In this document: positions 1 to 64,000 of the stretch, piece after piece
Position numbering within the stretch: the stretch's first letter is position 1
How the letters are laid out: the number at the start of each line of letters is the position of its first letter
Source of the DNA: Anaerolineales bacterium
Lineage (GTDB): Bacteria > Chloroflexota > Anaerolineae > Anaerolineales > Villigracilaceae
Reading direction: 5' to 3'
Length of the DNA: 64,000 bases
NCBI GenBank assembly: GCA_034435275.1
Contig: DAOTXP010000014.1
Span: 300-64,299 of the forward strand
Program-made: the position numbers and the translations under genes
The notes under the pieces: generated by a model
Database searches by the model: none
The model's input: the letters and a program-made list of their open reading frames with translations, nothing else
What the model was told of the DNA's origin: nothing

Positions 1-284
1 ACGCGCGTCCGCTTGTCGTAATCGCGTTTGGTCACCTTCACCAGCGCGGCCTCGTCCGAATCAGCGGGAAAGGCGTCCTTGAGTTCGTCCAGCAGTTTAC
101 CCACTTTATCGGAAATGAACATCTCGTGGGCAATTTTGCCGAGCGTGCCCAACTGGTTGCCGCGCGCTTCGGCCCCGCCGCGCGGCATGTAGGTCTGCTG
201 ATCCCAGCCGAGCAAAGCCGCGGCGCTGTTCAGGTCGGCCACTTCGGCCATGATCTGTTTCAATTGCTCGAGTTTTTCTTTCAT
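1..284 (-). CDS. M32 (Taq-type) carboxypeptidase, N-terminal part only; the gene runs off the 5' window edge
   Basis: My own reverse-strand translation from the ATG at 284-282 gives MKEKLEQLKQIMAEVADLNSAAALLGWDQQTYMPRGGAEARGNQLGTLGKIAHEMF. This matches the conserved N-terminus of the M32 family. The ORF is too short to appear in the ORF track. Confidence 0.65.
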   Translation of the reverse strand, partial: MKEKLEQLKQIMAEVADLNSAAALLGWDQQTYMPRGGAEARGNQLGTLGKIAHEMFISDKVGKLLDELKDAFPADSDEAALVKVTKRDYDKRTR

Positions 285-370
285 TGAGTTCTCCTCTTCA
301 AAGCAAGATTCTTCGTAACGGTAAAATTGTATCCCATCCGAATGAGGATGACATCCTCCTGCCGAGGGGT

Positions 371-1693
371 CTAGGCGATTTTTCTGCTTTCCATATAAAA
401 GCGCTTCTCATGCGCCTCGCCCATCGAGAACGTTTTGCGCGGCAGGGCGCCGTCCAAAATCACCGTTTTGAACAGATCGCTCTTGTGCATACCGGGCAGG
501 TAAAAGCCCGCGTTGCCCGCCTGCCCGCCGAGCGTGCAGACCACCTCCTCGCCGTGGACGTAATCGATCTTTTCCGCGCCGCCCTCTTTGAGGAACGGAT
601 CGAGGAAGGACTGGAGCGTACCGACAGGCAGGTTCGACGACGGATTGGAAATCTCGATCACACCGAACGATTTCCCCTCCCCGCCCCCGATCAGACCGAT
701 GGCCTGCCGCGCGCCGTCGGCCGAATCCACGGCCTGGACCATTTCCCGCGCGCCGCTGACGGGTCTGTACGCAAAGTCCGCGCCGAAATGAGACTTCAGC
801 GCCGCGAACAGATCCTTCTTCAACCCGAACAGGGCGCGATGAATCGGCTCGAACTCCAGCGCCTCGTCATGGACGTTTTCGATTTCCACCAACGCGTACC
901 GCGAAGGATGATCCATGCCTGCGGTGGCCTTGTTCTTCTCCCAGATGGCTTTGGCGGTCGCCAGCGAGTGATTGCCGTCGCCCATGGCAAACAGCAGGAC
1001 GGGCTTGTCGGCGCCAATGCCGTACTTGGCCGCGAAGGTCTCCGGCCGCGCCAGTCCACGCAATGCCGCGACGACTTTTTCCTCTAACGCCTCATTCACA
1101 GCGTAACCTGCCAGATGACCGCTGCCCAGCATCAGATCGAAATCATAGAGTTTCTTCAGGCCTGTCTTGGCCGCGCTGACTGGTTCGATGACGGTGTGAT
1201 TTGGGTCATCAATGAGTACGAGAATGTGAGGCAGTTCCAGCGCGGCGCCTTCGCGGATCTTCATGCGCGGCGGAAGGCGTTCGATGATCGTCCCTTCGGT
1301 GGCGCGGATCAGGCTGGACGAGCCTTTGGTGTAATCGTAGCGTTCCAGGTCGAGGCACAAGATGAGGCCCTTGCGCGTACGCCCGTTCACTTTCCGTTCC
1401 ACATAGATCAGGCCGTCGTGCGGTTCGAGCAATCCCTGCGCGAGGTAATCCTGCATCGTTGCCTGAATCTTTTGGATTCGTTCCGCCTCGCCGGGCTTTT
1501 CGAGATAGACCTCGGGGAAGGTCAGGTTTAGGGTCGAGGGCGCCTCGCCGACGAGGTTCTCCACCTTTTCCCAGTAATCGGGCTGGGAGGTGAACTGGTC
1601 GCAGGCAATGACCGCCCAGCGCGTCAGGTCTATGCCGGGTTTGGGCAGATAGACCTGCGGGATTTGAATGCCAATATCGCTAATGATTTTCAT
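371..1693 (-). CDS. DUF1015 family protein
   Basis: 440-aa ORF starting MKIISDIGIQIPQVYLPKPGIDLTRWAVIACDQFTSQPDYW, which is the typical DUF1015 N-terminus. It lies next to serA, as in many genomes. Confidence 0.8.
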   Translation of the reverse strand: MKIISDIGIQIPQVYLPKPGIDLTRWAVIACDQFTSQPDYWEKVENLVGEAPSTLNLTFPEVYLEKPGEAERIQKIQATMQDYLAQGLLEPHDGLIYVERKVNGRTRKGLILCLDLERYDYTKGSSSLIRATEGTIIERLPPRMKIREGAALELPHILVLIDDPNHTVIEPVSAAKTGLKKLYDFDLMLGSGHLAGYAVNEALEEKVVAALRGLARPETFAAKYGIGADKPVLLFAMGDGNHSLATAKAIWEKNKATAGMDHPSRYALVEIENVHDEALEFEPIHRALFGLKKDLFAALKSHFGADFAYRPVSGAREMVQAVDSADGARQAIGLIGGGEGKSFGVIEISNPSSNLPVGTLQSFLDPFLKEGGAEKIDYVHGEEVVCTLGGQAGNAGFYLPGMHKSDLFKTVILDGALPRKTFSMGEAHEKRFYMESRKIA

Positions 1694-1783
1694 GGGCTTT
1701 TTCCAAAATTGGACGCGCAGAACGCGGACGCACGCGGATTTTTTAGAACTCCGCGTTATTCCGCGCTCGTCCGTATCCGATGG

Positions 1784-2689
1784 CTATTTCCCGTTCTTGG
1801 CGAACTCGATCAGTTTATCCGCCACCTCCGCGCCGACGCGGCTCTGCGCCTCTTTGGTCGCGGCGCCGATGTGCGGCGAACCGACGACGTTATCGAGTTT
1901 CAGCAGTTTCCAGTCCGTGGGCGGCTCCTCGGCGAACACATCCAGCGCCGCGCCCGCCACCTTGCCGCTGATCAGCGCCTCGTACAGCGCGTCCTCGTCG
2001 AGGATGCCGCCGCGCGCGCAGTTGACGATGCGCACACCCGTCTTCATCTTCTCGAACTGTGCCTTGCCGATCATGCCGGCAGACTCTTGGGTCTTGGGCA
2101 AATGCAGGCTGATGTAATCAGACCGGGCCAGCAGTTCATCGAGTGTGACCATTTTGACGCCCTCGGCCGATTTCACGTACGGGTCGTAGGCAATGACCGT
2201 CATGCCCAGGGCATTGGCGCGCCCGGCCACTTCCCTGCCGATGTTGCCGACGCCGATCAGGCCGAGCGTCTTGCCGCCGATCTCGTCGCCCTCGAAGGCC
2301 TTCTTGTCCCATTTTTCGGATTTCATCGAAGCAGTTGCCTTATAAATGGAGCGCGCCAGGGCGAACATAAAACCGATGGCCAGTTCGGCTACGGAAGCAG
2401 AACTCGCCATCGGTGTATTCATGACCGTGATGCCCTTGGACCTGGCATACTCGTGGTCAATCGTGTCGAGACCGACGCCGCCGCGCACAATGACCTTGAG
2501 GTTGACCGCCGCGTCGATGAGCGGCTGCCGCACCTTGGTCCGCGAACGAACGACCATGCCGTCGTAGGCGGGGATCACGGAGGGCAGTTCCTCCGCGGTG
2601 ATGTCGTCGCGCACATCCACTTCGAGACCCGCGGCGCGCATCCGTTCGATGGCGTCCGCCTCGGTTTTATCACAAATCAGAATCTTCAT
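1784..2689 (-). CDS. serA: D-3-phosphoglycerate dehydrogenase, short form (2-hydroxyacid dehydrogenase family)
   Basis: MKILICDK... with the NAD-binding motif GLIGVGNIGREVA. I trimmed the start to the ATG at 2689, which is preceded by aggagag. The ORF-track start at 2797 adds a non-conserved extension. Confidence 0.8.
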   Translation of the reverse strand: MKILICDKTEADAIERMRAAGLEVDVRDDITAEELPSVIPAYDGMVVRSRTKVRQPLIDAAVNLKVIVRGGVGLDTIDHEYARSKGITVMNTPMASSASVAELAIGFMFALARSIYKATASMKSEKWDKKAFEGDEIGGKTLGLIGVGNIGREVAGRANALGMTVIAYDPYVKSAEGVKMVTLDELLARSDYISLHLPKTQESAGMIGKAQFEKMKTGVRIVNCARGGILDEDALYEALISGKVAGAALDVFAEEPPTDWKLLKLDNVVGSPHIGAATKEAQSRVGAEVADKLIEFAKNGK

Positions 2690-2935
2690 CGAGCCTCTCC
2701 TTCTCGAAACAAATGAGGGATTAAAACAGGGCTGTCCGGCCATGAAGCCGCCAGCCCTGCGGAAGTCTGCGAAATGACCACGGCGGGATTCTATCAATTG
2801 GCCTGAAGTGTGTCAACAGATGGACATCAGATGTCCATCGCGTTCCGTGTGATAAATGACACTTCTGGTTATAATTTGGCCGTGAGATAATCGGCGGCGG
2901 TGTGCGAATCGCCGAATCAAATTTCAGGAGCAACC

Positions 2936-4033
2936 ATGTCGAGCAACCCCAAACGCGTCCATAATTTCAACCCCGGCCCGGCCGTCCTGCCGCTGGAAGT
3001 GCTCCAGCAGGCGCAGGCCGAACTGCTGGATTTTCAGGGCACAGGCATGTCGGTGATGGAGATCAGCCACCGCTCGAAGGAATTCGAGGCCGTGATCCAG
3101 GCCGCCGAAGCCGACTTGCGCGAACTGCTCAAAGTCCCCGCCAATTACAAGGTGCTGTTCTTGCAAGGCGGAGCCAGCCTGCAATTTGCCATGCTTCCCA
3201 TGAACCTGCGCCCGGCCGGCGCGTCCGCCGATTATATCGTGACCGGGTCGTGGAGCAAGAAAGCGCTGAAGGAATCGCAGAAACTGGGCGCGGCGCGCGC
3301 CGCTGCGACCGTCGAAGCGGCAAATTTCGATCATCTCCCGGCGCAGTCCGAACTCGACCTCGACCCGAAGGCCGCTTATCTGCATTTCACCTCCAACGAG
3401 ACCATCCACGGCGTGGAATATTTCACCGAGCCGGTGCCCCCCTCCGGGGTCCCGCTGGTGTGCGACGCCTCGTCCGATTTCATGAGCCATCCGCTGGATA
3501 TTTCAAAGTACGCGCTCATGTACGCCGGCGCGCAGAAAAACGTCGGCCCGGCCGGTGTGGTGGTGGTCATCATCCGTGACGACATGCTCGAACGCGTCCC
3601 AGCCAACCTGCCCAACCTGCTGGATTACAAGGCGCTGGCCGAGGAAGGCTCCCTGCTCAACACCCCGCCCGCCTTCGCCATCTACATCGTCGGGCTGGTG
3701 ATGAAGTGGATGAAGTCCATCGGCGGACTCGAAGAAGTGGAACGCCGTAACCGCGCCAAGGCCGCGCTGGTCTACCAGGCCATTGACGAAAGCGGCGGCT
3801 TCTACCGCGGGCACGCCAAAGCGGACCGCTCGCTGATGAACATCAGTTTCCGCCTGCCGACCGAGGAACTGGAAGGCGCGTTTGCCTCCGAATCCAAGAA
3901 GCAGGGACTGATCGGCCTGAAGGGACACCGTTCCGTGGGCGGGATGCGCGCCTCGCTCTACAACGCCCTGCCGCTGGCCGCCGCCGAGGAACTCACCCAG
4001 TTCATGCGCGAATTTCAGAAGAAGAACGGGTAA
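2936..4033 (+). CDS. serC: Phosphoserine aminotransferase
   Basis: MSSNPKRVHNFNPGPAVLPLEVL..., the class-V aminotransferase SerC pattern. The ATG at 2936 follows aggag. Divergent from serA. Confidence 0.9.
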   Translation: MSSNPKRVHNFNPGPAVLPLEVLQQAQAELLDFQGTGMSVMEISHRSKEFEAVIQAAEADLRELLKVPANYKVLFLQGGASLQFAMLPMNLRPAGASADYIVTGSWSKKALKESQKLGAARAAATVEAANFDHLPAQSELDLDPKAAYLHFTSNETIHGVEYFTEPVPPSGVPLVCDASSDFMSHPLDISKYALMYAGAQKNVGPAGVVVVIIRDDMLERVPANLPNLLDYKALAEEGSLLNTPPAFAIYIVGLVMKWMKSIGGLEEVERRNRAKAALVYQAIDESGGFYRGHAKADRSLMNISFRLPTEELEGAFASESKKQGLIGLKGHRSVGGMRASLYNALPLAAAEELTQFMREFQKKNG

Positions 4034-4046
4034 GAGGAAAACAGAA

Positions 4047-4105
4047 AACAGCCAGCCCCGGCTGATGCCCTAAAGGATGCTTCGCAAAAGCCGGGGCTGG
4101 TTGTT
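4047..4105 (+). terminator. Long-stem hairpin downstream of serC
   Basis: Arms aacagccagccccggct (4047-4063) and agccggggctggttgtt (4089-4105) pair with one mismatch and are followed by a T-rich stretch. Confidence 0.45.
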
Positions 4106-4413
4106 TATATGCACAGCAAGATGTACTCCTCCACGCGTTGGGCCTACCCCACGGACATCCTCGCCAAGATTCAGAGTACACTCGGAGTGGAGATAGCTAC
4201 GGTTTTGAATAAAGTTCAAATGAAAAAATGAGAACCTCAAGAATGAAATTCGGTGTAGAATTAGAGAAAACTTTCGGCTAAATGTCAAATGCCGCTTGGT
4301 AAAATCAGGAGGCGAATAATGCTTGCCAAGCAAGTATTGTCAATCAAATTCAGTCCAAAATCAAGGCCATTACAATTGCTGGGGCTTTTTGTTTTTTTAC
4401 CTTTTTAGTTGGA

Positions 4414-5340
4414 ATGGCCTGCGCTTTCGAAACATTTCCCCAGATCGTTTTTACAGGCAAAGTGGTTAATAGCCAAACTGGAGAATGGCCAAACAACCGA
4501 TTGGTATTGGTATTCCTAAAAAACGAGGAAATCGGAAGGGACACAACAGAAACAAGTACAACTAATGTGGAAGGCGTTGTCGATGGCGCATTCTCCATTC
4601 CAATTCCTAACACTTATGAACTCACCATTGAACAACTCAATGAAAGTGGAATACAGTTCGAGACTGATGAATATGGAACCAAATTCCACTGGTTTGCCAA
4701 TTTTGAGGAAGGTTCGACTCAGAAAATCTTGATACCGTCAAAAAATATCGAGTATGTAATTGTAGTGATTGATGGAGACATTTCTACTTTACCGCCAGAA
4801 CTATTACAACCAGGTTCAGCGAGTCTCCAGCCAGACGGGTCTATTGTAGTTAAAGCCCCCGATGAAAATGACGGAACGGCAGTCTCTCTCAACTCAGAGG
4901 TTCAGGTCTCTAACGTAAATATAACTGGATCCGAATCGAGCAATCTTGGCGCAATGACAATCCCGATAACGATTAACAACTGCGGAGGTAATTCAAAGGT
5001 TGTGCAGAGTTACTCTCGAACACAGACTTTCATCCATGAAATCAGCACAGGCTCAGAAGTAAAGGTCGGTGTTGATATTTCGCCTCCCATTTGGTTTAGC
5101 GTAGTCGCGGAACTCCAAAATCAATACAATTTTAAACAAGGTCAGGTAGATACCCGCACTTTGGAGACTGAACTAGCAGCGGAGCCAAATTCGAATGTGA
5201 AATACATTATCACTTGGCAAGAGATTTGGGATTACGGCGTTGCCGATGTATTTGATGGAATTACAACAATGAGCGTGCCTTTTAGGGTTAAGAAAGAGTT
5301 GTCATATAGTATTGAAAGCGAAAATTTAGGGTGCCCCTAG
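4414..5340 (+). CDS. Orphan hypothetical protein in a low-G+C islet; N-terminus uncertain (see findings)
   Basis: 308-aa ORF with lower G+C than its flanks and no family I recognise. The ORF remains open upstream with a signal-peptide-like in-frame stretch. Confidence 0.5.
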   Translation: MACAFETFPQIVFTGKVVNSQTGEWPNNRLVLVFLKNEEIGRDTTETSTTNVEGVVDGAFSIPIPNTYELTIEQLNESGIQFETDEYGTKFHWFANFEEGSTQKILIPSKNIEYVIVVIDGDISTLPPELLQPGSASLQPDGSIVVKAPDENDGTAVSLNSEVQVSNVNITGSESSNLGAMTIPITINNCGGNSKVVQSYSRTQTFIHEISTGSEVKVGVDISPPIWFSVVAELQNQYNFKQGQVDTRTLETELAAEPNSNVKYIITWQEIWDYGVADVFDGITTMSVPFRVKKELSYSIESENLGCP

Positions 5341-5547
5341 TATTTGATCCCCGCGTCCACTCTTGGAGGTCTACCCATCTACTTGCCCCAATCCGCCAAA
5401 TGCATTTCGTTCCCTGAACCGCGACCGCAGCTCTCATTGCCATGCAATTCCACAAACGATTCCTTTCCCTTATGGAATTATACAAGATTTGACCCACAAC
5501 CAAGAGTACTGTTTCACCCTCCCCTCCAACGCATTATAATCAGCCGC

Positions 5548-5898
5548 ATGGATTTCTTCTTCCCCGACGACCTCGTCCCGCGGCTTCCCCCCGAACAGGT
5601 ACAAATTACCGTATTAACCGCCGAGCCCTATCCCGATGGCCGGCGCGTGCGCGTCAACCTCGAAATGACTCCCTTCCAAACGCGCCCGCACATCGAAGTC
5701 ACTCTTACGGATGCCGAGGGCCTGGAGGTCGCCTCCACCAGCATCATCGAGCCGCTCTCGTGGAAGCAGGAATTCACCCTGCACATCCGCGGTAAAGACG
5801 ACCCGCGCGGCGCGTACACGCTCAACGCCCTGTTGTATTATCCCGACGGGCCCGAAGCCGCGCCGCGCACCATTATTTTCGAAGTCCTCGCGCCATGA
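5548..5898 (+). CDS. Small hypothetical protein (116 aa)
   Basis: Internal ATG at 5548 (MDFFFPDDLVPRLPPEQ...). Its stop overlaps the next start as ATGA at 5895-5898. The ORF-track TTG start at 5344 lies in non-coding-looking, lower-G+C sequence. Confidence 0.5.
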   Translation: MDFFFPDDLVPRLPPEQVQITVLTAEPYPDGRRVRVNLEMTPFQTRPHIEVTLTDAEGLEVASTSIIEPLSWKQEFTLHIRGKDDPRGAYTLNALLYYPDGPEAAPRTIIFEVLAP

Positions 5899-7724
5899 AC
5901 AAGACCGCCGCGCGCCTGTCCCTGCTGTGCCTCGCCGCCCTGACCGCGCTCTCCGCCTGCGGCCAACCCACTTCTTCCCCGGACGAATACGGGGGCCAGA
6001 CTTCCGTCGCCGTCACCGAGAGTCCACCCACGTTTGTGCCCGGAGAGCAGAACGAGGTCATTCTCCTCTCCATCGAAGAGTACGGCGACGCGCATCTCTT
6101 TCTCTATTCCCCTGAAACTGGACAACCCCTCACGCGCCTCACCGAAGGTCATTGGGATGATGTGGCTCCCGCGGTCAGCCCGGACGGAAGCCTGCTGGCC
6201 TTCGCCTCGAACCGCAGCGGCGTCTGGGATCTGTACCTGCTCGACCTGAACAGCGGCGCGGGCCGCAAGTTAACCGACACGCCCGAATACGATTCCTCCC
6301 CCTCCTGGTCGCCGGATGGTCAGTGGTTAACCTTTGAAACTTACAACGGCCGCGACATGGAAATCTCCGTGCTCTCGCTCAGCGACGACACGGTCATTCC
6401 GCTAAGCGAGAATCCCGCCACAGACTATTCCCCCGTCTGGTCGCCGCAGGGACGCCAGATCGCCTTCGTCTCGAATCGCAGCGGCAACCCCGATATCTGG
6501 CTGGCCGACCTCGACCGCACCGACGCGGGCCGTTTTGTCAATCTCAGCCACACCGCAAATGCCGCCGAAAGTCATTCACAATGGAACAGCGACGGAAGCC
6601 AACTGGTTTGGGCAAGCGACTCGCAGGCCGTCGGCTTCAGCGGCGCGTACCTGTGGGATGCCGAATCCGCCGGACGTCCCGCGCGCTGGTTCGCCGATGC
6701 AGACTGGGCCGCCTTCTCCCCGGCTGACGACCGTTTCGCAATCGTCATCGGCGGCCCGAATCAAAGTTATCTCTCGGCTCTGCACGCAAGCGGAGGCCTG
6801 CTCCTGCCCCCGGTTCTTTTGCCCGGTCCCGTGCGCGGGCTGGCGTGGGCGATTCTCGAATTGCCCAATCCGTTGCCTGCCTCGTTTCAGAAAGCCGCGG
6901 AATGGACACCCACCGCGCCCTGGTCACTTTCTGTGCGGCCATTGATCGAGGGTCCCACACAACGCTGGACGGTCATCCCGCTGACCGACGTGCAGGCGCC
7001 GTATCCCGCCCTCCACGATCTGGTGGACGAATCCTTCATCGCCCTGCGCCAGCGCGCCGCCGACGACCTGGGCTGGGACGTGATGGCCAGCCTCGAGAAC
7101 GCCTTCGTTCCGTTGACCACCTCGCTCGACCCAAACCTCGGCAATGACTGGCTGTTGACCGGGCGCGCCTTCGCGCTCAACTCGGTCATCGCCAATGCCG
7201 GCTGGATGGTGGCCGTGCGCGAGGAAATCGGCCAGCAAACCTACTGGCGGGTCTATCTCCGCGCCCAAGCGCAGGATGGCACACAGGGCGAACCCCTACG
7301 CGACGCACCCTGGAACCTCTCCGCACGCTACGAACTCGACCCCAGCGCCTACGATGCCGGCGGACAATACGCGCCCGTCCCAACCGGATACTGGATTGAC
7401 TTTACCGCCCTTGCCCTCGCCTATGGCTGGGAGCGCCTGCCTGCCCTGCCCAACTGGCGCAGTTACTACGCCGGGGCGCGCTTCACCGAATTCGCCCTGA
7501 CCGGCGGCCTGGATTGGTACTCGGCCATGCTCGAACTTTACCCGCCGGATGCGTTGGTGACCCCCACTCTGCGCCTGCCTCCCACCGTCACACCGACACG
7601 CACCCCGCCTCCCACCGCAACCGCGACCGCCACTCGCACCCCGCGCAATACGCTCACGCCAAGCAACACACCAACGCCAAGCCCCACACCGACGCCAATC
7701 CCCACCAACACGCCGTTGCCATGA
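5895..7724 (+). CDS. Lipoprotein with a TolB-like PD40 beta-propeller repeat region, an unknown C-terminal domain and a Pro/Thr tail
   Basis: Lipobox LTALSAC. PD40-type repeats: SPDGSLLAFASNRSGVWDLYLLDL, SPSWSPDGQWLTFE and YSPVWSPQGRQIAFVSNRSGNPDIWLADL. The C-terminus is a PT-rich tail. Confidence 0.75.
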   Translation: MNKTAARLSLLCLAALTALSACGQPTSSPDEYGGQTSVAVTESPPTFVPGEQNEVILLSIEEYGDAHLFLYSPETGQPLTRLTEGHWDDVAPAVSPDGSLLAFASNRSGVWDLYLLDLNSGAGRKLTDTPEYDSSPSWSPDGQWLTFETYNGRDMEISVLSLSDDTVIPLSENPATDYSPVWSPQGRQIAFVSNRSGNPDIWLADLDRTDAGRFVNLSHTANAAESHSQWNSDGSQLVWASDSQAVGFSGAYLWDAESAGRPARWFADADWAAFSPADDRFAIVIGGPNQSYLSALHASGGLLLPPVLLPGPVRGLAWAILELPNPLPASFQKAAEWTPTAPWSLSVRPLIEGPTQRWTVIPLTDVQAPYPALHDLVDESFIALRQRAADDLGWDVMASLENAFVPLTTSLDPNLGNDWLLTGRAFALNSVIANAGWMVAVREEIGQQTYWRVYLRAQAQDGTQGEPLRDAPWNLSARYELDPSAYDAGGQYAPVPTGYWIDFTALALAYGWERLPALPNWRSYYAGARFTEFALTGGLDWYSAMLELYPPDALVTPTLRLPPTVTPTRTPPPTATATATRTPRNTLTPSNTPTPSPTPTPIPTNTPLP

Positions 7725-8890
7725 AAGACAATAAAAGATGTCATTTTAAGGAGCCTCGCGCTGAGCGCAGACGAAGCGCAGGCGACGAAATGACCTGCTC
7801 TTTATCGGGGCAGCTTTTGCCTTTATCGGCTTTGTTGCTCATGGTTTTTCTCTCCGCCTGTGCACCCGGCACAACTGTCGCCTCGGAGCCAAGCCCGGTG
7901 GTCGCCTTCGCTTCCTTGCCCACAGATTCACTCCAAGCCGTGTCCGTTCCGCCCACCCCGACCGTTCCGCCCATGCGTTTTGTCCTGCCCACACCGGGCG
8001 CGGAGCCGGTCTCGGGCTGGCGTCCGCCTCTGTACGATATTCCCTGGGCCATCGGGCCATACGACCATTTTTATTTCGCACGCCCGATTCCCGCCAATGA
8101 GGTCAACTGGCCATTGGCCGACTATCGTTACGGCGGCATCTTCTTTGGCAACACCGTACACACCGGCGTGGACATAGACGCCACTGAAGGCGCGCCGGTA
8201 CTGGCTGCTGGAAATGGCACGGTCGTTTGGGCGGGCTGGGGTTTGTTTACAGAATCGCCCACGAACAAAAACGATCCATACGGGCAGGCTGTGGCCATCG
8301 AGCACGACTTCGGTTACCGGGATCAGAAACTTTACACCATCTATGCCCATATGCAGCGCGTGGACGTGGTCGTGGGTCAATACGTGAACACCGGCGAGCC
8401 GCTGGGGTTGGTGGGTAATACCGGCCACACCACCGGGCCGCACCTGCACTTCGAGGTGCGCCTCGGCGATAATTCTTTCTTTCAAACCCTCAATCCCGAA
8501 CTGTGGATGGTGCCGCCGCAGGGCTGGGGCGTGCTCGTCGGCCGCCTCACCGACACTAAAGGGGAAAATCCTCTTCACTATTATCCGGTGGATGTGTATT
8601 CCGAAACCACGCGCCGCCTGTATTCCATGCGCACATACGGCGGCGGCGTGACCAATCCCGATCCATATTTCAACGAGAATTTCGTGTTGAGCGACCTGCC
8701 CGCCGGGCTTTACAAGATCACCCTGAACTTCGAAGGGAAGAATGTGCAGTTCTGGGTGAACATCTATGCTGGACAGATCACTTATTTCACATTCCAGGGC
8801 GCCAATGGATTCACCCTCTCCACGCCCCCGACTCCCAGCCTGGACTTTCTGCCGGTCACCGCCACCCCGGCCCCGACAACCACCCCTTGA
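7721..8890 (+). CDS. M23 (LytM-type) metallopeptidase lipoprotein
   Basis: M23 motifs HTGVDIDATEGAPVLAAGNGTV and GNTGHTTGPHLHFEVRL. Lipobox VFLSAC. The ATG at 7721 overlaps the upstream stop (ATGA). An alternative start is the ATG at 7790 (MTCSL...). Confidence 0.8.
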   Translation: MKDNKRCHFKEPRAERRRSAGDEMTCSLSGQLLPLSALLLMVFLSACAPGTTVASEPSPVVAFASLPTDSLQAVSVPPTPTVPPMRFVLPTPGAEPVSGWRPPLYDIPWAIGPYDHFYFARPIPANEVNWPLADYRYGGIFFGNTVHTGVDIDATEGAPVLAAGNGTVVWAGWGLFTESPTNKNDPYGQAVAIEHDFGYRDQKLYTIYAHMQRVDVVVGQYVNTGEPLGLVGNTGHTTGPHLHFEVRLGDNSFFQTLNPELWMVPPQGWGVLVGRLTDTKGENPLHYYPVDVYSETTRRLYSMRTYGGGVTNPDPYFNENFVLSDLPAGLYKITLNFEGKNVQFWVNIYAGQITYFTFQGANGFTLSTPPTPSLDFLPVTATPAPTTTP

Positions 8891-8967
8891 CGCACCGAAC
8901 ATATGTGCTATACTCCTGAAACTCGATCGCTTTATTCGCGTCACTCACCCTTTTTTGGAGACAAACT

Positions 8968-10068
8968 ATGCCACGCAAATCTTCTGCATCCTCCGAACAA
9001 CCCTCCGGCCGCGCGGACGATGCCCGCCGCGCCGTTCTCGACAAGGCCGTCGGCGACATCTTGAAACGCTACGGCGACGGCTCGATCATGCGCCTCGGCG
9101 AACACAGCATGGTGACAGAATCTATCCCGACTGGCTCGCTTTCGCTGGACATCGCTCTCGGTGTTGGCGGCCTGCCGCGCGGACGCATTACCGAAATCTA
9201 CGGCCCCGAATCCTCCGGCAAGACCACCATCTGCCAGCACGTTGTAGCCGAGGCCCAGCGCATGGGCGGAACCGCCGCATACATTGATATGGAACACGCC
9301 CTCGACCCGACCTACGCGGCCAAATGCGGCGTGGACATTGACAACCTGCTCGTCTCCCAGCCGGATACCGGCGAGCAGGCGCTCGAAATCACCGAGACGC
9401 TCGTCCGCTCCGGCGCGGTGGACGTGGTGGTCATCGACTCGGTTGCCGCGCTCGTTCCCCGTTCCGAGATCGAAGGCGACATGGGCGATCCGACCATGGG
9501 CGTGCACGCCCGCCTCATGTCCCAGGCGCTGCGCAAACTCTCCGGGGCCATCAATCAGACCAAGACCACGGTCATCTTCACCAACCAATTGCGCCAGAAG
9601 ATCGGCGTGATGTTCGGCAACCCCGAGACGACCACCGGCGGACAGGCGCTTAAATTCTACGCCAGCGTCCGCCTCGACGTACGCCGTATTCAATCCATCA
9701 AGGTCGGCGCGGAGATCATCGGTAACCGTACGCGCGTGAAGGTGGTCAAGAACAAGGTCGCGCCGCCCTTCCGCACCGCTGAGTTCGATATTATGTATAA
9801 CGAAGGAATCTCCAAGTCCGGTGATATTCTCGATCTGGCCACCCAGTTCGAGATCGTCGAAAAACGCGGCGCATTTTTCTCGTTCAACGAGACCCGCCTC
9901 GGCCAGGGACGCGAGAACGCCAAGGAATTCATCCGCCAGAATCCCGCACTGGCCGCCGAGATCGAGAACGTCGTCCGCCAGAAGGCTTTGAGCGGCGAAG
10001 TCGCCCTACCGCTCGACATTGGTGGAGGCGACGGCGATGAAGGCGGGAGTGCCGAAGCCGAGGAATAG
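8968..10068 (+). CDS. recA: Recombinase RecA
   Basis: Walker [10 protein letters not shown] and the conserved RecA core ([53 protein letters not shown]-like segment). Confidence 0.97.
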
Positions 10069-10101
10069 TCTCCAATCCTTTTTGAACGAAGGCCACCACA
10101 G

Positions 10102-10653
10102 ATGGACACGGATGGGCGCGGACTGCAAAGAAAAAGAGTCTGGGACCTCCTCGTTCCTCTGTGGTTTGTATTTTTGACCGCCTGCGCGCCTGCGACCACA
10201 CCCACCTTCTTCCGTCCTCCCTCATATATTGAACCGACCCCCACCGCGATCAGCCAGCCGACAAACGTCCCGCTCCTGCCTTCCCCGCTCCCGCCCGATA
10301 CGCCTACCCCGATTCCCTGCACCAACGATCTGACCTTCCTGCAAGACCTGACCGTTCCAGACGGCACCGTCCTTGCCGCGGGCGCGGTGGTGGACAAGCA
10401 ATGGCTGGTGCAAAACAGCGGCACCTGCAACTGGGACGCACGCTATCGCCTGAAACTGATCGGCGGCAACGCGATGGGCGCGGCCCCCGAACAGGCCCTC
10501 TATCCTGCCATCGCAGGCTCCCGACCCGCCCTGCGCATCGTCTTCACCGCGCCGTCTGAGCCGGGCACGTACTCCAGCGAGTGGCAGGCGGTTGACCCGG
10601 ATGGCGTCGCGTTTGGAGACAGCATATTTATCGAAATAGTCATCGCGCCGTGA
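10102..10653 (+). CDS. Lipoprotein with an NBR1-like Ig (N_BRCA1_IG-type) domain
   Basis: Lipobox VFLTAC and a PT linker, followed by VPDGTVLAAGAVVDKQWLVQNSGTCNWDARYRL...GTYSSEWQAVDPDGVAFG. Confidence 0.6.
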   Translation: MDTDGRGLQRKRVWDLLVPLWFVFLTACAPATTPTFFRPPSYIEPTPTAISQPTNVPLLPSPLPPDTPTPIPCTNDLTFLQDLTVPDGTVLAAGAVVDKQWLVQNSGTCNWDARYRLKLIGGNAMGAAPEQALYPAIAGSRPALRIVFTAPSEPGTYSSEWQAVDPDGVAFGDSIFIEIVIAP

Positions 10654-10677
10654 TAACCTTATCATCTGGAGTTGAAC

Positions 10678-11055
10678 ATGTCCCCTCAGGACTTTCCTCT
10701 CGTCTTCCAGCAACTCAAAGCCATCCTGCAGCCCTTTGCCCCGCACCTGACTGTCAAGGCCGACACGGGCGAGACATATTATCTCGACGGTCCCTTCAGC
10801 CCAAAATACAAGAAGGAACTCTTTTTCGGTTCGGCACAGGTCAAGAAGAATTACGTCAGTTTTTACCTGATGCCGGTTTACATGGATCCTGAACTGCTGA
10901 AAGGCATTTCGCCGGGACTGAAAAAACACATGCAGGGCAAATCCTGCTTCAATTTCAAGAAAGTCGAACCCGCGTTATTCGAAGAACTTGCCGCCCTGAC
11001 TCGCAAGGGATTCGAATCTTTCATGCAAAGAGAATTTGATAGAATGACGGTGTGA
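10678..11055 (+). CDS. DUF1801 (YdhG-like) domain protein
   Basis: The segments KKNYVSFYLMPVY...LKKHMQGKSCFNFKK resemble DUF1801. The ATG at 10678 lies 7 nt after GGAG. Confidence 0.6.
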   Translation: MSPQDFPLVFQQLKAILQPFAPHLTVKADTGETYYLDGPFSPKYKKELFFGSAQVKKNYVSFYLMPVYMDPELLKGISPGLKKHMQGKSCFNFKKVEPALFEELAALTRKGFESFMQREFDRMTV

Positions 11056-11765
11056 AACTCCCTTGCCTCCTGCTGACCCTCAGCCTGCTGGCCGTTACCC
11101 TGGCCTGTTCTCTGCTCACGCCGGGACCCGCCACCGCCCCCGTGGACTCCCAGGCCACCATCCGGGCCGCCATCGCGCAAACCCAGACCGCTGTTTTTCT
11201 CCCCATTATTCCGACCATCACACCGACGCCAACTTCCACAATTGTCCCACCCTCGCTCGTCCCGACAACGGAAGAGCCCACAACCTACGGCGGCATCAAA
11301 ATCGAGGGCAATCAGGCCTTCATTGACCAGACCCGAGCCGCGCTTGCCCTGCTCGAATCCCTGGCGCCGGATGCCTTCCTCAAAACGCAGAAGTACGTGG
11401 GCCTCATCCAGCAGGGACAGCACAGCGGCATGTGGGCCTGGGAGGAACCGCCCCGCTACGAGGTCGGCGACCCGACCGCATTCTACAGCGTCACCTGGTA
11501 TGCCTCCACCATCGCCCACGACGCCACCCACTCGGAACTGTATCATCAATATGAGGCCGCGCACCCCGGCGAGCCTGTCCCCGATGACGCCTGGGGCGGG
11601 ATCGAGATCGAACGCTTCTGCATCGGCTACCAGTTGAATGTCGCGCAACGCATCGGCGCGCCCGCCAGCGAGCTGGAATATCTCGCCAGTCTCGATGGCA
11701 CTCACTGCGACGTGGACGGCGACAACGACTGCGACTGGGACGACTACTATCAGCGCGACTGGTAA
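11052..11765 (+). CDS. Hypothetical secreted protein or lipoprotein
   Basis: GTG start overlapping the upstream stop (GTGA). Signal peptide MKLPCLLLTLSLLAVTLAC, then a PT linker. The C-terminal domain is unrecognised. Confidence 0.5.
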   Translation: MKLPCLLLTLSLLAVTLACSLLTPGPATAPVDSQATIRAAIAQTQTAVFLPIIPTITPTPTSTIVPPSLVPTTEEPTTYGGIKIEGNQAFIDQTRAALALLESLAPDAFLKTQKYVGLIQQGQHSGMWAWEEPPRYEVGDPTAFYSVTWYASTIAHDATHSELYHQYEAAHPGEPVPDDAWGGIEIERFCIGYQLNVAQRIGAPASELEYLASLDGTHCDVDGDNDCDWDDYYQRDW

Positions 11766-11797
11766 ACGATCCCTTCGAGTGATACAATCGAACCGCG

Positions 11798-11822
11798 GAA
11801 AAGGCCGGCTCGGCCTTTTTCT
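11798..11822 (+). terminator. Rho-independent terminator
   Basis: The sequence gaaaaggccg-gct-cggcctttttc forms a stem followed by a T-run. Confidence 0.55.
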
Positions 11823-11896
11823 ATGCCGGCGGAAACAACCCACTGAGTTCGAGACAATGCCCGTCGGGCCATCTCACCCGCACAACAACGACTTTC

Positions 11897-13081
11897 ATGA
11901 CCTACAATTTCTGGCTCTTCTGGCGGATGGCCTGCCGCTCGTTCTTCAGGACCAACGCCCAGACGCGGCTCACGCGCAAGCGCCTCACCTTCATCATCCT
12001 TTTCTATCTCGTCTGGCCGATCGGATCGCTCTTCATCTGGCTCGGATTCCTGCTGGACGATATTTTCTTTCCCGCTTACAGAAAACAACCCGTGGTAAAG
12101 CCCCTTTTCATCCTCGGCAACTTCCGTAGCGGCTCCACATTTCTCCATCGCCTGCTCTCGCGGGATAAAGAGAACTTCACCAGCCTAACCACCTTCGACA
12201 TTTACCTCGCCCCCTCTGTGACATCCAAGAAGATCATACAGGCCGTCCATCGCGTGGACCGCTTCTTCGGGAGTCCCCTCAAGCGCCTCGCCCTGGCATT
12301 CGACCGCCGCTCCCTCGGCCAGGTGCGTATCCATCGCATTTCGTTCTTCCAGCCAGAGGAGGATGAGAACATCCTCATGCACATCTGGTCCACCTACTTC
12401 GTCTCGTTCCTCTTCCCCTTCATGGACGAGATGCCGCCCTACCAGTTCTTCGACGACGCCCTGCCCGACGAACAGAAGCGGCGTATCATGACTTTTTACA
12501 AGTCCATGCTCCAGCGTCATTTGTATGCAACCGGCAAACGTCACTTCGTCGCCAAGAATCCCGCCTTCAGCGCCAAGATCGAAACGCTCAGCGAGTTCTT
12601 CCCTGACGCCCGCATCATCTACCTCGTCCGCAATCCGCTCGATATGCTGCCTTCCACTATCTCATGGATCAACTACGCGCGTCGCGTCTTCACTGACCCG
12701 CCTCAAGCTTACATGTATGTGGACGAGATCGTCAAGATGACTCAATACTGGTATCGCCACCCGCTGAATTACCTGGACTCGCATCCTTCGACCCGTCACC
12801 TGATCCTGAAATACGACGACCTGATCCACACCCCCGAGCAGGTCATCCGCGATTTCTATCGTCAGTTCGAGTACGCCGAACAGCCCTGGCTCGACCGCAT
12901 CGTCGCACAGGCGGTGGAGGAGGCCCTGTCCTTCCAAAGCGACCACGTCTACTCGTACGAAGAAATGGGGTTTACACGCGAGCAGATCGTCGCGCTCTAC
13001 GAGGATATTTTTACGCGCTTCAAGTTCAGCCGCCGCGAACCTGTTTCACTTCCCCCCAAAGAACCCGCGCCCGCCGACTGA
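11897..13081 (+). CDS. Membrane-anchored PAPS-type sulfotransferase family protein
   Basis: N-terminal hydrophobic segments. 5'-PSB-like motif GNFRSGSTFLHRLL and 3'-PB-like motif IIYLVRNPLDMLPS. Confidence 0.7.
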   Translation: MTYNFWLFWRMACRSFFRTNAQTRLTRKRLTFIILFYLVWPIGSLFIWLGFLLDDIFFPAYRKQPVVKPLFILGNFRSGSTFLHRLLSRDKENFTSLTTFDIYLAPSVTSKKIIQAVHRVDRFFGSPLKRLALAFDRRSLGQVRIHRISFFQPEEDENILMHIWSTYFVSFLFPFMDEMPPYQFFDDALPDEQKRRIMTFYKSMLQRHLYATGKRHFVAKNPAFSAKIETLSEFFPDARIIYLVRNPLDMLPSTISWINYARRVFTDPPQAYMYVDEIVKMTQYWYRHPLNYLDSHPSTRHLILKYDDLIHTPEQVIRDFYRQFEYAEQPWLDRIVAQAVEEALSFQSDHVYSYEEMGFTREQIVALYEDIFTRFKFSRREPVSLPPKEPAPAD

Positions 13082-13086
13082 AATTT

Positions 13087-13113
13087 CTGCCCGGACGAAA
13101 CTCGTCCGGGCAG
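13087..13113. terminator. Bidirectional hairpin between convergent genes
   Basis: Perfect 11-bp stem ctgcccggacg / cgtccgggcag with a 5-nt loop. Confidence 0.6.
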
Positions 13114-13118
13114 ATGCT

Positions 13119-14000
13119 TTATTTAGCCTTTTGCGCCGGGCCGATTACTTTATATTGCTCCGGCCACCGAATGGACGGCTTCCTTAAAACCCCGTAACGC
13201 GATAACAACACGAACAGGCCTGCAACCGCCATCAACGCCGAGACCAGCGCGCTGTAGGTAAAATTAGTTCCGGGCACAAGCGGCTGGTCGGGGCGGAAGA
13301 ACTCGATGCACACGCGCCCGACGCCTGCCAGTACCAGCCACCAACCGAAGACCGCGCCGGGCTTGAACCTTTCGGGAAAACGACGGACGGCCCACAACAA
13401 CAGTCCCGCCGCGGCGAAGTTCCAGATCATTTCGTACGCAAAGGTCGGGTGGAAGCGCGTCGTTTCCTCGGGATATAGACTCAAATCCGAATAAGCCGGG
13501 AGCCGATGCTCAGCGGAGATCGGGATGCCCCATGGAAGGGTCGTCGGCGGCCCATAAAGTTCCTGGTTGATGAAGTTAGCAGGCCGGGCCACGGCTTGTC
13601 CTATCAGTGTGACGGGCGCAACGGAATCGAAGAACAGCCACAAGTCCAGATTGTTGCGGCGCAGGAAAACGATCAGGGCAACGGCACCGAAGAGTAGTCC
13701 GCCGAAGAAGTGCAGTCCGCCCTGCGGGATGTTCAGGATCTGCAAAGGATTATCCATGTAATAAGGATTTCCGCCCAGTGTGGCATTGGCCACATACCAT
13801 AACCGCGCGCCAAGGATTCCGATGGGAAGTACCCAGACTAGTGCATTCCAGATGTGGTCCGTGTTCTCGCCGCGGCGCTTCAATTCGCGTTCGGCAACCA
13901 GCCCGGCGACGATCACCCCCAGCATAACCAACACGCCGTACCAGCGCAGGGTGAGGGTGAAGTTTCCAATCTCAATTGAAAAAATGACGGGGTCAATCAA
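13119..14000 (-). CDS. lgt: Prolipoprotein diacylglyceryl transferase
   Basis: FTLTLRWYGVLVMLGVIVA..., GILGARLWYV and GGLHFFGG are typical Lgt motifs, in a polytopic membrane protein. Confidence 0.9.
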   Translation of the reverse strand: MIDPVIFSIEIGNFTLTLRWYGVLVMLGVIVAGLVAERELKRRGENTDHIWNALVWVLPIGILGARLWYVANATLGGNPYYMDNPLQILNIPQGGLHFFGGLLFGAVALIVFLRRNNLDLWLFFDSVAPVTLIGQAVARPANFINQELYGPPTTLPWGIPISAEHRLPAYSDLSLYPEETTRFHPTFAYEMIWNFAAAGLLLWAVRRFPERFKPGAVFGWWLVLAGVGRVCIEFFRPDQPLVPGTNFTYSALVSALMAVAGLFVLLSRYGVLRKPSIRWPEQYKVIGPAQKAK

Positions 14001-14069
14001 GAGACACCTCGAGGGGTAGTTTGGATTTCACATTATATCATTCGAGGAATTTGACCATCATCGGGAAAT

Positions 14070-14101
14070 CAAAAAGGAACCGAGGATACTCGGCTCCTTT
14101 T
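14070..14101 (-). terminator. Rho-independent terminator downstream of the small minus-strand ORF
   Basis: On the minus strand the sequence reads aaaaaggagccgag-tatc-ctcggttccttttt (one mismatch) followed by a T-run. Confidence 0.5.
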
Positions 14102-14193
14102 TCCTCGATGTGGACGGCAAAAAGGCAACTGCTAATGAGCAACGCGAATTACTAGCCTAGGCAGCAACAATATTTCTCGCTTGCGGCGAGAAC

Positions 14194-14418
14194 TCATTTT
14201 GGCAGGAGGATGCCTGTCGTGGCGTTTAGTACATGAGCGGCTTTGCGCAGATTGCTCAAGTAGATATCATTGTCACCAAAATCATCGAATTCTTCGTAGG
14301 TGCCTTTCCAGATCTTGATCGCAGTCGGCTCGCTGCACCCGCGTTTCCGCATTTCCCCAATGAACTCGTCATAGGACATGTTGATCTTCGCCGCCAGTTC
14401 TTGAACCCTGCTTGTCAT
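14194..14418 (-). CDS. Small hypothetical protein, possibly HTH (XRE-like)
   Basis: 74-aa ORF in an AT-rich islet. VQELAAKINMSYDEF...IKIWKGT...LSNLRKAAHVLNATTGILL loosely fits an XRE helix-turn-helix layout. Confidence 0.4.
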   Translation of the reverse strand: MTSRVQELAAKINMSYDEFIGEMRKRGCSEPTAIKIWKGTYEEFDDFGDNDIYLSNLRKAAHVLNATTGILLPK

Positions 14419-14663
14419 AGCGCTGCTCCTTTCTTAGCTAAAGCAAAGGGATTAAGTCTCCTGAATGCTAATCCAGCCTTCGATTACGCTCATGCTTAAG
14501 AATTTACCAAAAGATAATCCTGTATGCCCACTAATCATGAATTAATTTTCAACGATTAATCATTTTTCTAAGTAGCATTACAAAGCTGTTAGTCTATTAC
14601 GATTTTATGTACAAATATCAAAATCGTCAAGTCCGATCAAATGTTGCGGGCTTTTATAGAATC

Positions 14664-15698
14664 TCAAGAAACTGCCCTTAGACGGTGGACGAAAAAGATC
14701 GCCAGCCAGAACAGGCCCACGGCGCCGGCCTGGTGAATGGAAGCCGCTGCAATGTTGACGTTGAACAGCACCACTAGGATCCCAAGCGTGATTTGAGCCA
14801 TCACTGCGACGACCAGCCACCCCAGTCCGCGCACGATTTCGGGAGGATAGTTCCGTTTCCTTGCCTGCCAGTACGCCAGCAACGCGACAATCAGCCCTGT
14901 GAACGCAAACCAGCGATGGATGAAGGCGACTGTCTGCGGGACCTTGACCAGGTTGTTTAGGTCGAATCCCTCCGCGCCGAAGATACCGCGCGGAATCCAT
15001 TGCCCCAGCATGAGCGGCCAAGTGTTCGAGACGTGACCTGCCTTGAGTCCAGCCACGAGCCCGCCATAGGAAATCTGGACAAGCAAGACGAGCAATGAGA
15101 CGACAGCCAGCTTCAGGAGGGGTGGCCACTTCGTTTTTTTGCCCGGCGCAGGGAATCCATACTTGTGGCCAAAGGCCGTCCATAACGCCAGCCCGAGCAG
15201 GGCCAGAGCGAAGAGCAGGTGGATCGTCAGGCGAAAGTGATCCACTGCAGGACGATCCACCAGTCCGCTGGCGACCATGTACCAGCCCATGAAGGCTTGT
15301 CCGATGAAAAGCAACCCCATTAGGAGATAAGCACCAAATTCCCGCCCTGGGATGATTCTGCGAAAGAGGAAATAAAAGACCGGGAAGGCATAGGCTAGCC
15401 CTGCTAGTCTCGCGACGAGCCGGTGGATCCATTCTATCCAGAAGATGTACTTGTACTCGTCCAGTGTCATGGCCGAGTTGACATGGATGAATTCGGGTGT
15501 TTGCTGATATTTGGCAAATTCCTCCTGCCAGGCGTTTTCGCCGATGGGCGGAATCACTCCACTAATTGGATTCCATTCGACAATGGACAGCCCTGAGCGC
15601 GTCAGACGAACAAATCCCCCAAAGACGATGAGAAACGCCACGAGTGCGGCGAAAAAGAACAACCAGTTCATCACAGCGCGACTTTGTGTTTGCGGCAT
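14664..15698 (-). CDS. ctaA: Heme A synthase (COX15/CtaA family)
   Basis: FGGFVRLTRSGLSIVEWNPISGVIPP and the conserved His-containing TM helices (WIHRL, FIHRW). The start may be at 15722 or at 15698 (MPQTQ). Confidence 0.8.
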   Translation of the reverse strand: MPQTQSRAVMNWLFFFAALVAFLIVFGGFVRLTRSGLSIVEWNPISGVIPPIGENAWQEEFAKYQQTPEFIHVNSAMTLDEYKYIFWIEWIHRLVARLAGLAYAFPVFYFLFRRIIPGREFGAYLLMGLLFIGQAFMGWYMVASGLVDRPAVDHFRLTIHLLFALALLGLALWTAFGHKYGFPAPGKKTKWPPLLKLAVVSLLVLLVQISYGGLVAGLKAGHVSNTWPLMLGQWIPRGIFGAEGFDLNNLVKVPQTVAFIHRWFAFTGLIVALLAYWQARKRNYPPEIVRGLGWLVVAVMAQITLGILVVLFNVNIAAASIHQAGAVGLFWLAIFFVHRLRAVS

Positions 15699-16032
15699 GA
15701 TTTCTCCAAATAGAAGCGGCAAGGATTATAACATCAGAGGAATCCATAAGTCGTTTGTACCTGGTCTTCGGACAAGAGTTCAGACAATTTCCCAAAATCT
15801 GCTCCGAGTACCGTCTCCAACGCTCGAAAACCAGCCTAATCGCCGCCGGGGACGGCGGCGAGAGCCCCGGTTTTTCTAGATGTCCGAAATAATGCCCGAA
15901 CTTCAGTTTGTACACGTTGACACAATATGACATTCGTCGTAACATTTTTGTGACAAATGAAACGTGTTTTCTGTACAACAACTCTTACAATAAAAGTAAT
16001 CGTTTACCAATTTCGTCAGGGTTTCTCCAGCC

Positions 16033-16491
16033 ATGATACGCATCAACCGACAAACCGATTATGCCATCCGAGTAGTACTCGCCCTCTCCAAGCGCGGACA
16101 GGGGGTGCGGGTTCCAACAGCGCAGATTCAGCAGGAGATGCTTATTCCGCCGGCGTTTTCACAGCGCATCGTGGCCGACTTGGCGCGGGGTCATTTCATT
16201 CTGACGTTCCCGGGCCGGGACGGGGGACTCTCGCTTGCCCATCCCCCACATGAGATTAACCTGCGGCAGATAGTGGAGTATTTCGAGGGGCCCTTGCTCG
16301 TTTCAGAATGTTTACTGCAAAAAGGAGATTGTCCGTTCGATACGAAATGCCCGGTGCGTTGCCGCTGGGGACGATTGCAATCGGTGATCCTGCACGAATT
16401 GGAAAGCATCACGTTTGATCAGCTGGCAGAAGAAGCCGGGGCGCTGGATACCGTACTCTCGGAGGGCAGTCCAGCCCGGCTCCCGATTTGA
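16033..16491 (+). CDS. Rrf2 family transcriptional regulator
   Basis: MIRINRQTDYAIRVVLALS..., the Rrf2 HTH. Also a Cys cluster (SECLLQKGDCPFDTKCPVRC) that could bind an Fe-S cluster. Sits directly upstream of cydAB. Confidence 0.85.
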   Translation: MIRINRQTDYAIRVVLALSKRGQGVRVPTAQIQQEMLIPPAFSQRIVADLARGHFILTFPGRDGGLSLAHPPHEINLRQIVEYFEGPLLVSECLLQKGDCPFDTKCPVRCRWGRLQSVILHELESITFDQLAEEAGALDTVLSEGSPARLPI

Positions 16492-16567
16492 GGCGAGGAG
16501 GAGTCATCTGACAAGACGATACACAATCCATTCTTCAACCAATAAACTTTTCAAAGGAGATTGATTT

Positions 16568-17956
16568 ATGGATCCAATCACACTTTCAAGGTGGCAGTTC
16601 GGCCTGACGACCGTCTACCACTTCCTGTTCGTCCCGTTGACGCTTGGCATGGGGTGGTTCGTCGCGTATATGCAAACGCGCTATTACCAGACGCGGGACG
16701 AGGAATACCGCAAGATGGCAAAGTTCTGGGGTAAGTTGTTCCTGATCAACTTCGCCATCGGCGTCGTGACCGGCATCGTGCAGGAATTCCAGTTCGGCAT
16801 GAACTGGTCGGAATATTCCCGCTACGTGGGCGACATCTTCGGCGCGCCGCTGGCGGTGGAAGCCCTGCTGGCGTTCTTCATGGAATCGACCTTCCTCGGC
16901 ATCTGGATCTTCGGCGAGGGACGCGTCCCCGAGAAAGTACATCTGGCTTCGATCTGGCTGGTCGCCATCGGCTCGAACCTGTCCGCGCTTTGGATTCTGC
17001 TAGCCAACGGCTGGATGCAGCACCCGGTAGGATTCGTGGTCAACGAGGTCACCGGCCGCGCCGAACTGGTGAATTTCTTCGCCCTGATCGGCAACCCGAA
17101 GGGCTGGCTGTTCTTCTGGCACACGATTGCCTCGGGCTTTGCCACGGCTGCGTTCCTGATCCTGGGCGTGAGCGCGTACCACATCATCCGCAAACAGAAC
17201 GTGGACCTGTTCAAGCGCTCGTTCCAGATGGCGGCGCTGGTCGGCTTGATCGCCAGTGTCTTCGTCTTTCTCGGCGGCCACACAAACGGCCAGTACATGT
17301 ATGAGACCCAGCCGATGAAGTTCGCGGCCATCGAAGCCCACTGGGAGACCTCCCAGCCCGCAGATTTTTCCATCCTCACCATCGGCGACTTGAGCGGCAA
17401 GCGCGAGGTCTGGTCGTGGCGTATGCCCCGCGTGCTGAGTTTCCTCGCCTGCAACAACTTCGACTGCGAAGTGCGCGGCGTGTACGACATCCAGGCGGAA
17501 TACGAGGCGGCTTACGGCCCCGGCGATTACATCCCCCTGATGGTTATCACCTACTGGACCTTCCGCTTTATGATGGCCATCGGCTTCATCATGATCCTGG
17601 TATCGGCCATCGCCCTGTGGAACGCCATGCGCAACCGCGTCGAAGGCTCGAAACTGCTCCGCTGGCTGCCCGCCATGATCGCCCTGCCCTACATCGCCAA
17701 CATGAGCGGCTGGATCCTGACCGAAATGGGACGCCAGCCGTGGATCGTGCAGGGACTGCTCAAGGTGCAGGACGCGGTCTCTCCGAACCTCACTACGGTT
17801 GACCTGCTCATTTCGCTCATCGGCTACGTCGCGGTCTACGGCGCGCTGGCTGGAGCGATGTTCCACCTGATGAAAAAATATGCCATCGCAGGCCCCGATG
17901 CCGCCATGCACGAATCGGTTGACGCGGCTCCCGCCGCCGTCGGCGCGCAAGACTAA
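16568..17956 (+). CDS. cydA: Cytochrome bd ubiquinol oxidase subunit I
   Basis: LSRWQFGLTTVYHFLFVPLTLGM, WGKLFLINFAIGVVTGIVQEFQFGMNW and the GRQPW motif. Preceded by the RBS aaaggaga. Confidence 0.95.
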   Translation: MDPITLSRWQFGLTTVYHFLFVPLTLGMGWFVAYMQTRYYQTRDEEYRKMAKFWGKLFLINFAIGVVTGIVQEFQFGMNWSEYSRYVGDIFGAPLAVEALLAFFMESTFLGIWIFGEGRVPEKVHLASIWLVAIGSNLSALWILLANGWMQHPVGFVVNEVTGRAELVNFFALIGNPKGWLFFWHTIASGFATAAFLILGVSAYHIIRKQNVDLFKRSFQMAALVGLIASVFVFLGGHTNGQYMYETQPMKFAAIEAHWETSQPADFSILTIGDLSGKREVWSWRMPRVLSFLACNNFDCEVRGVYDIQAEYEAAYGPGDYIPLMVITYWTFRFMMAIGFIMILVSAIALWNAMRNRVEGSKLLRWLPAMIALPYIANMSGWILTEMGRQPWIVQGLLKVQDAVSPNLTTVDLLISLIGYVAVYGALAGAMFHLMKKYAIAGPDAAMHESVDAAPAAVGAQD

Positions 17957-17970
17957 TACGGAGGCTCAAC

Positions 17971-19011
17971 ATGTCTTACGAATTTCTCCAAATCCTTTGG
18001 TTCATCCTGATCGCCGTCCTGTGGATCGGCTTCTACTTCCTCGAAGGTTTCGACTTCGGCGTGGGCATGCTCCTGCCCTTCCTGGGCAAAAAGGATGAAG
18101 AACGCCGCGCCATCATCAACACCATCGGCTCGGTCTGGGACGGGAACGAGGTCTGGCTCCTCACCGCAGGCGGCGCGACCTTCGCGGCCTTCCCGCACTG
18201 GTACGCCACCATGTTCAGCGGCTTCTACCTGCCTCTGTTCCTCCTGCTGGTGGGACTGATCCTGCGCGGCATCTCCTTCGAGTACCGCTCGAAGAACGCC
18301 GACCCGAAATGGCGCTCCCGCTTCGACTGGATGATCGCCGTTGGCTCCTTCCTCGCTTCCCTCCTGCTGGGCACCGCCTTCGCCAATCTTGCCAAAGGCG
18401 TACCCATCGGCGCGGACATGAACTACGTCAGCCCGAACGGCATCATGACCACCCTCGGCCTGCTCAATCCATACGGCCTGATCGGCGGCCTGACAACGGT
18501 GGCGGTCTTCCTCCTGCACGGCGCCAACTTTCTGACCCTCAAACTGGATGGCGACCTTCGCGAACGCGCCCGCGCCTTCGCGAAGAAAATCTACATCTTC
18601 GCCGCGGTCATGGTGGTCTTGCTGGCAGTCACCACCTACATCTACACCGACATCCTGACCAAGATCGGCATCAACCCTGGCATCACCCCCATCCTCTCAC
18701 TGGCAGCCCTGCTGGTCTCCATCTACTTCATCAACCGCAAAATGGAAGGCTGGGCGTTCATTACCGTGTCGCTGCACATCGTGTTGACGCAGATTGCCTT
18801 CTTCACACTGATGTTCCCGCGCGTGATGATTTCCAGTCTCAATCCCGAATGGAGCCTCACCATCTACAACGCCTCGTCCTCGCAATACACGCTCACGGTC
18901 ATGTCAATCGTCGCCCTGATCTTCGTCCCCATCGTGCTTGCCTACCAGGGCTGGACCTACTACATGTTCCGCAAGCGCATCAGCGCCGACAAGAAGACGC
19001 TCGTCTATTAA
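17971..19011 (+). CDS. cydB: Cytochrome bd ubiquinol oxidase subunit II
   Basis: LWFILIAVLWIGFYFLEGFDFGVGML and VWDGNEVWL. The position after cydA is typical for cydB. Confidence 0.95.
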   Translation: MSYEFLQILWFILIAVLWIGFYFLEGFDFGVGMLLPFLGKKDEERRAIINTIGSVWDGNEVWLLTAGGATFAAFPHWYATMFSGFYLPLFLLLVGLILRGISFEYRSKNADPKWRSRFDWMIAVGSFLASLLLGTAFANLAKGVPIGADMNYVSPNGIMTTLGLLNPYGLIGGLTTVAVFLLHGANFLTLKLDGDLRERARAFAKKIYIFAAVMVVLLAVTTYIYTDILTKIGINPGITPILSLAALLVSIYFINRKMEGWAFITVSLHIVLTQIAFFTLMFPRVMISSLNPEWSLTIYNASSSQYTLTVMSIVALIFVPIVLAYQGWTYYMFRKRISADKKTLVY

Positions 19012-19019
19012 GTTCGTTT

Positions 19020-19130
19020 GCACGTTTGAAGGTTTGAACGTTGGAAGGTTGACGGGGTATACTCGCTTCAACCTTCCAACCTTTTAACTTGCCAACCTTC
19101 GACCTTTAACTTTTGACCTTTGACTCAAAT
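19020..19130. repeat. Intergenic heptamer-periodic low-complexity tract with a 13-bp perfect inverted repeat
   Basis: gttggaaggttga (19040-19052) pairs with tcaaccttccaac (19068-19080). The flanks are units of the aaccttc/gaccttt type with 7-nt periodicity. Confidence 0.6.
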
Positions 19131-19133
19131 CTC

Positions 19134-22100
19134 ATGCACCGCCGCCTCCTGATCCTCACCCGCGACACGCGCCTTCCCCTCCTTTCCACGATTCTCTCTG
19201 GACTTCTGGCTGGCTGGCTGACCATTGGACAGGCCTGGCTCCTCAGCAGTGTGATCAACGCGGTCTTTCTCGAGGGACAGAATCTGGCGCAAGTGACAAG
19301 TCCGCTCGCGTTGATCCTCACCATCATCGGCGGACGCGCTCTGCTGACATGGCTTAACGAGGTCTCGGCCAACGCGGTCGCGGTGAAAATCAAAACCGAC
19401 CTGCGCGAGCGCCTCTTCGCGCATATCCTCCGCCTCGGTCCCGCCTATGCGCGCGGACAACGCACAGGCGAACTCACCGCCGCCGCGGTCGAAGGAATCG
19501 AAGCGCTGGACTCGTATTTCAGCCAGTACCTGCCGCAACTGGTTGTCACTGCACTCGTCCCCATTTCCATTTTATTTTTCGTCTTCCCCATTGACCTGCT
19601 CACGGGCTTCGTCTTCCTCCTCACCGCGCCGCTGATTCCCTTCTTCATGATCATGATCGGCAAAGGCGCGGAGATCGTCACCAAACGCCAATATGAGACC
19701 CTGCGCCTGCTCAGCGCCCATTTCCTCGACAGTTTGCAGGGACTGACCACCCTCAAACTCTTCGGCCAGTCGAAAGCCCACGCCAAAAACATCGCCAACG
19801 TCAGCGATCGGTTCCGAGAGGTGACATTGAACGTTTTACGCATTACGTTTTTGTCCGCCCTCGCCCTCGAACTACTGGCCACCCTCAGCACCGCCATCGT
19901 CGCCGTGGAGATCGGCTTCCGCCTCCTTTACAACCGAATGGAATTCCAGCCTGCGCTCTTCCTGCTCGTCCTCGCGCCCGAATTCTACATGCCTCTGCGC
20001 GCCCTCGGCGCAAGGTTCCACGCCGGGATGTCGGGAACAACAGCGGCGAAACGAATTTACGAAATATTGGATACGCCCATTCCTGCGTCAAAGGTCACAG
20101 GTCAAATGTCACAAGTTTCCGACCTTCAACCTTCGACCTTTGACCTTCGACTTGAAAACGTCTCCTTCACCTACCCCCACGAATCGGCGCCCGCCCTCGA
20201 AAACATCAACCTGACCATTCAACACGGCCAGCACATCGCCCTCGTCGGCAAAACGGGAGCGGGAAAATCCACGCTCGTCCATTTGCTGTTGGGATTTATC
20301 CAGCCTTCGTCTGGTGAAATTCGAATACAGGTAGACACGGAGACAGGTACACAGGTAGACAGGTACACAGGTACACGATCGCCAACCGACCTTCATCTTT
20401 CATCTTTCATCCTTCATCCTTCATTCATCGCCTGGGTCCCCCAACGCCCCCACCTCTTCCATGACACCATCGCCGCCAACATCCGTCTTGGCAAACCCGA
20501 TGCCACCGACGAGGAAGTCATTCACGCCGCCAAAGCCGCGCACCTGCACGACTTCATTGAAACCCTCCCCGACAAATACGAGACCGTCATCGGCGAAGGC
20601 GGCGCGCGTCTCTCCAGCGGACAGGCCCAGCGCCTCGCCCTCGCCCGTGCCTTCCTCGTGGACGCTCCTCTCCTTCTCCTCGACGAACCCACCTCCAGCC
20701 TCGACCCTGAGACCGAATCCCTCCTCGAAGAATCCACCCGCCGCCTCATGCAGGGACGCACCGTCCTCACCATCGCGCATCGCCTCAACACCATCTTCCG
20801 CGCCGACCAAATCATTGTCCTCGATGAAGGCAAAATCGTCGAACAAGGCGCGCATGGGGAACTCATACAACAAAAGGGTGTGTACGCGGAGATGGTAAAA
20901 ACGTATCAAGGTGAAAATACAGAGTCAAAAGTCGAAAATCAAAAGTCGGGGGCTTCCGACCTGCGACCTGCGACCTGCGACCGCCAATTACCCATCACTA
21001 ATTACCAATTACCGTCCAATCCCCAATTACCAATCGCCAATTACCAATCGTCAATCGTCAATCGTAAATCCCAAATCCTCCCCCGCCTCCTCGCCTTCCT
21101 CGAGGGCAACTGGCATCTCGTGGCCCTCTCCATCCTGCTCGGCGCGGGGACCATCGGCGCCAGCATCGCGCTCATGGGCACCTCCGCATGGCTCATCTCC
21201 ACTGCCGCGCTACATCCCTCGATTGCCGATCTCGGCGTCTCGGTCGTCGGCGTACGATTCTTCGGCATTGCCCGCGCCGTCTTCCGCTATACAGAGCGCC
21301 TCGTCTCGCACGATGTCACATTTCGATTACTTTCACACCTGCGCGTCTGGTTCTACGAAAAACTGGAACCCCTCGCTCCCGCCCGCCTGATGGAGTTTCG
21401 CGCCGGCGACTTGCTGGCGCGCATCGTCGGCGATGTGGAGACGCTGGAAAACTTCTACGTGCGCGTCGTCTCCCCGCCGCTGACTGCCGCCCTCGTTGGC
21501 CTCTTCACCGCCCTCTTTCTCGCCTCATTCGACCCCGCGCTGGCTCCCGTTTACCTGACCTTTTTCCTCGCCCTCGGCCTGTTCCTGCCCCTCCTCGCGC
21601 AGACAACCAGCCGCCGTCCCGCCGCGCAGACCATCTCCCTGCGCGCCGACCTCCACTCCCGCCTCGTGGACGGCATCCAGGGCATGGCCGACCTGCTTGC
21701 CTATGGCCGCGGCGGAGAACGACTGAAGCAAATTGCATCCACAAGCAACAACTACGGCAACGCCCAACGCCGCATGGCGCGCGTGACAGGCATCCATTCC
21801 GCCCTTTCCACTCTGCTGACCAACCTCGGCATGTGGACGGTGCTTTATTTGTGCATCCCGCTGGCCGTATCGGGTGAACTGGCTGGCCCCATGCTTGCCT
21901 CATTGACTCTGCTGACCTTCGCCTCCTTCGAAGCCGTCACTCCCCTGCCCCTCGCCGCGCAGATGTGGAACGCCTCGCGCGAGGCAGCAAAGCGATTGTT
22001 TGAGGCCGTGGATACGCAGCCAGTGATCAGTGATCGGTTATCAGCGCCCAGTGAACAACCGCAGAGCGCCAATTACCAATTACAAATTACCGACTTGACA

Positions 22101-22811
22101 TTCACCTACCCCAACACCTCCACCCCCGCCCTCGACCGCGTGACCTTCGACCTTCAACCCGGCAAGTCCATCGCCATCGTCGGGCCGAGCGGCGCCGGGA
22201 AGAGTACGATCGCCAATCTACTGCTGCGCTTTTGGGAGTACGAGTCGGGCGAGATCCGTTTGGGCGGCGAATCGCTCCAAGCGCTGAATCAGGACGAGGT
22301 CCGCGCGCGAATCGGGCTCATCTCGCAGAACGCGTATTTCTTCAACGCATCCGTCCGCGAGAATTTGCGCTTCGCGCGGCGCGGGGTCACGCAGGAGGAG
22401 ATCGAGGAGGCGGCGCGGTCCGCGCAAATTCACGATTTTATTTTGAGCCTGCCGAAGGGCTACGATACATTGATCGGCGAGCAGGGACTCAGACTCTCGG
22501 GCGGCGAACGTCAGCGGCTGGCGATTGCGCGCGCCATCATTAAAGACGCGCCGATTTTGATTTTGGACGAACCCACCGCCAACCTCGACGCGTTGACCGA
22601 AAAACAAATTCTCGAAACCCTGTTCGCCTTGATGAAGCGCAAGACATCCCTGCTCATCACCCACCGCCTGGTGGGGTTGGAAAATGTGGATGAAATTCTC
22701 GTGCTGCATCATGGCCGCATCGTCGAACGCGGCGCGCAGGCGGATTTGCTGGCGCGCGGCAGGTTGTACCGCAGATTGTGGGATTTGCAAAATCGCATCT
22801 TTGAGGCATAA
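19134..22811 (+). CDS. cydDC: Fused CydD-CydC thiol-reductant ABC exporter (two TMD-NBD halves in one ORF)
   Basis: Two Walker A motifs (GKTGAGKST, GPSGAGKST), two ABC signatures (LSSGQAQR, LSGGERQR) and two Walker B motifs (LLLLDEPTS, ILILDEPTA). Sits directly after cydAB. The ATG at 19134 (MHRRLL...) is preferred over the TTG at 19113. Confidence 0.85.
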   Translation: MHRRLLILTRDTRLPLLSTILSGLLAGWLTIGQAWLLSSVINAVFLEGQNLAQVTSPLALILTIIGGRALLTWLNEVSANAVAVKIKTDLRERLFAHILRLGPAYARGQRTGELTAAAVEGIEALDSYFSQYLPQLVVTALVPISILFFVFPIDLLTGFVFLLTAPLIPFFMIMIGKGAEIVTKRQYETLRLLSAHFLDSLQGLTTLKLFGQSKAHAKNIANVSDRFREVTLNVLRITFLSALALELLATLSTAIVAVEIGFRLLYNRMEFQPALFLLVLAPEFYMPLRALGARFHAGMSGTTAAKRIYEILDTPIPASKVTGQMSQVSDLQPSTFDLRLENVSFTYPHESAPALENINLTIQHGQHIALVGKTGAGKSTLVHLLLGFIQPSSGEIRIQVDTETGTQVDRYTGTRSPTDLHLSSFILHPSFIAWVPQRPHLFHDTIAANIRLGKPDATDEEVIHAAKAAHLHDFIETLPDKYETVIGEGGARLSSGQAQRLALARAFLVDAPLLLLDEPTSSLDPETESLLEESTRRLMQGRTVLTIAHRLNTIFRADQIIVLDEGKIVEQGAHGELIQQKGVYAEMVKTYQGENTESKVENQKSGASDLRPATCDRQLPITNYQLPSNPQLPIANYQSSIVNRKSQILPRLLAFLEGNWHLVALSILLGAGTIGASIALMGTSAWLISTAALHPSIADLGVSVVGVRFFGIARAVFRYTERLVSHDVTFRLLSHLRVWFYEKLEPLAPARLMEFRAGDLLARIVGDVETLENFYVRVVSPPLTAALVGLFTALFLASFDPALAPVYLTFFLALGLFLPLLAQTTSRRPAAQTISLRADLHSRLVDGIQGMADLLAYGRGGERLKQIASTSNNYGNAQRRMARVTGIHSALSTLLTNLGMWTVLYLCIPLAVSGELAGPMLASLTLLTFASFEAVTPLPLAAQMWNASREAAKRLFEAVDTQPVISDRLSAPSEQPQSANYQLQITDLTFTYPNTSTPALDRVTFDLQPGKSIAIVGPSGAGKSTIANLLLRFWEYESGEIRLGGESLQALNQDEVRARIGLISQNAYFFNASVRENLRFARRGVTQEEIEEAARSAQIHDFILSLPKGYDTLIGEQGLRLSGGERQRLAIARAIIKDAPILILDEPTANLDALTEKQILETLFALMKRKTSLLITHRLVGLENVDEILVLHHGRIVERGAQADLLARGRLYRRLWDLQNRIFEA
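20091..20155 (+). repeat. In-frame heptanucleotide repeat block i (TMD1/NBD1 junction)
   Basis: aggtcac aggtcaa atgtcac ... gaccttc(20121) aaccttc gaccttt gaccttc gacttga. Confidence 0.8.
20326..20429 (+). repeat. In-frame short tandem repeat block ii (inside NBD1, after Walker A)
   Basis: Six 8-nt units of caggtaga/caggtaca, then five 7-nt units of ttcatcy (20392-20426). Confidence 0.85.
20911..21078 (+). repeat. In-frame heptanucleotide repeat block iii (CydD/CydC fusion junction)
   Basis: Three copies of cgacctg (20957-20977). Eight 7-nt units ccaatta/ccaatcg/tcaatcg/taaatcc/caaatcc (21023-21078). Confidence 0.85.
22021..22092 (+). repeat. In-frame heptanucleotide repeat block iv (TMD2/NBD2 junction)
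   Basis: cagtgat cagtgat cggttat cagcgcc cagtgaa ... ccaatta ccaatta caaatta. Confidence 0.75.
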
Positions 22812-22843
22812 TTTGCCCATCACCTATATTGTGGAGGGCTGGA

Positions 22844-23410
22844 ATGACCAAAAGCCGAAAACAGCGCAAGGCCAAAAAACTAGCGCGCGGACAAGCTAAA
22901 AAGGACGCCAAACCTTTGGTTGCCAGGAGAGGCTCGCGCGTGTGGTCGTTCAACCACTTTCGCTCGGTTGTGCTTACCCGCCTGCTCGATGACCTCTATA
23001 ATCTGGAGCAAAGTGGAATCAAGGACGAGTATTGCCAGAAGATCACCGCGGCGCTGAACTACTTCGGAAATGCCGCCACGGACATCCCTTCGGCCGCTCC
23101 GCTCCTGGGACCCATCTACAAGGATATCGAGAAATTCACGGAACTTTACCAGAGATGGAACGACGTGAAAGGAAAGGATGCAGATAAAGTGGAGGAGCGC
23201 CGCGCTCTGCGCCTGAAACTGAAAGCCCAGCGTCACCACATCACCAACAAGGCGCGTAAATTGCAGGTCGCTATTGACGAGAAACTGGATGCAAAACTGC
23301 TCGAGGCAGGTTACCAGGCCTTGGCGGGATTGATCACGGCCGTGCCCGACCTGTTCAGCGGACTTGGCAAAGCCTTAACCGCCTATGCAAAACGAGGCGG
23401 CACTTCCTGA
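22844..23410 (+). CDS. Hypothetical protein with a Lys/Arg-rich N-terminus
   Basis: The ATG at 22844 follows ggaggg. MTKSRKQRKAKKLARGQAKKDAK..., with a helical or coiled-coil-looking remainder. No family recognised. Confidence 0.5.
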   Translation: MTKSRKQRKAKKLARGQAKKDAKPLVARRGSRVWSFNHFRSVVLTRLLDDLYNLEQSGIKDEYCQKITAALNYFGNAATDIPSAAPLLGPIYKDIEKFTELYQRWNDVKGKDADKVEERRALRLKLKAQRHHITNKARKLQVAIDEKLDAKLLEAGYQALAGLITAVPDLFSGLGKALTAYAKRGGTS

Positions 23411-23419
23411 GAAACCTGC

Positions 23420-23448
23420 TTGCATCACCCGAATGAGCGTGCTATAAT
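23420..23448 (+). promoter_or_regulatory. Near-consensus sigma-70-type promoter upstream of rho
   Basis: TTGCAT (23420-23425), a 17-nt spacer, then TATAAT (23443-23448). Confidence 0.5.
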
Positions 23449-23645
23449 GCAGTCAACATCCCCGATTCTTTACAACCCAGACTCGCCCCGTTTTTGCAGG
23501 CCTGCCTCCTTGCCGGGTCGCGAGCCACCCCACTAAATTTGAAAGAAATTCCCTCATCACACAATCTCTGAATCGAAACTTCCGCCCATGCCTGGGGGCA
23601 TAGGCCATCTTGACATTCCCAACTCAAACCCAAGTGGAAGGAAAC

Positions 23646-24923
23646 ATGAACATTCTCGAACTCGAAAACGAACCTCTGGCAAAACTGCGCGCCCTCGGCA
23701 GAGACCTGAACGTCCAGAATGCAAATCGCATGAAAAAGGAAGCCTTAATCATACGCATTCGTCAGGCTGAAGCCGAAAAGGAGGGCGTCGAAGTGCGCGG
23801 CGGAATCCTCGAGATCATGAACGAGGGCATCGGCTTCCTGCGTTCCGAGAACTACCGCATCAGCGATACCGACGTGTACGTCTCGCAGGCACAACTCCGC
23901 CGCTACGACCTGCGTTCGGGAGACCTGATCATCGGGCCGGCGCGTCCGCCGCGTGAGTCGGAACGTCATTACGGCCTGCTCAAAGTCGAGACGGTCAACG
24001 GCGTGGACCCCGAGGAGGCGCGCCGCAGACCGAACTTCGAAAACCAGACCCCGATCTTCCCGGACCAGCGGTTCGACCTCGAGACGAATCACGACTCGCT
24101 GGCCCCGCGCATGATCAACCTGATCGCACCCATCGGCCGCGGCCAGCGCGGACTCATCGTCTCGCCACCCAAAGCGGGGAAAACAACCATCCTGAAGCAA
24201 ATCGCCAATTCGATTTCAACCAAATATCCGGACGTTCACCTGATGGTCGCATTGATCGGCGAGCGCCCCGAGGAAGTGACCGACATGGATCGCTCCGTGG
24301 ACGCCGAGGTCATCGCCTCCACCTTCGACGAGCCGGTCACCTCGCACGTCCGCACCGCCGAGATCGCATTAGACCGGGCTAAGCGCCTGGTGGAGATCGG
24401 CCGCCACGTGGTAATCTTAATGGACTCGATCACCCGCCTGGCGCGCGCTTACAATTTGGTCGTCAACCCGTCCGGCCGCACACTTTCGGGCGGCATGGAT
24501 CCCTCGGCGTTGTACCCGCCGAAACGTTTCTTCGGCGCGGCGCGTAACATCGAAGAAGGCGGTTCGCTGACCATCATCGCCACCTGCCTCGTGGACACCG
24601 GCTCACGGTTGGATGATGTCGTCTATGAAGAGTTCAAAGGCACTGGCAACATGGAACTGCACCTCAGCCGCCGATTGCAGGAACGCCGCATCTTCCCGGC
24701 TGTGGACATCGAGCGCTCGTCCACCCGCCGCGAAGATCTTCTGCTCGGCCCCGACCTGCTTCAGCGTGTCTGGCTCATGCGCCGCATGTACATTCAGATG
24801 ACGGCGCCGCAACCGCAGGGCGCGGGCATGGATCCCGCCGTGGCCACCGAGGCGATCATCAACCGCATGATCAAGTCGCGCAACAACGAGGAGTTCCTCA
24901 AGACGCTCACCGACGATCTATGA
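23646..24923 (+). CDS. rho: Transcription termination factor Rho
   Basis: N-terminal MNILELENEPLAKLRALGRDLNV, the RNA-binding region GILEIMNEGIGFLR, and Walker A PPKAGKTT. The ATG at 23646 follows ggaagga. Confidence 0.95.
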   Translation: MNILELENEPLAKLRALGRDLNVQNANRMKKEALIIRIRQAEAEKEGVEVRGGILEIMNEGIGFLRSENYRISDTDVYVSQAQLRRYDLRSGDLIIGPARPPRESERHYGLLKVETVNGVDPEEARRRPNFENQTPIFPDQRFDLETNHDSLAPRMINLIAPIGRGQRGLIVSPPKAGKTTILKQIANSISTKYPDVHLMVALIGERPEEVTDMDRSVDAEVIASTFDEPVTSHVRTAEIALDRAKRLVEIGRHVVILMDSITRLARAYNLVVNPSGRTLSGGMDPSALYPPKRFFGAARNIEEGGSLTIIATCLVDTGSRLDDVVYEEFKGTGNMELHLSRRLQERRIFPAVDIERSSTRREDLLLGPDLLQRVWLMRRMYIQMTAPQPQGAGMDPAVATEAIINRMIKSRNNEEFLKTLTDDL

Positions 24924-25978
24924 TCGAAAAATTTCTGACGTTCTGGAATAACAATCGCTTCAACATCCTCGCCTGGCTGGTGACCGCGCTCGTCGTGGCC
25001 GCGCTGCTGGGCGGGACCTTCGCGTGGACCCGCTCCTCGGCTGCCGCCCCGGCCATGGTCCCGCAGCCGACCGCCGCGCCGGACGAGAATCCGCCCGCGG
25101 TGGAAGCGCCATCCGCGGTCGCCGCCGGCAGTTCATCCCCGGCCATCGAGCGCAGGATCCAATTGGAAACGAACATTCCAGAACGGCCGCGCTACAAAGT
25201 AGTCACGTATACCGTGAGGCGCGGCGATTCGGTTTTTGCGATTGCCAGGAACTTCGAGATCGAACCCGAAACCTTGCTATGGGCCAATTACGACACACTG
25301 CAAGATGACCCGCACAGCCTGAAACCTGGCATGGTGCTGAATATCCCGCCGACCGATGGAATCTACTATCAGTGGAAGGAAGGCGATTCGGTCGAATCGG
25401 TGGCGGCGGACTTCGACGCGGAGGCCGAGGCGATCCTCAGCTGGCCGGGCAACGACATTGACCTGACCGACCCCACCATCCCGCCCGGCACCTGGGTGAT
25501 GGTGCCCGGCGGCGCGCGTGAGTTCGTGCAGTGGATCATTCCCACCATCGCGGGCGACAACTCTGGCACATCCTCTGTTGGCGGTAGTTCCTGCGGGGGC
25601 GGCGCAGTTGGCTCGATCACCAACTGGCCCACAGACAATCATTATCTCTCCGGCAACGATTACTGGTCCGGCCACCTGGCCATTGACCTGGCCGCGGGCG
25701 AAGGCGCGCCAGTCTACGCGGCCGGTGCAGGCGTGGTGACCATGGCCCAGGGCGGCTACAACTATGGGTATGGCAACGTCATCCAAATCGACCATGGGAA
25801 CGGTTACGTCACCTTGTACGCTCACCTGAGCGTCATCGGCGTGAGTGTTTGCGAAAGCGTCGGCCCCGGTCAATGGATCGGCGCGGCGGGCAACACCGGC
25901 AACTCGCAGGGCGCGCATTTGCACTTCGAGGTGCGCCTGAACGGCGGCTTCGTCAACCCCTGGTCCGTGCTTCCGTAA
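24920..25978 (+). CDS. Membrane-anchored LysM + M23 peptidase
   Basis: The ATG overlaps the rho stop (ATGA). It has an N-terminal TM segment. LysM-like segments include YTVRRGDSVFAIARNF and YQWKEGDSVESVAADF. M23 motifs are GHLAIDLAAGEGAPVYAAGAG and GNTGNSQGAHLHFEVRL. Confidence 0.8.
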   Translation: MIEKFLTFWNNNRFNILAWLVTALVVAALLGGTFAWTRSSAAAPAMVPQPTAAPDENPPAVEAPSAVAAGSSSPAIERRIQLETNIPERPRYKVVTYTVRRGDSVFAIARNFEIEPETLLWANYDTLQDDPHSLKPGMVLNIPPTDGIYYQWKEGDSVESVAADFDAEAEAILSWPGNDIDLTDPTIPPGTWVMVPGGAREFVQWIIPTIAGDNSGTSSVGGSSCGGGAVGSITNWPTDNHYLSGNDYWSGHLAIDLAAGEGAPVYAAGAGVVTMAQGGYNYGYGNVIQIDHGNGYVTLYAHLSVIGVSVCESVGPGQWIGAAGNTGNSQGAHLHFEVRLNGGFVNPWSVLP

Positions 25979-26751
25979 TGGAACAGGAGTATCGCGAGGC
26001 GCTCGCCTCTCTTCCCATTTCTTCCATCCGTTTTTTCCAACAGATCGGTTCCACCAACGACGAGGCCCTGCAATGGGCATCCGAGGGCGCGCCCGACTTG
26101 TCCCTCGTCATCGCCGAGGAGCAGACGAAAGGCCGCGGCCGTGCGGGACGAAAATGGTCCACCCCGCCCGGAACGGCGCTTGCCTTCAGCTTGATCCTGC
26201 GCCCCGCGGCAACCGACGCTGTTTCCCCTTCCCTCTTGACCGGCCTGGGCGCGCTGGCGCTGGTTGATGCGCTCAATTCGCACGGGTTCTCGCCGCAGAT
26301 CAAATGGCCCAATGATGTTTTGCTGGGAGGGAAAAAGGCGGCCGGGATTCTGGTCGAGTCAGCATGGACGGGAGAAAAAATGGACTATGCTGTGGTCGGC
26401 GTCGGCGTCAACGTCAAACCCGGGTCCGTACCGCCGCCTGAGGAGGTCTCCTTTCCCGCCGTGTGCGTGGAGGCCGAACTCGGCCAGCCGGTGGATCGCG
26501 CCATCCTGCTGCGCGATATCCTCTTCTCAATGGCGGCGTGGCGGGGAAAGATGGGGAAGCCGGCATTCATCAGGGCCTGGGAACAGCACCTGGCGTTCAA
26601 AGAGAAAACCGTTCATGTTTGGGCAGAAAACAGATCCCCATTGATTGGCCACATCCTGGGTCTGGAATCCAACGGCGGTCTTCGTCTCCGCACAAATGAC
26701 AAAACCGTTACGGTACAATTTGGGGAGGTACATCTGCGTCCGGGGCTATGA
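25978..26751 (+). CDS. birA: Biotin-[acetyl-CoA-carboxylase] ligase, class I (no HTH domain)
   Basis: IGSTNDEAL and QTKGRGRAGRKWSTPPG (the GRGRxGR motif). The ATG at 25978 overlaps the upstream TAA. The ORF-track extension from 25849 is rejected. Confidence 0.85.
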   Translation: MEQEYREALASLPISSIRFFQQIGSTNDEALQWASEGAPDLSLVIAEEQTKGRGRAGRKWSTPPGTALAFSLILRPAATDAVSPSLLTGLGALALVDALNSHGFSPQIKWPNDVLLGGKKAAGILVESAWTGEKMDYAVVGVGVNVKPGSVPPPEEVSFPAVCVEAELGQPVDRAILLRDILFSMAAWRGKMGKPAFIRAWEQHLAFKEKTVHVWAENRSPLIGHILGLESNGGLRLRTNDKTVTVQFGEVHLRPGL

Positions 26752-26775
26752 TATACTCTCAAAAACGAGGTGAAA

Positions 26776-26994
26776 ATGTTTGACGGTCTGCGCGAGGATG
26801 CGTCCACCAGTCAGTTCGAAGAACCCCAAGAGTTCTTTCCAGAGAGCCGGTCGGTCGGTACGCGGCGTCGCAGACGCGGCCGCTTTCTCGGCATGACCGC
26901 CATGCAGAGGTTCATCATCGCCGTGTTCCTCATGCTCGTCACCTGCATGGGGGGAGGCATGTGCCTGCTGTTGACCGGCAGGTTTGCGCTCTGA
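26776..26994 (+). CDS. Small hypothetical membrane protein
   Basis: The ATG follows gaggtg. One C-terminal TM helix (FIIAVFLMLVTCMGGGMCLLL) follows an Arg-rich patch. Confidence 0.4.
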   Translation: MFDGLREDASTSQFEEPQEFFPESRSVGTRRRRRGRFLGMTAMQRFIIAVFLMLVTCMGGGMCLLLTGRFAL

Positions 26995-27002
26995 ACCTCG
27001 AG

Positions 27003-27038
27003 AACACCAGTCCCCGGCAATTGCCGGGGACTGGTGTT
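27003..27038. terminator. Bidirectional perfect hairpin between convergent genes
   Basis: aacaccagtccccggcaattgccggggactggtgtt is a perfect palindromic stem. Confidence 0.65.
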
Positions 27039-29554
27039 TATATCAGTTTGGGTTGCTCCTCCACTTGTTCTTCCCCATTTCCATTAACCTTTGCGCCTGC
27101 CTTCTTCAGGTCCTCGGCGGAGATGCGCGCAACGGAGGCCACGTAATCTTCCGCCTGCGGCGTGATCAGGCGCACGCCGCGCGTGGCGCGGCCTGACTGC
27201 TTGACATCTTTCACCTTTAGGCGCAAAGCCACACCGTTGGCAGTGATAATCGTCAAATCATCGGCAGGCTGGACAACGCGCGCCGAAGTGACCTTGCCGG
27301 TTGTGCCCAGCGCCTTCTGGTCAATCGTGGCAATGCCACCCGTGGCGCGTCCTTTGGCAGCATAATCTTTGAGGGGAGTCTGCTTGCCATAGCCGCCGGT
27401 GGTGACAATCAACAACGCGCCATCCTTCTCGACTACGTCCATGCTGGTCACTGCATCTCCCTCGGCAAGTCGGATACCCTGTACTCCTCCGGCAGCGCGT
27501 CCCATGGCGCGGACTTTGGTTTCGCTGAAGCGCAATGCCTGTCCGTTTTCGGTAACGATGATAATGTCATCTTTGCCGGAGGTCAGGCGCGCCCAGCCGA
27601 GGGTGTCGCCCTCCTCCAGGGTCATGGCGATCAAGCCCGAGGGTCGGACGGAAGCGAATTCCTCCATGTCCACGCGCTTGACCTTGCCGCGTGCGGTCGC
27701 CAACATGCAGTAGTTATGACTCGAGAAGTCCCCCACCGCGATGGCCGCGGTCACGCGCTCGTTGTCATCCAGCGACAGGACATTGACGAGCGGGATGCCT
27801 TTGGCAGCGCGATCCGCATCAGGGATTTGATAAACCTTCTCGGAATAGACTTTGCCCTTGTCCGAGAAGAACAACATCGTGTCGAGACTTCGAGCGGGAA
27901 TCAGGGCAACGACTTCGTCCTCATCTTTGGTGGTGTGACCCATCACTCCGCGTCCGCCGCGGCTCTGGGACTTGAAGACCGCGGCCGCCACGCGCTTGAC
28001 GTAACCGCGCTCGGTGAGACTGATGAGTACCGCCTCGTCATGGACGAGATCCTCTTCGCTCAAATTCTCTTTTGCCTCGACGGCGATCTTCGTACGGCGG
28101 TCGTCGCCGAATTTCTCGGCCAGTTCCTTCAAGTCGGTCTGAATGAGCGCCAGGATTTTCTTTGGATGGGCAAGCAAATCTTCGAGATGGGCAATTTGCT
28201 GAGCGACTTGTTTCGCCTCTTCTTCGATCTTCCAGCGTTCGAGCGCAGCCAGGCGGCGCAACTGCATGTCGAGAATGGCCTGCGCCTGGAGTTCGCTCAA
28301 CTTGAAACGCTTCATCAGGCTGGTTTTGGCCGCATCTGCGTCCTCAGCCTCGCGGATGGTCCTGATAACCGCATCAATGTTCGCCAGCGCGATGAGCAAA
28401 CCGTCGAGGATGTGGGCGCGGGCCCGCAGTTTCCCCAGTTCGTGGGTCGAACGGCGGACGACGACCGTCTGGCGATGCTCGATGAAAATCTGCAACGCCC
28501 GTTTGAGCGGCAGGGTGCGCGGTTCGCCGTCTACGAGAGCCAACATTTGTGCGCCGAACGTGGACTGGAGCGGCGTAAATTTATATAACTGGTTGAGTAC
28601 CTTCTTGGGCTGTGCGCCGCGTTTGAGTTCGATGACGATGCTCATGCCGCGCTGGTCGGATTCGTCTCGCAGGTCCGAGATCATGTCTATCTTATCCCCG
28701 CGCACCAGTTCGGCAATGCGTTCGATCAGCGTCGTCTTGTTGACTTGATAGGGAATCTCAGTAATGACAATCTGGTGACGGCCGCCTTTGGTCTCCTCGA
28801 TGTGGGCGGTGCCGCGCAGGACGATGCGGCCCTTGCCCGTGCCATAGGCCTGCTCGATGCCCTCGCGCCCGACGATGATGCCACCCGTCGGGAAATCGGG
28901 CCCGGGGATGCGCTTCATCAATTCTTCGACGGGAATGTCATCCATGCGGCTGTGGTGATCAATCAGGAAGCATAGACCGTCCACCAGTTCGCGCAGGTTG
29001 TGAGGCGGGATGTTGGTCGCCATGCCTACGGCGATGCCCGACGACCCATTCAGGAGCAGATTCGGGACGCGCGAGGGGAGGACGGTCGGTTCTTCGAGCG
29101 AATCGTCGAAGTTCGGCGCGAAGTCCACCGTATCCTTGTCAATGTCAGCCAGCATTTCCTCGGCCAGTTTGTGCAGGCGCGCCTCGGTGTAACGCATGGC
29201 CGCAGGCGCGTCGCCGTCAATCGAGCCAAAATTACCCTGTCCGTCCACCAGCAGGTAGCGCATGGAAAAATCCTGCGCCATGCGCGCCATGGTCTCGTAG
29301 ACGGCCGAGTCGCCGTGCGGATGATATTTGCCCAGCACCTCACCCACAATACGAGCGGACTTTTTGTACGCCGAGTTGGAACGGATGCCCAATTCCTGCA
29401 TGGCGTACAGGATGCGGCGATGGACGGGCTTCAAGCCGTCGCGTGCGTCGGGCAGGGCGCGCGCCACAATCACGCTCATGGCGTAATCGAGGTAGGCGGC
29501 GCGCATCTGCGAGTCGATGTCAACTTGTTGAACGATGCCGATTTCCATATGCAA
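27038..29554 (-). CDS. gyrA: DNA gyrase subunit A
   Basis: [41 protein letters not shown] and the active-site region [10 protein letters not shown], followed by the C-terminal beta-pinwheel repeats. Confidence 0.97.
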
Positions 29555-29584
29555 TCCTGTGGAGTAATGTTAAACAGGCACAAA

Positions 29585-29621
29585 AAGACACGAAGACTTA
29601 TGCTTCACGGCTTCGTGTCTT
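29585..29621 (-). promoter_or_regulatory. Terminator-like hairpin in the gyrA 5' leader
   Basis: Perfect 11-bp stem aagacacgaag / cttcgtgtctt. On the minus strand it is followed by tttgtg, and it ends about 31 nt before the gyrA ATG. Confidence 0.4.
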
Positions 29622-29654
29622 CCTTATGATGAAGCGCAATGTGACTACATGGCA

Positions 29655-29663
29655 ATTATACCA
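29655..29663 (-). promoter_or_regulatory. Candidate extended -10 promoter element for gyrA
   Basis: The minus strand reads TGgTATAAT. No good -35 element is present. Confidence 0.35.
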
Positions 29664-29718
29664 CTCCGCTCTACCCCTCCCGCCTCTGGCGCAGAGGTGG
29701 AAACGAGAGATGTCAAAC

Positions 29719-29745
29719 AAAAAAACCCGCCTTCCAGCGGGTCTC
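29719..29745 (-). terminator. Rho-independent terminator after tRNA-Leu
   Basis: The minus strand reads acccgc-tggaag-gcgggt followed by ttttttt. Confidence 0.6.
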
Positions 29746-29752
29746 GTCACAG

Positions 29753-29836
<84 letters not shown>

Positions 29837-29850
29837 CTGCGTGCCTGCCT

Positions 29851-29878
29851 ATTTTATCTCAAACGGTTTTTTTGTCAA
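29851..29878 (-). promoter_or_regulatory. Candidate promoter for tRNA-Leu
   Basis: The minus strand reads TTGACA, a 16-nt spacer, then TAAAAT, about 14 nt upstream of the tRNA 5' end. Confidence 0.5.
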
Positions 29879-30098
29879 CGGAGAACGGACATCGTTTGTA
29901 CATATCCCGTTTATTTCCTCTAAATCACGCGCTTTTAGAATCCATGCCGAGATGAGGAACAAATCGAAGGCCTCGTTCGTCGCTCCTGCATCCCTTTCAT
30001 AACTGTATGGTAATTTCATTACAGTACCGTTAGGGGATATATCTTTTTGCTTCAGGAATCGTTAAACTGTTTAGAGAGAACAAAGAAAGGAGGACCCA

Positions 30099-30218
30099 AT
30101 GTTCATCGTCGCAGTCGTAATCTGCATCCTGCTCATCGCCCTGCTGGCTGGCGCGGACTTGTTCATAGCGCAGTACAATGCGGACGAGCTGAGCAACATG
30201 GGTATCGAGCACAAATGA
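30099..30218 (+). CDS. Candidate 39-aa single-TM micro-protein
   Basis: Absent from the ORF track because it is under 60 aa. Strong SD aaaggagga 7 nt before the ATG. Translation MFIVAVVICILLIALLAGADLFIAQYNADELSNMGIEHK. It has its own downstream terminator. Confidence 0.45.
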   Translation: MFIVAVVICILLIALLAGADLFIAQYNADELSNMGIEHK

Positions 30219-30237
30219 TGGATACCCCTTCCCCCTA

Positions 30238-30276
30238 GCCCGATGCGAATCTAAAACGCGTCGGGCATTTTTATTT
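30238..30276 (+). terminator. Rho-independent terminator after the micro-ORF
   Basis: gcccgatgcg / cgcgtcgggc (one mismatch) followed by atttttattt. Confidence 0.5.
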
Positions 30277-30355
30277 CTCGAATTTTTCTACCGACCGTTC
30301 GGTAGGACTCTCGGATTTGAGATATAATACACAAAATACCGCGCGGAGCCGCCCC

Positions 30356-31564
30356 ATGGACCTCACCCTCTCCCCCGAACACCAAATGACGCAAAGGATG
30401 GTGCGCGACTTCGCTCAAAAAGAAATCACACCCGCCATCAAGGAACACGACCGCAGACAGGAACCCATTCCGTGGGTGCTTGCGCGCATGAGCGAACTTG
30501 GCATCCTCGGCATCTGCTTCCCCACCCGCTTCGGCGGCCAGGGCATGGACTACCTCTCCCTCGGCCTGGCCTGCGAGGAACTCGAAGCCGTGGACACCCA
30601 CCTGCGCGTGGTGATGTCGGTGCACACGGGTCTGTGCGCGATGACCATTTTTCAGTGGGGAACCGAAGAACAGAAGCAAAAATTCCTGATTCCCCTGGCA
30701 AGAGGCGAAAGGATCGGCTGTGGCGCGTTCACGGAATCAGGCATGGGGTCCGACGTGGCCGCGATGCGGACGTCCGCCAAACGCGACGGCGGACACTACA
30801 TCCTGAACGGCGAGAAGATGTGGATCTCCCTCGCCTCCAAAGCGGACCTGGCGCTGGTCACCGTTAAAACAAACCCCTCCGCCTCCAGGCCGTCCGAGGC
30901 ACTCTCCACCTTCATCGTGGACCTCGCCTCCCCCGGCGTGACGCGCGGCGACCTCCACGGCAAGCTTGGGGTCCGCGCGGGCTCGACGGGCTGGATCGCG
31001 TTTCAGGACACGAAAGTCCCTGCCGAGAATCGCATCGGCGAAGAGGGCGAAGGGTTCAAGATCACCATGTCCGCCTTCGACCATGGACGCTATACCGTGG
31101 CCTCAGGCGCGGCGGGAATCGTCCGCGCCTGTCTCGAAGCCAGTGTAAAATACGCAAAGACGCGCCAGACGTTCGGCAAGCCCATCGCGGAGCATCAACT
31201 CATTCAAGAGAAGATCGCCAAAATGTCGCAGGATTACGAGATCGCGCGATTGCTGTATTACCAGGTCGGCTGGATGAAGAACCAGGGCAGGCGCTGTACC
31301 CGCGAGACCTCGTTCGCGAAAAAGTTTGCTACCGAAGCGTCGTTTTCCGCCGCCAGCGAAGCCATCCAGATCCACGGCGCGTACGGCTACAGCGACGAAT
31401 ACGACGTGGAGCGTTACCTGCGAAACGCCCGAGGCGCCATGATCTACGAAGGCAGTTCCGAAATCCAGACCCTGATTCAGGCAGGCTACGCCCTCGGCGA
31501 GCGGACCGACAAGCCCCTGCATTGTGAACTCCCCGCCTATGACGAGGCGTTTTGGCAGGGATAG
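30356..31564 (+). CDS. Acyl-CoA dehydrogenase (short/medium-chain, Bcd-like)
   Basis: MDLTLSPEHQMTQRMVRDFAQKEI, FTESGMGSDVAAM and the C-terminal QIHGAYGYSDEYDVERYLRNARGAMIYEGSSEIQ. Followed by etfBA. Confidence 0.9.
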   Translation: MDLTLSPEHQMTQRMVRDFAQKEITPAIKEHDRRQEPIPWVLARMSELGILGICFPTRFGGQGMDYLSLGLACEELEAVDTHLRVVMSVHTGLCAMTIFQWGTEEQKQKFLIPLARGERIGCGAFTESGMGSDVAAMRTSAKRDGGHYILNGEKMWISLASKADLALVTVKTNPSASRPSEALSTFIVDLASPGVTRGDLHGKLGVRAGSTGWIAFQDTKVPAENRIGEEGEGFKITMSAFDHGRYTVASGAAGIVRACLEASVKYAKTRQTFGKPIAEHQLIQEKIAKMSQDYEIARLLYYQVGWMKNQGRRCTRETSFAKKFATEASFSAASEAIQIHGAYGYSDEYDVERYLRNARGAMIYEGSSEIQTLIQAGYALGERTDKPLHCELPAYDEAFWQG

Positions 31565-31575
31565 GAAGGTGAAAG

Positions 31576-31863
31576 ATGACGCAACCCTTTCACACCAAAA
31601 TTGACAAGACCATCCAGACTGCGGCGGGGCTGGTCGTGCTAGAGAATCCCGCTGGCTTTCCACGTTATGACTCAAACCTGTACTGCCTCGCCGCCAATGA
31701 ACGAATCGTCTGGAAAGCAGAAAAACCCGAACCGAACACGCTGTATCAGCGCGTGCGCATCAGCGACGACGGATTGAATCTCTCCGCGTACACCCTCAGC
31801 GGCCACGCCTGCGAGATTGACTTGAAAACAGGAAAACTCATCAGTTTCGTGGGCATGAAATAA
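31576..31863 (+). CDS. Hypothetical 95-aa protein between acd and etfB
   Basis: ORF with host-like composition and no recognised family. Confidence 0.45.
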   Translation: MTQPFHTKIDKTIQTAAGLVVLENPAGFPRYDSNLYCLAANERIVWKAEKPEPNTLYQRVRISDDGLNLSAYTLSGHACEIDLKTGKLISFVGMK

Positions 31864-31871
31864 TCCTTTCC

Positions 31872-31897
31872 GTCATTGCGAGCGACGAAGCAATGAC
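31872..31897. repeat. REP-like intergenic hairpin
   Basis: gtcattgc-gagcgacgaa-gcaatgac, a perfect 8-bp stem. Confidence 0.4.
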
Positions 31898-31931
31898 AGG
31901 GAAAACGCAAACGAATTTCACGGAGGTTCCA

Positions 31932-32702
31932 TTGAAAATCATCGCCTGCATCAAGCAAGTGCCCGACTCAGAAGCGAAGGTAAAAGCCGAGAACGGGCAA
32001 ATCACGTGGGGGGACGCGCCGCTGGTCATCAACCCGTTCGACGAGTACGCGGTCGAAGGCGCGCTCCAGCAGAAGGAGGCCCACGGCGGAACGGTCACCG
32101 CGCTGTGCATCGGGCCCGAGTCCGCCAGGGAGGCTCTCAAACACGCCCTCGCCATGGGCGCGGACGAGGCGATCCTCGTCTCGGACGCGGCTCTCGGCGC
32201 GCTCGATACGCTCGGCGCGGCGCGCGTGCTGGCCGCGGCCATCCAAAAGATCGGCGGCGCGGACATGGTCATGTTCGGCCGCCAGACCCTCGACGACGGC
32301 TCCGGCGTCACCGCCGCGCAGACAGCGCGCGTTCTCGGGTGGCCGATGCTCGGGCTGGTGGGCCAGATCAAAGTCGAGGGGGGAAGCGTGCAGGTCTCGC
32401 GCGTCATCGAGGAGGGGCGGCAGAACGTCAGCGCCAAACTGCCTGCCGTGCTCAGTCTCGTGCAGAGCATCGGCGAGCCGCGCTACCCGTCGTTCATGGG
32501 CATCCGCAAGGCCTCGAAAGCCGAAATCCCCGTCTGGTCGTTGGGCGATCTCGGCATCGGCGCGCCCGCGCCCATCGTGACCCGCGCCGAACTCATCACC
32601 CCGCCCAGCCGCGAAGTAACCTGCGAGATCATCACGGGCGAAAGCCCCGCCGAAATCGCGGACAAACTCGCCGACAAAATTCTCGCGGAGAAGGTGCTAT
32701 GA
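31932..32702 (+). CDS. etfB: Electron transfer flavoprotein beta subunit
   Basis: (L/M)KIIACIKQVPDSEAKVK is the canonical EtfB N-terminus. The TTG at 31932 lies 5 nt after ggagg. The ORF-track ATG at 31893 is an alternative start. Confidence 0.9.
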   Translation: MKIIACIKQVPDSEAKVKAENGQITWGDAPLVINPFDEYAVEGALQQKEAHGGTVTALCIGPESAREALKHALAMGADEAILVSDAALGALDTLGAARVLAAAIQKIGGADMVMFGRQTLDDGSGVTAAQTARVLGWPMLGLVGQIKVEGGSVQVSRVIEEGRQNVSAKLPAVLSLVQSIGEPRYPSFMGIRKASKAEIPVWSLGDLGIGAPAPIVTRAELITPPSREVTCEIITGESPAEIADKLADKILAEKVL

Positions 32703-33712
32703 AAACCTTTGTCTACATTGACCACTTCAAGGGCCAGGTCCAGCCTGCTTCGTGGGAGGCGCTCGGCGTCGCCAAAAGTTTCGGCGAGGCCAGCGCGGTC
32801 ATTTTTGGATCGGGACTCGACGCGCTGGTCAAGGCCGCGTTCGAATTCGGCGCGGACGAAGTGCTGGCCGCGGACGACGCCGCGCTGGCGGATTACCGCG
32901 CCGAGGCCTACGCCTCCACCCTGTCCGCGCTCGCCTCTGCCCGGACCCCCGACCTGATTCTGTTTCCGACAACGACTCGCACCCGCGAGATGGCCGCCAT
33001 GGCCGCCGTGGACCTGAACGCGGGCGTGCTGATTGACCTGACCGGTCTCGCGCTCGAGGGCGACAAACTGGTTGCAACGCGTCCGATCTACGAGGGCAAG
33101 TTGTACGAGAAGGCCGTTTGCTCGGGCAAGCCCGTCATTGCCACCCTGCGCGGACGCGCCTTCCCGCGCCCCGCACAGGATTCGTCGCGTTCAGGCTCTG
33201 CGACGAAGGTCGAGGCCAAGGCCGAGTCGCCTGTGACCGTCGAAGGCTACGACGTGGCCGAGCAGGCCGTCAGCGTGGCCGACGCGGGCGTGGTCGTCTC
33301 GGGCGGACGCGGCGTCTCGAACAATCCATCCCTCACGCCACCCGCCGGCATGGATGAAAAACAGGCCGAAGTCTGGCGCGCCCAGCAGGGCTTCGCGCTC
33401 ATCACCGACCTGGCAAACGTGCTGGGCGGCGCGGTCGGTGCCTCGCGCGCGGCCGTGGACGGCGGTTATATTCCATACTCGCATCAGGTTGGGCAGACGG
33501 GCAAGGTCATTACGCCCGACCTGTACATCGCCTGCGGCATCTCCGGCGCGATCCAGCACCTGGTCGGAATGAGAAACGCGAAATTGATCGTCGCCATCAA
33601 CAAGGATGCTGAGGCCCCGGTCTTCAAGCAGGCGCATTACGGCGTAGTCGGCGACCTGTTCCAGATCGTCCCCGCGTTGACGGAAGCGTTCAAGAAGAAG
33701 CTGGGGAAATAA
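32699..33712 (+). CDS. etfA: Electron transfer flavoprotein alpha subunit
   Basis: [12 protein letters not shown]... and the FAD-binding C-terminus [16 protein letters not shown]. The ATG overlaps the etfB stop (ATGA). The long ORF-track extension from 32006 is rejected. Confidence 0.9.
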
Positions 33713-33740
33713 CTCGTAAGGCGCAGAACGTGAGAAGAGC

Positions 33741-33768
33741 CGGATGCGTTTGCATCCGCCTCTTTTTG
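33741..33768 (+). terminator. Rho-independent terminator after etfA
   Basis: cggatgc-gttt-gcatccg followed by cctcttttt. Confidence 0.5.
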
Positions 33769-33778
33769 ATTGCAAAAT

Positions 33779-33925
33779 GCTTTGTTGCAAACATTCATCA
33801 TTCCATCGTCCTGAGGCAGAGATGAAGGGTTGTTGATCAGTCGCCTGCGCTTCGTCTTCGGCCCTTCGGCAGGCTCAGAGCCTCCGCTCAGCGCGGTGCT
33901 GGAAATAACGGCAACAGAGCAATTG
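33779..33925. repeat. Dispersed intergenic repeat, copy A (MITE/REP-like)
   Basis: It shares three segments with the copy at 58560. The segments are gctttgttgcaaacattcRtcattccatcgYcctgag, gttgatSagtcgcctgcgYttcgtct and ccgctcagcgcggYgctggaaatRaYggcaRcagagca. Confidence 0.55.
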
Positions 33926-33996
33926 CAAATCCATTTACGGAAGGATAAAGAATCTCAATATCTCCTTGAAAATGTGAAAACAATCCTTCAGAATCC

Positions 33997-34024
33997 TTGA
34001 CAAATTTGAAACAATATTTATAAT
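33997..34024 (+). promoter_or_regulatory. Consensus sigma-70-type promoter upstream of the MFS gene
   Basis: TTGACA (33997-34002), a 16-nt spacer, then TATAAT (34019-34024), in an AT-rich spacer. Confidence 0.55.
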
Positions 34025-34087
34025 ATCAATAATAACGTGGCAGGAATTTAAAATTTCCTTGTGCCAACTTAAGAAAATCGAGGCAGA

Positions 34088-35383
34088 ATGAAAAATCCCA
34101 ATCAACCCGTCCCCCAGCACTGGGCAGTTCGCTTCTTTACCATCTGGACCGGCCAGGCTTTTTCGTTGTTTGGCTCCGCGCTGGTGCAGTTTGCACTGGT
34201 CTGGTGGCTGACGCAGAAGACCGGCTCCGCCGTGGTCCTGACGACTGCCGCGCTGGTGGGCATGTTGCCGCAGGTGGTAATCGGTCCGTTTGCCGGCGCG
34301 CTCGTGGACCGCTGGAATCGCCGCGTCATCATGATGGCCGCGGACGCAACCATCGCGGCCTTTACCATTCTCCTGATCTGGCTGTTCGCCACAGGACAGA
34401 TTCAAATTTGGCATGTGTACGCCGTCATGACGGCCCGTTCATTGGGCGCCGCGTTCCACTTCCCCGCCATGTTCGCCTCGACTCCCCTGATGGTGCCCGA
34501 AAAGCACCTCACCCGCGTCAGCGGCCTGAATCAAACTCTGATGGGGTTGATGAACATGATCGCCCCGCCCATCGGTGCGCTCCTGCTCGAAGTGATGAGC
34601 ACGCAGGGCATCCTGATGATCGACGTGGTCACCGCCGCGCTTGCCATCCTGCCGCTGTTCTTCTTCTCCATCCCCCAGCCTGAACGCAGGGAATCCGAAG
34701 CGCATGGACGAAAACCCGGCCTGTTGGGCGACGTGCGTGCCGGCCTCGATTACATCCGCGGCTGGCCCGGGATAGTCGCTATCCTCAGCATGGCATTCTT
34801 TCTGAACTTCCTGCTCACGCCCGCAGGCGCGCTCACGCCTCTGCTCATCACCAAGCACTTTGGGAAGGGCGCACTCGAATTCGGATTAATGGATTCAGCC
34901 TGGGGTTTCGGCGTGATCGCCGGTGGACTGATCCTGGGTGCATGGGGCGGCTTCAAGAAAAAGGTTGCCACAGCGATGATGGGCATCATCGGCATTGGGA
35001 TGGGCGTTGTCGTGGTTGGCCTGGCTCCCTCCACCGCATTTGGCCTGGCGCTGGCGGGCATGGCCTTCGCGGGTGTGATGAACCCGATCACCGATGGCCC
35101 GCTCAACGCACTTCTGCAGACCATCGTCCGCCCGGACATGCAGGGCCGCGTCATGTCCCTCGTCGCCAGCGGCGCCACCGCCATGACCCCGCTTGGTCTG
35201 CTCATCGCAGGCCCCATCTCCGACGTGATCGGCATCCGCGCCTGGTATTGGATTGCAGGCCTCCTCACTCTGCTCATGGGCGCGGCGGGCTTTTTCATCC
35301 CCGCTGTCATGAACGTGGAAAACAATCACAATGGCCAGGTGGAAAGTCCTCCAACTCAGGTTTTGCAAACCTCGGCAGATTAA
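34088..35383 (+). CDS. MFS transporter (MFS_3 / EntS-like)
   Basis: About 12 TM segments. The N-terminus FFTIWTGQAFSLFGSALVQFALVWW and GALVDRWNRR are typical of this subfamily. Confidence 0.85.
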   Translation: MKNPNQPVPQHWAVRFFTIWTGQAFSLFGSALVQFALVWWLTQKTGSAVVLTTAALVGMLPQVVIGPFAGALVDRWNRRVIMMAADATIAAFTILLIWLFATGQIQIWHVYAVMTARSLGAAFHFPAMFASTPLMVPEKHLTRVSGLNQTLMGLMNMIAPPIGALLLEVMSTQGILMIDVVTAALAILPLFFFSIPQPERRESEAHGRKPGLLGDVRAGLDYIRGWPGIVAILSMAFFLNFLLTPAGALTPLLITKHFGKGALEFGLMDSAWGFGVIAGGLILGAWGGFKKKVATAMMGIIGIGMGVVVVGLAPSTAFGLALAGMAFAGVMNPITDGPLNALLQTIVRPDMQGRVMSLVASGATAMTPLGLLIAGPISDVIGIRAWYWIAGLLTLLMGAAGFFIPAVMNVENNHNGQVESPPTQVLQTSAD

Positions 35384-35401
35384 CTGCCCCATCGAAAACG
35401 A

Positions 35402-35431
35402 CAGGCCCGCGCCTTCCCGGACGCGGGCCTG
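35402..35431. terminator. Bidirectional hairpin between convergent genes
   Basis: caggcccgcg / cgcgggcctg, a perfect 10-bp stem. Confidence 0.6.
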
Positions 35432-35447
35432 ATTCCGTTAGAGCGGC

Positions 35448-36833
35448 TTAATCGTCCCCTCCGCCGCCCTCGTCATCGGGATTATTGCTGTCATGACAGG
35501 CAGTGCAGGTCGCCGAATACAAATTGACCGTGTGACAATCGCGGCACGACGCGCCGCCATGATTGACGCCGCGGCCGCCCTCATCTGCGATGCCTGGATG
35601 CGAGCCGTAATAAGGCGCATACCAGTTGCTGGTGGTGTGACAGGTCTCGCAATCCGTCCCGAACATGCCCGCGTGGAACGGCGGGTCGGCATGACAGGAA
35701 ACACACGCGGCGGACAACCCCGCGAACTGGCCTGCGGCATGGCATCGTTCGCAAGTCACGCTGGCATGTGCGCCCGTCAACGGGAAGTTACTCAGGTTGT
35801 GGTCAAAGGCGGCATTCGCCCAATCGGTGGGAGTGTGACAAGCGCCGCAGTCTGTGCCAAAGCGCCCGTTATGCTCGTCATCCTGGCGGTGGCAGGCATA
35901 ACAGTCTGCCGGCGTATCTTTGTACTGTCCGTTGGCGTGGCACCCTTCGCAGGCGACCTCCATATGTTCGCCCTCGAGTTTGAAAGCGGACAGGTTGTGG
36001 TCGAATGTGGCATTTTCCCAGTCGGACGGGTTGTGGCACGCCGCGCAATCCACACCGAAGCGACCGTTGTGTTCGTCGTCCTGGCGGTGGCAGGAATAAC
36101 AGCCGGTGGGCGCGGATTTCAAATCAGCCAGTGAGCGCGCGTCGAGGTGGCATTTGGTACAGATCACTTCGGCGTGCTTTCCCTCCAACGCAAAACCGAC
36201 GCGGCTATGATCGAAATGCACGCCGTAGGTGTCAATGCCGTCATGGCAGGCAAGACAATCACCGCCCCAGCCAAGCAGGTGGGCGGTGGTAAAGGCTACG
36301 TCAATCTGGCGGTGACAGTCGGCGCACACGGCCTGATCGAAGAGAGCCATATCCTGCGCATGGCAATCGGAGCAGGCAAACGGCGCGCGGTCGGGCTTGC
36401 GCACATGCGCGGCCAGCGAATAGCCAAGCGCCTCGTGCGGGAAGTTTCCATTCTTGACAAGAGTCAGCGGCGCGTCGGGGCCGCGATGCTCGGGGTGACA
36501 TTGGGCGCAACCCAGGTTCGGGGTCTGAATTTGAATCGCCCCGTGCAGGGAGGCGGGATCGGATTGCTGGGCTGCCACGTCCGCGTGGCAGGCTATGCAG
36601 CGGTCGTCCATCCGTTCGGAAAAATTCCACGGCGCGGGGTGGCAGGCGGCGCATTCCTGGATGTCCGCATGGGAGGCCGCGCCGCCCAGCATCGGACCGG
36701 ACTGGGAGTTCAAATCGCCCGCGCTGAACATGCTCCCGCCGCTGGCAAAGGAGACCCCGACGATCACAAACAATGTCAGGAGCGCCGAAAAAATGGCTGT
36801 GGCAGAAAAACATCCGAGTCGACTGTTTCGCAT
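35448..36833 (-). CDS. Secreted or membrane-anchored multiheme cytochrome c with 17 CXXCH motifs
   Basis: I counted 17 CXXCH motifs in the translation. The N-terminus has a hydrophobic signal or anchor. There are repeated paired-CXXCH modules and an acidic Gly/Asp tail. Confidence 0.9.
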   Translation of the reverse strand: MRNSRLGCFSATAIFSALLTLFVIVGVSFASGGSMFSAGDLNSQSGPMLGGAASHADIQECAACHPAPWNFSERMDDRCIACHADVAAQQSDPASLHGAIQIQTPNLGCAQCHPEHRGPDAPLTLVKNGNFPHEALGYSLAAHVRKPDRAPFACSDCHAQDMALFDQAVCADCHRQIDVAFTTAHLLGWGGDCLACHDGIDTYGVHFDHSRVGFALEGKHAEVICTKCHLDARSLADLKSAPTGCYSCHRQDDEHNGRFGVDCAACHNPSDWENATFDHNLSAFKLEGEHMEVACEGCHANGQYKDTPADCYACHRQDDEHNGRFGTDCGACHTPTDWANAAFDHNLSNFPLTGAHASVTCERCHAAGQFAGLSAACVSCHADPPFHAGMFGTDCETCHTTSNWYAPYYGSHPGIADEGGRGVNHGGASCRDCHTVNLYSATCTACHDSNNPDDEGGGGDD

Positions 36834-36844
36834 GTTCCCACCTC

Positions 36845-37396
36845 CTATCGCCCAAAAGTGACGTAATACAACGCCGCGCCGATGTGAACGAAGGCCGCTG
36901 CGAACAGCGCCATGCCCAGCGGGATGTGTACAGTGTGCCAGAGTGCCATCAAACGGCGTGCCTGCCTGAGGGCCTCCTGCGGGAGCGTGCCTTCGATCTC
37001 GAGTCCGTCAACAGTGCGCGGGATGCGCGTAAAAATATAGCGGCCGACAAAACCGCTGATCACGATGATGACCGTGAACAGTGTGGTCACCCCGGCCAGC
37101 CCATTGAACTTCCAGGAAGTGTGCAAGAGCACCATGTACGGCCCGACCAGTCCGGTGAAGATGTGAAATTCCAGCCAGGACGACATGCGCCCCCAGCGCG
37201 CACTGCGGCTGCGCTTGCGCAGGCTGTAGAGTGTCTCGGTCATCAGCATCAGGAGGAAGCCGAAGATTCCCAGGCTGTGACCGAAAAAATCACCTGCCGA
37301 GGGAATCCCGCGCGTGAGGATGACAACCCCTGCATAGACTCCCGTAATGAAGATGGCGGCGACGAACGCCAGCCATAATTCCTTGCCTCTCAGCAT
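36845..37396 (-). CDS. Five-TM His-rich membrane protein (possible b-type heme carrier, ferric-reductase-TM/DUF4405-like)
   Basis: Five hydrophobic helices. His residues sit in or near the helices: FGHSL, EFHIF, VLLHTS, WHTVHIP and FVHIG. Confidence 0.55.
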   Translation of the reverse strand: MLRGKELWLAFVAAIFITGVYAGVVILTRGIPSAGDFFGHSLGIFGFLLMLMTETLYSLRKRSRSARWGRMSSWLEFHIFTGLVGPYMVLLHTSWKFNGLAGVTTLFTVIIVISGFVGRYIFTRIPRTVDGLEIEGTLPQEALRQARRLMALWHTVHIPLGMALFAAAFVHIGAALYYVTFGR

Positions 37397-37420
37397 CGCA
37401 ACCTCTCACTAGTATAATTT

Positions 37421-38737
37421 TCAGGCCCGCGCTACCCACCCGCGCCAAAAGTCGGCGAGCAAGTCTGCAATCGGCGCATCGGGCGCGAGTAGTTTTTCGC
37501 GCACCGCGGAAATGTCAGCGCCGCCCGCGATCATCTTCTGCAGGGGTATCGAGAGCGTCTGATCGCCCATGACGACCGCGCCCAGCAGGGACTTCTCGCC
37601 GACGATCAAACGCAGGCGATTGACCTCGAAACCGGTCTGCGCAACAATGGCGTTCGGCAATTGACGCCAGGTCTCGCTGTCGCCGCGGGCAATGCTGACC
37701 AGGTCGTCGTCGCGGCCGCGGCCGACTGTGCCAATGATCGTGGTCGTCAGCCCCGCCAGCCGCGTGACATTGAACGGCACGCCCTTGACGTAGGCCTGCT
37801 TCCGCCCGCACATGTTGAGTCCCGCCGCCCAACCCTGTTCCCGCGCCGGCCCCCAAAGGCTATCCAGGATCGACCTGCCCGAAAGCGGATCGTAGACCTG
37901 CGCCACGTCGCCTGCCGCGAAAATGTCAGGATCGTTCGTCTGCAAATATTCATTAACAAGAACGCCGCGATCCACCGCCAGGCCGGCTCCCTTCGCCAAT
38001 GCCACGCGCGGTTGGATGCCGATGGCATAAGCCAACAGGTCACAATGCAGGGTGCGCCCGTCCAGCAAACGGACACCCGCCACGCGCCCGCGCTTGCCGA
38101 GCACTTCCACCACCTCGGCGTGATGAATCAGTTCCACACCCTCCTCGCACAGACGATGTTCCACGATCTGCGATTCGCTTGCGTCCAGCACATTGCTCCA
38201 GTAACGGCCGCCGCGCAAAAGGTATTGCACTCTGACCCGATGCGCGATCAGGCCCTCGACCAGTTCCAGCGCGGTGATTCCGCCTCCCACCACCGCCGCA
38301 CGGCGGGAACGCTGCGCCAGCATCTCGATTCGACGGGCATCCGCCATGTGATCCAGTTTGACTACGCCCTCCAAGTCTGCACCGGGCACGGTCAACGGAA
38401 CGGCCGAGGCGCCCACCGCCATCAACAGGCGGTCATAGGCCAGGCGATTCTTTTCATCGATCTCCAACTGCCGTTCTTCACGAAGAATCCTGGTCACGCG
38501 TCCCTTCACGTAACGGATCTTCAGCCTCTGGAAATCCTCGGTTGTGAACGGATACAACTGCTTCTCCCCTGCTTCGCCGGTCAAATAATAGGCCAGACCG
38601 GGGCGCGAGTAATATCCGAAGGGATCGTCACTCACCAGAATGATCTCGGCCTCAGCGGGAGAGGGGTGAACCGAGCGAATGGCCTCGATGGCGGCAATCC
38701 CCGCCACGCCGCTGCCGAGGATGACGAAGCGGCTCAT
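37421..38737 (-). CDS. FAD-dependent pyridine nucleotide-disulfide-family oxidoreductase
   Basis: Two Rossmann motifs (ILGSGVAGIAA and VVGGGITALE) and the GD motif (IFAAGDVA). Confidence 0.85.
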   Translation of the reverse strand: MSRFVILGSGVAGIAAIEAIRSVHPSPAEAEIILVSDDPFGYYSRPGLAYYLTGEAGEKQLYPFTTEDFQRLKIRYVKGRVTRILREERQLEIDEKNRLAYDRLLMAVGASAVPLTVPGADLEGVVKLDHMADARRIEMLAQRSRRAAVVGGGITALELVEGLIAHRVRVQYLLRGGRYWSNVLDASESQIVEHRLCEEGVELIHHAEVVEVLGKRGRVAGVRLLDGRTLHCDLLAYAIGIQPRVALAKGAGLAVDRGVLVNEYLQTNDPDIFAAGDVAQVYDPLSGRSILDSLWGPAREQGWAAGLNMCGRKQAYVKGVPFNVTRLAGLTTTIIGTVGRGRDDDLVSIARGDSETWRQLPNAIVAQTGFEVNRLRLIVGEKSLLGAVVMGDQTLSIPLQKMIAGGADISAVREKLLAPDAPIADLLADFWRGWVARA

Positions 38738-39000
38738 TTAACGGCCTCCGCGAACAGGTCGGTGCGCTCGAAACGCAGCACCCCGCGCGGACAGCGCGCC
38801 ACGCACTCACCGCATGTCAAACAGCGGCTGTTATGGATCGGCTCTCCAAGCCAAGCATGGCGGCGCACGTCAATATTGATCGGGCAATTAAAGGAACAAA
38901 TCCCGCATTGCACACAGCGCGCGGGGTCGGGCGTCACCTGACCGCCAATCGAGGCGGCATGGCGGGCGGCCTCGCTGCGAAATAAACTCTTAATGGACAT
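38734..39000 (-). CDS. 2x[4Fe-4S] ferredoxin-domain protein
   Basis: CVQCGICSFNCP and CLTCGECVARCP. The stop overlaps the next start (ATGA). Confidence 0.8.
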   Translation of the reverse strand: MSIKSLFRSEAARHAASIGGQVTPDPARCVQCGICSFNCPINIDVRRHAWLGEPIHNSRCLTCGECVARCPRGVLRFERTDLFAEAVK

Positions 39001-39090
39001 ACGGATGTTATTTTAACAGTCGTCAAACTTCACGGAAAGTTACGTTCCACACCTTTTTGTCACGGCCTTTATGGGCAGCCTCGGCCCAAT

Positions 39091-39124
39091 AAATAAAAAC
39101 AGGGTTGCATTTCTGCAACCCTGT
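39091..39124 (-). terminator. Rho-independent terminator after cspA
   Basis: The minus strand reads acagggttgca-gaaa-tgcaaccctgt followed by ttttatttatt. Confidence 0.65.
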
Positions 39125-39155
39125 CGTTCGCAAAACTCTGCCCGAGGCCTGGGTC

Positions 39156-39368
39156 TTACGAAATCAGGACGACGTTGGCGGCCTGCAAACCCTTCGGCCC
39201 TTCTTCGACCGAAAACTCGACCTTCTGATCGGCCTCCAGTTTGCGGTAGCCATCCATCTGCAGCGCGGTGTAGTGGACGAAAACGTCCTCACCATCTTCG
39301 CGGCCGATGAAGCCGTAGCCCTTCGTGGCGTTGAACCACTTGACGGTGCCAGTGAATCGTTCAGACAT
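39156..39368 (-). CDS. cspA: Cold-shock protein (CspA family)
   Basis: [36 protein letters not shown] contains the RNP1/RNP2 motifs. The ATG at 39368 follows ggagaaag. Confidence 0.92.
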
Positions 39369-39475
39369 ACTTCTTTCTCCTACTGAGAATAAAAATGTCC
39401 CGCTCGCCACGTACGCTTTCTACGGACGAACGGGCTTGACGACGGGGGCGAGGGTATCACGCCTCACCGGGCATG

Positions 39476-40147
39476 TCAAGACCGATTTTTCATTTCCTTC
39501 AAAATGGACGCATATCGCGAGGTCAAATGGAACCAGGGCGGTGACCCGCGCGTCTTCGCGATTCCCCGGCGGATGACCGCCCGCAGCCCGTCCGGACCCT
39601 CGAACGGAGGCAGCGTTAAAGTGGAGCGTCCCAGCTCGAACGCCGCGTGCGCGTCCGACCCGACCGTGATCGGAATCCCGTGTTCCCGCGCGAACTCCAT
39701 CGCCCGCGCGTTGAAGCGCGGCAGCATACAGCGCGAATTGAAGCCCTCGATGGCATCCACGAGAGGCAGGATTTCGAGCAAATCATCCAGCCGCCAGCCG
39801 CCCTGCCGCCACTCGTCGAACGGATGCGAAACGCTGATGAACGCGCCCTGTCCGCGCAATCGGCGAATGGTCTCTTGAGAGGACAGCCCTGCGGGAATCT
39901 CCTCCGTTACGAACGCGGCCAGGATTTCCCCGCGCGTCGTCATGATCTCCTCTCCCACAATGACGCGCTCGGGGTCCAGCGCCTGCGCCGCCTGAGCGCC
40001 TGCAATTGTGTTGTGATCGGTCACCACCACGCGGTCAATTCCCCCGTGGCGGCAGGCCGCGACGAGGGCATCTGGCGAGGTGAGCGAGTCCTTGGAGGCG
40101 GAGGTGTGGGTGTGGAATTCGACGCGAAAATAATGACGAATGTCCAT
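39476..40147 (-). CDS. PHP (polymerase/histidinol-phosphatase-like) domain metal-dependent phosphoesterase
   Basis: VEFHTHTSASKDS, VVVTDHNTIAGA, ISVSHPF and VGSDAHAA are PHP metal-ligand motifs. Confidence 0.75.
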   Translation of the reverse strand: MDIRHYFRVEFHTHTSASKDSLTSPDALVAACRHGGIDRVVVTDHNTIAGAQAAQALDPERVIVGEEIMTTRGEILAAFVTEEIPAGLSSQETIRRLRGQGAFISVSHPFDEWRQGGWRLDDLLEILPLVDAIEGFNSRCMLPRFNARAMEFAREHGIPITVGSDAHAAFELGRSTLTLPPFEGPDGLRAVIRRGIAKTRGSPPWFHLTSRYASILKEMKNRS

Positions 40148-40268
40148 ATCACCATCGTGTTTACACGAAGTATAATTGCTTGACAAACGAAATCGCCAAA
40201 GTATATACTAAATCCGCTTCGACGAACAGTTCTGGGACGAAAAGGTAACTAAAGGGTCGGTTGTTTTT

Positions 40269-41858
40269 ATGGAAGCGATTGGCGAGATCATTTTCCGGCT
40301 GAATACATTTCTTGACAATTCGTTGCCATGGATGGCAGGCATTGCCCTATCCATCTTCAACGCCTACATGTTCATCAAGTGGATTTGGGATAAAACAAAG
40401 GACCAACAGGCACAGGTATCCACATCGATTCAGGTATCAAGGGCTTTTTACTTGTTAGGCATATCGCTCGGTATTCAGGCATTCGTTATCGCCGCATTAT
40501 ACTATTCGCCAGTGTGGGCGCGATGGTTGGAGATCTTCGGAGCAGCATGTGTCTACATTTATTTTCTCACTCGCAAAGAAAGCGACGCGAGGGGTCTGCA
40601 CACAACCGCCGGGCATCTTTCAATCATCTTCCTCGGCTGGTGGCTTGGGAGTTGGCTGGGCATCATTTTCATTTCAGTGCCAATCTTCGTTGCTTTTTAT
40701 TATTGGCTATATCGGATTGCCTTAGCAATTGTCCCTGCATCCGATCCAGAGAGTTCGACTGAAGCCCTGGCGAGATTCAAAATGCTGGCTTGGTATATGT
40801 GGGGGTTACAATTCCCAGTTTGGGTGGCAAAAGATGATCTGGAACGCGTTGCGGAGGAAAGGATCAAAGGGGACTTGACCAAATCTCTTGGTCAGCCGGG
40901 TATGATCTGGGTCCATTCCAATCAGGCAATCGGTATCACGCGCAGCATCCAGTTTTCACGCGTAGAGGGCCCGGGCATAATATTCACGAAGACTTACGAG
41001 CGCCCCTATCAAGTTATGGATCTGAGAACGCAGATTCGTACAGCCGAGGTACAAGCCATCTCGAAAGATGGGATTCCATACAAAGCAATAGTCCTGATTG
41101 TATTCAACCTGGATAAAGATGCATGGACAGAGGATCAGTACAAAACACTCCGCTTAAAAAATTCGCTGTTGCGGGGCGCCCAATCGCTAGACCGAATCTC
41201 CGGAAGTTATAAGTATTCTCGTTCACGCGTCACTGCAGCCCTAAGCATCGAAGGCATCAAGCATACGAGCGTCGAAGGGGAAGCCCGACCGGTTGTCCAC
41301 TGGGATCACTGGGTGGTCAACACGGTCGCGGAGGCGGCGCGCAACGAGTTGTCGCATCGTCCACTGGATGAATTATGGCGAGCAGCCAACGATGGAAAAG
41401 ATGCAAATGCATCGAACATCATTGCAAACAATATCAAGTCGGCGGTTGCAGGCAGACTCAAGGAAAATGGCATCAACCTCATCGCCGCCCGCATCGTCAA
41501 CTTCAATTTTGAAGACAAGGAGGCCAGTAAAGTTTTACAACAGCAGATCGATACTTGGGAATCTCTACGGAACCAGGAAATTGCGAAAACAAGGACCGAA
41601 GCCGCAGCGACATCGGTTCAAATCAGGCAGGACGCATTTGCCTACGCGCGTTCCAAGCTCCTCTCGTCCATCGCCCAGGGAGTGGAGCAAATGATGGAGA
41701 AACACAAGAACCTTCCAACCAAGTATGTGGTTGCTGTCAGATATCTCACCGCCATCGAAGATTGGATAAGCCAACAGGAAGGGGAGGGCGGAACAAAGAT
41801 ACAGGCCCTCCGCTCGAGGCTTAAGGATTTGAACTTCCCTCAAAGTGGGCAGGTTTAA
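40269..41858 (+). CDS. Multi-TM SPFH (band-7/stomatin-prohibitin) domain protein A
   Basis: Several N-terminal TM helices (about aa 20-165). SPFH core GPGIIFTKTYERPYQVMDLRTQIRTAEVQAISKDGIPYKAIVLIVFNLD. Later segment NGINLIAARIVNFNF. C-terminal charged coiled coil. Confidence 0.75.
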   Translation: MEAIGEIIFRLNTFLDNSLPWMAGIALSIFNAYMFIKWIWDKTKDQQAQVSTSIQVSRAFYLLGISLGIQAFVIAALYYSPVWARWLEIFGAACVYIYFLTRKESDARGLHTTAGHLSIIFLGWWLGSWLGIIFISVPIFVAFYYWLYRIALAIVPASDPESSTEALARFKMLAWYMWGLQFPVWVAKDDLERVAEERIKGDLTKSLGQPGMIWVHSNQAIGITRSIQFSRVEGPGIIFTKTYERPYQVMDLRTQIRTAEVQAISKDGIPYKAIVLIVFNLDKDAWTEDQYKTLRLKNSLLRGAQSLDRISGSYKYSRSRVTAALSIEGIKHTSVEGEARPVVHWDHWVVNTVAEAARNELSHRPLDELWRAANDGKDANASNIIANNIKSAVAGRLKENGINLIAARIVNFNFEDKEASKVLQQQIDTWESLRNQEIAKTRTEAAATSVQIRQDAFAYARSKLLSSIAQGVEQMMEKHKNLPTKYVVAVRYLTAIEDWISQQEGEGGTKIQALRSRLKDLNFPQSGQV

Positions 41859-41861
41859 ACC

Positions 41862-43262
41862 ATGGATCATCCGTCCGAGAAATGGCAAACCCTTTACACC
41901 AGCGAACAGGCGCGCTGGCAGGATGCCCGCCAGATTTTAACGACCCTCTTGCCGTTAATTGCCTTGGCTCTGGCGAGTGTGGTTTCGGCACTCGTGTTTG
42001 TCTCTTCGGATTCGAACCGTTTTATCAATTCATCCAGCACAATCGCCGGGACACTTTCAGCAGGCCTCATGATCCTTATTGTGGTGTTTCCACTAATAGT
42101 GGGTATCGTCGGCATAATTCTGATCTTTCGTATGGCGCACAAATGGTTCAAAGATGCTTATCAGCCGCCAAAGAGTACTAACACGAGGCCCTTAATCCTT
42201 CGTAGGCTCTTTGGTTACCCACCCCTCCCCCCACCATTGGACACCATGATCAAGTATCCATTTGTCATAATCAAAGATGGGGCGTTATTGAAAGACGAAC
42301 AGGCCTGGGTCAAATGGTTGGGCGGTCCAACTTCTTTGGTTATCTCAGATGGGAATGCAGTTTATGTGGAACGTGGTAACCGCTTTTCAAGAGTAATCGG
42401 TCCGGGGTTGGCCTTCCTGGAAAAACACGAAGCAATAAAAGAAATCGTCGACCTTCGGCCACGAGTGCTTACCCGTAAAATAGAGGCATGGACGAAGGAT
42501 GGCATCAAAGTCGAATTTCAAACACTGATCAAATTCCGCATCGGTGCAGTTCAGGGAACAGTGTTCCCACAGGACTTGCCTGATATCGCATCCGGGAAAG
42601 ACGCGAGGACCGCTGGTGAAAATCTACCTCTGTTCCCCTGCGATCCTATCTGTGTAAAAAAGGCAGTGGAATGGGGCAAAGTCGGAAGAGAATTCGTGGA
42701 CGGAAAAGAGAAACTGGCTTTATTGAAGTGGCCGGAGGGTGTATGGGGTAAAGTGCAGGGCAGGCTTGCCAATTATGTATCTACACATCATCTCGATGAA
42801 CTTTTCGTGGCGTCAAAAAACAGTCCGTCGGGGCAAATGCTCTCCAGCCGTGAGCGTGAAATCCTGAGAGCAAGACTTGATCAGGACTTAATGGACGAGG
42901 CTGGGATAACACTGATTGATCTTCAAATAACTGATTTCAAACTTGATCCGAATATCAATGTAAAGCGGGTCGAAAAGTGGACATCGGAATGGAAAGCAAA
43001 AGAGGAAATTCGCAGCGCGAAGGCAGACGCGGAAAAGACCAAGGCAGTGGAAACCGCCCGAGCCGAAGCCCAGCGCGATTTGATTCTACAAATCGCGGAT
43101 GGATTAAGCGTTGCCAATGAAAAGACATTTGCAGATGCCGTTCTCCTCTCCCTTTCAGGTATTCTCGAACAAAGCCTCGGCGATCCTTATGCGCCTGCAT
43201 ATCTTGCTCACGAGACCCTGGAAACCCTTGAAAAAATCCAGGAATTACTCAAGAAACCGTAG
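41862..43262 (+). CDS. Multi-TM SPFH domain protein B (paralog of A)
   Basis: N-terminal TM helices. SPFH core GPGLAFLEKHEAIKEIVDLRPRVLTRKIEAWTKDGIKVEFQTLIKFRIGA. Later segment AGITLIDLQITDFKL. Coiled coil AKEEIRSAKADAEKTKAVETARAEAQRD. Starts 3 nt after A. Confidence 0.7.
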   Translation: MDHPSEKWQTLYTSEQARWQDARQILTTLLPLIALALASVVSALVFVSSDSNRFINSSSTIAGTLSAGLMILIVVFPLIVGIVGIILIFRMAHKWFKDAYQPPKSTNTRPLILRRLFGYPPLPPPLDTMIKYPFVIIKDGALLKDEQAWVKWLGGPTSLVISDGNAVYVERGNRFSRVIGPGLAFLEKHEAIKEIVDLRPRVLTRKIEAWTKDGIKVEFQTLIKFRIGAVQGTVFPQDLPDIASGKDARTAGENLPLFPCDPICVKKAVEWGKVGREFVDGKEKLALLKWPEGVWGKVQGRLANYVSTHHLDELFVASKNSPSGQMLSSREREILRARLDQDLMDEAGITLIDLQITDFKLDPNINVKRVEKWTSEWKAKEEIRSAKADAEKTKAVETARAEAQRDLILQIADGLSVANEKTFADAVLLSLSGILEQSLGDPYAPAYLAHETLETLEKIQELLKKP

Positions 43263-43280
43263 TCCTTTACGGGGAGCCAA

Positions 43281-44348
43281 ATGAATAAAACCTTCGCATA
43301 CATCCTGAACAAGCTCGAGATCAACGACAACATCATTGCGGACCTACGTCATCGTACCATCAGCGTGAGCAGCCTGGAGCAGGCCAGTACAGTTCTCGCG
43401 GAAATTAAGTTCCGCATCGACCTGTGTCTAGAGACTCGTTGTAAAGAGGATAAACCATATTACTTCATGTTTCACGCTTACTGTAATTTATATACAGACA
43501 AGAGAGAGGAAGCAGTCAACGCAACCACGTATGCCATTGACGATTTCCGCGTCTGCGGTCTCTCTTGGAACGAGGTGGTTGGACATTGGTTCCTAGGTTC
43601 GATTTATGCAACTGAAAGCAGGGGTTACCTGTACCTTGCCGAATTGAACTTGGCGCTGGATATCGCGAACCCGCTCTATCAGGAGCTCATAATTCAGGGT
43701 GAATATGAACAAGCCGCAAAATACCAGAAAGTAATTTCAAAGTTAGAAAGCCAAAAACAGACTGCGACAAAAATGGGCACGGGGCCGCTTCGGATGCCGA
43801 CGGAGTCGCTCAAATTCACAGACGATCTTCCCTCAATGGGCTCGGAAGATTATCTGGTCCTGCCCTGGCTCCCCAGCTACAATGCTGTAAAAGCAACACC
43901 AAACGGATTGATCTGGGATCGTCCGGTAAAGGAAATCAGGTCCTCCATCCGCAACATGGAGATCAACAGCAGTCGCTATACGATATATTCACTGCAAAGA
44001 CAGTCGCCCACCGACCATCAGGTGACTTTGGTCGAGCATGAACAATATGGCTGGGCAAAGGTGGAAGGAAAAAGCATGAATGCGTCCCTTCCGACCTCAA
44101 TAAATGAGGGAGACCAAATCCTTTTTCACATCAACATCAAGCCTCGCGATGGGGACATTGTGGTTGCATCAGAACTAATGGCTTCCGGCAACTATGCTTA
44201 TATGGTCAAGAGATACCGCGCCTTGGGCAATGAACTGGTATCGGAGACTAATGACAAGGACCCCGGCCAATCTTACGATCCAATAAAATTGGATGGTCAT
44301 CACCAAATCCTGGGCATCGTCATTGCTGTAGCCAAGCCTGCTAGATAA
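43281..44348 (+). CDS. Helical-repeat N-domain fused to an S24 (LexA/CI/UmuD-type) Ser-Lys peptidase domain
   Basis: The C-terminal part contains WAKVEGKSMNAS, EGDQILF, DGDIVVA, YMVKRY and HQILGIVIAVAK. These follow the GxSM...GD(i)VvA...vKR...G.V layout of S24 peptidases. No HTH is evident in the N-terminal part. Confidence 0.7.
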   Translation: MNKTFAYILNKLEINDNIIADLRHRTISVSSLEQASTVLAEIKFRIDLCLETRCKEDKPYYFMFHAYCNLYTDKREEAVNATTYAIDDFRVCGLSWNEVVGHWFLGSIYATESRGYLYLAELNLALDIANPLYQELIIQGEYEQAAKYQKVISKLESQKQTATKMGTGPLRMPTESLKFTDDLPSMGSEDYLVLPWLPSYNAVKATPNGLIWDRPVKEIRSSIRNMEINSSRYTIYSLQRQSPTDHQVTLVEHEQYGWAKVEGKSMNASLPTSINEGDQILFHINIKPRDGDIVVASELMASGNYAYMVKRYRALGNELVSETNDKDPGQSYDPIKLDGHHQILGIVIAVAKPAR

Positions 44349-44361
44349 CACTGAGAACATC

Positions 44362-45273
44362 ATGTCCAACAAATTTGTCGTCGCACCTACAGTTAAAAAC
44401 ACATCTGTCGCTCTCCTCGCCCTCGAATCGACCGTCATCACGCACGGACTGCCGCGGCCGCAGAACTTGGAACTGGCGCGGGCCATGGAAGCGGAAGTGC
44501 GGCGCGGCGGCGCGACGCCTGCCACCGTCGCGGTCCTGGATGGGAAGATTCGCGTCGGGTTGACGGATGAGGAGTTGGTCCGGCTGGCCGAGGCCGAATC
44601 CCCGCTCAAGATCAGCCGCCGCGACTTCGCCACGGCCATCGCCAAAAAAGCCAGCGGCGGGACGACCGTGGCCGGCACCATGTTCGCCGCGCACCAGGCG
44701 GGCATTCGCGTCTTTGCCACGGGCGGGATCGGCGGTGTTCACAAGGAAAGCCGCTTCGACATTTCCACCGACATGCAGACGCTGGCCGACACGCCCATGA
44801 TCGTGGTCTGCGCGGGGGCCAAATCCATCCTCGACCTGCCTGCCACGCTGGAGACCCTCGAAACACTGAGCGTGCCCGTCGTCGGCTACGGCACGGACGA
44901 GTTCCCCGCCTTCTTCAGCCGTTCGAGCGGACTGCCCGTCAGCGCGCGGCTCGACTCGCCGCAGGAGGTTGCCGCGTTCGCCAAGGCTCATTGGGGCATC
45001 GGCATGAAGTCCGCCGTGCTGGTCTGCCAGCCGATTCCCATGGAGGATGAAATTCCTCTGGAAGAGATCGAACCCATCGAAGAACAGGCCTCGCGCGAAG
45101 CCATCGAAAAGGGAATCACCGGCCAGAGACTCACGCCATTCCTGCTTCAGCGCGTCAACGAATTGACCGCAGGCCGTTCGCTGCACGCCAACCTGGCCCT
45201 CCTGCTCAACAACGCCCGCCTCGCGGCGCAGATCGCCAAAGCCCTGTCTCCGCGCAAGACTCGCGCAGTATAA
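44362..45273 (+). CDS. psuG: Pseudouridine-5'-phosphate glycosidase
   Basis: VALESTVITHGLPRPQNLE, ATVAVLDGKIRVGL and GGIGGVHK are IndA/PsuG motifs. Confidence 0.9.
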   Translation: MSNKFVVAPTVKNTSVALLALESTVITHGLPRPQNLELARAMEAEVRRGGATPATVAVLDGKIRVGLTDEELVRLAEAESPLKISRRDFATAIAKKASGGTTVAGTMFAAHQAGIRVFATGGIGGVHKESRFDISTDMQTLADTPMIVVCAGAKSILDLPATLETLETLSVPVVGYGTDEFPAFFSRSSGLPVSARLDSPQEVAAFAKAHWGIGMKSAVLVCQPIPMEDEIPLEEIEPIEEQASREAIEKGITGQRLTPFLLQRVNELTAGRSLHANLALLLNNARLAAQIAKALSPRKTRAV

Positions 45274-45280
45274 TCGAAGC

Positions 45281-45673
45281 ATGAGCAAAAACGAATTCAC
45301 CCTGTCCATCGTCCTGCACGCCACGCCGCACGAGCTGTACAACGCGTGGCTCTCCAGCGAGGGTCACAGCGCGTTGACCGGCAGCCCGGCCAAAGTCGAG
45401 GGAGGCATCGGCGGGACATTCAGCGCCTGGGACGGTTACATTACCGGCACGACCCTCGAACTGGAACCGTTGCGAATCGTCCAATCCTGGCGCACGACGG
45501 AATTTCCCGAGTCCGCCCCGGACTCGCGGCTGGAACTGCGCTTCGAGGCCGTCGAGGCAGGGACGCGGCTGACGCTGATCCACAGCGAACTCCCCGAAGG
45601 TTCGGCAGAGTCGTACAAGCAGGGCTGGGAAGATTTTTACTTCAAGCCGATGAGGGAATATTTTGGAGGCTAG
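45281..45673 (+). CDS. SRPBCC / Aha1-like domain protein
   Basis: 130 aa. The segments IVQSWRTTEFPE...SRLELRFEAVEAGTRLTLIH fit the AHSA1/SRPBCC pattern. Confidence 0.65.
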   Translation: MSKNEFTLSIVLHATPHELYNAWLSSEGHSALTGSPAKVEGGIGGTFSAWDGYITGTTLELEPLRIVQSWRTTEFPESAPDSRLELRFEAVEAGTRLTLIHSELPEGSAESYKQGWEDFYFKPMREYFGG

Positions 45674-45679
45674 AACGAA

Positions 45680-45712
45680 AGACCTGGTTTCTGCGAGAAA
45701 CCAGGTCTCTTT
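45680..45712. terminator. Hairpin plus T-run between convergent genes
   Basis: agacctggtttc-tgcg-agaaaccaggtct followed by cttttt. Confidence 0.65.
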
Positions 45713-46198
45713 TTATGTTTGTTTGAGCAAGTCCGTGACCAGTTGCTCCGGCACCTGCACCGCGACCACCTCCCCGCGTACGGTAACCACGCCCTCCGCG
45801 ACAATCCATTCTTCGACGATCACCTTGCGGCCTTTGACCTCTTTGATGCGGCCACGCACTTCGAGGGTCGGGCCGAGAGGCGTGGGCTTGAGATAATCCA
45901 CGTGCAGGGACGCGGTGAGAAAGCGCAGGGGCGGTTCCGTATCCATGGCGCGGCCCTCGGCGCGATAGGCGGCCGCGGCGGCCGTGCCCGTTCCGTGACA
46001 GTCAATCAGCGAGGCGAGCAAACCGCCATACACGTAGCCGGGGATGGCCGTGTGATGCGGCTGGGGCGTGAAATGCGCCACGGTCTCCTCGCCATCCCAG
46101 TGACTCTTGATCTGGTGGCCGAGTTCGTTGAGACTGCCGCAACCGTAGCAGTGGGCAAAGTAATCGGGATAGTAATCCTGAAAAGCCTTTTCGGTCAT
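45713..46198 (-). CDS. PaaI-family hotdog-fold thioesterase
   Basis: The segments GYVYGGLLASLIDCHGTG...SLHVDYLKP...VRGRIKEV are typical of PaaI thioesterases. The N-terminus carries a CYGCG motif. Confidence 0.75.
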   Translation of the reverse strand: MTEKAFQDYYPDYFAHCYGCGSLNELGHQIKSHWDGEETVAHFTPQPHHTAIPGYVYGGLLASLIDCHGTGTAAAAAYRAEGRAMDTEPPLRFLTASLHVDYLKPTPLGPTLEVRGRIKEVKGRKVIVEEWIVAEGVVTVRGEVVAVQVPEQLVTDLLKQT

Positions 46199-46206
46199 GA
46201 GATCAC

Positions 46207-47076
46207 CTACGGGGTCGGAGATGGGGCCTGGGTCGCGGATGGAACGGACGTCGGCATGGATTCGAGAGTCGGCGAGGGAGTCAGGCTGGGAGTCGCAGTA
46301 GGAGGATCGCCTTCGATGACGAATATCCCGACTTTTTTTAATTCCTGTCCGACGAACAAAGCAACCTGATAATTACCCGGGAGCCACTGGTCTGCGGGCG
46401 GGCCCCAGTCCGTGAATCCATAGCCGCCCGTGCCGCCGTCCCAAGGCTTGGTCTCGTGGAATACATAAACACCATCGCGATACCAGATGGCAGTCCACTG
46501 CGCGCCGGGCAGCATGTCGGTATATGTGAAGACGCCGTACATGTGGTCAATCGGGTTGCGGAAGAACGTGCCCGGGCTGACTGCCTCGATGACGCCATTG
46601 GACACGTCAATGTTGATGACGGTCGAAAATTGCAGCGGGCTGAAGTTGGCGTTGGGGTTCGGCGTGACCAGGCTGGTGAACTGGGCCTCCACCGCGGGGG
46701 GCAGGTAAGGGGTCGGAGTGATCGTGGAGGTGTCGGTCACGGCGGGTGTGTCGGTCACGGAGGGAGTCAGCGTGATGGAGGGCGTCAGGGTGATGGTCGG
46801 TACGAGGGACGGGGTCACCGTCAACGTGGGACTGGGCGAGGGAGGAAAATAGTGATAGGCCACCGGCTCACCCCAGACCCCCAGTGCGGCCGCGAGGCCC
46901 AGGAGGAGGATTGCCAGCCCAATCAAACGCCAGCCGGCAACCATCCGCCCGCGGCGCAGTTTAAAGAAAGTGAGTTTGCGAGCGGATTGAATGGCGCGCA
47001 GGCCGGCGCGCACGATAAAGAATGCGCCGACCAAAGACATAATGATCGCGGCGATAATCCCAGCGCGGATATCCAT
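46207..47076 (-). CDS. N-terminally anchored surface protein: TM, PT linker, conserved unknown domain, PT tail
   Basis: TM helix GIIAAIIMSLVGAFFIV followed by RKLTFFKLRRGR, a PT linker, and a domain with GAQWTAIWYRDG...KPWDGG..GYGF. Short paralog of the N-terminal part of the next gene. Confidence 0.6.
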   Translation of the reverse strand: MDIRAGIIAAIIMSLVGAFFIVRAGLRAIQSARKLTFFKLRRGRMVAGWRLIGLAILLLGLAAALGVWGEPVAYHYFPPSPSPTLTVTPSLVPTITLTPSITLTPSVTDTPAVTDTSTITPTPYLPPAVEAQFTSLVTPNPNANFSPLQFSTVINIDVSNGVIEAVSPGTFFRNPIDHMYGVFTYTDMLPGAQWTAIWYRDGVYVFHETKPWDGGTGGYGFTDWGPPADQWLPGNYQVALFVGQELKKVGIFVIEGDPPTATPSLTPSPTLESMPTSVPSATQAPSPTP

Positions 47077-47113
47077 GGGGAAGATTATAGCACGCAGGCG
47101 TAACGGTCGTTCA

Positions 47114-50100
47114 TCACGGGCGAGGGGTGGACGTGGCAGTCGGCTGAACGGGGAAGTGCACGATGCGCGGCTCTACCCACAGGGCACGGTCGTTGGAGGC
47201 CTGTCCGATCGAAAGGATGGTCAGCACGAACTTGACGTTCTGCCCGGCCAGGGAACTGAGATCCAAATCAACGCTGAATGAACTACCTTCGTACCGTTCG
47301 CCGAACGCCCAAAACTCGCGAATGAAACCACCTTCCATTTGATAGTCCACCCTGAACAGGACAAAGCAAGCCGTCGCCTTGTTCTCGCAACCGATCACCG
47401 CCTGGAAGCGGTCGCCTTCCTGAACCGTGTAGGATGGATATACGGCGCGGATGTAGCCGTTATCCACATTCTGCGGGACGGTCAATAAGGCCGGTCGATT
47501 CTGAGCCGATCCGTTTTCGAGGACGGGATTGGTTAGTTTCAGGACGAAGCCGTTTGCATCGCCGTCCCTGCCCGGACAATTCAGGTTGCCCACGCCGCTG
47601 AACCACTTCGCCGAACAGGCGTTAGCGACGAAGTCGTAGGTCGTACCCTGCTGGGGCACGCCGACAACCCGAATGGAAACCCAGAAGGGGCGATTGGCTG
47701 TGGAAGCCGTCCCGAAGATCTCACCGGCCTCGTTCTTCAATTGCCAGTTGCCGCGATAGTTTCCTTCTGCCAGGGGTGCGACGAGATTAACCGCCACGTC
47801 AATGGTCTGCCCAGGGGCAACGCTCGCCGGGAGCGGCAGTTGCTGCACCCCGCCCATGATGTCGCCGCTGACAAAGACAATGTTATAGGTGGTCTTCCAC
47901 GTGCATGTTCCAACATTTTTCAAGCGCCAGATCTTGGTGAACGTCGTACCAGGCGAGAAGGTCGAGCCGTCGGGAACAGTGATGTCGGCGACGAATTCGG
48001 CGCGGTCACACCCGCGATTCGGGGTCGGAGTGTTCGTCCGCAGAATGGGGGTTAGCGTTCTGGTAACCGTCGCCGTCCGAGTTGGTGTACGCGAGGGCGT
48101 GCGGGTGAAGGTGGGCGTCCGCGTCGATGTGCGTGAGGGTGTGAGAGTCGGCGTTGGAGTCTTTGTCGGCGTCACAGACGGTGTCAACGTCGGCGTGCGG
48201 GTAACGGTGGCGGTGAAAGTCAAAGTTGGTGTCCGCGTCGGACGCGGTGTTTCGGTCGGGATCGGCGTCCGCGTGGCTGTGTTCGTTGGCGTGCGCGAGG
48301 GCGTGAAGGTCAGTGACGGCGTGAAAGTTGCCGTGAAGGTCGAGGTCGGAGTACGCGTGTTGGTTGGCGTTTCGGTTGGCCGCGGTGTCCGCGTCGGACG
48401 CGGTGTTTCGGTCGGGATCGGCGTCCGCGTGGCTGTGTTGGTCGGCGTACGTGAGGGCGTGAAAGTGACCGTTGGAGTCCATGTTGACGTGAACGTCGCA
48501 GTCGGTGTGCGCGTCGGACGCGGCGTGTCAGTCGGAATCGGTGTCCGCGTCGGACGCGGTGTTTCGGTCGGGATCGGCGTCCGCGTGGCTGTGTTGGTCG
48601 GCGTACGTGAGGGCGTGAAAGTGACCGTTGGCGTCCATGTTGACGTGAACGTCGCAGTCGGTGTGCGCGTGAAGGTTGGCGTTTCGGTTGGCCGCGGGGT
48701 GCGCGTGGGACGCGGCGTATCGGTCGGGATCGGCGTCCGCGTGGCTGTGTTCGTCGGCGTACGCGAGGGCGTGAAGGTCAGTGACGGCGTGAAAGTTGCC
48801 GTGAAGGTCGAGGTCGGAGTACGCGTGTTGGTTGGCGTTTCGGTTGGCCGCGGTGTCCGCGTCGGACGCGGCGTCTCGGTCGGGATCGGCGTGCGCGTCG
48901 GGCGCGGCGTCTCGGTTGGAGTATGAGTCCGTGTGGGTGTGTTCGTCGGAGTCCGCGAGGGTGTGAAGGTGATCGTCGGTGTCCGGGTCGCAGTGAAAGT
49001 TGAAGTCGGAGTCCGCGTAGGACTCGGCGTGTTTGTCGGTGTGTGAGTCCGCGTGGGCGTGTTCGTGGGCGTGAAGGTGGGAGTCCGCGTAACAGTCGGT
49101 GTCCAGGTCGGGGTCAGGGAATGGGTTGGGCTGGGCGTAAAGGACGGGTCGAGACAAACGGGAATCGAATCGGTGAACCCGAACGGGTCACGCGTGGAGC
49201 CGTGCTCGTCGTAAATCTTCACATATCGAATGTATGGGAATTGCTTCAGATTCGCCATGAGGGGCTGGGCGATGGTGTAGAGCGTACCATTGGACTGGCA
49301 GGCCCCCAATAGATAGAGATGCGCAATGCCGTCCGCGTATGCAAATCGGTCGTAGCCGGTGAAACCATTCAAGACCAGGGTCAGGCCCTCTTCGCGTTCG
49401 GTGGATGTGGGTCCTCTGAAATACAAATCCAACACCGCAGCGACAGGATTCTTCGACGAGGGCACACTGCGACTCACAGCCACCTCGTAAGGTAACTGCC
49501 CGCTGACCAAACGGTCGTTATCCGTAAAGTAAACGTCCATTCCCACTTCCAGAGGCGTACGCGTCGGAGAGGCCGTGAAGGTCGGGCGCGGCGTGCGCGA
49601 GGGGGTGAACGTGGCAGAAGGCGTGAACGTGCGCGTGGACGTTGCGGTGGAGGTGGGCGTGCGGCTGGGAGGCGGCGTGTTCGTCGGTGTGAAGGTGCGC
49701 GAGGGCGTCCGCGTCGGCGTGGACGAGGAGGGGAGAGTCACGGTCGGCGTGCGCGTGGCGGAAGCGGTCCGCGTCGGCGTACGACTCGGGCGAGGCGTCT
49801 CGGTTGGAATGGGGGAATTCGTTGGAGTCCGCGAGGGCGTCAGGGTCGGGGTCGGCGTGCGCGCGGCGGTGTTGGTGGACGTGGGCGTACGCGTGGAAGT
49901 TGTCGTTGGAAGAGGCGTTCGCGAAGGTGTGTAGGATGGCTGGCCCGGGAGAACAGCGGGCAGAGGCGTCGCGGTGGCAGTGGGGACCGGCGTGCGAGTG
50001 GAAGTGGGCGAAGCCGTCTGGCTGGGCGTGCGCGAGGGAACGGGGGTCGAGGTGCCGGTCGCGGTGCGGGTGGGAGTGCGCGAGGGCGTCCGCGTGGGAA

Positions 50101-50935
50101 GCGGCGTGTTCGATGGAGTCGAGGTCAGGGTCGCAGTGGGACTCGGCGTGCGGGTGAGAGTCGGACTGGGGGTGAAGGTCGCGGTCGGCGGATTGCCGGT
50201 CAGAGTGAAGCGTCCGCTGGCCTCCCATAGGGAGCCGACATAAATCTGTACTTCGTACTCACCTGCCAGCCACTCATCCGGCGGCAACTCGCAATCGGAA
50301 AAGCCATAGCCGCTCGGCAGGCCGTCCCAGGGTTTGGTTTCGAGGCACTTGCCGAGCAGCTGGCCGTTCTGATACCATAGCGCGGTCCACTGCACGCCGG
50401 GGGTCATATGGCTGACTGTGAAAACTGCAAACATGCGCTTGATGGGATTGCGCCAGGTGGTGCTGGGATTGACTGGCAGGGCGAATTCCATTTCGGTGGA
50501 AAATTTGAGTTCGCCGATCTGGACCTGCGGGTCCGGTGTGATCGTGCTGGAGGAAAGCGCCTCGATGGCCGGAGGCAGAACGGGGACAGGGGTATAAGTC
50601 GGTTCGGGTGTGAGGAAAAACGTGGGTGGCAGCGGCGTCGGAGTCATCCATGCCGTCTGGGTTGCAGTGGGAGGACGCGTGGAGGTTGGCGCGGGCGGCG
50701 TCGCCCGTGCGGTGAGAGATTCGCCATAGCGATACGCCAAAAAGCCCAGAACGAAAATCAAAAGGGAGACCCCGATGAATCGCCACCCGACGGTCACGCG
50801 CTGTTGGCGCTGACGGAAAAACGTCAGGCGGCGGCCGGACGAGATGGCGCGCAGTCCCGCGACGAACAGACCCAGCGCGACCGCCGCCAGCAGGAAGACA
50901 ACGACCCATATCCAGAGTTGAATATTCACCAGCAA
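47114..50935 (-). CDS. 1273-aa multidomain surface protein
   Basis: Single uninterrupted ORF. In order it contains the following:
- a TM anchor
- a shared unknown domain
- a PT region
- a GerMN-like domain (about 49170-49545: [18 protein letters not shown]..., [15 protein letters not shown])
- a PT tandem-repeat region
- an NBR1-like Ig domain (47663-47995: [27 protein letters not shown])
- a C-terminal unknown domain. Confidence 0.8.
48017..49135 (-). repeat. Coding tandem repeats (about 51-53-aa Pro/Thr-Arg units, with a 468-bp higher-order repeat)
   Basis: The plus-strand word tccgcgtcggacgcggtgtttcggtcgggatcggcgtccgcgtggctgtgtt recurs near 48232, 48385 and 48543. The segment starting gcgtgaaggtcagtgacggc at 48301 recurs at 48769, an offset of 468 bp. 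Confidence 0.85.
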
Positions 50936-50987
50936 GATTATAGCATGGCCGCTTGACGGTCTTTGCAGGCTATGCTACAGTTCGAGC

Positions 50988-51788
50988 ATGCCCGAACTGG
51001 TCTTCCTCAAGCTGGGCGGATCATTGATCACAGACAAGACCCGGCCATACACGCCGCGGCTGGATAAACTGGCCGATTTGGCCGGGCAGATCGCATCGGC
51101 TCTTTCCGCGGACCCGGGCCTGCGTCTCCTCGTAGGACATGGCTCCGGCTCCTTCGGGCATACCGCCGCACAACAGTATGGGACGCGGCAGGGTGTGCGC
51201 GAGGCGCGCGGCTGGCGCGGCTTCTCCGAAGTGGCAGACCGCGCCAGGGAATTAAACGATTTCGTCATGCGCGCCCTGCACATGGCGGGCATCCCGGCCA
51301 TGCCGTTTCCACCCTCGGCCGCGGCGATCGCGAGCAATGGCCAAGTGACCCTGTGGGAATCCACGCCGATCCGCATGGCGCTGGCGAACAAAATCCTGCC
51401 GGTCGTATATGGGGATGTGGCCTTCGACGAAGTACGCGGCGGAACCATTCTCTCGACCGAAGACCTGTTCGCCCACCTGGCAAAGACTCTCCTCCCCCAA
51501 CGTATTCTGCTAGCCGGGCTGGAAGAGGGTGTGTGGGCCGACTTCCCGGCGCGCACGCGCCGCGTCGAGGAGATCACGCCCGCCTCGTTTCGCGAGATCC
51601 AGGGCGGGGTGGGGAAAGCCGCGGGCGCCGACGTCACAGGCGGGATGGAATCCAAGGTCAAACAAATGCTGGACCTGGTGGATCAACTGCCCGGCATGAC
51701 AGCGGAAATCTTCTCCGGGGAAGTCGCCGGGGCCGTGACGCGCGCCCTGGGCGGGACACAGGTGGGTACGTTGATCCGCGGGGGTTGA
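50988..51788 (+). CDS. Isopentenyl phosphate kinase (amino-acid-kinase fold)
   Basis: FLKLGGSLITDK, VGHGSGSFGH, VVYGDV and DVTGGMESKV match the IPK pattern of the alternative mevalonate pathway. Confidence 0.75.
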   Translation: MPELVFLKLGGSLITDKTRPYTPRLDKLADLAGQIASALSADPGLRLLVGHGSGSFGHTAAQQYGTRQGVREARGWRGFSEVADRARELNDFVMRALHMAGIPAMPFPPSAAAIASNGQVTLWESTPIRMALANKILPVVYGDVAFDEVRGGTILSTEDLFAHLAKTLLPQRILLAGLEEGVWADFPARTRRVEEITPASFREIQGGVGKAAGADVTGGMESKVKQMLDLVDQLPGMTAEIFSGEVAGAVTRALGGTQVGTLIRGG

Positions 51789-51931
51789 GGCATTCACCCC
51801 AGCAGGGAGGAAATCCAGCGTGACAAAAATTACTCAAAATCTGGATGGAAGTCTATTGCTTATTTCCCCAAAATCGTCCAAAATTAACGGGAAACCCCGT
51901 GCCGACGACGATATATCAATGAGGAGACTAT

Positions 51932-53914
51932 ATGGCAACAAAAGCAAAACCCAAAGCAAAGGCAAAACCCGCCGTGAAGAAACCCATCGTTAAGAAGAAA
52001 GCCGCTGCGAAGAAGTTCCCCTTCGCACCGACCAAACTCAAACTGCTCAAGCCCGTGCCATCCGATATCGAGATCGCGCAGGCCGGAAAACTCAAGCCGA
52101 TTTTACAAATCGCGGAAGAGTTGGGAATCAAGGAGAGCGAACTCGAACTCTTCGGCCCGTACAAGGCCAAGATCAAACTGGAAATTCTCGACCGTCTTGC
52201 CAAACGCCCGAACGGCAAATACATTGACGTAACTGCCATCACCCCCACCCCGCTCGGTGAAGGCAAGACGACCACTACTGTCGGCGTTTCGCAGGCGCTG
52301 GGCGCGCACCTCGGCAAAAAGGTGATGACCGTCATCCGCCAGCCCTCGCAGGGACCAACCTTCGGCATCAAGGGCGGCGCGGCCGGCGGCGGCTACAGCC
52401 AGATCATCCCGATGGAGGACTTCAACCTGCACCTGACGGGCGACATCCACGCCATCACCGCCGCGCACAACCTGTGCGCCGCCGCGCTGGACACGCGCAT
52501 CATGCACGAGGCCAACACGCCGGACGACGACAAACTGTTCGACGCACTCTGCCCGCCAAACAAAAAAGGCGAGCGCAAGTTTTCCCCGTCCATGCTGCGC
52601 CGCCTGAAGAAACTCGGTATCGAGAAGACCGATCCCAACGAACTGACCCCCGAAGAGAAGAGCCGCTTCGCCCGCCTCGATATGGACTACAGCGGCGTGC
52701 AGTGGCGCCGCGTCATTGACATCAACGACCGCATGCTGCGCGACGTCCAGGTCGGCCTGGGCAAGGATGAGGCTGGCTTCGAGCATCGCTCCGGCTATGA
52801 CATCACCGTCGCCTCCGAGATCATGGCCATCCTCGCGCTGACGACCGGTCTCGAAGACATGCGCGACCGACTCGGGCGCATGGTGGTGGCGGTGAACAAA
52901 CGCGGCGAAGCCATCACCGCCGAAGACCTGGGCGTGGCCGGTGCGATGACCGTCCTGATGAAGGACGCCATCAAACCCAACCTGATGCAGACCCTCGAAG
53001 GCACGCCCGCCATGGTCCACGCCGGACCGTTCGCCAATATCGCCCACGGCAACAGTTCCATCATCGCCGACAAGATCGCCCTCAAACTGGCGGATTACGT
53101 CATCACCGAATCGGGCTTCGGCGCGGACTGCGGCATGGAAAAGTTCATGAACATCAAGTGCCGCTATTCGGGGCTGACTCCGCACGTGGTCGTCATCGTT
53201 GCCACCGTGCGCGCCCTGAAGATGCACGGCGGCGGGCCGAAAGTGGTGGCGGGCAAGCCCCTGGCCCACGAATACACCGAGGAAAACCTCGACCTGTTGC
53301 GCAAGGGTCTGCCCAACCTGACCCAGCACATCGAAAACGCCCGCAAGTTCGGCGTGAACGTGGTGGTCGCGGTCAACTCATTCGCAACCGACACGCCCGC
53401 CGAGGTGGAGTTGGTCCGCCAGGCCGCGCTGGAAGCGGGCGCGATGGACGCGGTCGTCTCGCGCCATTGGATGGAAGGCGGCAAGGGCGCCATCAAACTG
53501 GCCGAGGCGGTGGTCAAAGCCTGCGAACAGCCCAGCAACTTCCGCTTCCTCTACGACCTGAACCTGTCCATCAAGGAAAAAATCGAGATCATCGCCCGAG
53601 AAATTTACCGCGCCGACGGCGTGGACTATACGCCCGAGGCCGAGGCCAAGATCGAACAGTTTACAAAACTTGGCTTCGCAGGTCTGCCGATGTGCATGGC
53701 AAAGACGCACCTTTCGTTCACGCATGACGCCAGTCTCAAGGGCGCGCCGCGCGGCTTCCGCGTTCCGATCCGCGACATTCGTGCGTCGGTCGGAGCGGGC
53801 TTCCTGTATCCCCTGCTCGGCGAGATGCGCACCATGCCCGGACTTCCGACGCGTCCCGTGTTCTATGACGTGGACCTCGACCTGAAGACCGGCAAGGTGG
53901 TCGGGTTGTTCTAA
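51932..53914 (+). CDS. fhs: Formate-tetrahydrofolate ligase, long form with a Lys/Ala-rich N-terminal tail
   Basis: [58 protein letters not shown] and the C-terminal [16 protein letters not shown]. Confidence 0.95.
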
Positions 53915-53939
53915 GAGTCCGCGCACAGCGTAAGATGAG

Positions 53940-53966
53940 TCAGCCCCGTCGCATGGACGGGGCTGA
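53940..53966. terminator. Bidirectional hairpin between convergent genes
   Basis: tcagccccgtc-gcatg-gacggggctga, a perfect 11-bp stem. Confidence 0.6.
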
Positions 53967-53970
53967 TGCG

Positions 53971-55521
53971 TTAACGTGCCTGGACGTAATAAATCTGTCC
54001 ACTCTGATCTTTGAAGACCAGTCTCAGGTCGGCCAGTTCGGAGAGTTCGTGCGGGGAAAGCAGATGGATGTACTCATTCGGCTCGAACCATATGAGGTAG
54101 CCCGGCCGATCGTGCGGCCAGCCGACGTAGTTTTCGATGGGAGTACTCCTGCGCGGCAAAACATTGGCGGGCTGGCGTGTAAAGAACCAGACTGCATCCA
54201 CATAGTTGCTATAAAAAACCGCCTCAGGCTCGGCGGCGCGCAATCTCTGCATTTCGGCCACGATTGCCATTTCATGGAAAGTGCGGTTGTTGTAAAAGTT
54301 ATAGTTGCTCGGCTCTCCCTGAACGCGGGCATCGGCCAGATACTTGAACATGCTGTAGCCGGGATACACCGACCATGCGGCAAAGAGCAAGGCAAGCCCA
54401 CAACTTGCCTGCCGCGAGGTCAACCGCACGTGAGGCCGCAGAAGTGTATCGAAAGTGATGAGAACAATGATGATCGTTGGAACCAGCAGAATGACGTAAT
54501 AACGATCCGAGGTCAGGTCGAGGTGGTCACCAGTGACAATGGTCAGCGCCACCGCCGCGAAGTAGACCAGGGTGTGAATCATCGCCGGATACGTGGATGG
54601 CACAGAGAGCGCATCCCGCCAGGCGCGCAGGTTTTCCCTTTTCTTCCAATTGATAAAAATCAAAACCAGTGTCAACAAACCCAGCGGAACGAGCGGACGC
54701 GTCAACGCGGGCATCAATGAAGGATGATACGGCACAAACCAGTGCAGCATCTTGGTCAGGGCCAGCGTGACGTTCATCCACACATCCGACGGCGGACTGC
54801 CCGTCCCCCACAACGTGCCGTAGGTCATGATATTGTGAATCCCCAGCCACCAGCCAATCGGCAGGATGGATAATATGCCGAGGATCAATCCGTCACGCAG
54901 GAGAACGCGCGGCGACCTTCGATTCTCGATGAGAATGACGAATCCCGCCGTGACCCCCAGCGCGGGTCCCACGTACCGCTGCATGGGCGCCAGCATGCTC
55001 AGCACGACCATCCAGGCAAAGGCCGCATAAGACTTGCTCGTAATGTATGGGTCAATCGCCAGCAGAAAAGCCAGCGTCAACGTCAGATAAAACGGGTCGG
55101 CGCCGATGGTGGCGTGGATGCGCAATGACGAAAGCGACAGCGCCGCAAACAGGCTGGCAAGAATTGCATACAGCGGCTTCTCGCGAAAGACGCGCCGGAA
55201 GAGCATCCCGCCCAGGAAGAGATTGAGTCCCAGCAGGAGGATATTGAAATACCAGCCTGCAACAAAGACATCCATCCCGCTGAGCAGGCTGAGACCGGCA
55301 AGGATCAATGGATACAACGGCGGCCAGGAAAGGAGCGGCAGGCCGCGATGATCTACAAGTCCGTTGCCTGCCAGCAGGTTTTCGGCCACAGACATGTACT
55401 TGGTCGAATCGGAGGAGACCGCCGCACCGTATTTCGAGGTGGCGATTCCGCCCAATGCCGCCACGACGAGGGAGAGGGCGAGGAGAAAAATCCAATACGC
55501 GTTTTTGCGAAGAAGGGGCAT
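53971..55521 (-). CDS. GT-C fold membrane glycosyltransferase (PMT_2/ArnT-like, GT39/GT83-like)
   Basis: Polytopic N-terminal part with a first-loop acidic motif (AVSSDSTKYMSVAENLLAGNG). Many TM helices, then a soluble C-terminal domain. Confidence 0.65.
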   Translation of the reverse strand: MPLLRKNAYWIFLLALSLVVAALGGIATSKYGAAVSSDSTKYMSVAENLLAGNGLVDHRGLPLLSWPPLYPLILAGLSLLSGMDVFVAGWYFNILLLGLNLFLGGMLFRRVFREKPLYAILASLFAALSLSSLRIHATIGADPFYLTLTLAFLLAIDPYITSKSYAAFAWMVVLSMLAPMQRYVGPALGVTAGFVILIENRRSPRVLLRDGLILGILSILPIGWWLGIHNIMTYGTLWGTGSPPSDVWMNVTLALTKMLHWFVPYHPSLMPALTRPLVPLGLLTLVLIFINWKKRENLRAWRDALSVPSTYPAMIHTLVYFAAVALTIVTGDHLDLTSDRYYVILLVPTIIIVLITFDTLLRPHVRLTSRQASCGLALLFAAWSVYPGYSMFKYLADARVQGEPSNYNFYNNRTFHEMAIVAEMQRLRAAEPEAVFYSNYVDAVWFFTRQPANVLPRRSTPIENYVGWPHDRPGYLIWFEPNEYIHLLSPHELSELADLRLVFKDQSGQIYYVQAR

Positions 55522-55542
55522 GGAGACCGAAGAACTTTTTAA

Positions 55543-55570
55543 CCCGCCCCCGCCGGGCGGCAGGGGCGGG
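55543..55570 (-). terminator. GC-rich hairpin after the FGE-like gene
   Basis: cccgcccc / ggggcggg stem. On the minus strand it is followed by ttaaaaag. Confidence 0.45.
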
Positions 55571-55575
55571 AAACT

Positions 55576-57309
55576 TTATTCGTTGACGCAAACGTTCGCG
55601 TTATCGTCCCATTGACAACCATAGACGGCGTTGTTGATGCAGGCCACTTCGGTGGTGAACTTGCCGCAGTTGAACGGTTCACCGCATTGCAGGATCTCGA
55701 GCGGCACCGTGGTACACCCCGCGCCGGAAACCCGGGCAACGCCGGGCACACAACCGCCATAGGCCGCGTCATAAGTGTAGCCGGGCTGACAGCCGGGATA
55801 CAGAAGCGCCTCGGATTGACAGCACTGCGAATCAGGATGGTACGTGTAACCGGCCGGGCAGGAATTCTCGAAACACGCACCCGCGAGGGAACGATTGTCG
55901 AGGCCATAGAGGTTGCATTCGAACTGCCCGTTGGCCGGCACACAGCCGTTGAAGGCCGAGTCGAAGTACTGACCCACCGGGCATTGACCGTCGAGGCCGG
56001 TGCCGGGGCGGCAGGTCTGTCCCGTAGAATCGAGCGCGTAGCCCGGCGGGCAGGCCTGGGGTCCGGAGGGAAGTGGGAGCGGCTGGTAGGCGCACAGGCC
56101 GGTGGCCGCGTCGCGCGCGTAACCGGGATCGCAGGCCGCGCCCTGGTCCGCGACCGGGGTTGGGTCGGCACAGGCCGGGTTGCAGACCCTCAATTGGCCG
56201 CTGGAACTATCGGGGCCGGAGCAGGTCAGCCGCAGTTGGCCGTCAATCACGGCCTCGGAACATTCGAAGCCCGGAGTTTGAACGCTATAGGTTGTTCCGG
56301 GCGGGATGTCCACGGTGGCGAAGCCCTGCGCGCCGGCACAATAGTTGCCGCGCACCTCGGCGACCGGGACCACGCATTCGCTGATTGCAGGAGCCGGCGC
56401 GACAGGCTGGTAGGCATTGGTCACGCAGTACGGCGCGGAGAGCCGCGGCTGGGAGGTGGCGCAGCGGAAGCCGGTAGCGCGCAGGGAAAGAGCCGGGTTG
56501 GCGTAATGACGGATGGTGAGCGCGGCCTGCGCTGCTTCGGATTCGAAACTGCTGCCGCGCACGACGCGCGCCCCGCCCTCGGCCGGGCCGCTCGGGTCCT
56601 GCGCGGGCGAGACGCCGTAATAATCCGCCGCGTACCAGTCGCCCACCCACTCGAAGACGTTGCCGGCCATATCCAGCGCGCCGTACGGGCTGGCGCCCTG
56701 CGGATAAGCCATGACGCTGGTAGTGGCGCGTTTGCAGTTATTGAAATTGAGCAGGTCGCAAGAAGGCTCCGCCGCGCCCCACGGATACAACTGCGCGGCC
56801 GTCCCGCGCGCGGCCTTTTCCCATTCGGCTTCCGTCGGCAGGCGCGCCCCGCTCCAGGAGCAATAGGCGTCGGCCTGCGCCCAGGTGACTCCCACGACGG
56901 GGTGATCCGCGAACGCCGGGTCGGTGTAGACCGCCGCGCCGGGTTCCTGCGAGGGCGGCGTGCACACGCCCAGTGCCACGCACAAGCCATACATGCGGTT
57001 GGTGACTTTGGTCTTGCCAATCCAGTAACCGGACAGGTTGACGGTATGCTGTGGATCGTCGAAGCCGCCGGCGCCCATCGTGAACTCGCCGGGCGGGACA
57101 TAGACCATCACGCCTCCATCGGGACCCAGCATGGCCGCGCCTGCCTGCGGCCCGGCCAGTGTCACCGGGACGAGGGTGGGCGTGGGAGTCTCGGTGGGAG
57201 GAACGACCGGCGGTTCGGTGGGAATCGCCGTCGGCGTGACCGGCACGCACGCGGCCAAAAGGATCAAGGACGCGGCGGCAAGAGTCGACAGACTTTGGAA
57301 TCGTTTCAT
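55576..57309 (-). CDS. Lipoprotein: FGE-sulfatase-like (SUMF1/EgtB-fold) domain plus a long Cys-rich C-terminal region
   Basis: The lipobox is LILLAAC. FGE-fold motifs are HTVNLSGYWIGKTKVTN, HPVVGVTWAQADAYCSWSGARLPTEAEWEKAARG, NVFEWVGDWY, RVVRGSSF and GFRCA. The C-terminal region has repeated C-P-x-G-Y-x-x-D-x(4,5)-C motifs. Confidence 0.8.
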   Translation of the reverse strand: MKRFQSLSTLAAASLILLAACVPVTPTAIPTEPPVVPPTETPTPTLVPVTLAGPQAGAAMLGPDGGVMVYVPPGEFTMGAGGFDDPQHTVNLSGYWIGKTKVTNRMYGLCVALGVCTPPSQEPGAAVYTDPAFADHPVVGVTWAQADAYCSWSGARLPTEAEWEKAARGTAAQLYPWGAAEPSCDLLNFNNCKRATTSVMAYPQGASPYGALDMAGNVFEWVGDWYAADYYGVSPAQDPSGPAEGGARVVRGSSFESEAAQAALTIRHYANPALSLRATGFRCATSQPRLSAPYCVTNAYQPVAPAPAISECVVPVAEVRGNYCAGAQGFATVDIPPGTTYSVQTPGFECSEAVIDGQLRLTCSGPDSSSGQLRVCNPACADPTPVADQGAACDPGYARDAATGLCAYQPLPLPSGPQACPPGYALDSTGQTCRPGTGLDGQCPVGQYFDSAFNGCVPANGQFECNLYGLDNRSLAGACFENSCPAGYTYHPDSQCCQSEALLYPGCQPGYTYDAAYGGCVPGVARVSGAGCTTVPLEILQCGEPFNCGKFTTEVACINNAVYGCQWDDNANVCVNE

Positions 57310-57410
57310 TCACGTCTCCTGTGGCGGAAGGGGTTCTTCCAGCCAGCGCGCACATTATACCCCGCCCGAACGGGCAACCTAACTACACGCAGGAGATTTG
57401 GGAACAATCA

Positions 57411-57431
57411 GCCCCCGCCGGGGGCGGGGGC
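57411..57431 (-). terminator. GC-rich hairpin after the 57441 gene
   Basis: gcccccgcc-ggg-ggcgggggc. Confidence 0.45.
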
Positions 57432-57440
57432 CGATGACGG

Positions 57441-58502
57441 CTAGGGCACATAGTCGCAGGAATAAGTACCCTGCCACGAACAACAACACAACTTCGAATT
57501 CCACGCATAGCCTTGCTGATTACAACCGCCCGGAGGAGGCTGACATCCCTGGCCCAGGCCGCAAATGCCCGGCTCCAGGCCGGTCGGTTCGAAGCCGACC
57601 GAGACCCGGCAGGCATTGTCCAACTCCGCGAGGCCCTTGATCGGATAGTAGTATTCCAATTCGACCAGCGCCGCACCGGCCTGCTCGTGAGTGAAGGCGT
57701 CGTTCAAATCGAAGAGGGCGTTATCGAGCACGCTGTTGCCGGCCCAAGCGCCGGCCAGAAAAGCGGTATCACCCGCCAGCAGGGATTGTTTGACGGCGAT
57801 GTGGATCGTGTTGGGATCGTCCGGAGAGACGCGCGCCCAGGCCAGATCAGGATCATCGCCGCGGCCCTGATCGAAGACCAGCGTCTCGAAGCCGTCGCCG
57901 TGGACGCCGCTGTTATCGGCGTTGATCACGGAAGTGCCGCCGACGTCTTCGTTCGTATCCGTCCAGACCTGAACGCGGTCCGTGGACCAGTCTGTGGAGG
58001 CGGGGTTGAAAACGAGGATGAAGAAATCGCCGCGGCCGTCCAGGTCCAGGTCGAGTTCGACGGCGTAGGTACCGGGCAGGCCGCCGCCCGCGTCCGTGCC
58101 CTTGACCGTGATGACGGCATACACCCACTGGTCATCCTGCCCGACATAGGTATCCTGAATGTCGAGATATGGATAATACACATCCATGCTCTGCGTATTG
58201 AAGGGACGTTCGAACTGCCCAAAGGTGAAGCGGTCGCCGCCCGGGGCGCGGCGCTGATCGGCTGTGGACGAGGAGTCCTGGTCGCCGGCGTGGGTACCGG
58301 GTTCGGCAGGCAGGCTGCCGGGCACGGTGACGTGCTGGATGGCGGCCGTCGCGGTCGGGTCCATGGATTGCGGCGGGGCGGTGGGATTGGCGCCGGCCGC
58401 CGGGACAGTGGGAGGGTCTGTGGGCGACGCGCTTCCGAAGGAGGGCGCGCAGGCCATTGTCAGGACCAGAATCGTCAGGGTAATCTTAAGCGAGGTGTTC
58501 AT
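57441..58502 (-). CDS. Secreted protein or lipoprotein with a Cys-rich C-terminal tail
   Basis: The signal is MNTSLKITLTILVLTMAC. The central domain is acidic and of unknown family. The tail is GICGLGQGCQPPPGGCNQQGYAWNSKLCCCSWQGTYSCDYVP. Confidence 0.6.
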   Translation of the reverse strand: MNTSLKITLTILVLTMACAPSFGSASPTDPPTVPAAGANPTAPPQSMDPTATAAIQHVTVPGSLPAEPGTHAGDQDSSSTADQRRAPGGDRFTFGQFERPFNTQSMDVYYPYLDIQDTYVGQDDQWVYAVITVKGTDAGGGLPGTYAVELDLDLDGRGDFFILVFNPASTDWSTDRVQVWTDTNEDVGGTSVINADNSGVHGDGFETLVFDQGRGDDPDLAWARVSPDDPNTIHIAVKQSLLAGDTAFLAGAWAGNSVLDNALFDLNDAFTHEQAGAALVELEYYYPIKGLAELDNACRVSVGFEPTGLEPGICGLGQGCQPPPGGCNQQGYAWNSKLCCCSWQGTYSCDYVP

Positions 58503-58559
58503 CGGTTCTCCGTTTCACTTGGTGGTCACAAACTCCGCCATGAATTAGTGGATTGAATT

Positions 58560-58688
58560 GCTTTGTTGCAAACATTCGTCATTCCATCGCCCTGAGCAAA
58601 GCGCAGCAGAGACAAAGGGCGGTTGATGAGTCGCCTGCGTTTCGTCTCCGCTCAGCGCGGCGCTGGAAATGATGGCAGCAGAGCATGA
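58560..58688. repeat. Dispersed intergenic repeat, copy B (MITE/REP-like)
   Basis: It aligns with 33779-33925 (see that feature). A further half-copy of the tcgYctgcgtttc...tccgctcag submotif lies at about 58788-58818. Confidence 0.55.
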
Positions 58689-58886
58689 TCGAATTTTTGT
58701 CGAAAAGCATACCGCGTTGAACGCAGGTGCATCCTGAGCGAAGCCGAAAGGTGCACCGCCGACGAAACGCGATTACCCTATCGTCCTTCGTCTGCGTTTC
58801 ACTCCGCTCAGGACGAACAACCAAAAATAAGACGGATTATATCCAATTTTGCCCCCGTTCCATTCCCCAATCCGGGCTATAAAAGA

Positions 58887-59435
58887 CTATTCCGAGCAGG
58901 AACCGATGTCCACCCGCACGGTGACGCATGCGGGGGATTGCGGCGGGACGCAGCATTGCGCGGCCGCGTCGAAGCCATATCCCTGCGGGCACTGTCCGTC
59001 ATTCACGGGCGCGGGCGGCGCGCAGGCGCCGTTGCATACCTGCAGGTCATACGAAGTGAGGGTTGTACCGGTACAGGTGATGAGCAGTTCGCCCGAACTG
59101 TGCAACTGACTCACGCAATTCAAATCGGAGTTGACCCACTCATACGTGGATTCACCGGGGGCGGCCAGCAGGGTGTATGGGACCTTCTCCACACAGAAGC
59201 GGTCGCGCATTTCGACGACCGGCACGGCGCAGGCGGCCCCCGACTCGCAGATCGGCAGGGCGGGCAGGGACGTGACCTCCAGCGTCGGGACGGGCGTTTG
59301 AGTGGGGAGTGCGGTCTGTGTGGGCGCTTCCGCCGTGACTGTGGGGGTGGGCACCGGCACGAGCAACGCGTCGCAGGCCGTGAGCAGAAGCGCGGCCGCT
59401 ATCAGGATGACAATGAGCAATGTGGAACGAGACAT
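58887..59435 (-). CDS. Small Cys-rich lipoprotein carrying the module shared with the 55576 protein
   Basis: The ATG at 59435 follows aaggagagg. The lipobox is ALLLTAC. The module is CAVPVVEMRDRFC...TYEWVNSDLNC...LLITCTG...LQVCNGACAPPAPVNDGQCPQGYGFDAAAQCC. Confidence 0.65.
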   Translation of the reverse strand: MSRSTLLIVILIAAALLLTACDALLVPVPTPTVTAEAPTQTALPTQTPVPTLEVTSLPALPICESGAACAVPVVEMRDRFCVEKVPYTLLAAPGESTYEWVNSDLNCVSQLHSSGELLITCTGTTLTSYDLQVCNGACAPPAPVNDGQCPQGYGFDAAAQCCVPPQSPACVTVRVDIGSCSE

Positions 59436-59507
59436 GATTCGCCTCTCCTTTAGTACAGCAGGTTGGATTGAAAAATTATAGTGGTTCCAGCCCTGCTTGT
59501 CCAACAC

Positions 59508-59540
59508 AGACTTCGGAAGTCTGCGAGACTTCCGAAGTCT
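59508..59540. promoter_or_regulatory. Perfect 15-bp inverted repeat in a divergent promoter region
   Basis: agacttcggaagtct-gcg-agacttccgaagtct. Confidence 0.5.
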
Positions 59541-59570
59541 TTCGTCCGCGAGGATGGTATCATTCGCCCC

Positions 59571-60692
59571 ATGCAGACCGAGCCGCGCGCCCGCTTCTAT
59601 CATCCCGAACTGGACGGTCTGCGATTCATCGCGTTTTTGCTGGTGTTCATTCACAATTCACTTCCAGTTCTGGAAGATACATTCCTGGAGACCGTCTCCA
59701 AATACGGCTGGATCGGAGTGGATTTATTTTTCTGCCTGTCCGCCTTTTTGATTACGAAATTGTTGGTGACCGAATACCGGCAAAGCGGGAAAATCAATAT
59801 TCGGAACTTCTACATTCGCCGTATTCTGAGGATTTGGCCGCTTTATTTCTTTTACACCATCATTGCAATAATAATCATGGCTCCCATCTCAGGCAGGAAC
59901 ATAAATATACCTGGTCACATTGCAGGGCTGGTAACATTTACTTTCAACATTGTTTACTTTACCTTGCTACCTTCACCCATCTTGATCCTAATCCATTTAT
60001 GGTCCATTTCCTTTGAAGAGCAATTTTACGTTGCTGTTCCGTGGGCATTACGGAAGTTGTTAAGCGTCTCCAACAATGTGAAATGGATACTACTCACAGT
60101 CACCTTTATCCTAGGAAACACAGTCCGTGCAGTTTTTATTTACCTGAAAGTTGACCATCCTGTCATTTACTTCCTCCCAATTACACATTTCGACTCGATC
60201 CTTGCAGGGCTGGTACTTGGCTTGGGCTTATTAGATAAATCTCTGGCAAATATAAGGGGATACATAGTATTTCTTATCGGCTTTTTATTAAACAGTTTAA
60301 TTTTCATGCTGCCAAACAATGATGTCACAGGGTGGGGATTGATGCTGACTTACCCATTAACTGCTCTCGGAATGACATTGATTGTCGCTTCAGCAGTAAA
60401 CAAGAAACACCCTATTGTTGAAATGGTCCTCGGTAACAAATTACTTGTTAGGCTCGGAAGGGTCTCGTACGGATTATACATATACCACTTCGGAAGCCTT
60501 ACATTGGCAACTCTAATTTGCAACACATTCCTTGGAATCACAATTGAACAAATTGCGATCTTTCGCATTCTAGCCATCACAATCGGGTTTATCCTCACAA
60601 TTTTCTTCTCAGCACTTTCTTACCACCTGCTGGAAAAACCATTCCTAAAATTAAAAGAGCGTTTCAGCCAAGTCCCATCTGGATTTGCCTAG
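59571..60692 (+). CDS. Acyltransferase family 3 (OafA/YrhL-like) membrane O-acyltransferase
   Basis: RFYHPELDGLRFIAFLLVFIHN is the AT3 signature. The protein is polytopic. G+C is lower than the flanks by eye. The ATG at 59571 is preferred. Confidence 0.8.
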   Translation: MQTEPRARFYHPELDGLRFIAFLLVFIHNSLPVLEDTFLETVSKYGWIGVDLFFCLSAFLITKLLVTEYRQSGKINIRNFYIRRILRIWPLYFFYTIIAIIIMAPISGRNINIPGHIAGLVTFTFNIVYFTLLPSPILILIHLWSISFEEQFYVAVPWALRKLLSVSNNVKWILLTVTFILGNTVRAVFIYLKVDHPVIYFLPITHFDSILAGLVLGLGLLDKSLANIRGYIVFLIGFLLNSLIFMLPNNDVTGWGLMLTYPLTALGMTLIVASAVNKKHPIVEMVLGNKLLVRLGRVSYGLYIYHFGSLTLATLICNTFLGITIEQIAIFRILAITIGFILTIFFSALSYHLLEKPFLKLKERFSQVPSGFA

Positions 60693-60702
60693 ATCCAAAT
60701 TG

Positions 60703-60735
60703 AAAGCGGCCCCCGAAAAAATCGGAGGCCGCTTC
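60703..60735. terminator. Hairpin between convergent genes
   Basis: aagcggcc...ggccgctt stem with an A-rich loop. Confidence 0.5.
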
Positions 60736-60737
60736 GG

Positions 60738-62324
60738 TTAGTTAGTACACGCACCGATGAACGGATTGTAACAACAGCACCTCTGAGGATCCCAGGATGC
60801 CTTATAGTCGCTGCAGGTCCGCGGTTGACAACCATCGCCTCCACTACATGCCGGGGGCATATTCACGAAGGCGGTCACCTCGGGGGGCGGCGGGGCGCTG
60901 CCCGCGTCCAGACAGCCGTAATGGCCGGGCGAGATCTCGGTCAGGATACTGCCCGCCTCGCACAGCGGAAAGCCCAATCCCGTGCCGGGCTGGGCGGTGC
61001 AGCACTGGGAGGCCGGGTCGTAGGTGTAACCGGGCAGGCACTGATCCGTGCCGACAATCACGCCGCCGGTCCATTCGCACATGCCCGTGCCGGGATTCAG
61101 CGAGTAATTGACCGGGCAGGCCGCCTCGACCAGGCCGGAGAAGGTGCACAGCGACTTGAGGCTGACCGTGGTCGGAGAGGTGCACACGTACTTGGTGGGC
61201 GGCACCAGGTCACCGCAGCCGTCCTTGTCTATGACCACGTTCGGGTCGCCGGGCGGATAGTTGAACGTCACGTAGGTCTGATTGCTGTCGCACTGCTGGG
61301 GCTGGACGTTGATCGAAAGCGCCGGGCAGGAGTACTGCACCTGCTGGCCGGGATTGGGACTGCCGGTCACATCCTGGCCATAGTCCACCACCTGCTCGCA
61401 GAACGGGGCGAAGTATTGCGGGTCCTCCACCACACAGCGGAAGCCCAGGTCGCGGCTGTGCTCGCCGGGTTTCTTGTAGAAACGCACCGCCGAGGGCACC
61501 TGGTCGTCACTGGCTTTGTAGGAAGAGGAACGCACCACGCGGGCGGTGCCTGCCTCGGGCCCGACCGGGTCCTCAGCCGGGCCGGTGCGATAGTAATACG
61601 GATCGTACCAGTCCGCCACCCACTCGAAGGCGTTGCCCGCCATATCCAGCGCTTCATAGTAGGACTTCCCCTGCGGATAATCGCGCACATTGGTGGTGGC
61701 GCCGACGCAATTGTTGTAGTTGAGCAGGTCGCAGGCCGGCGCAGCCTCGCCCCACGGATACACGTTTCCATCCGGACCCCGGGCGGTCTTCTCCCATTCG
61801 GCCTCGGTGGGCAGGCGTCCGTGCACGTAGGTACAGTAGGCCTCGGCCTGCTCCCAGGTCACGCCGGAGACCGGGTCGCCGGAGCGCAGGTGGTCGTTGT
61901 AACCGATGTTATCGAGCAGGTCCGGCTCGGCGCATTGCCCCGCGGCCACGCAGGCCTTGTATTGCGCGTTGGTCACCTTGGTGCGGTAGATCCAGTAATC
62001 GCTCAGGCTCACCGTATGCACCGGGTTATCGGAACTGCCGCGGCCCATGATGAACTCACCGGCCGGCACGGCCACCAGGATCGAACCGTCCACATAGGGT
62101 ATCCTCACGCCCACCTCCATCTCGGGCGGGACGAGCACGATGGGCGCGAGCGTGGGCGTGGCCGCTTCCACCGGGACCAGCGGGACGGGCGTGTCGCTGG
62201 CGGCCGGTTGGACAACAGGCGGTTCGGTCGCAGGGGGCTGGGTGGCGGGCGGCTCGGTCGCGCCGCCGCAGGCGGTCAGGACGACCGCCAGAAGCAATAG
62301 AATCGCAAACGAGACTTTTTTCAT
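60738..62324 (-). CDS. Second lipoprotein with an FGE-sulfatase-like domain and a Cys-rich C-terminal region
   Basis: The ATG at 62324 follows gaggagag. The lipobox is AVVLTAC. FGE-fold motifs are HTVSLSDYWIYRTKVTN, DPVSGVTWEQAEAYCTYVHGRLPTEAEWEKTARG, NAFEWVADWY, RVVRSSSY and GFRCV. The tail is GCQPRTCSDYKASWDPQRCCCYNPFIGACTN. Confidence 0.8.
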   Translation of the reverse strand: MKKVSFAILLLLAVVLTACGGATEPPATQPPATEPPVVQPAASDTPVPLVPVEAATPTLAPIVLVPPEMEVGVRIPYVDGSILVAVPAGEFIMGRGSSDNPVHTVSLSDYWIYRTKVTNAQYKACVAAGQCAEPDLLDNIGYNDHLRSGDPVSGVTWEQAEAYCTYVHGRLPTEAEWEKTARGPDGNVYPWGEAAPACDLLNYNNCVGATTNVRDYPQGKSYYEALDMAGNAFEWVADWYDPYYYRTGPAEDPVGPEAGTARVVRSSSYKASDDQVPSAVRFYKKPGEHSRDLGFRCVVEDPQYFAPFCEQVVDYGQDVTGSPNPGQQVQYSCPALSINVQPQQCDSNQTYVTFNYPPGDPNVVIDKDGCGDLVPPTKYVCTSPTTVSLKSLCTFSGLVEAACPVNYSLNPGTGMCEWTGGVIVGTDQCLPGYTYDPASQCCTAQPGTGLGFPLCEAGSILTEISPGHYGCLDAGSAPPPPEVTAFVNMPPACSGGDGCQPRTCSDYKASWDPQRCCCYNPFIGACTN

Positions 62325-62471
62325 GGCACTCTCCTCACATGACTCTATCATAACGAGAATTCTGGCTGGAATTATAAAGATTCCATTTCAAAATCCACTA
62401 TCCCCCTGATGGGCGAGGCAGGAAGATTCCACCGCGAAGAGGCGAAGTTCGCGAAGGATTCGGGGTTGTTC

Positions 62472-64000
62472 TTATGCCAACTGCGGCAGGATTTGTTCGT
62501 AGAAATCCAGCGAGGCGGGATTGATCAGCGCGTCCCTGTTTGTCACCGCGCGGCCGTTGAGGATGTTCGTCACCGCGCTTTCCACCTTTTTCATGTTCAA
62601 TGTGTACGGGATGTCGGGCGCTTCGAGGATCAACGCGGGCACATGCCGCGGCGAGGCGTTCTCGCGCAGGGTCCTGCGAATCTTTTCCTTGAGTTCGTCG
62701 GTCAACGCGAAGCCCGCGGCCAGTTTGACGAACAGGATGACGCGCTGGTCGTCCTGGTAATTTTGCCCGACCGCCAGACTGTCGGCGATCTCAGGCAGCT
62801 TCTCCATCTGCGCGTAAATCTCCGCCGTGCCGATGCGCACACCCGAAGGTTTCAACACCGCGTCCGAACGGCCATAGAATGTGATCCCGCCCGTGTCGCT
62901 GTGGAACAGGACATAATCGCCGTGACGCCAGACGTTCGGGTAAACGTCGAAGTAGGCCTGGTGATATTTCGAGCCGTCGGCGTCGTTCCAAAAATACAAG
63001 GACATCGAAGGCGCAGGCGCCTCGCAGACCAACTCTCCCTGTTCGTCGTAAAGGGGGTTCCCCTTCTCGTCATACGCCTTGACCTTCATCGCCAGCGCCG
63101 CGCTCTGCAGCTCACCCGCGTAGACCGGCAGAATCGGGCTGCCCGCCGCGAAACAGCCGTTGATGTCCGTGCCGCCGGAGATGGAATTGAAATGCAGGTC
63201 AGATTTGATCTCGCGGTAGACATATTCGAATCCCTCCGTGGAAAGCGGCGAACCCGTTTGCGAGATTTCGCGCAGCGAGGAGAGATCGTAGTCCCTGCGC
63301 GGTGAGACGTTCTCCTTTTTCAGAAAGTGAAGGTAACTGGCGCTGCATCCGAAGATCGTGACCTTTTCATCCTGGATCAATTTCCACATCGCGCCCGCGT
63401 CGGGATAATTCGGGTTGCCGTCGTACAACACGATGGTCGCGCCGACCGCCAGCGAACTGATGAGCCAATTCCACATCATCCAACTGCACGATGTAATGTA
63501 GAAGATCCTGTCGCTTCGTTTGAGGTCTGTGTGAAGAATCAACTCTTTGAGATGGTTGATGAGCACACCGCCCGCGCCCTGCACCAGGCACTTCGGCTTG
63601 CCCGTCGTCCCCGACGAGAACATGATGTACAGCGGATGGTCGAAAGGCAATGGCTCGAATCGAATCTCAAGGTTATTTTCTTTCGAAACAAAATCATCGT
63701 AGTGAACCACGTTCGGAATGTGCGAAATATCGGGCCGTTCGCGCGTGTATGAGACTACGATCACCTTTTTCAACGACGGGATGCCGCGCGCCACCTGCGC
63801 GGCGTGCTCGAGCGTATCGAAGACCTTTCCCTTGTAGAAATATCCGTCCGCCGTAATCAGGACTTTCGGCTCGACCTGTCCCAGCCGTTCAATGGCCGCG
63901 GCGGGCCCGATGTCCGTGGCGCAGGAGGACCACGCCGCGCCGAGACTCGCCGCCGCCAGCATGCCAACCGCCGTTTCGACCAAATTCGGCATATAGGCGA
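62472..64000 (-). CDS. Acetoacetate-CoA ligase (acetoacetyl-CoA synthetase); N-terminus beyond the window edge
   Basis: AWSSCATDIG, ISGGTDINGCF and FYGRSDAVLKPSGVRIGTAEIY are typical of this family. The ORF is still open at position 64000. Confidence 0.8.
   Translation of the reverse strand, partial: AYMPNLVETAVGMLAAASLGAAWSSCATDIGPAAAIERLGQVEPKVLITADGYFYKGKVFDTLEHAAQVARGIPSLKKVIVVSYTRERPDISHIPNVVHYDDFVSKENNLEIRFEPLPFDHPLYIMFSSGTTGKPKCLVQGAGGVLINHLKELILHTDLKRSDRIFYITSCSWMMWNWLISSLAVGATIVLYDGNPNYPDAGAMWKLIQDEKVTIFGCSASYLHFLKKENVSPRRDYDLSSLREISQTGSPLSTEGFEYVYREIKSDLHFNSISGGTDINGCFAAGSPILPVYAGELQSAALAMKVKAYDEKGNPLYDEQGELVCEAPAPSMSLYFWNDADGSKYHQAYFDVYPNVWRHGDYVLFHSDTGGITFYGRSDAVLKPSGVRIGTAEIYAQMEKLPEIADSLAVGQNYQDDQRVILFVKLAAGFALTDELKEKIRRTLRENASPRHVPALILEAPDIPYTLNMKKVESAVTNILNGRAVTNRDALINPASLDFYEQILPQLA

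Follow-up and report, generated by a model that had tools for sequence, protein, structure and literature searches.

The heptanucleotide repeat blocks found in the fused cydDC gene of an uncultured Anaerolineales bacterium probably reflect, at this locus, a heptamer repeat process that acts throughout the lineage in Anaerolineae and is filtered by selection for an open reading frame. The gene was found in a window of 64,000 nucleotides, the whole stretch of DNA that was analyzed. This reading draws on the distribution of the arrays in the genome and across the class, the conservation of their slots in CydDC orthologs with turnover of the units, an orientation of the units that avoids stop codons, the indels seen among near-identical strains and the disorder of the corresponding segments in a structural model.

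The frame from 19113 to 22811 is open and runs uninterrupted through every array. The first-pass annotation had described it as an ORF of 1232 aa; the open frame stands, but the length becomes 1225 aa, as orthologs and an exact 1225-aa database record place the start at the ATG at 19134 (MHRRLL). A protein with the TTG start at 19113 was absent from the database record look-up, while the ATG form was present. With this start, the spacer upstream of the gene is 19012–19133. The product is a CydD-CydC fusion according to two equivalog models, TIGR02857 matching residues 20–570 (913 bits, cut-off 435) and TIGR02868 matching residues 659–1186 (798 bits, cut-off 329). Both halves carry Walker A, Walker B and signature motifs, with all ABC motifs intact, and the gene is flanked by cydA and cydB upstream and rho downstream. 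Equivalog matches, ABC motifs and cydAB neighborhood all identify the product as a CydDC thiol/heme ABC exporter, and cydDC is predicted to be an ordinary functional gene of a cydAB-cydDC operon, not a phase-variable locus.

Arrays in the window were called with Tandem Repeats Finder (TRF). The spacer and four slots of the gene (S1–S4, corresponding to blocks i–iv of the first-pass annotation) are built of repeats, with about 390 nt in 7-nt arrays and one 8-nt array (10.6% of the cydDC gene). The arrays called are short (3–10 units) and imperfect (65–100% match). The features are as follows:

19134–22811, plus strand: fused cydDC, 1225 aa, in the order TMD1, NBD1, linker, TMD2, NBD2 (Pfam and NCBIfam)
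19012–19133, plus strand: cydB-cydDC spacer, almost wholly repeat units (TRF and RNA fold)
19015–19050: spacer array of period 8/16, G-rich arm with GTTTGAA/GTTGGAA-type units (TRF)
19069–19100 and 19095–19124: spacer arrays, C-rich arm (19069–19124) with CAACCTT/GACCTTT-type units (TRF)
20087–20151, plus strand: slot S1, TMD1-NBD1 linker, block i, encoding the peptide KVTGQMSQVSDLQPSTFDLRL (TRF)
20087–20113: S1 array, GTCAAAG x3.6, overlooked by the first-pass annotation (TRF)
20120–20151: S1 array, CGACCTT x4.6, a near-complement of the preceding GTCAAAG array (TRF)
20327–20424, plus strand: slot S2, inside NBD1, block ii, flanked by the strand that follows Walker A and the strand that precedes the Q-loop
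20327–20376: S2 array, ACAGGTAC x6.2 (TRF)
20390–20424: S2 array, CCTTCAT x5.0 (TRF)
20922–21078, plus strand: slot S3, CydD/CydC junction linker, block iii, with a peptide that includes RPATCDRQLPITNYQLPSNPQLPIANYQSSIVNRKS (TRF)
20922–20948: S3 units of GTCAAAA type, read off the sequence
20957–20982: S3 array, CGACCTG x3.7 (TRF)
20984–21048: S3 array, CCAATTA x9.7 (TRF)
21045–21070: S3 array, CAATCGT x3.7 (TRF)
22021–22091, plus strand: slot S4, TMD2-NBD2 linker, block iv (TRF)
22021–22044: S4 array, CAGTGAT x3.4 (TRF)
22069–22091: S4 array, CCAATTA x3.3, for which G-U pairing with the CAGTGAT array is possible (TRF)

TRF therefore confirmed the heptamer blocks, the single 8-nt subblock and the repeat-filled upstream spacer described in the first-pass annotation. 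Their proposed siting at domain boundaries and in one loop of NBD1 agrees with profile matches, the ortholog alignment and a comparison with E. coli CydD, whose match breaks off at residue 396 in the region of S2, and S2 itself stands in place of the canonical 'IDG..L......WR..V' segment. The linker-like character claimed for the blocks was also recovered, as they are low-confidence, linker-like segments in the AlphaFold model. The pLDDT is below 50 at S1 (model residues 320–332) and S3 (model residues 597–647) and 53–66 at S2, where it falls below 50 at model residues 419–426, compared with 88–96 in the flanking domains.

The G-rich and C-rich arms of the spacer form a predicted RNA hairpin of -33.8 kcal/mol (z -3.9), and none of 200 shuffles folded as well. 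Hairpins were also predicted for S1 (-22.2 kcal/mol, z -4.3) and S4 (-20.9 kcal/mol, z -4.6), and no significant fold relative to shuffles was obtained for S2 and most of S3. The idea that the arrays generally form RNA structure was rejected, with only three of six segments folding better than their shuffles.

Genome-wide, 75 period-7 arrays were found at a TRF score of at least 40, compared with 0 in a genome simulated with a 3rd-order Markov model of the real one. Period 7 is the dominant high-scoring TRF class, with 28 arrays at a score of at least 50. The sequence (AACCTTC)x3, with three mismatches or fewer, has 64 matches at ~44 loci (~0.05 expected by chance), and CCAATTA, CAGTGAT, and TTCATCC are found at 14–16 loci each. 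The units of cydDC, namely these four and ACAGGTAC, recur across the genome, and the STRR-like heptamer family that had been postulated is thereby upheld. The suggestion that this family might be mainly intergenic was not: 77 of the 132 strong loci (58%) lie inside coding sequences, 37 are intergenic and 18 are on gene edges, according to a crude gene caller written for the analysis. A ~3-fold non-coding enrichment is nevertheless seen, with 42% of the strong arrays in the non-coding 14% of the genome. Carriers of arrays include PriA, HypF, MutL (in its linker), RecJ, GlyS and Cu-ATPases, with the arrays in linkers or loops, and positions along genes are even, without concentration at the 5' end. 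The sense-strand unit contains a stop codon in 13 of 81 CDS arrays, vs. 42 of 81 for the antisense unit.

The position of the arrays in CydDC is shared far more widely than their sequence. Seven is the top lag of self-matching in 108–122 of 145 Anaerolineales CydDC orthologs in each of the four slots (114 of 145 for S1), and in four conserved control segments of the same 145 orthologs lag 7 was never the strongest at a match of at least 0.55. The units in the slots differ among orthologs, with similar lengths, and flip state 19–33 times on the tree, counts which depend on a FastTree topology and a stringent array detector, are inflated by detection flicker and are of qualitative use only. Some arrays are inherited across genera (L001 and L010). 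The 7-nt periodicity persists in orthologs merely 60–80% identical in protein, and such persistence needs either continuous regeneration or selection. Across the class, AACCTTC-type arrays occur in 65 of 201 Anaerolineae genomes, and other genomes are rich in CTTCCAA; the nearest records are Anaerolineales/Chloroflexota MAGs.

It was also suggested that the repeats were inserted; simple insertion is not borne out by the orthologs. Repeat-free orthologs carry non-repeat sequence of similar length in the matching slots. S4 has 50 aa here and 47–50 in non-repeat orthologs (no net gain), and in the alignment of distant orthologs S2 has 43 aa in its canonical form, 60 aa here and 35 aa in both L010 and L013. 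The CydC half has the length of its TIGR02868 counterpart, with no net gain (528 residues vs. 527 model positions), and the CydD half has gained a net 23 in the comparison with TIGR02857. Given the similar slot lengths with and without repeats, the arrays overwrite pre-existing, variable and unconstrained linkers more than they insert. Separately, the idea that the D/C junction is a read-through intergenic repeat spacer was unsupported: the split genes of G007 have an ATGA overlap and no spacer, and neither G007 nor G008, both split-gene relatives, has arrays at the CydD/CydC junction.

Selection of the other kind, in which arrays are kept for a DNA or RNA role (ribosome-pausing hairpins, protein-binding sites) or as selected linker peptides, would account for a periodicity retained in four slots despite saturated divergence elsewhere, for the recurrence of the same unit families per slot and for hairpins at S1 and S4 directly preceding each NBD. 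However, units and lengths vary freely, S2 and S3 have no RNA structure, distant orthologs taken as functional have non-repeat linkers, and arrays are just as frequent in spacers and in loops of other, unrelated genes. A requirement for the peptide would moreover keep a 21-nt period and not a 7-nt one. Such exaptation is considered improbable.

Closely related strains allow the arrays to be followed over short distances. The same arrays are present in three further independent assemblies from other samples, at 96–99.7% identity. Among the four near-identical alleles available (n = 4, taken from a 90% protein cluster and their contigs), the sole coding indel is a loss of 21 nt (3 units, in frame), found in strain L181 as a net change in S3 at about 20981–21015. 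The spacer of L181 has gained 14 nt (tttgacctttgacc, 2 units) at 19111, and no other indels were found in 3.7 kb among these alleles. Unit number thus does vary in related strains, as the first-pass annotation had supposed it might, but no frame shift accompanies this variation in the four alleles.

These assemblies also bear on the mis-assembly of repeats into the gene, by faulty assembly or binning, which would be a natural concern for a fragmented MAG of 315 contigs with 4.8% contamination. The exact protein is on record, the frame is open through every array and a like pattern is seen in 145 orthologs from independent studies, so that an artefact is hardly conceivable and is ruled out by the independent assemblies. 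Programmed frameshifting was likewise rejected, the open frame being reproduced in those assemblies.

The first-pass annotation had further suggested that cydDC is a slippage-prone contingency locus, in which gain or loss of a single 7-nt unit shifts the frame and toggles the gene in a population. A 7-nt unit does not make up whole codons, and unit number varies in close strains, as described above. Contingency SSRs of Haemophilus and Neisseria are long, perfect, 5'-proximal tracts in surface or restriction genes, with frame-shifting polymorphism. The arrays here share with them a non-multiple-of-3 unit inside an ORF, but neither such tracts nor such polymorphism was found, nor a siting near the 5' end or promoter of surface or host-interaction genes. 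The four alleles are all in frame, with their only coding indel of 21 nt, and all 145 orthologs used are open. Arrays are evenly placed along genes, some are inherited between genera, and they occur also in priA, mutL, recJ, and glyS, genes whose switching would kill the cell or raise its mutation rate. The suggestion is accordingly unsupported, within the limits of four alleles, and switching of this kind is regarded as very improbable. Nothing indicates on/off switching of cydDC; the arrays are real, fast-evolving and tolerated.

The preferred explanation, a lineage-wide repeat process filtered by selection, may be pictured as follows. Short arrays of a limited set of 7-nt (and some 8-nt) units would continually arise, grow, shrink and be replaced throughout the genome, with units gained and lost by replication slippage or unequal exchange, and possibly seeded by small hairpin-forming elements made of inverted arrays. 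Selection would purge arrays wherever the sequence matters, so that survivors would be intergenic or in frame within near-unconstrained protein segments, which in CydDC would be the two TMD-NBD linkers, one degenerate loop of NBD1 and the CydD-CydC fusion linker. As three units of 7 nt make 21 nt, or 7 codons, the arrays are read in all three frames in turn (e.g., PITNYQL and NLQPSTF). Surviving orientations would then be those in which the unit is stop-free in every frame or the copies have mutated at the stop, and surviving net lengths would be multiples of 3 only. The translated peptides would serve merely as flexible linkers. Both slippage as the engine and the neutrality of the peptides are what we infer from these patterns.

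Pure local slippage leaves unexplained why the same few units are found at dozens of unrelated loci, and why these units recur in the same CydDC slots of scattered lineages; a degree of dispersal, a preference for certain sequences or a role of the DNA or RNA itself is required in addition. Inverted pairs with fixed chirality are also not predicted by slippage alone.

Avd-like PF05635 genes were observed between arms made of inverted heptamers, and genomes richer in arrays tend to have more copies of these genes.

Dispersal could be provided by small hairpin elements that are mobile, in the manner of Rickettsia palindromic elements (RPEs) or rRNA intervening sequences. Full copies would enclose an Avd-like four-helix-bundle gene (PF05635) between inverted heptamer arrays acting as the stem, and empty or half-stems would have been inserted at many sites, including coding linkers, followed by slippage. 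An inverted partner within 90 nt was found for 30 of 132 arrays (1–9 in controls), and among 34 adjacent array pairs, 16 are inverted and 3 direct. Chirality is fixed, the G-rich arm leading in 15 of 18, and the spacer, S1, and S4 fold significantly (z -3.9 to -4.6). By direct reading and repeat search, each of the five PF05635 genes in the genome is bracketed by inverted repeat arms, clearly so for four, and the flank duplex energy of 2–3 of the five is in the lowest 1–7% of random genes, in a test that is only partly clean (the ORF boundaries at C212 are off and the random-gene background is broad). Over 201 genomes, PF05635 copy number correlates with heptamer matches (Spearman 0.60; medians 1, 4, 6.5, and 9), a correlation confounded by relatedness and by the choice of just two unit families. 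The presence of the same units at dozens of loci would also follow. On the other hand, ~77% of arrays lack an inverted partner, no fold is predicted for S2 or for most of S3, and neither target-site duplications nor insertions cleanly present in one relative and absent from another were seen. Strains differ by whole units (14 and 21 nt), and no insertion of a discrete unit was found among orthologs or strains, where differences are graded and different units occupy one slot. Mobile hairpins are an unlikely source of the blocks. It is also unlikely that the arrays are the footprint of undescribed, tiny mobile or self-propagating hairpin elements of Anaerolineae, with G-arm-first stems, PF05635-enclosing full forms resembling rRNA intervening sequences and empty or half stems sown genome-wide, including the CydDC linkers.

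RPEs themselves are said to have been described by Ogata and colleagues in 2000 as inserted in frame in protein-coding genes. They are dispersed elements of 100–150 bp without tandem heptamer substructure. The arrays resemble them as partly palindromic repeat DNA that is read through in frame in housekeeping genes, in function-compatible surface segments, but are short, evolve unit-wise and are mostly non-palindromic.

Heptamer repeats with which the lineage-wide arrays can be compared are known from other phyla. STRR heptanucleotide sequences have been described in the cyanobacteria Calothrix, Nostoc, and Anabaena (Mazel et al., 1990, as cited in PMC4692102). The arrays here are similar in their tandem 7-nt units, in having few recurrent units dispersed at many loci, in their non-coding enrichment, in a generating mechanism that is unexplained and in a filamentous host. 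They differ in that the host belongs to the Chloroflexota (Anaerolineales) and is not a heterocystous cyanobacterium, and in that most strong arrays are read in frame within housekeeping genes, so that an intergenic location does not predominate. The units presumably differ from STRR1-3 as well.

Heptameric repeats are also known as GGGAATC in Xanthomonas and GGGGA(C/T)T in Nostoc (Rehm et al., 2015, PMC4692102), and heptanucleotides were flagged in 2007 as the most abundant class of 'long SSR' (Mrazek et al., 2007, as summarized in PMC4679880). The arrays likewise form a dominant, dispersed, above-chance long SSR class of ~3–8 units, with few units recurrent at many loci, and the Xanthomonas unit GGGAATC is itself arrayed here (C147:6981–7040 and C75:49365–49420). 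However, the sense strand of most units here is rich in C and not G4-prone, and 58% are coding. A further comparison is offered by TAACTGA, a unit that forms direct repeats in marine Beggiatoaceae and in some cyanobacteria (MacGregor, 2015, PMC4679880). In Beggiatoaceae most of these repeats lie between genes, immediately before start codons, and only 25 sets are associated with ORFs, for the most part at the ends of proteins; in the reverse orientation the unit gives LSVISYQ, a peptide that the paper considered might be acceptable between protein modules. The CAGTTAT and CAGTGAT units found here correspond to TAACTGA read on the opposite strand, or differ from that by one base, and the peptide words VISD and ISYQ match the LSVISYQ reading, but many unit families coexist here and they lie in internal linkers. 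No paper linking heptamer repeats with Chloroflexi, Chloroflexota or Anaerolineae was found in the literature searched.

Heptanucleotide repeats have been known since 1990, when STRR were described; their origin is unexplained, and they have been described as avoiding coding DNA. A whole bacterial class is seen here to translate such repeats in frame, in unconstrained linkers and loops of essential proteins, and the 7-nt periodicity stays at the same protein positions in 145 species while the units turn over. The arrays thereby provide a natural map of protein sites that tolerate arbitrary sequence, and a clean system for the birth and death of repeats under a frame filter, with steps of 14 nt between genes and of 21 nt within them. 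The chirality of the hairpins and the association with Avd-like PF05635 genes give a concrete handle on the mechanism. The cydDC gene itself is reassuringly ordinary, encoding what is predicted to be a functional fused transporter with odd-looking linkers.

The cydDC gene lies in the order cydA, cydB, cydDC, a 193-aa ORF and rho, and its heptamer arrays occupy four slots:

20087-20151: slot S1, TMD1-NBD1 linker, with a GTCAAAG array at 20087-20113 ahead of block i
20327-20424: slot S2, inside NBD1
20922-21078: slot S3, CydD/CydC junction linker, with GTCAAAA-type units at 20922-20948 and the CCAATTA array of block iii starting at 20984
22021-22091: slot S4, TMD2-NBD2 linker

Direct reading of 18700-23200 together with Tandem Repeats Finder (TRF) recovered all of the repeat blocks listed in the first-pass annotation, two of which (i and iii) exceed their earlier description. 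Jointly the arrays amount to ~390 nt, or 10.6% of cydDC. The ORF 19113-22811 is open and its product is a fused CydD-CydC ABC exporter (TIGR02857 at residues 20-570, TIGR02868 at residues 659-1186) with two ABC_membrane and two ABC_tran domains. The 1232 aa originally assigned to it count from a TTG at 19113 within the repeat spacer, and have to be revised to the 1225 aa that begin at ATG 19134 (MHRRLL...), the start found in orthologs and in the public record. This start leaves 19012-19133 as the cydB-cydDC spacer, which is almost wholly repeat. The 193-aa ORF between cydDC and rho (22829-23410) has no Pfam match. It is absent from the contig DNA of two near-identical strains (L181 and L182), in which the sequence departs from the window at position 22796 and rho comes directly after; this ORF is a strain-specific insertion or deletion.

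The cydDC fusion was found to be the norm in the family. In a 16-sequence alignment, close orthologs have heptamer arrays in the identical four slots built from different units (CGATATT, GAAAGTG, TTATCAG, CAAGTTA and others), and in distant orthologs these slots hold ordinary sequence of comparable length. Slot S2 usually holds the canonical ABC segment 'IDG..L......WR..V' with 43 aa between anchors; it measures 60 aa in this CydDC and 35 aa in two relatives, and the match to E. coli CydD (PDB 7ZD5) breaks there, at residue 396. Compared with the family models, the CydD half has 23 additional residues and the CydC half one. The arrays in cydDC overwrite variable linkers and do not add new ones. 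The initial proposal of intergenic-type repeats inserted and tolerated as linkers was thus right in spirit as to tolerated linkers, but its 'insertion' becomes the overwriting of unconstrained linkers. In relatives whose cydD and cydC are separate genes, the two meet at an overlapping stop/start (ATGA) or at a short junction free of repeats (L189, G007:C17:48850-49200; L188, G008:C3:246150-246600), and the repeat-filled CydD/CydC junction of ~50-90 aa is specific to the fused form.

Across a wider set of 145 distinct orthologs, taken from collections of genomes and metagenomes, lag-7 base identity in the slots was 0.46-0.52 vs. ~0.25 at other lags, and 7 was the strongest lag in 108-122 of the 145 for each slot. 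Lags 3, 6 and 12 dominate in four conserved control segments, where lag 7 never reaches 0.55. Unit families recur in this set, namely CCAATTA and TTCATCC in S2, GTCAAAG/GACCTTC or CAGTNAT in S1, and CAGTNAT and CCAATTA in S4. On an ortholog tree built with slot columns excluded, unit-family presence flips 19-33 times, near the shuffled expectation; either turnover or the loss and renewed amplification of degenerate seeds is therefore rapid compared with speciation.

An AlphaFold2 model of CydDC residues 1-693 (ATG numbering, 62-sequence alignment) gave a pLDDT of 88-96 in TMD1 and NBD1, and below 50 at residues 320-332 (S1), 419-426 (S2, inside a stretch at 53-66) and 597-647 (S3). The predicted low confidence at S1, S2 and S3 matches flexible surface linkers, in agreement, over the residues modeled, with the suggestion that the blocks form surface loops.

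The 90% protein cluster has four CydDC alleles of 1225, 1225, 1219 and 1226 aa (96-99.7% identical), two of which (L181 and L182) were aligned as DNA with the window gene. The sole indel within the 3.7-kb cydDC falls in the CCAATTA array of slot S3, a net loss of 21 nt (three units or 7 aa), and the spacer of L181 has an additional 14 nt ('tttgacctttgacc', two units). The arrays also show a higher density of point differences. Unit-wise gain and loss does happen, out of frame where harmless and in frame within cydDC. No frameshifted cydDC allele was found among the four, and with 21 nt as the only coding indel the idea of a slippage-prone contingency locus is not supported.

The MAG which holds the window (contig C14) comprises 3.17 Mb in 315 contigs at 58% G+C, its nearest public relatives being Anaerolineales (Chloroflexota) MAGs. 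Whole-genome TRF returned 296 period-7 and 178 period-8 rows. Period-7 arrays numbered 75 at a score of at least 40 and 28 at a score of at least 50, vs. none at either threshold in a 3rd-order Markov simulation; periods 6, 8 and 9 gave 0, 6 and 1 at a score of at least 50. The heptamers of cydDC do occur elsewhere, its units being the most frequent in the genome (AACCTTC/GACCTTC, CAGTGAT, CCAATTA, TTCATCC, AAAGTCG and the 8-mer ACAGGTAC). With up to 3 mismatches, (AACCTTC)x3 has 64 matches at ~44 loci (chance expectation ~0.05).

Gene calls for the census came from a codon-usage caller made for this analysis (2833 genes, 85.8% coding). The 132 merged period-7/8 loci with a score of at least 40 comprise 77 contained entirely in CDS, 37 intergenic loci and 18 that cross a gene end. 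Arrays are enriched ~3-fold in non-coding DNA, yet the majority are translated, so that the expectation of a mainly intergenic family holds for density and not for numbers. Carriers include PriA (array just ahead of Walker A and within the Cys-rich region), MutL (in the classic disordered linker from ATPase to dimerisation domain), GlyS (a 26-aa insert, the excess over the Pfam model), HypF, RecJ, two Cu-ATPases, an ABC-F protein, a formate-dehydrogenase-like protein and a 1689-aa membrane protein with six arrays. The peptide words NLQPSTF, PITNYQL, VISDQSS and FRIQNSE are three-frame readings of AACCTTC, CCAATTA, CAGTGAT and AATTCAG. For CDS arrays, the sense-strand unit has a stop in some frame in 13/81 cases vs. 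42/81 for the antisense unit; the need for an open frame therefore acts as a filter on orientation. The stop-containing share is ~31% of all possible units and 40–50% of intergenic arrays. Arrays are evenly positioned along genes, with equal purity and copy number within and outside them.

RNA folds far better than shuffles were obtained for the spacer (-33.8 kcal/mol, z -3.9), S1 (-22.2 kcal/mol, z -4.3) and S4 (-20.9 kcal/mol, z -4.6), and not for S2 or either part of S3. Of the 34 pairs of adjacent arrays in the genome, 16 are in inverted and 3 in direct orientation, and an inverted match of at least 12/14 within 90 nt accompanies 30 of the 132 arrays vs. 1 and 9 in two controls. Inverted partners are commoner outside genes. 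In 15 of 18 inverted pairs the G-rich arm is the leading one, and the other three pairs consist of G/C-balanced 8-mers; this order is identical on either strand. The 8-nt GTACACAG-type arrays, a family also translated in slot S2, form inverted pairs exactly at gene ends and may serve as terminator-like hairpins:

C47:23395-23473 and 23719-23797: inverted 8-nt arrays
C54:1907-1986: inverted 8-nt array
C259:20179-20255: inverted 8-nt array
C73:21811-21881: inverted 8-nt array

Among 201 sampled Anaerolineae genomes, (AACCTTC)x3-like arrays were found in 65. The pattern (CTTCCAA)x3, taken as a 'control', is abundant in other families (up to 240 matches), and many families have neither; heptamer arrays are thus widespread but patchy across the class, with units that are lineage-specific. 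The genome also has five genes of PF05635 (23S_rRNA_IVP, 23S rRNA intervening-sequence protein), the four-helix-bundle family to which Avd of diversity-generating retroelements belongs (L183:1430-1870, C299:4128-4568; L185:1420-1880, C299:16637-17097; L184; L186; L187). Each is flanked by inverted repeat arms, clear in four of the five; heptamer units are evident in ~3, the remaining arms having 8- and 9-nt units. These arms are G-rich upstream and C-rich downstream (e.g., GTTCAAG/GTCGAAA... vs. CTTAAAC/CTTCGAA...). Flank-duplex energies for three of the genes were -51, -54 and -46 kcal/mol vs. -32 ± 9 for random genes. PF05635 copies rise with heptamer matches across the 201 genomes (medians 1, 4, 6.5 and 9; Spearman 0.60, for two unit families counted in related, hence non-independent, genomes), and the association is a lead rather than a result.

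Heptameric repeats were recognized as over-represented in 2007 and have hardly been studied (Rehm et al., 2015, PMC4692102). TAACTGA repeats are mostly intergenic, and in reverse orientation read LSVISYQ, which might be tolerated between protein modules (MacGregor, 2015, PMC4679880). Neither paper mentions Chloroflexi, and our literature search found none pairing heptamer repeats with Anaerolineae or Chloroflexi. The CAGTTAT arrays of this genome correspond, in reverse complement, to the TAACTGA repeat of Beggiatoaceae (PMC4679880), and its CGGGAAT/TCGGGAA arrays (C147:6981-7040, C75:49365-49420, C29:6382-6407) are a rotation of GGGAATC, which is reported to be hugely enriched in Xanthomonas (PMC4692102). 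Identical units thus recur across phyla.

Follow-up and report, generated by a model that had tools for sequence, protein, structure and literature searches.

In the window, that is, the whole stretch of 64,000 nt analysed and to which all positions refer, four genes are located consecutively on the minus strand. They encode a ferredoxin (38734-39000, 88 aa), an FAD/NAD(P)H flavoprotein (37421-38737, 438 aa), a five-helix membrane protein (36845-37396, 183 aa) and a multiheme cytochrome c (35448-36833, 461 aa). The start codon of the flavoprotein gene overlaps the stop codon of the ferredoxin gene (ATGA), and gaps of 24 and 11 nt separate the flavoprotein gene from the membrane protein gene and the latter from the cytochrome gene, respectively. 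Shine-Dalgarno boxes are situated approximately 6 nt upstream of the start codons of the membrane protein gene (GAGAGG) and the cytochrome gene (GGAGGTG). Terminator-like hairpins on the same strand mark both operon boundaries: at the 5' side (39098-39125) a 12-bp stem followed by a T-run, which ends an upstream cspA-like gene, and at the 3' side (35402-35431) a 12-bp stem with 10 GC pairs, 17 nt past the cytochrome stop codon. Linkage, overlap and gaps as given in a first-pass annotation are the same in the ORF list, its gene contents are confirmed by ORFs, Pfam and motifs, and its flanking hairpins were re-found with coordinates shifted by a few bases. In the window, as in about one third of the Anaerolineales loci, a gene for an MFS_3 (EntS-type family) transporter adjoins the cassette. 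Since a cytochrome bd is also encoded in the window, a quinone pool probably exists.

The ferredoxin belongs to the Fer4 dicluster type (2x[4Fe-4S], Pfam), and both CxxCxxCxxxCP motifs, CVQCGICSFNCP (38881-38916, minus strand) and CLTCGECVARCP (38788-38823, minus strand), are complete. As it lacks a signal or Tat motif, we assign it to the cytoplasm. The eight Cys and a GIDVR loop are conserved across phyla, and the closest relatives in the PDB are the polyferredoxin modules FwdF/MvhB and RnfB. The flavoprotein matches Pyr_redox_2 (Pfam, E 7e-49) and carries GxGxxG dinucleotide motifs at residues 7-12 and 150-155; a redox-active Cys pair is absent from its sequence. Its top PDB match is 8c0z_E (AorC, E 1e-37), and further family matches are the N-terminal part of NirB and PadH (E 1e-51 for PadH). 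By these matches it is assigned to the two-Rossmann Pyr_redox_2 enzymes, AorC/PadH/NirB N-terminal type, and an FNR-like dehydrogenase domain as in NOX was rejected. Both near characterised relatives work with iron-sulfur proteins: PadH couples NAD(H) to its ferredoxin subunit PadF, and AorC couples NAD(H) to iron-sulfur subunits (PMC10413684).

The membrane protein was modelled with five helices (AlphaFold2, pLDDT 90) and contains His at positions 40, 78, 92, 154, 157, and 171. H78 and H92 are located on helix 3, H157 and H171 on helix 5, both pairs as HX13H. Among representatives of clusters at 50% identity, H78 was observed in 111 out of 111, H92 in 112 out of 113, H157 in 84 out of 93, and H171 in 85 out of 91 sequences, so that the bis-His heme ligands expected by the first-pass annotation were indeed found conserved. 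The four near-invariant His occur at matching depths close to both membrane faces, a layout equal to the classic transmembrane di-heme b pattern, and the protein is proposed to be a di-heme cytochrome b. Proposed ligands are H78 (37163-37165) and H157 (36926-36928) for the cytoplasmic-side heme b and H92 (37121-37123) and H171 (36884-36886) for the outer heme b, all on the minus strand. Loops 58-71 and 123-152 contain six and five Lys/Arg, respectively, and the remaining loops one each; this bias (positive-inside topology) places one His pair near each membrane face. The most conserved residues other than His, i.e., Y57, R60, K61, S114, G115, G118, R119, Y120, P126, and R127, are located at the cytoplasmic face, which would fit a docking site.

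The nearest Pfam family of the membrane protein is PF01292 (Ni_hydr_CYTB/prokaryotic cytochrome b561) with 29.2 bits compared to a cut-off of 30.1, and it is also the top Pfam match in 20 out of 25 diverse relatives. No Pfam match to Ferric_reduct was obtained for the window protein, with relatives reaching only E values of at least 0.002, and both DUF4405 and Ferric_reduct match more weakly than PF01292. Of the three profiles proposed earlier for this protein, cytochrome b561 thus comes nearest, although below threshold, and the other two fall behind. A Foldseek search against the PDB gave nothing at E<=0.001, and a profile search of PDB sequences gave nothing relevant. With hhalign, E. coli FdnI and MsrQ were aligned at E 0.24 and E 0.14, respectively; in the former alignment (E 0.24) the helix-5 HX13H is in register with FdnI H155/H169, which we take to be heme ligands according to the Fdh-N structure. 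An assignment to PF01292, NOX/FRD or FdnI/HydC is thus weak by sequence as well as by structure search.

In case of the cytochrome, 17 CXXCH motifs hold 34 out of 35 Cys, which excludes chance, and 18 further His are present. Pfam assigns six stretches to Cytochrome_C7/c3 (E 1e-22). From the N- to the C-terminus, a membrane anchor or signal (residues 9-27, 36753-36809, minus strand), six hemes, three 66-aa triheme c7-like repeats (residues 201-402, 35628-36233, minus strand), two C-terminal hemes, and an acidic tail follow each other; the structure model reaches a pLDDT of 34. Due to the single N-terminal anchor and the c-type heme motifs, the protein is predicted to be located outside the cytoplasm, in agreement with the signal-anchored cytochrome annotated before. 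A weak NCBIfam match to HmcA was observed (E 2.8e-6, 26 bits compared to a cut-off of 400). Cytochromes of distant cassettes are collinear with the window protein from approximately residue 30 onwards and represent orthologues sharing the conserved anchor-proximal motif MFSPGxL...GGxxSHAE...CxxCH. Their heme number varies from 9 to 47 among full-length proteins, and counts including truncated ORFs start at 5 motifs.

The co-localisation of orthologues elsewhere, on which the first-pass annotation depended, extends to hundreds of genomes of several phyla. Within Chloroflexota, the cassette is a conserved feature of Anaerolineae-type members. Among Anaerolineales species genomes, ferredoxin and flavoprotein genes are present in 72 out of 72 and the multiheme cytochrome gene in 74 out of 74 testable loci. 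For a metagenome sample of 80 long-form loci, counted over the testable ones, the ferredoxin was found in 34/34, the flavoprotein in 38/40, and the cytochrome in 39/44; an adjacent cytochrome is absent from 5/44, and the membrane protein gene stands alone in one locus. Two of the 80 loci occur in a permuted order (fdx-tm-cytochrome-fad) with all four genes kept. The cassette was intact in all 10 distant contexts inspected singly, and distant cassettes (30-50% identity) belong to Gemmatimonadota, Gemmataceae (Planctomycetota), and unassigned metagenome lineages. Each of the four proteins has orthologues in the other lineages, and overlaps of start and stop codons between cassette genes occur in several of these lineages. 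In Gemmataceae, a GYF_2 domain is fused N-terminally to the ferredoxin as well as to the membrane protein, which places both N-termini in one compartment. A restriction to monoderms or to truly extracellular transfer is not supported: the cassette is also present in phyla of diderms, in which a periplasmic location would be expected for the cytochrome.

The data show directly which cofactor motifs and which topology are present, that the four His are conserved, and that the four genes are co-inherited across phyla. On this basis, we consider it probable (approximately 0.6) that the four proteins constitute one membrane complex moving electrons over the cytoplasmic membrane from NAD(P)H to the multiheme cytochrome. 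The best reading is a transmembrane NAD(P)H:multiheme-cytochrome oxidoreductase, which combines the logic of NOX/FRE and Hmc/Tmc with proteins of other families. Cytoplasmic NAD(P)H would be oxidised by the FAD flavoprotein and the electrons passed singly to the two [4Fe-4S] clusters of the ferredoxin, which presumably is in physical contact with its partners. From there they would reach the cytoplasmic-side heme b (H78/H157) of the five-helix protein, pass through the membrane to the outer heme b (H92/H171), probably without an obligatory quinone step, and enter the membrane-anchored 17-heme bis-His cytochrome c at the outer face. The final acceptor would be external or periplasmic. Outward flow appears plausible, but the sequence does not fix the direction. 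A description of this four-component route was not found in the literature searched.

The split NOX/FRE-like conduit proposed in the first-pass annotation is retained as an architecture (flavoprotein/ferredoxin, di-heme b, outside cytochrome) but not as homology, given the Pyr_redox_2 flavoprotein and the better score of PF01292 than of Ferric_reduct, both below threshold. The order of cytoplasmic NAD(P)H, flavin, stacked heme(s) b, and outside acceptor is common to the proposed route and NOX/FRE/FRD systems. His pairs on two helices of a four-helix core are shared with FRD (PMC12525009), and MsrQ-Fre is an example of a flavin reductase encoded as a polypeptide of its own (PMC12525009; PMC5676040). 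In contrast, NOX/FRE/FRD proteins have six helices instead of five, the HX13H spacing is found in both His pairs here, a Pyr_redox_2 flavoprotein plus dicluster ferredoxin stands in place of an FNR-like domain or Fre, and the electrons would go to a tethered multiheme cytochrome c rather than to O2, Fe(III) or MsrP. As in Hmc and Tmc of Desulfovibrio, a c3-family multiheme cytochrome (periplasmic in Desulfovibrio; 16 hemes in HmcA), a membrane cytochrome b, and a cytoplasmic Fe-S protein are encoded together. However, a plain 2x[4Fe-4S] ferredoxin and an NAD(P)H flavoprotein take the place of the HdrD-like CCG protein, NrfD-like and periplasmic Fe-S subunits are missing from the cassette, the cytochrome scores far below the HmcA cut-off, and the carriers are not sulfate reducers. 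Hmc and Tmc are known to move electrons across the membrane (PMC10920352).

AorC/AorA of the Aromatoleum AOR and PadH/PadF, the closest characterised relatives with respect to the flavoprotein, shuttle electrons between NAD(H) and chains of [4Fe-4S] clusters (PMC10413684), but serve soluble catalytic subunits, whereas in the proposed complex the Fe-S chain would terminate at a membrane heme. A di-heme b membrane module together with an outer-face multiheme cytochrome c is also found in Geobacter CbcL/CbcBA (PMC6295460). These and the FdnI/HydC-type proteins of PF01292, the sub-threshold top match of the membrane protein, are quinol oxidases without a dedicated cytoplasmic donor, while flavoprotein and ferredoxin are obligatory here. 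In FdnI, furthermore, the heme-ligand His are distributed as 1+1+2 on three helices (Fdh-N structure), compared to 2+2 on two. By sequence, the cytochrome of the cassette resembles Geobacter poly-c7 cytochromes of the GSU1996 type in its tandem triheme c7-like modules with bis-His hemes; unlike these, it carries a membrane anchor and is linked genetically to a b-cytochrome. Cytoplasmic NADH or ferredoxin electrons are likewise exported to an extracytoplasmic carrier by Listeria Ndh2-DMK-EetAB-PplA and Rnf-linked cytochromes (MmcA, DhcA), but the proteins differ throughout; the Listeria flavin-based route needs a quinone and flavinylated PplA, and Rnf pumps ions. A link between Rnf and cytochromes is also raised in PMC10920352.

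Coupling via quinone is a possible though rather doubtful explanation: b-cytochrome and multiheme cytochrome would act as a CbcL/CbcBA-type menaquinol:cytochrome c oxidoreductase, with flavoprotein and ferredoxin feeding or regulating it via the quinone site. This would make the complex an NAD(P)H:quinone reductase with an attached quinol:cytochrome branch rather than a direct heme-to-heme wire. The predominance of PF01292, which comprises the quinone-reactive FdnI/HydC/CybB, the register with FdnI H155/H169, the cytochrome bd quinol oxidase of the window, and Geobacter CbcL, in which a HydC/FdnI-like di-heme b and a c domain with 9 hemes form one protein (PMC6295460), are consistent with this. 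However, known quinol oxidases of this type require no cytoplasmic partner, whereas here the b-cytochrome gene has flavoprotein and ferredoxin genes beside it in practically all loci, translational coupling is seen, and a variant with permuted order exists; moreover, conservation peaks at the cytoplasmic face and not at a recognisable quinone pocket, and 2+2 His on two helices are unlike FdnI. Unrelated functions of merely neighbouring genes, conceivable as every component family is common and individually unspecific, are effectively refuted by synteny, i.e., co-location retained at 30-50% identity in Chloroflexota, Gemmatimonadota, Planctomycetota, and metagenome lineages without assignment, overlapping coding regions, the permuted variant with all four genes, and four-way orthology.

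The same complex may operate inwards, from a periplasmic or extracellular low-potential donor via cytochrome and b hemes to ferredoxin and NAD(P)+ in the cytoplasm, but we regard this as quite unlikely. The layout mirrors Hmc/Tmc, which bring periplasmic electrons into the cytoplasm of sulfate reducers (PMC10920352), the weak HmcA match points the same way, and the related AorABC complex has NAD as electron acceptor (PMC10413684). Such a flow would, however, oppose the membrane potential and, with most donors available in the environment, run uphill to NAD(P)+, and in no inspected locus was a periplasmic hydrogenase or formate dehydrogenase linked to the cassette. Furthermore, known members of the carrier lineages Anaerolineales, Gemmataceae, and Gemmatimonadota are organoheterotrophs. 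Tentatively, an outward conduit could instead feed periplasmic or surface enzymes or metal ions (cytochrome c peroxidase, NO reductase, or Fe(III) for uptake as in eukaryotic FRE) rather than respiration-like extracellular electron transfer; on balance, we deem this alternative use improbable. Known Gemmataceae are aerobes, so dissimilatory metal reduction is less obvious in this family. In favour of such a use, CCP_MauG and Haem_bd follow directly 3' of the cytochrome in one distant locus (L083), and a DHOR di-haem peroxidase-like gene (L091), a NorC/COX1-like pair (L087), an ECF sigma factor with FecR (L090), and an Nramp gene lie near the cassette in others; the MFS_3 transporter adjoining the cassette in the window and other Anaerolineales loci points the same way. 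These neighbours vary by locus, however, without any that recurs in all lineages; cytochromes of 17-47 hemes far exceed the length needed to reach a periplasmic enzyme, and Anaerolineales rich in such cytochromes were reported from bioanode communities (PMC7399161).

Like NOX, the proposed oxidoreductase would move charge across the membrane and dissipate energy (electrogenic, dissipative transfer), and the pay-off would be the re-oxidation of NAD(P)H in a largely fermentative or heterotrophic cell. If this reading is true, an NAD(P)H-to-outside electron route of known logic would be built from families other than NOX/FRE or Hmc/Tmc.

The four minus-strand genes of the cassette were recovered in the ORF list at exactly the coordinates given by the first-pass annotation. 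In order of transcription they encode a ferredoxin (38734-39000, 88 aa), a flavoprotein (37421-38737, 438 aa), a membrane protein (36845-37396, 183 aa), and a multiheme cytochrome (35448-36833, 461 aa). The ferredoxin and flavoprotein genes overlap by ATGA, the following gaps measure 24 and 11 nt, and ribosome-binding boxes GAGAGG and GGAGGTG are situated 5' of genes three and four, respectively. Terminator-like hairpins with 12-bp stems occur on the minus strand at 39125-39098, where the hairpin ends a cspA-like gene, and at 35431-35402. Due to the overlap, the short gaps, and the two flanking hairpins, the cassette looks like one self-contained transcript. Long plus-strand ORFs overlapping the cassette were dismissed as the usual by-product of 60% G+C.

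Among GTDB species genomes, 447 relatives of the membrane protein were found, the best 80 of which carry, with few exceptions, the labels Anaerolineales, Anaerolineae, or Chloroflexota; Ca. Villigracilis and Brevefilum are among them. For these best 80, genes for ferredoxin and flavoprotein are located upstream of the membrane gene in 72 of 72 testable loci, and a multiheme cytochrome gene is located downstream in 74 of 74. The flavoprotein gene of the related locus L078 lies approximately 760 nt away from the membrane gene. In the Anaerolineales set the first cytochrome contains 14-38 heme motifs, and many loci encode a second one with 17-47. Further, giant cytochromes with 38-47 CXXCH motifs adjoin the cassette in loci L056 (8431-11898), L007 (899-4111), L051 (7962-11090), and L057 (6563-9301). 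Even close relatives differ widely in heme number, apparently via gain and loss of triheme modules. The cspA-like cold-shock gene and the PHP-domain gene directly upstream of the cassette (39156-40186 in the window) occupy the same place in the majority of the 80 Anaerolineales loci; synteny thus reaches past the four cassette genes.

The cassette is also present in all ten distant relatives (about 30-50% identity) that were inspected singly, including a Gemmatimonadota MAG and Gemmataceae. Coding regions often overlap in these loci, and their cytochromes carry 9-18 heme motifs and are collinear with the window cytochrome from a conserved anchor-proximal motif onward. In Gemmataceae-type loci (L091, 5130-8206; L090, 5018-8074) the ferredoxin and the membrane protein each carry a fused N-terminal GYF_2 domain, which fits an N-in topology and a shared cytoplasmic location of the two proteins. 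In some of these fusions a CxxC pair resembles a zinc ribbon. Locus L090 has an apparently damaged ferredoxin reading frame, and its cytochrome gene runs on the opposite strand. A long form of the membrane protein, in which helices 4 and 5 are separated by a cytoplasmic insert, was surveyed in 80 metagenome loci; among the testable ones, ferredoxin, flavoprotein, and cytochrome genes accompany it in 34 of 34, 38 of 40, and 39 of 44 cases, respectively, and the exceptions have unrelated neighbours. Two loci, L098 (3412-7595) and L101 (2447-7677), show the permuted order ferredoxin, membrane protein, cytochrome, flavoprotein; their cytochrome contains 39 hemes, or 24 and 15 when split across two ORFs. 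In a small low-GC clade (L114, L116, and L123; about 29-3621) flavoprotein and membrane genes are followed by genes for a sigma-70-family factor and a DUF5666 protein, and in L110 (1933-2748) the membrane gene stands alone, flanked by DinB_2 and CBS genes. Since a cytochrome gene is lacking in these four loci, members of the b-cytochrome family can also occur without a multiheme cytochrome next to them. The cassette is retained in the Anaerolineales loci, the ten distant relatives, and most of the long-form metagenome loci; the first-pass annotation had asked for synteny in other Chloroflexota. As a four-gene unit it is genuine and widespread, and it appears to be uncharacterised.

The membrane protein is the most conserved member of the cassette, with a median identity of 79% across 80 species, compared to 68% for each of the cytoplasmic partners and 54% for the cytochrome. 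Its AlphaFold2 model (pLDDT 90) contains five helices. Six Lys/Arg residues are located in loop 58-71, five in loop 123-152, and one in each other loop; on the basis of this bias the N-terminus and the loops 58-71 and 123-152 are placed in the cytoplasm. In an alignment of 114 representatives of the family, H78 is conserved in 111/111, H92 in 112/113, H157 in 84/93, H171 in 85/91, H40 in 79/103, and H154 in 54/98 sequences. Judged from one truncated member, most of the sequences without H157 or H171 are probably fragments. The histidines that had been noticed earlier in or near several helices thus include two conserved candidate bis-His motifs, H78/H92 and H157/H171, distributed 2+2 on helices 3 and 5. 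H78 and H157 are situated approximately 5-7 residues in from the cytoplasmic face and H92 and H171 near the outer face, at matching depths. Both pairs follow the pattern HX13H, the spacing of the di-heme core in cytochrome b. Near-invariant residues other than His (Y57, R60, K61, and S114-G115-x2-G118-R119-Y120...P126-R127) cluster on the cytoplasmic face. From sequence and model, we read the protein as a putative wire of two hemes across the membrane, whose cytoplasmic docking surface is conserved.

The family comprises 5144 clusters at 90% identity; at 50% identity, 2563 representatives were matched with E<=0.001, 1031 of them with E<=1e-10. The Pfam family PF01292 (prokaryotic cytochrome b561/FdnI/HydC) matches the window protein with 29.2 bits, just under its gathering cut-off of 30.1, and 20 of 25 diverse relatives at E<=1 (best E 8e-8); precomputed PF01292 matches exist for some homologues. 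Weak matches to Ferric_reduct (8/25, best E 0.002) and DUF4405 (7/25) were obtained among the same relatives; the three families presumably form one Pfam clan of di-heme cytochromes. No NCBIfam model covers the protein, no relevant solved structure was retrieved from PDB chains by sequence and profile searches, and Foldseek of the model against the PDB yielded nothing at E<=0.001, its only weak matches being cytochrome b561 (4o6y), DUOX1, and FdnI. Alignments of the family profile by hhalign with E. coli FdnI (E 0.24) and MsrQ (E 0.14) are not significant, and the register in which they place the His pairs offers hints only. FdnI, in the Fdh-N structure, has a four-helix core with its heme ligands H18, H57, H155, and H169 distributed on three helices, in contrast to the 2+2 arrangement in the membrane protein. 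The non-significant alignment (E 0.24) matches FdnI H155/H169 with helix 5 and covers no other ligand helix. A relative termed P0206 was considered as a Rosetta-stone fusion of membrane protein and cytochrome, but was rejected as a frameshift artefact because out-of-frame-looking sequence takes the place of its helix 5.

The ferredoxin contains two complete CxxCxxCxxxCP motifs of the bacterial 2x[4Fe-4S] type, which are conserved across phyla, and resembles modules of polyferredoxins and RnfB. The flavoprotein belongs to Pyr_redox_2 (Pfam, E 7e-49), with two Rossmann folds and the dinucleotide motifs LGSGVA and VGGGIT, and fits the two-dinucleotide-binding ferredoxin-NAD(P)+ reductase type represented by PdR, BphA4, AorC, PadH, and the N-terminal part of NirB. 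Among NCBIfam models it is matched best by PadH and by the FAD/NAD part at the N-terminus of NirB, with scores that remain far short of the equivalog cut-offs. The closest solved structure is AorC (8c0z_E, E 1e-37), an FAD subunit through which NAD is coupled to the polyferredoxin chain of AorA (PMC10413684). A conserved LRGxRYW follows the second Rossmann strand and the usual acidic residue is absent, a weak hint that NADPH may be preferred. Neither CxxxxC nor a conserved active-site Cys was detected in the flavoprotein itself or in the cross-phylum comparison; because a redox-active Cys pair is lacking, roles as disulfide reductase or NADH peroxidase were ruled out. Tat or Sec export of the two proteins was rejected as well, as both lack a signal and, apart from the Rossmann strands, any hydrophobic segment.

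For the cytochrome, a single hydrophobic segment (residues 9-27) was found, representing a signal or an anchor. Behind it come six hemes, then three c7-like triheme repeats of 66 aa each (residues 201-402), two more hemes, and an acidic tail; Pfam matches are Cytochrome_C7, Cytochrom_c3_2, and Cytochrom_CIII. With 17 CXXCH motifs and 18 further His, there are enough ligands for bis-His ligation throughout. Due to the N-terminal segment and the fact that c-type hemes are attached outside the cytoplasm, the protein is extracytoplasmic, as had been proposed. A single-sequence AlphaFold2 model was unusable (pLDDT 33.8).

The best-supported reading, to which we assign a probability of about 0.6, is that the cassette encodes a membrane-spanning NAD(P)H:multiheme-cytochrome oxidoreductase. 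Electrons would pass from NAD(P)H to the FAD of the flavoprotein, on to the two [4Fe-4S] clusters of the ferredoxin, then to the inner and from there to the outer heme b of the membrane protein, and finally to the 17 hemes c of the cytochrome. What we infer is complex formation, the outward direction, independence from a quinone step, and the acceptor. The outward flow would draw on the membrane potential as its driving force and dissipate it, as NOX does, and the gain for the cell would be the re-oxidation of NAD(P)H. Variable triheme modules combined with a constant membrane-proximal part fit a wire whose length can be adjusted. Anaerolineales reportedly have no outer membrane (PMC7399161); there the wire could reach through the wall, while in diderm carriers it would be periplasmic.

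The observed motifs, topology, ligand conservation, and co-inheritance support the architecture suggested in the first-pass annotation, an electron conduit split into separate polypeptides, but do not establish its NOX/FRE family label, its restriction to a probable monoderm, or its outward direction. Ferric_reduct (PF01794) does not match the window protein at E<=1 and the dehydrogenase fold is different, and diderm carriers, among Planctomycetota and Gemmatimonadota, hold the cassette too. In function the cassette would resemble NOX/FRE and the split MsrQ-Fre pair (PMC12525009, PMC5676040). In FRD proteins, two of the six transmembrane helices bear the two bis-His motifs, with one heme near each face (PMC12525009); the membrane protein, with predicted heme binding, has two conserved HX13H pairs on two helices at matching depths, in a spacing close to the FRD arrangement (PMC12525009), and five helices instead of six. 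Where NOX and MsrQ use an FNR-like FAD/NADPH domain or a Fre partner, the cassette supplies a Pyr_redox_2 flavoprotein with two Rossmann folds. The cassette would also work like Hmc/Tmc (PMC10920352), with which it shares a c3-family periplasmic-type multiheme cytochrome. The cytochrome is no HmcA equivalog (26 bits compared to a cut-off of 400), and in place of the cytoplasmic HdrD-like Fe-S subunit with CCG domains there is the 88-aa dicluster ferredoxin, for which Pfam and NCBIfam searches gave no CCG-domain match. The donor module is of AorC/PadH type and the cytochrome of c7-polymer type.

A chance adjacency of the four genes was ruled out as practically negligible. The PF01292 affinity of the membrane protein would also suit a quinone-coupled enzyme similar to CbcL/CbcBA, and the window contains cytochrome bd genes, cydA (16568-17956) and cydB (17971-19011), so that the organism possesses a quinol oxidase and, probably, a pool of quinones. 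Quinol oxidases have been surveyed in the context of extracellular electron transfer (PMC6295460). Genes for the heme A synthase CtaA (14664-15722, minus strand) and an Rrf2 regulator (16033-16491) are located nearby, together with a fused ABC transporter of 1232 aa (within 14664-22811; two ABC_membrane and two ABC_tran domains) that may be CydDC-like. Obligatory cytoplasmic partners, the flavoprotein and the ferredoxin, are not what such an enzyme would call for, and we regard it as rather unlikely.

Similarly low is the probability that the same conduit serves periplasmic peroxidases, an NO reductase, or reductive iron uptake: scattered neighbours (CCP_MauG, DHOR, NorC/COX1, FecR, Nramp, and MFS_3) hint at such roles, but none of them is conserved. 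In locus L083 (8811-10388) genes for a CCP_MauG di-heme cytochrome c peroxidase and a Haem_bd protein follow a 12-heme cytochrome, with a two-component system upstream, and a periplasmic peroxidase may be the electron acceptor in this lineage. Inward flow through the same complex, as in Hmc/Tmc, is possible in principle; being energetically unattractive, and with no periplasmic donor enzyme linked to the cassette in the loci inspected, it appears more improbable still.

Several further features surround the cassette. A convergent MFS transporter gene with an MFS_3 match (34088-35383) adjoins it, as in about one third of the Anaerolineales loci; MFS_3 is presumably the family of the enterobactin exporter EntS, and this neighbour may hint at a link to iron acquisition. 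On the strand opposite to the cassette, genes for an acyl-CoA dehydrogenase and the beta and alpha subunits of an electron-transfer flavoprotein (30317-33712) form another NADH/ferredoxin-related redox module. A low-GC stretch (40269-44348; 0.48-0.50 compared to approximately 0.60) encodes two paralogues of 529 and 466 aa that match Band_7/SPFH weakly, as well as a 355-aa protein that has an S24 peptidase domain at its C-terminus; a PADLOC search of these genes gave no defence-system match. The window matches the Chloroflexota MAG GCA_964455885.1, in whose contig L001 the same low-GC genes flank the cassette. Farther away are a 1273-aa minus-strand ORF (47114-50935), the sole Pfam match of which is an N_BRCA1_IG Ig-like domain, in a region of strong GC skew (+0.31 at 48-50 kb); genes for a sulfotransferase and two proteins with FGE-sulfatase (SUMF1-like) domains (11897-13081, 55576-57309, and 60738-62351); and the only tRNA gene of the window, tRNA-Leu (CAG), at 29752-29836 on the minus strand.

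In the literature searched, which included few subscription journals, no description of the cassette was found, an earlier description elsewhere being possible. Anaerolineales genomes encode large multiheme cytochromes with variable heme number, and the lineage was reported in bioanode communities (PMC7399161); a proposed route from metabolism to these cytochromes was not found in the searchable papers. Located directly beside cytochrome genes in every Anaerolineales genome examined, the cassette represents a concrete and testable four-gene candidate for such a route. It is tempting to speculate, although we hold this broader claim only tentatively, that the NAD(P)H:multiheme-cytochrome oxidoreductase is an unrecognised, quinone-independent, four-subunit enzyme, a modular bacterial counterpart of eukaryotic NOX/FRE built from unrelated parts, which would supply the step at the cytoplasmic membrane that is still missing from extracellular electron transfer of Anaerolineae, by means of a triheme-tuned wire of 9-47 hemes. 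If true, this would be a case of convergent evolution with NOX/FRE and a compact module for engineering electron export. Related MAGs of Anaerolineae-type Chloroflexota originate from sediments, aquifers, digesters, and activated sludge. If the enzyme is quinone-independent, electrons of NAD(P)H would be disposed of outside the cell and the respiratory chain bypassed, with a bearing on fermentation balances, interspecies electron transfer, and metal cycling. Carriers in the Planctomycetota and Gemmatimonadota suggest a general link from NAD(P)H to periplasmic cytochromes rather than a trait of a single lineage.

Follow-up and report, generated by a model that had tools for sequence, protein, structure and literature searches.

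Operons that unite an SPFH protein with a Ser-Lys protease are an established precedent, and in Pyrococcus the NfeD protease 1510-N cleaves the C-terminal region of the stomatin PH1511. Lambda CI is cut at the site YPVFSHVQA/GMF (scissile bond at the slash), and changes at the cleavage-site Gly, as in LexA G85D and the lambda CI ind- mutants, block cleavage. To our knowledge, no characterised S24 enzyme cleaves anything other than itself or its dimer partner. The locus described here, found in a window of 64,000 nucleotides (the whole stretch of DNA that was analysed), encodes two SPFH proteins and an S24-type protein. It represents a membrane module specific to Anaerolineae in its minimal form, with three genes.

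Gene organisation and composition

The three plus-strand genes A, B and C fill positions 40269-44348, with spacings of 3 nt (A-B) and 18 nt (B-C), and lie between two backbone genes:

39476..40186, - strand: PHP-domain gene, left border of the slot; backbone, not module
40180..40209, + strand: promoter-like site TTGACA-18-TATACT, 11/12 consensus positions; a consensus match only, with no evidence of function
40269..41858, + strand: gene A, 529 aa, multi-TM SPFH/Band_7 protein
41862..43262, + strand: gene B, 466 aa, SPFH/Band_7 protein
43281..44348, + strand: gene C, 355 aa, TPR-like domain, linker and S24 Ser-Lys core
44362..45273, + strand: psuG (Indigoidine_A, pseudouridine-5'-phosphate glycosidase), right border of the slot; backbone

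The promoter-like site is located about 60 nt 5' of gene A, within the 82 nt that separate A from the divergent PHP gene. At the other end, psuG starts 13 nt past the stop codon of C, no terminator-like site was found between C and psuG, and psuG may be co-transcribed with the module. Full-length homologues of A, B and C are present in many other genomes, and therefore the three are real genes and not chance ORFs.

The G+C content of the trio is 0.49, while its flanks have 0.59-0.65; in windows across positions 40000-44250 it is 0.46-0.52, compared to 0.58-0.68 on either side. The GC3 values of A (0.57), B (0.51) and C (0.56) are about 0.2 lower than those of ten neighbouring genes (0.69-0.80). 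A preliminary description of this DNA had reported a G+C drop between the PHP gene and psuG, operon-like packing and a number of peptide strings. Windowed G+C and GC3 bear out the drop, the narrow gaps between genes on the same strand bear out the packing, and every one of the strings was found in the ORFs of A, B and C.

A and B are SPFH paralogs with transmembrane segments

Both A (30.1 bits, E 5.9e-7) and B (39.2 bits, E 9.6e-10) matched the Pfam family Band_7 above its gathering cut-off of 23.6. The two proteins are paralogs (23% identity, E 1e-11), and their pairwise identities co-vary (rho 0.82). Protein A, for which 52 homologues were found, has some four or five hydrophobic segments between residues 19 and 155. 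Its SPFH core extends approximately from residue 205 to residue 445 and is followed by a charged, helical C-terminal region. Protein B has at least 288 homologues. Its two TM helices lie at about residues 29-47 and 71-89, and residues 116-126 form a proline-rich motif, LFGxPPLPPPL, that is almost invariant. The SPFH domain covers residues 134-361; a long coiled-coil helix (363-417) and two further helices come after it. For the AF2 model of B (pLDDT 78.6), the best Foldseek matches were HflK/C (7vhq, E 3.5e-10), human stomatin, erlin, prohibitin, QmcA-YbbJ, flotillin and the vault protein MVP. In a profile search against PDB sequences, the best match of B was PH stomatin (E 3e-4).

The 30 residues downstream of TM2 of B include seven K/R residues, in line with the positive-inside rule, which indicates that the SPFH domain is cytoplasmic. 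An A homologue in another locus (L086) has the order TIR, a TM hairpin homologous to residues 117-155 of the window A, and SPFH; this order likewise places the SPFH domain in the cytoplasm.

C joins a TPR-like domain to an S24 core

Protein C is composed of two domains and a linker with a candidate cleavage site:

43281..43775, + strand: TPR-like all-helical N-terminal domain, residues 1-165 (AF2, Foldseek)
43854..43907, + strand: candidate cleavage-site region, residues 192-209, LPWLPSYNAVKATPNG (homologue alignments)
43944..44348, + strand: S24 (LexA/UmuD/CI-type) catalytic core, residues 222-355 (Pfam, Foldseek)

Residues 247-348 matched Pfam Peptidase_S24 with 36.2 bits (cut-off 23.3). The AF2 model of C (mean pLDDT 81) has eight helices in residues 1-165 (pLDDT above 90), a low-confidence linker (169-221) that includes the cleavage-site loop, and a beta-rich domain (222-355). 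Foldseek matched the N-terminal domain to TPR domains of LGN, Rap, kinesin light chain and NASP, and the C-terminal domain to UmuD' (1ay9, TMt 0.70), UmuD (8gmt, TMt 0.73), LexA and lambda CI. No TM segment was detected in C, and no HTH was found by Pfam families or by Foldseek on the AF2 model. The domain calls made earlier, i.e. SPFH, SPFH and S24 with a TPR-like N-terminus that lacks an HTH, were thus confirmed by Pfam matches above cut-off and by Foldseek.

The nucleophile Ser265 (44073-44075) lies in VEGKSM and the general base Lys310 (44208-44210) in MVKRY. Neither residue varies in 23 homologues, and across 18 loci the conservation of each is at least 85%. Upstream of the S24 core, the linker of the homologues has the consensus LPxYxSVRAGxxG, which resembles the lambda CI cleavage site and is also LexA-like. 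Within this motif, at least 85% of the sequences keep P198, Y200, A205, G206 and G209. The presumed scissile bond is Ala-Gly in most homologues and Ala205-Thr206 (43893-43898) in the window; the Thr at P1' is common to the window C and an 82% identical relative (P0002). The Ala-Thr site of the window C may be a poor self-substrate.

The N-terminal domain of C is hypervariable, with a mean pairwise identity of 22% versus 40% for the rest of C (18 loci), and it has been swapped inside A/B clades. For example, the identities between the loci L001 and L018 are 53 for A, 60 for B and 25 for C. In six metagenome loci the TPR-like domain of C is kept without a detectable S24 core, and hence proteolysis is not indispensable in all variants. 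Of the two domains of C, the TPR-like one is the more constant.

A conserved module that usually occupies one chromosomal slot

Searches with C or B yielded 18 non-redundant loci, and all of them have the order A-B-C. Adjacency was counted in a set of 80 metagenome loci that had been found through B alone: A adjoins B directly upstream in 58/58 loci, and a C-like gene follows B in 52/57. These counts bear out the co-conservation that had been named beforehand as a test, and the trio forms a module that is conserved in Anaerolineae (Chloroflexota). Some loci contain five-gene variants with two extra SPFH paralogs, D and E. These variants, the cleavage-site motif, the Ala-Thr of the window, the hypervariable N-terminal domain and the constancy of the TPR-like domain are absent from the preliminary description.

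The slot is also conserved. Of 37 metagenome loci, 33 have the PHP gene upstream of the module, PfkB/psuG lies downstream in 20 of 27, and in several relatives the module abuts or overlaps the psuK start. The PHP gene is 68-73% identical in relatives, versus 30-50% for A, B and C. In each of the 24 loci compared, the A+T content of the module exceeds that of its host, and the identity of the trio is not significantly correlated with that of the flanks (rho 0.14-0.32; 8 loci with both flanks). The edges of the module showed neither att repeats nor a tRNA gene or an integrase. Horizontal acquisition, as suggested previously, is too simple in view of the fixed slot between PHP and psuK-psuG and of edges without att repeats, tRNA gene or integrase. 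The module behaves like a long-resident, fast-evolving, exchanged cassette.

TIR domains and other immune-type genes

In two loci, a TIR_2 domain is fused N-terminally to the A homologue (L086, E 8e-25; L098, E 3e-23). In a further protein, P0025, TIR is fused to a C-type S24 core. The S24 portion shares 48% identity with C, and the TIR portion shares 46% with the TIR gene located after C in L079. TIR genes are found 4-118 nt downstream of C in L044, L079 and L085. None of the six stand-alone TIR genes is more than about 1 kb away from the module, although 60% of the flank sequence is farther off (P ~0.004). Other neighbours of the module are DUF4062 (L069, L091), SLOG plus TIR (L074), ORC/CDC6-like ATPases (L051, L065, L101, L075), trypsin-WD40 (L049), a KAP NTPase (L007) and TIR-STAND-TPR (L005). 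DUF4062 has been reported to be a TIR-like NADase of an anti-phage system (bioRxiv 10.64898/2026.05.01.722283).

These links lend circumstantial support to the earlier guess of a phage- or stress-sensing switch. Because a TIR or other recognisable effector is absent from the window copy and from most loci, the immune reading draws on a minority of about 16 of 97 loci. PADLOC models gave no match, and no relatives of the module were found in viral contigs.

A proposed switch and its alternatives

In view of its recurrence across Anaerolineae and its repeated TIR links, the trio probably represents a new membrane-based switch in stress or anti-phage responses. The explanation that we favour, tentatively and at somewhat less than even chances, is an SPFH cage on the cytoplasmic face of the membrane that acts with an autoproteolytic adaptor in conflict or stress sensing. 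By homology, the co-evolving paralogs A and B would form a joint hetero-oligomeric ring or cage, with their SPFH domains and C-terminal coiled coils mediating the assembly. C would be a soluble cytoplasmic adaptor, whose TPR-like peptide-binding domain might dock it to the cage, recognise a variable ligand, or both. A trigger, for which membrane or cage perturbation, a TPR-bound foreign protein and RecA* are candidates, would admit the cleavage-site loop into the S24 active site. C would then cut itself between the TPR-like domain and the S24 core, and this irreversible switch would alter the state of the cage and elicit a response to conflict or stress. TIR-type NADase domains, fused to A or to the S24 core or encoded beside C, might mediate the output in some variants, in which the SPFH ring would be the oligomerisation platform that TIR domains require. 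In the window copy, which has no TIR, the output would need to come from the membrane assembly itself or from an unlinked factor. Against this explanation, the window has Ala-Thr at the presumed scissile bond, and the loop was modelled at low confidence.

The fixed slot and the contact with psuK also fit a lineage-specific housekeeping cluster. The A/B cage might organise a microdomain or regulate a membrane client, like HflK/C-FtsH or stomatin-NfeD, with C as adaptor and turnover protease and with immune genes accumulating in a permissive hotspot. The same slot in most relatives, the tight junction with psuK/psuG, the lack of a recognisable effector in most copies including the window, the missing PADLOC match and the general scaffold roles of other SPFH families (the Foldseek relatives) all agree with such a role. 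However, the GC3 lies far below that of the host, every locus compared has a module with a higher A+T content than its host, the identity of the trio does not follow that of the backbone, and the N-terminal domain of C is hypervariable. TIR genes are found specifically within about 1 kb of the module, and mere neighbourhood hardly explains the physical fusion of TIR to A and to a C-type S24 core. We regard a housekeeping function as unlikely. It is improbable that C acts in trans as a protease on A and/or B and remodels the cage instead of cutting itself, a reading modelled on Pyrococcus 1510-N and PH1511. The operon precedent, PH stomatin as the best PDB sequence match of B, a weak match of C to signal peptidase I (S26, same clan; E 0.015) and the potentially poor self-substrate of the window C point in this direction, but C itself contains a conserved CI/LexA-like cleavage-site motif, characterised S24 enzymes, as noted above, are known to cut only themselves or their dimer partner, and a non-exhaustive search identified no conserved Ala-Gly-type site in the tails of A or B. 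The previous suggestion that an S24 peptidase has replaced NfeD is an analogy only, and an NfeD intermediate was seen in no locus.

A variant of the favoured explanation specifies the trigger: RecA filaments, formed upon DNA damage or phage replication, would stimulate self-cleavage of C, as for LexA, CI and UmuD, and C would pass the DNA-damage signal on to the membrane SPFH complex. Fold and motifs of C are closest to lambda CI, UmuD and LexA, including the RecA-filament structures 8gmu, 8gmt and 8trg. Nevertheless, there is little chance that this variant applies, as the neighbourhood contains no DNA-repair-related genes, the conserved partners of C are membrane proteins, and the hypervariable TPR-like domain suggests a variable ligand and not an invariant RecA signal. 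An ordinary LexA/CI-type prophage repressor or a UmuD-like translesion subunit with unrelated SPFH genes is refuted by the absence of an HTH and the conserved gene order. Weak, sub-threshold NCBIfam matches to UmuD and LexA, confined to the S24 core, would fit such a protein, but the N-terminal domain of C is TPR-like, no umuC, integrase, att repeat or phage gene was found nearby, viral contigs yielded no relatives, and C co-occurs almost universally with A and B. A cryptic-prophage HTH repressor, which the preliminary description had named as a refuting outcome, is thus excluded.

Comparison with known systems

No described equivalent of the trio was found in PADLOC or in the literature searched, and within these searches the earlier statement that no system of such composition has been described still stands. 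The proposed A/B cage would be similar to those of HflK/C, stomatin and prohibitin. C has the layout of LexA and lambda CI, but a TPR-like domain takes the place of their DNA-binding domain.

Gene arrangement and base composition

Between the PHP-domain gene (39476..40186, minus strand) and psuG, the ORF list of the window contains genes A, B and C and nothing else. The features of this slot are:

40180-40209: promoter-like sequence TTGACA-18-TATACT, a near-consensus match
40269-41858, plus strand: gene A, 529 aa
41862-43262, plus strand: gene B, 466 aa
43281-44348, plus strand: gene C, 355 aa

The preliminary description had reported three same-strand genes separated by 3 nt (A/B) and 18 nt (B/C), and these gaps, as well as all of the peptide strings quoted from the proteins, were recovered. 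The start of psuG lies 13 nt past the stop codon of C, and no terminator-like site was found between the two genes. At this junction (44349-44361) psuG follows C directly, without psuK. In most relatives psuG is preceded by psuK, which encodes pseudouridine kinase (PfkB) and in several cases lies against the stop codon of C or overlaps it; psuK is also absent from the homologous loci L007, L024 and L025.

The visible drop in G+C content that had been claimed for this region was also verified. Windowed G+C values were 0.46-0.52 over approximately 40000-44250, compared with 0.58-0.68 on either side, and the G+C content of third codon positions was 0.57, 0.51 and 0.56 for A, B and C, respectively, compared with 0.69-0.80 in ten neighbouring genes. 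Because the drop is mainly synonymous, with the biggest fall at third codon positions, amino-acid composition was ruled out as its cause.

Further observations were made in the surroundings of the slot. The conserved backbone to its left (35448-39000, minus strand) encodes a multi-haem cytochrome c in which CxxCH motifs are numerous and a membrane protein resembling b-type cytochromes, as well as a pyridine-nucleotide disulfide oxidoreductase and a small ferredoxin; this arrangement is syntenic in L009, L021 and L023. Two adjacent minus-strand genes (46207-47076, 289 aa, and 47114-50935, 1273 aa) each encode an N-terminal transmembrane (TM) segment followed by very long Pro/Thr-rich repeats (TPTxTPSRTPT...), as a result of which GC and AT skew is strong and the opposite strand has long shadow ORFs. 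The 1273-aa protein additionally has globular C-terminal domains.

A and B are paralogous SPFH proteins

The proposed composition of two SPFH proteins and one S24 peptidase was borne out by Pfam matches above the cut-offs for all three proteins. The Band_7 scores were 30.1 bits for A and 39.2 bits for B (gathering cut-off 23.6), and Peptidase_S24 (PF00717) matched the C-terminal third of C with 36.2 bits (cut-off 23.3). Judged by sequence profile, A and B belong to the SPFH superfamily, and they are paralogs of one another (23% identity, E 1e-11). Hydrophobic or TM segments number about 4-5 in A and 2 in B.

The AF2 model of B (mean pLDDT 78.6) comprises two long TM helices, an SPFH alpha/beta domain (residues 134-361), a coiled-coil helix of 55 residues (363-417) and then two further helices. 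Foldseek matched it with a probability of 1.00 to HflK/C, stomatin, prohibitin, erlin, flotillin and QmcA. The closest fold was that of the HflK/C chains (7vhq, E 3.5e-10), and further matches included human stomatin, QmcA-YbbJ (8z5g) and the vault protein MVP (9mxv, E 7e-9). When a profile of 31 homologues of B was used instead, the best PDB sequence match was the Pyrococcus (PH) stomatin (3bk6, E 3e-4).

The 30 residues following the second TM helix of B include seven Lys or Arg residues. In addition, a TIR-bearing homologue of A (L086) has a two-helix TM hairpin between the TIR and SPFH domains that is homologous to residues 117-155 of the window protein A. The charge bias of B and the hairpin arrangement place the SPFH domains in the cytoplasm, and thus in the same compartment as the soluble protein C.

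Just after its second TM helix, B has a near-invariant Pro-rich motif, LFGxPPLPPPL (window 42207-42239, residues 116-126). Across 31 homologues G118 and P123 are invariant, and P124 and P125 are conserved in at least 90%. The motif is not present in the sequence of the window protein A, and D, an additional SPFH paralog of some homologous loci, is gapped there in the hhalign alignment. It is a speculative candidate for the site at which the N-terminal domain of C docks.

C combines a TPR-like domain with an S24 core

In the AF2 model of C (mean pLDDT 81), an eight-helix domain (residues 1-165, pLDDT above 90) is followed by a low-confidence linker (169-221) and a beta-rich domain (222-355). 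Foldseek matched the C-terminal part to the cleavable fragment of lambda CI, to UmuD' (TMt 0.70) and to LexA, with TMt values of 0.6-0.7 for the C-terminal domains of LexA and CI, and the N-terminal part to the TPR proteins LGN, Rap, kinesin light chain and NASP. These relationships were found by fold search alone, as the sequence of C had zero matches among PDB chains. No helix-turn-helix (HTH) motif was detected in C by Pfam, NCBIfam or fold search, and its N-terminal domain is an eight-helix TPR-like solenoid. A prophage repressor or UmuD was refuted as an identity for C, since it has no HTH and neither umuC nor a phage gene is nearby.

The nucleophile S265 (GKSM in the window, GxSM in general) and the general base K310 (VKRY, VKR) are invariant in 23 full-length homologues and conserved to at least 85% across 18 loci. 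By profile, fold and catalytic dyad, C is a member of the S24 family. About 60 residues upstream of the Ser, the C family has a conserved motif, LPxYxSV(R)AGxxG. The cleavage site of lambda CI reads YPVFSHVQA|GMF, and the family motif appears to resemble it. In S24 peptidases the scissile bond, in a loop ahead of the core, is Ala-Gly or Cys-Gly. The P1' residue is Gly in 15 of 18 loci (Ala/Gly-Gly), whereas the window protein and its 82%-identical homologue P0002 have Ala-Thr and L022 has Ala-Ser. The family has a putative cleavage site that is ambiguous in the window copy, where the Ala-Thr bond may be cleaved poorly or not at all. In the model of C, the loop with this site has a pLDDT below 50, and its docking into the active site was uninformative.

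The order of an N-terminal functional domain, a putative cleavage site and an S24 core means that C is built like LexA and CI, with a TPR-like domain in place of the DNA-binding domain. Longer members of the family have C-terminal extensions in which no Pfam domain was found.

Distribution and conserved gene order

A word-indexed search yielded about 27 close relatives of C, and an exhaustive profile search yielded 166 clusters (at 50% identity) with E values at or below 1e-30. At least 288 relatives were found for B and 52 for A. All named sources are Chloroflexota/Anaerolineae, save two MAG labels apparently due to mis-binning: L020 (DYNZ01000140.1) bears the label Leptospira biflexa and L015 (DYDH01000022.1) the label Herpetosiphon sp., but both have the Anaerolineae-type synteny PHP-A-B-C-psuG, and mis-binning or mislabelling is the likely explanation.

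The expectation that the three genes would be conserved together in other genomes held true. Their order is invariant in 18 non-redundant loci reached via C or B. In 80 further metagenome loci, which were fetched via B alone, A adjoins B in 58 of 58 cases with sufficient upstream room, and in 52 of 57 cases with sufficient downstream room the gene after B is C-like. Of these 52 genes, 46 encode a detectable S24 core and 6 only the TPR-like domain. In two related loci (L081 and L082, 8441-8779) a 113-aa remnant of the N-terminal domain of C is all that is left between B and psuK, which suggests that C has decayed in some lineages with A and B intact. The module is usually found in one slot, with a PHP-domain gene on its upstream side in 33 of 37 loci and with psuK or psuG on its downstream side in 20 of 27.

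In some loci the module comprises five genes, A-B-C-D-E, with D and E located after C at the following positions:

L025, 10495-13484
L023, 10611-14253
L024, 10523-13920
L007, 9201-12235
L041
L105

Pfam barely detected D and E, and profile-profile comparison identified them as SPFH paralogs of B (probability 99.4% and 98.6%, respectively). Each five-gene locus thus has a single TPR-S24 gene with four SPFH paralogs around it. The window has the minimal three-gene form, and homologues of D, E, psuK or TIR were found nowhere in its 64 kb.

Evolution of the module

Identity to the window is 60-89% for the backbone genes of the homologous loci and 30-55% for A, B and C. In each of the 24 loci compared, the A+T content of the module exceeds that of its surroundings, by 2 to 16 points. 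The identities of the trio and of its flanks were not significantly correlated (Spearman 0.14-0.32), although this discordance rests on only the eight loci with both flanks. The identities of A and B co-vary (rho 0.82), and C is decoupled from both (rho 0.23-0.29). Together with homology, the co-variation of A and B suggests that the two proteins may assemble into a large membrane-attached ring or cage. The window proteins A and B are closest to those of L025, L012, L005 and L013, and the window protein C is closest to those of L023 and L003. Between L001 and L018, the identities are 53% for A, 60% for B and 25% for C. Within C, the mean identity is 22% in the TPR-like domain versus 40% in the half with the cleavage site and the S24 core.

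At the module borders, no att-like flanking repeats beyond a chance-level 14-mer, no integrase and no tRNA gene were found (the sole tRNA gene of the window is at 29752), and relatives of C and B were absent from the viral contigs of IMG/VR. A recent insertion as a mobile island was therefore rejected, also because most relatives share the same slot. The horizontal acquisition proposed in the preliminary description needs to be qualified. We read the module as a cassette that has long resided in a conserved slot and evolves fast, and parts of which have been exchanged among lineages.

Links to TIR domains and other immune-type proteins

Three independent observations tie the module to TIR domains, namely fusions to A, a fusion to the S24 core, and TIR genes after C. 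The fusion genes are:

L086, 5013-6968: A homologue with N-terminal TIR_2 (E 8e-25), then linker, TM hairpin and SPFH; followed by a B homologue, no C gene in this locus
L098, 2121-4235: A homologue of the same architecture (TIR_2, E 3e-23); followed by a B homologue
L026, 945-2087: P0025, TIR fused to a C-type S24 core; located after a MazE-like antitoxin gene, no SPFH genes nearby

No earlier description of TIR-SPFH fusions was found in the searches made. In its S24 core P0025 shares 48% identity with C, and in its TIR domain 46% (E 6e-50) with the product of the stand-alone TIR gene after C in L079. P0025 shares with two further proteins, P0023 and P0219, a C-terminal tail of about 50 aa after the S24 core (...RLIxxEK...P...ERAxxRLxxDR), which has no Pfam match and is not present in the window protein C. 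Same-strand TIR genes start 4 nt (L044), 94 nt (L085) and 118 nt (L079) downstream of C. In 813 kb of loci searched with a TIR model, 6 of 6 stand-alone TIR genes were within about 1 kb of the module, although 60% of the flanking sequence lies beyond that distance (P 0.004, an approximate value because several of these genes went into the model itself and the loci include related ones).

DUF4062, reportedly a TIR-like NADase that acts in an anti-phage system (bioRxiv 10.64898/2026.05.01.722283), occurs near or inside the module in L069 (after A-B) and L091. Other neighbours are SLOG together with TIR (L074), a trypsin-WD40 gene (L049), a KAP NTPase (L007) and TIR-STAND-TPR genes (L005). ORC/CDC6-like P-loop ATPases of 525-676 aa with an N-terminal PYITxDxPFGPI motif recur near or inside the module and may be an accessory component:

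L051, 4583-6157, minus strand: located between B and C
L065, 5779-7353, minus strand
L101, 5838-7454, minus strand
L075, 3741-5768, minus strand: with a C-terminal TIR domain

No PADLOC-DB v2 model matched A, B, C, D or E significantly, and neither PADLOC nor NCBIfam gave useful names for the components. In the literature searched, no paper was found that links SPFH proteins with S24 or LexA-like proteins, SPFH proteins with anti-phage activity, or S24-TPR proteins with defence. These results are in agreement with the preliminary statement that no system of this composition has been described.

Possible function and alternatives

Tentatively, and with slightly less than even confidence, we read the module as a cytoplasm-facing SPFH cage with an autoproteolytic TPR-S24 adaptor and a stress or immune output. 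A and B would form a hetero-oligomeric ring or cage at the inner membrane face, to which C would dock via its hypervariable TPR domain, or with this domain it would sense a ligand. A trigger would induce self-cleavage of C between the TPR domain and the S24 core, and this irreversible step would alter the state of the cage and elicit the response. In TIR-bearing variants, the SPFH ring might supply the clustering that TIR NADases need. The analysis shows a co-evolving, cytoplasm-facing SPFH pair, a soluble TPR-S24 protein with an intact dyad and a family-wide cleavage-site motif, strict co-occurrence of the trio, conflict-type evolution, and recurrent physical and positional links to TIR. However, most copies, including that of the window, are without a recognisable effector, some variants lack the S24 core, and the Ala-Thr site of the window copy is a doubtful substrate.

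The fixed slot and the tight junction with psuK/psuG would also fit a lineage-specific housekeeping module, and we consider this explanation possible, albeit rather unlikely. C might also act in trans and process A or B, as the Pyrococcus protease does with stomatin; C has a cleavage-site motif of its own, and we regard processing in trans as improbable. A RecA*-triggered variant of the switch would be in line with the LexA-like core, but C gave no sign of DNA binding or of a link to RecA, and this variant seems improbable as well. Within the preferred reading of a cage with a self-cleaving adaptor, the module could even represent a new class of immune or conflict system, with an inner-face SPFH cage as platform, a hypervariable TPR-S24 protein as irreversible trigger, and TIR or DUF4062 NADases, where present, activated by clustering on the ring. 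We see a minor but real chance of this; if true, it would be a prokaryotic counterpart of the pairing of an SPFH-fold cage with a TIR-like NADase in the eukaryotic vault.

SPFH scaffolds (stomatin, prohibitin, flotillin, HflK/C) are universal, and their function in bacteria is poorly understood. To our knowledge, their dedicated partners are NfeD and FtsH, so that the SPFH family would gain a new type of partner and possibly a role in immunity. S24 autoproteases are a well-studied irreversible switch, and the characterised examples that we know of are nearly all DNA-binding repressors or UmuD and respond to RecA*. An operon in which the DNA-binding domain is swapped for a hypervariable TPR domain, with recurrent linkage to TIR, would put the LexA-type switch to a new use, at the membrane and outside transcription. 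The TIR-SPFH fusions offer material for testing SPFH rings as oligomerisation platforms of NADase effectors, and the module marks the interval from PHP to psuK/psuG as a variable hotspot in the Anaerolineae, a poorly studied, largely uncultured filamentous group.

Comparison with known systems

TIR immune systems (Thoeris-type; DUF4062 'Swarozyc') share with the module TIR_2 domains on A, on the S24 core or in a gene after C, and DUF4062, SLOG and STAND-type ATPases as neighbours. Unlike these systems, most module copies, including that of the window, are without TIR, and no PADLOC model matches. No known TIR system with an SPFH scaffold or an S24 switch was found in the literature searched, and neither S24 nor SPFH comes up in a paper devoted to systematic TIR discovery. 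The eukaryotic vault likewise combines an SPFH-fold cage protein (MVP, with an SPFH-like shoulder) and a TIR-like/DUF4062 NADase, the enclosed TEP1, for which NADase activity has been reported (bioRxiv 10.64898/2026.05.01.722283). However, the vault is soluble, its protein is much larger, and neither an S24 nor a TPR protein partners it. The resemblance concerns few loci and is an analogy, with no evidence of homology between the systems.

Similar to HflK/HflC-FtsH, the module has two adjacent, co-evolving SPFH paralogs, a long coiled-coil helix after the SPFH domain and a pairing with a protease. In contrast, HflK and HflC have one TM segment each and are periplasmic, whereas A and B have 2 to about 5 TM segments and cytoplasmic SPFH domains, at only about 15% sequence identity. 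Instead of the AAA+ metalloprotease FtsH, their partner is a soluble, putative autoprotease of the S24 type that carries a TPR domain, and the gene cluster of the window contains no FtsH gene. In stomatin-NfeD operons (Pyrococcus PH1511/PH1510; E. coli QmcA-YbbJ), an SPFH gene also has a dedicated operon partner, and the long form of NfeD is a Ser-Lys dyad protease. The protease of the module, however, belongs to S24 (clan SF) and is not ClpP/S49-like, it is soluble and TPR-bearing with its own cleavage-site motif, and it is accompanied by two to four SPFH paralogs instead of one. The earlier suggestion that an S24 peptidase may have replaced NfeD needs to be qualified: among the genes of the annotated loci, none is assigned to an NfeD family, and no gene for this OB-fold membrane protein is annotated in any locus examined.

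With LexA, lambda CI and UmuD, C shares the core fold (TMt 0.65-0.73), the GxSM nucleophile, the VKR general base, an upstream V-x-A-G motif in most of its family, and the order of functional N-terminal domain, linker, putative cleavage site and S24 core. It differs from them by its TPR-like N-terminal domain without HTH, by the Ala-Thr site of the window copy, by a spacing of about 60 residues between the site and the Ser versus about 35-37 in LexA and CI, and by conserved partners that are membrane proteins. The absence of NfeD and FtsH, the differing topology and the lack of an HTH in C thus place the module outside the known SPFH-protease and LexA-type systems. By analogy, this member of neither group would work most like an SPFH-protease pairing, such as HflK/C-FtsH or stomatin-NfeD, combined with a LexA-type switch.
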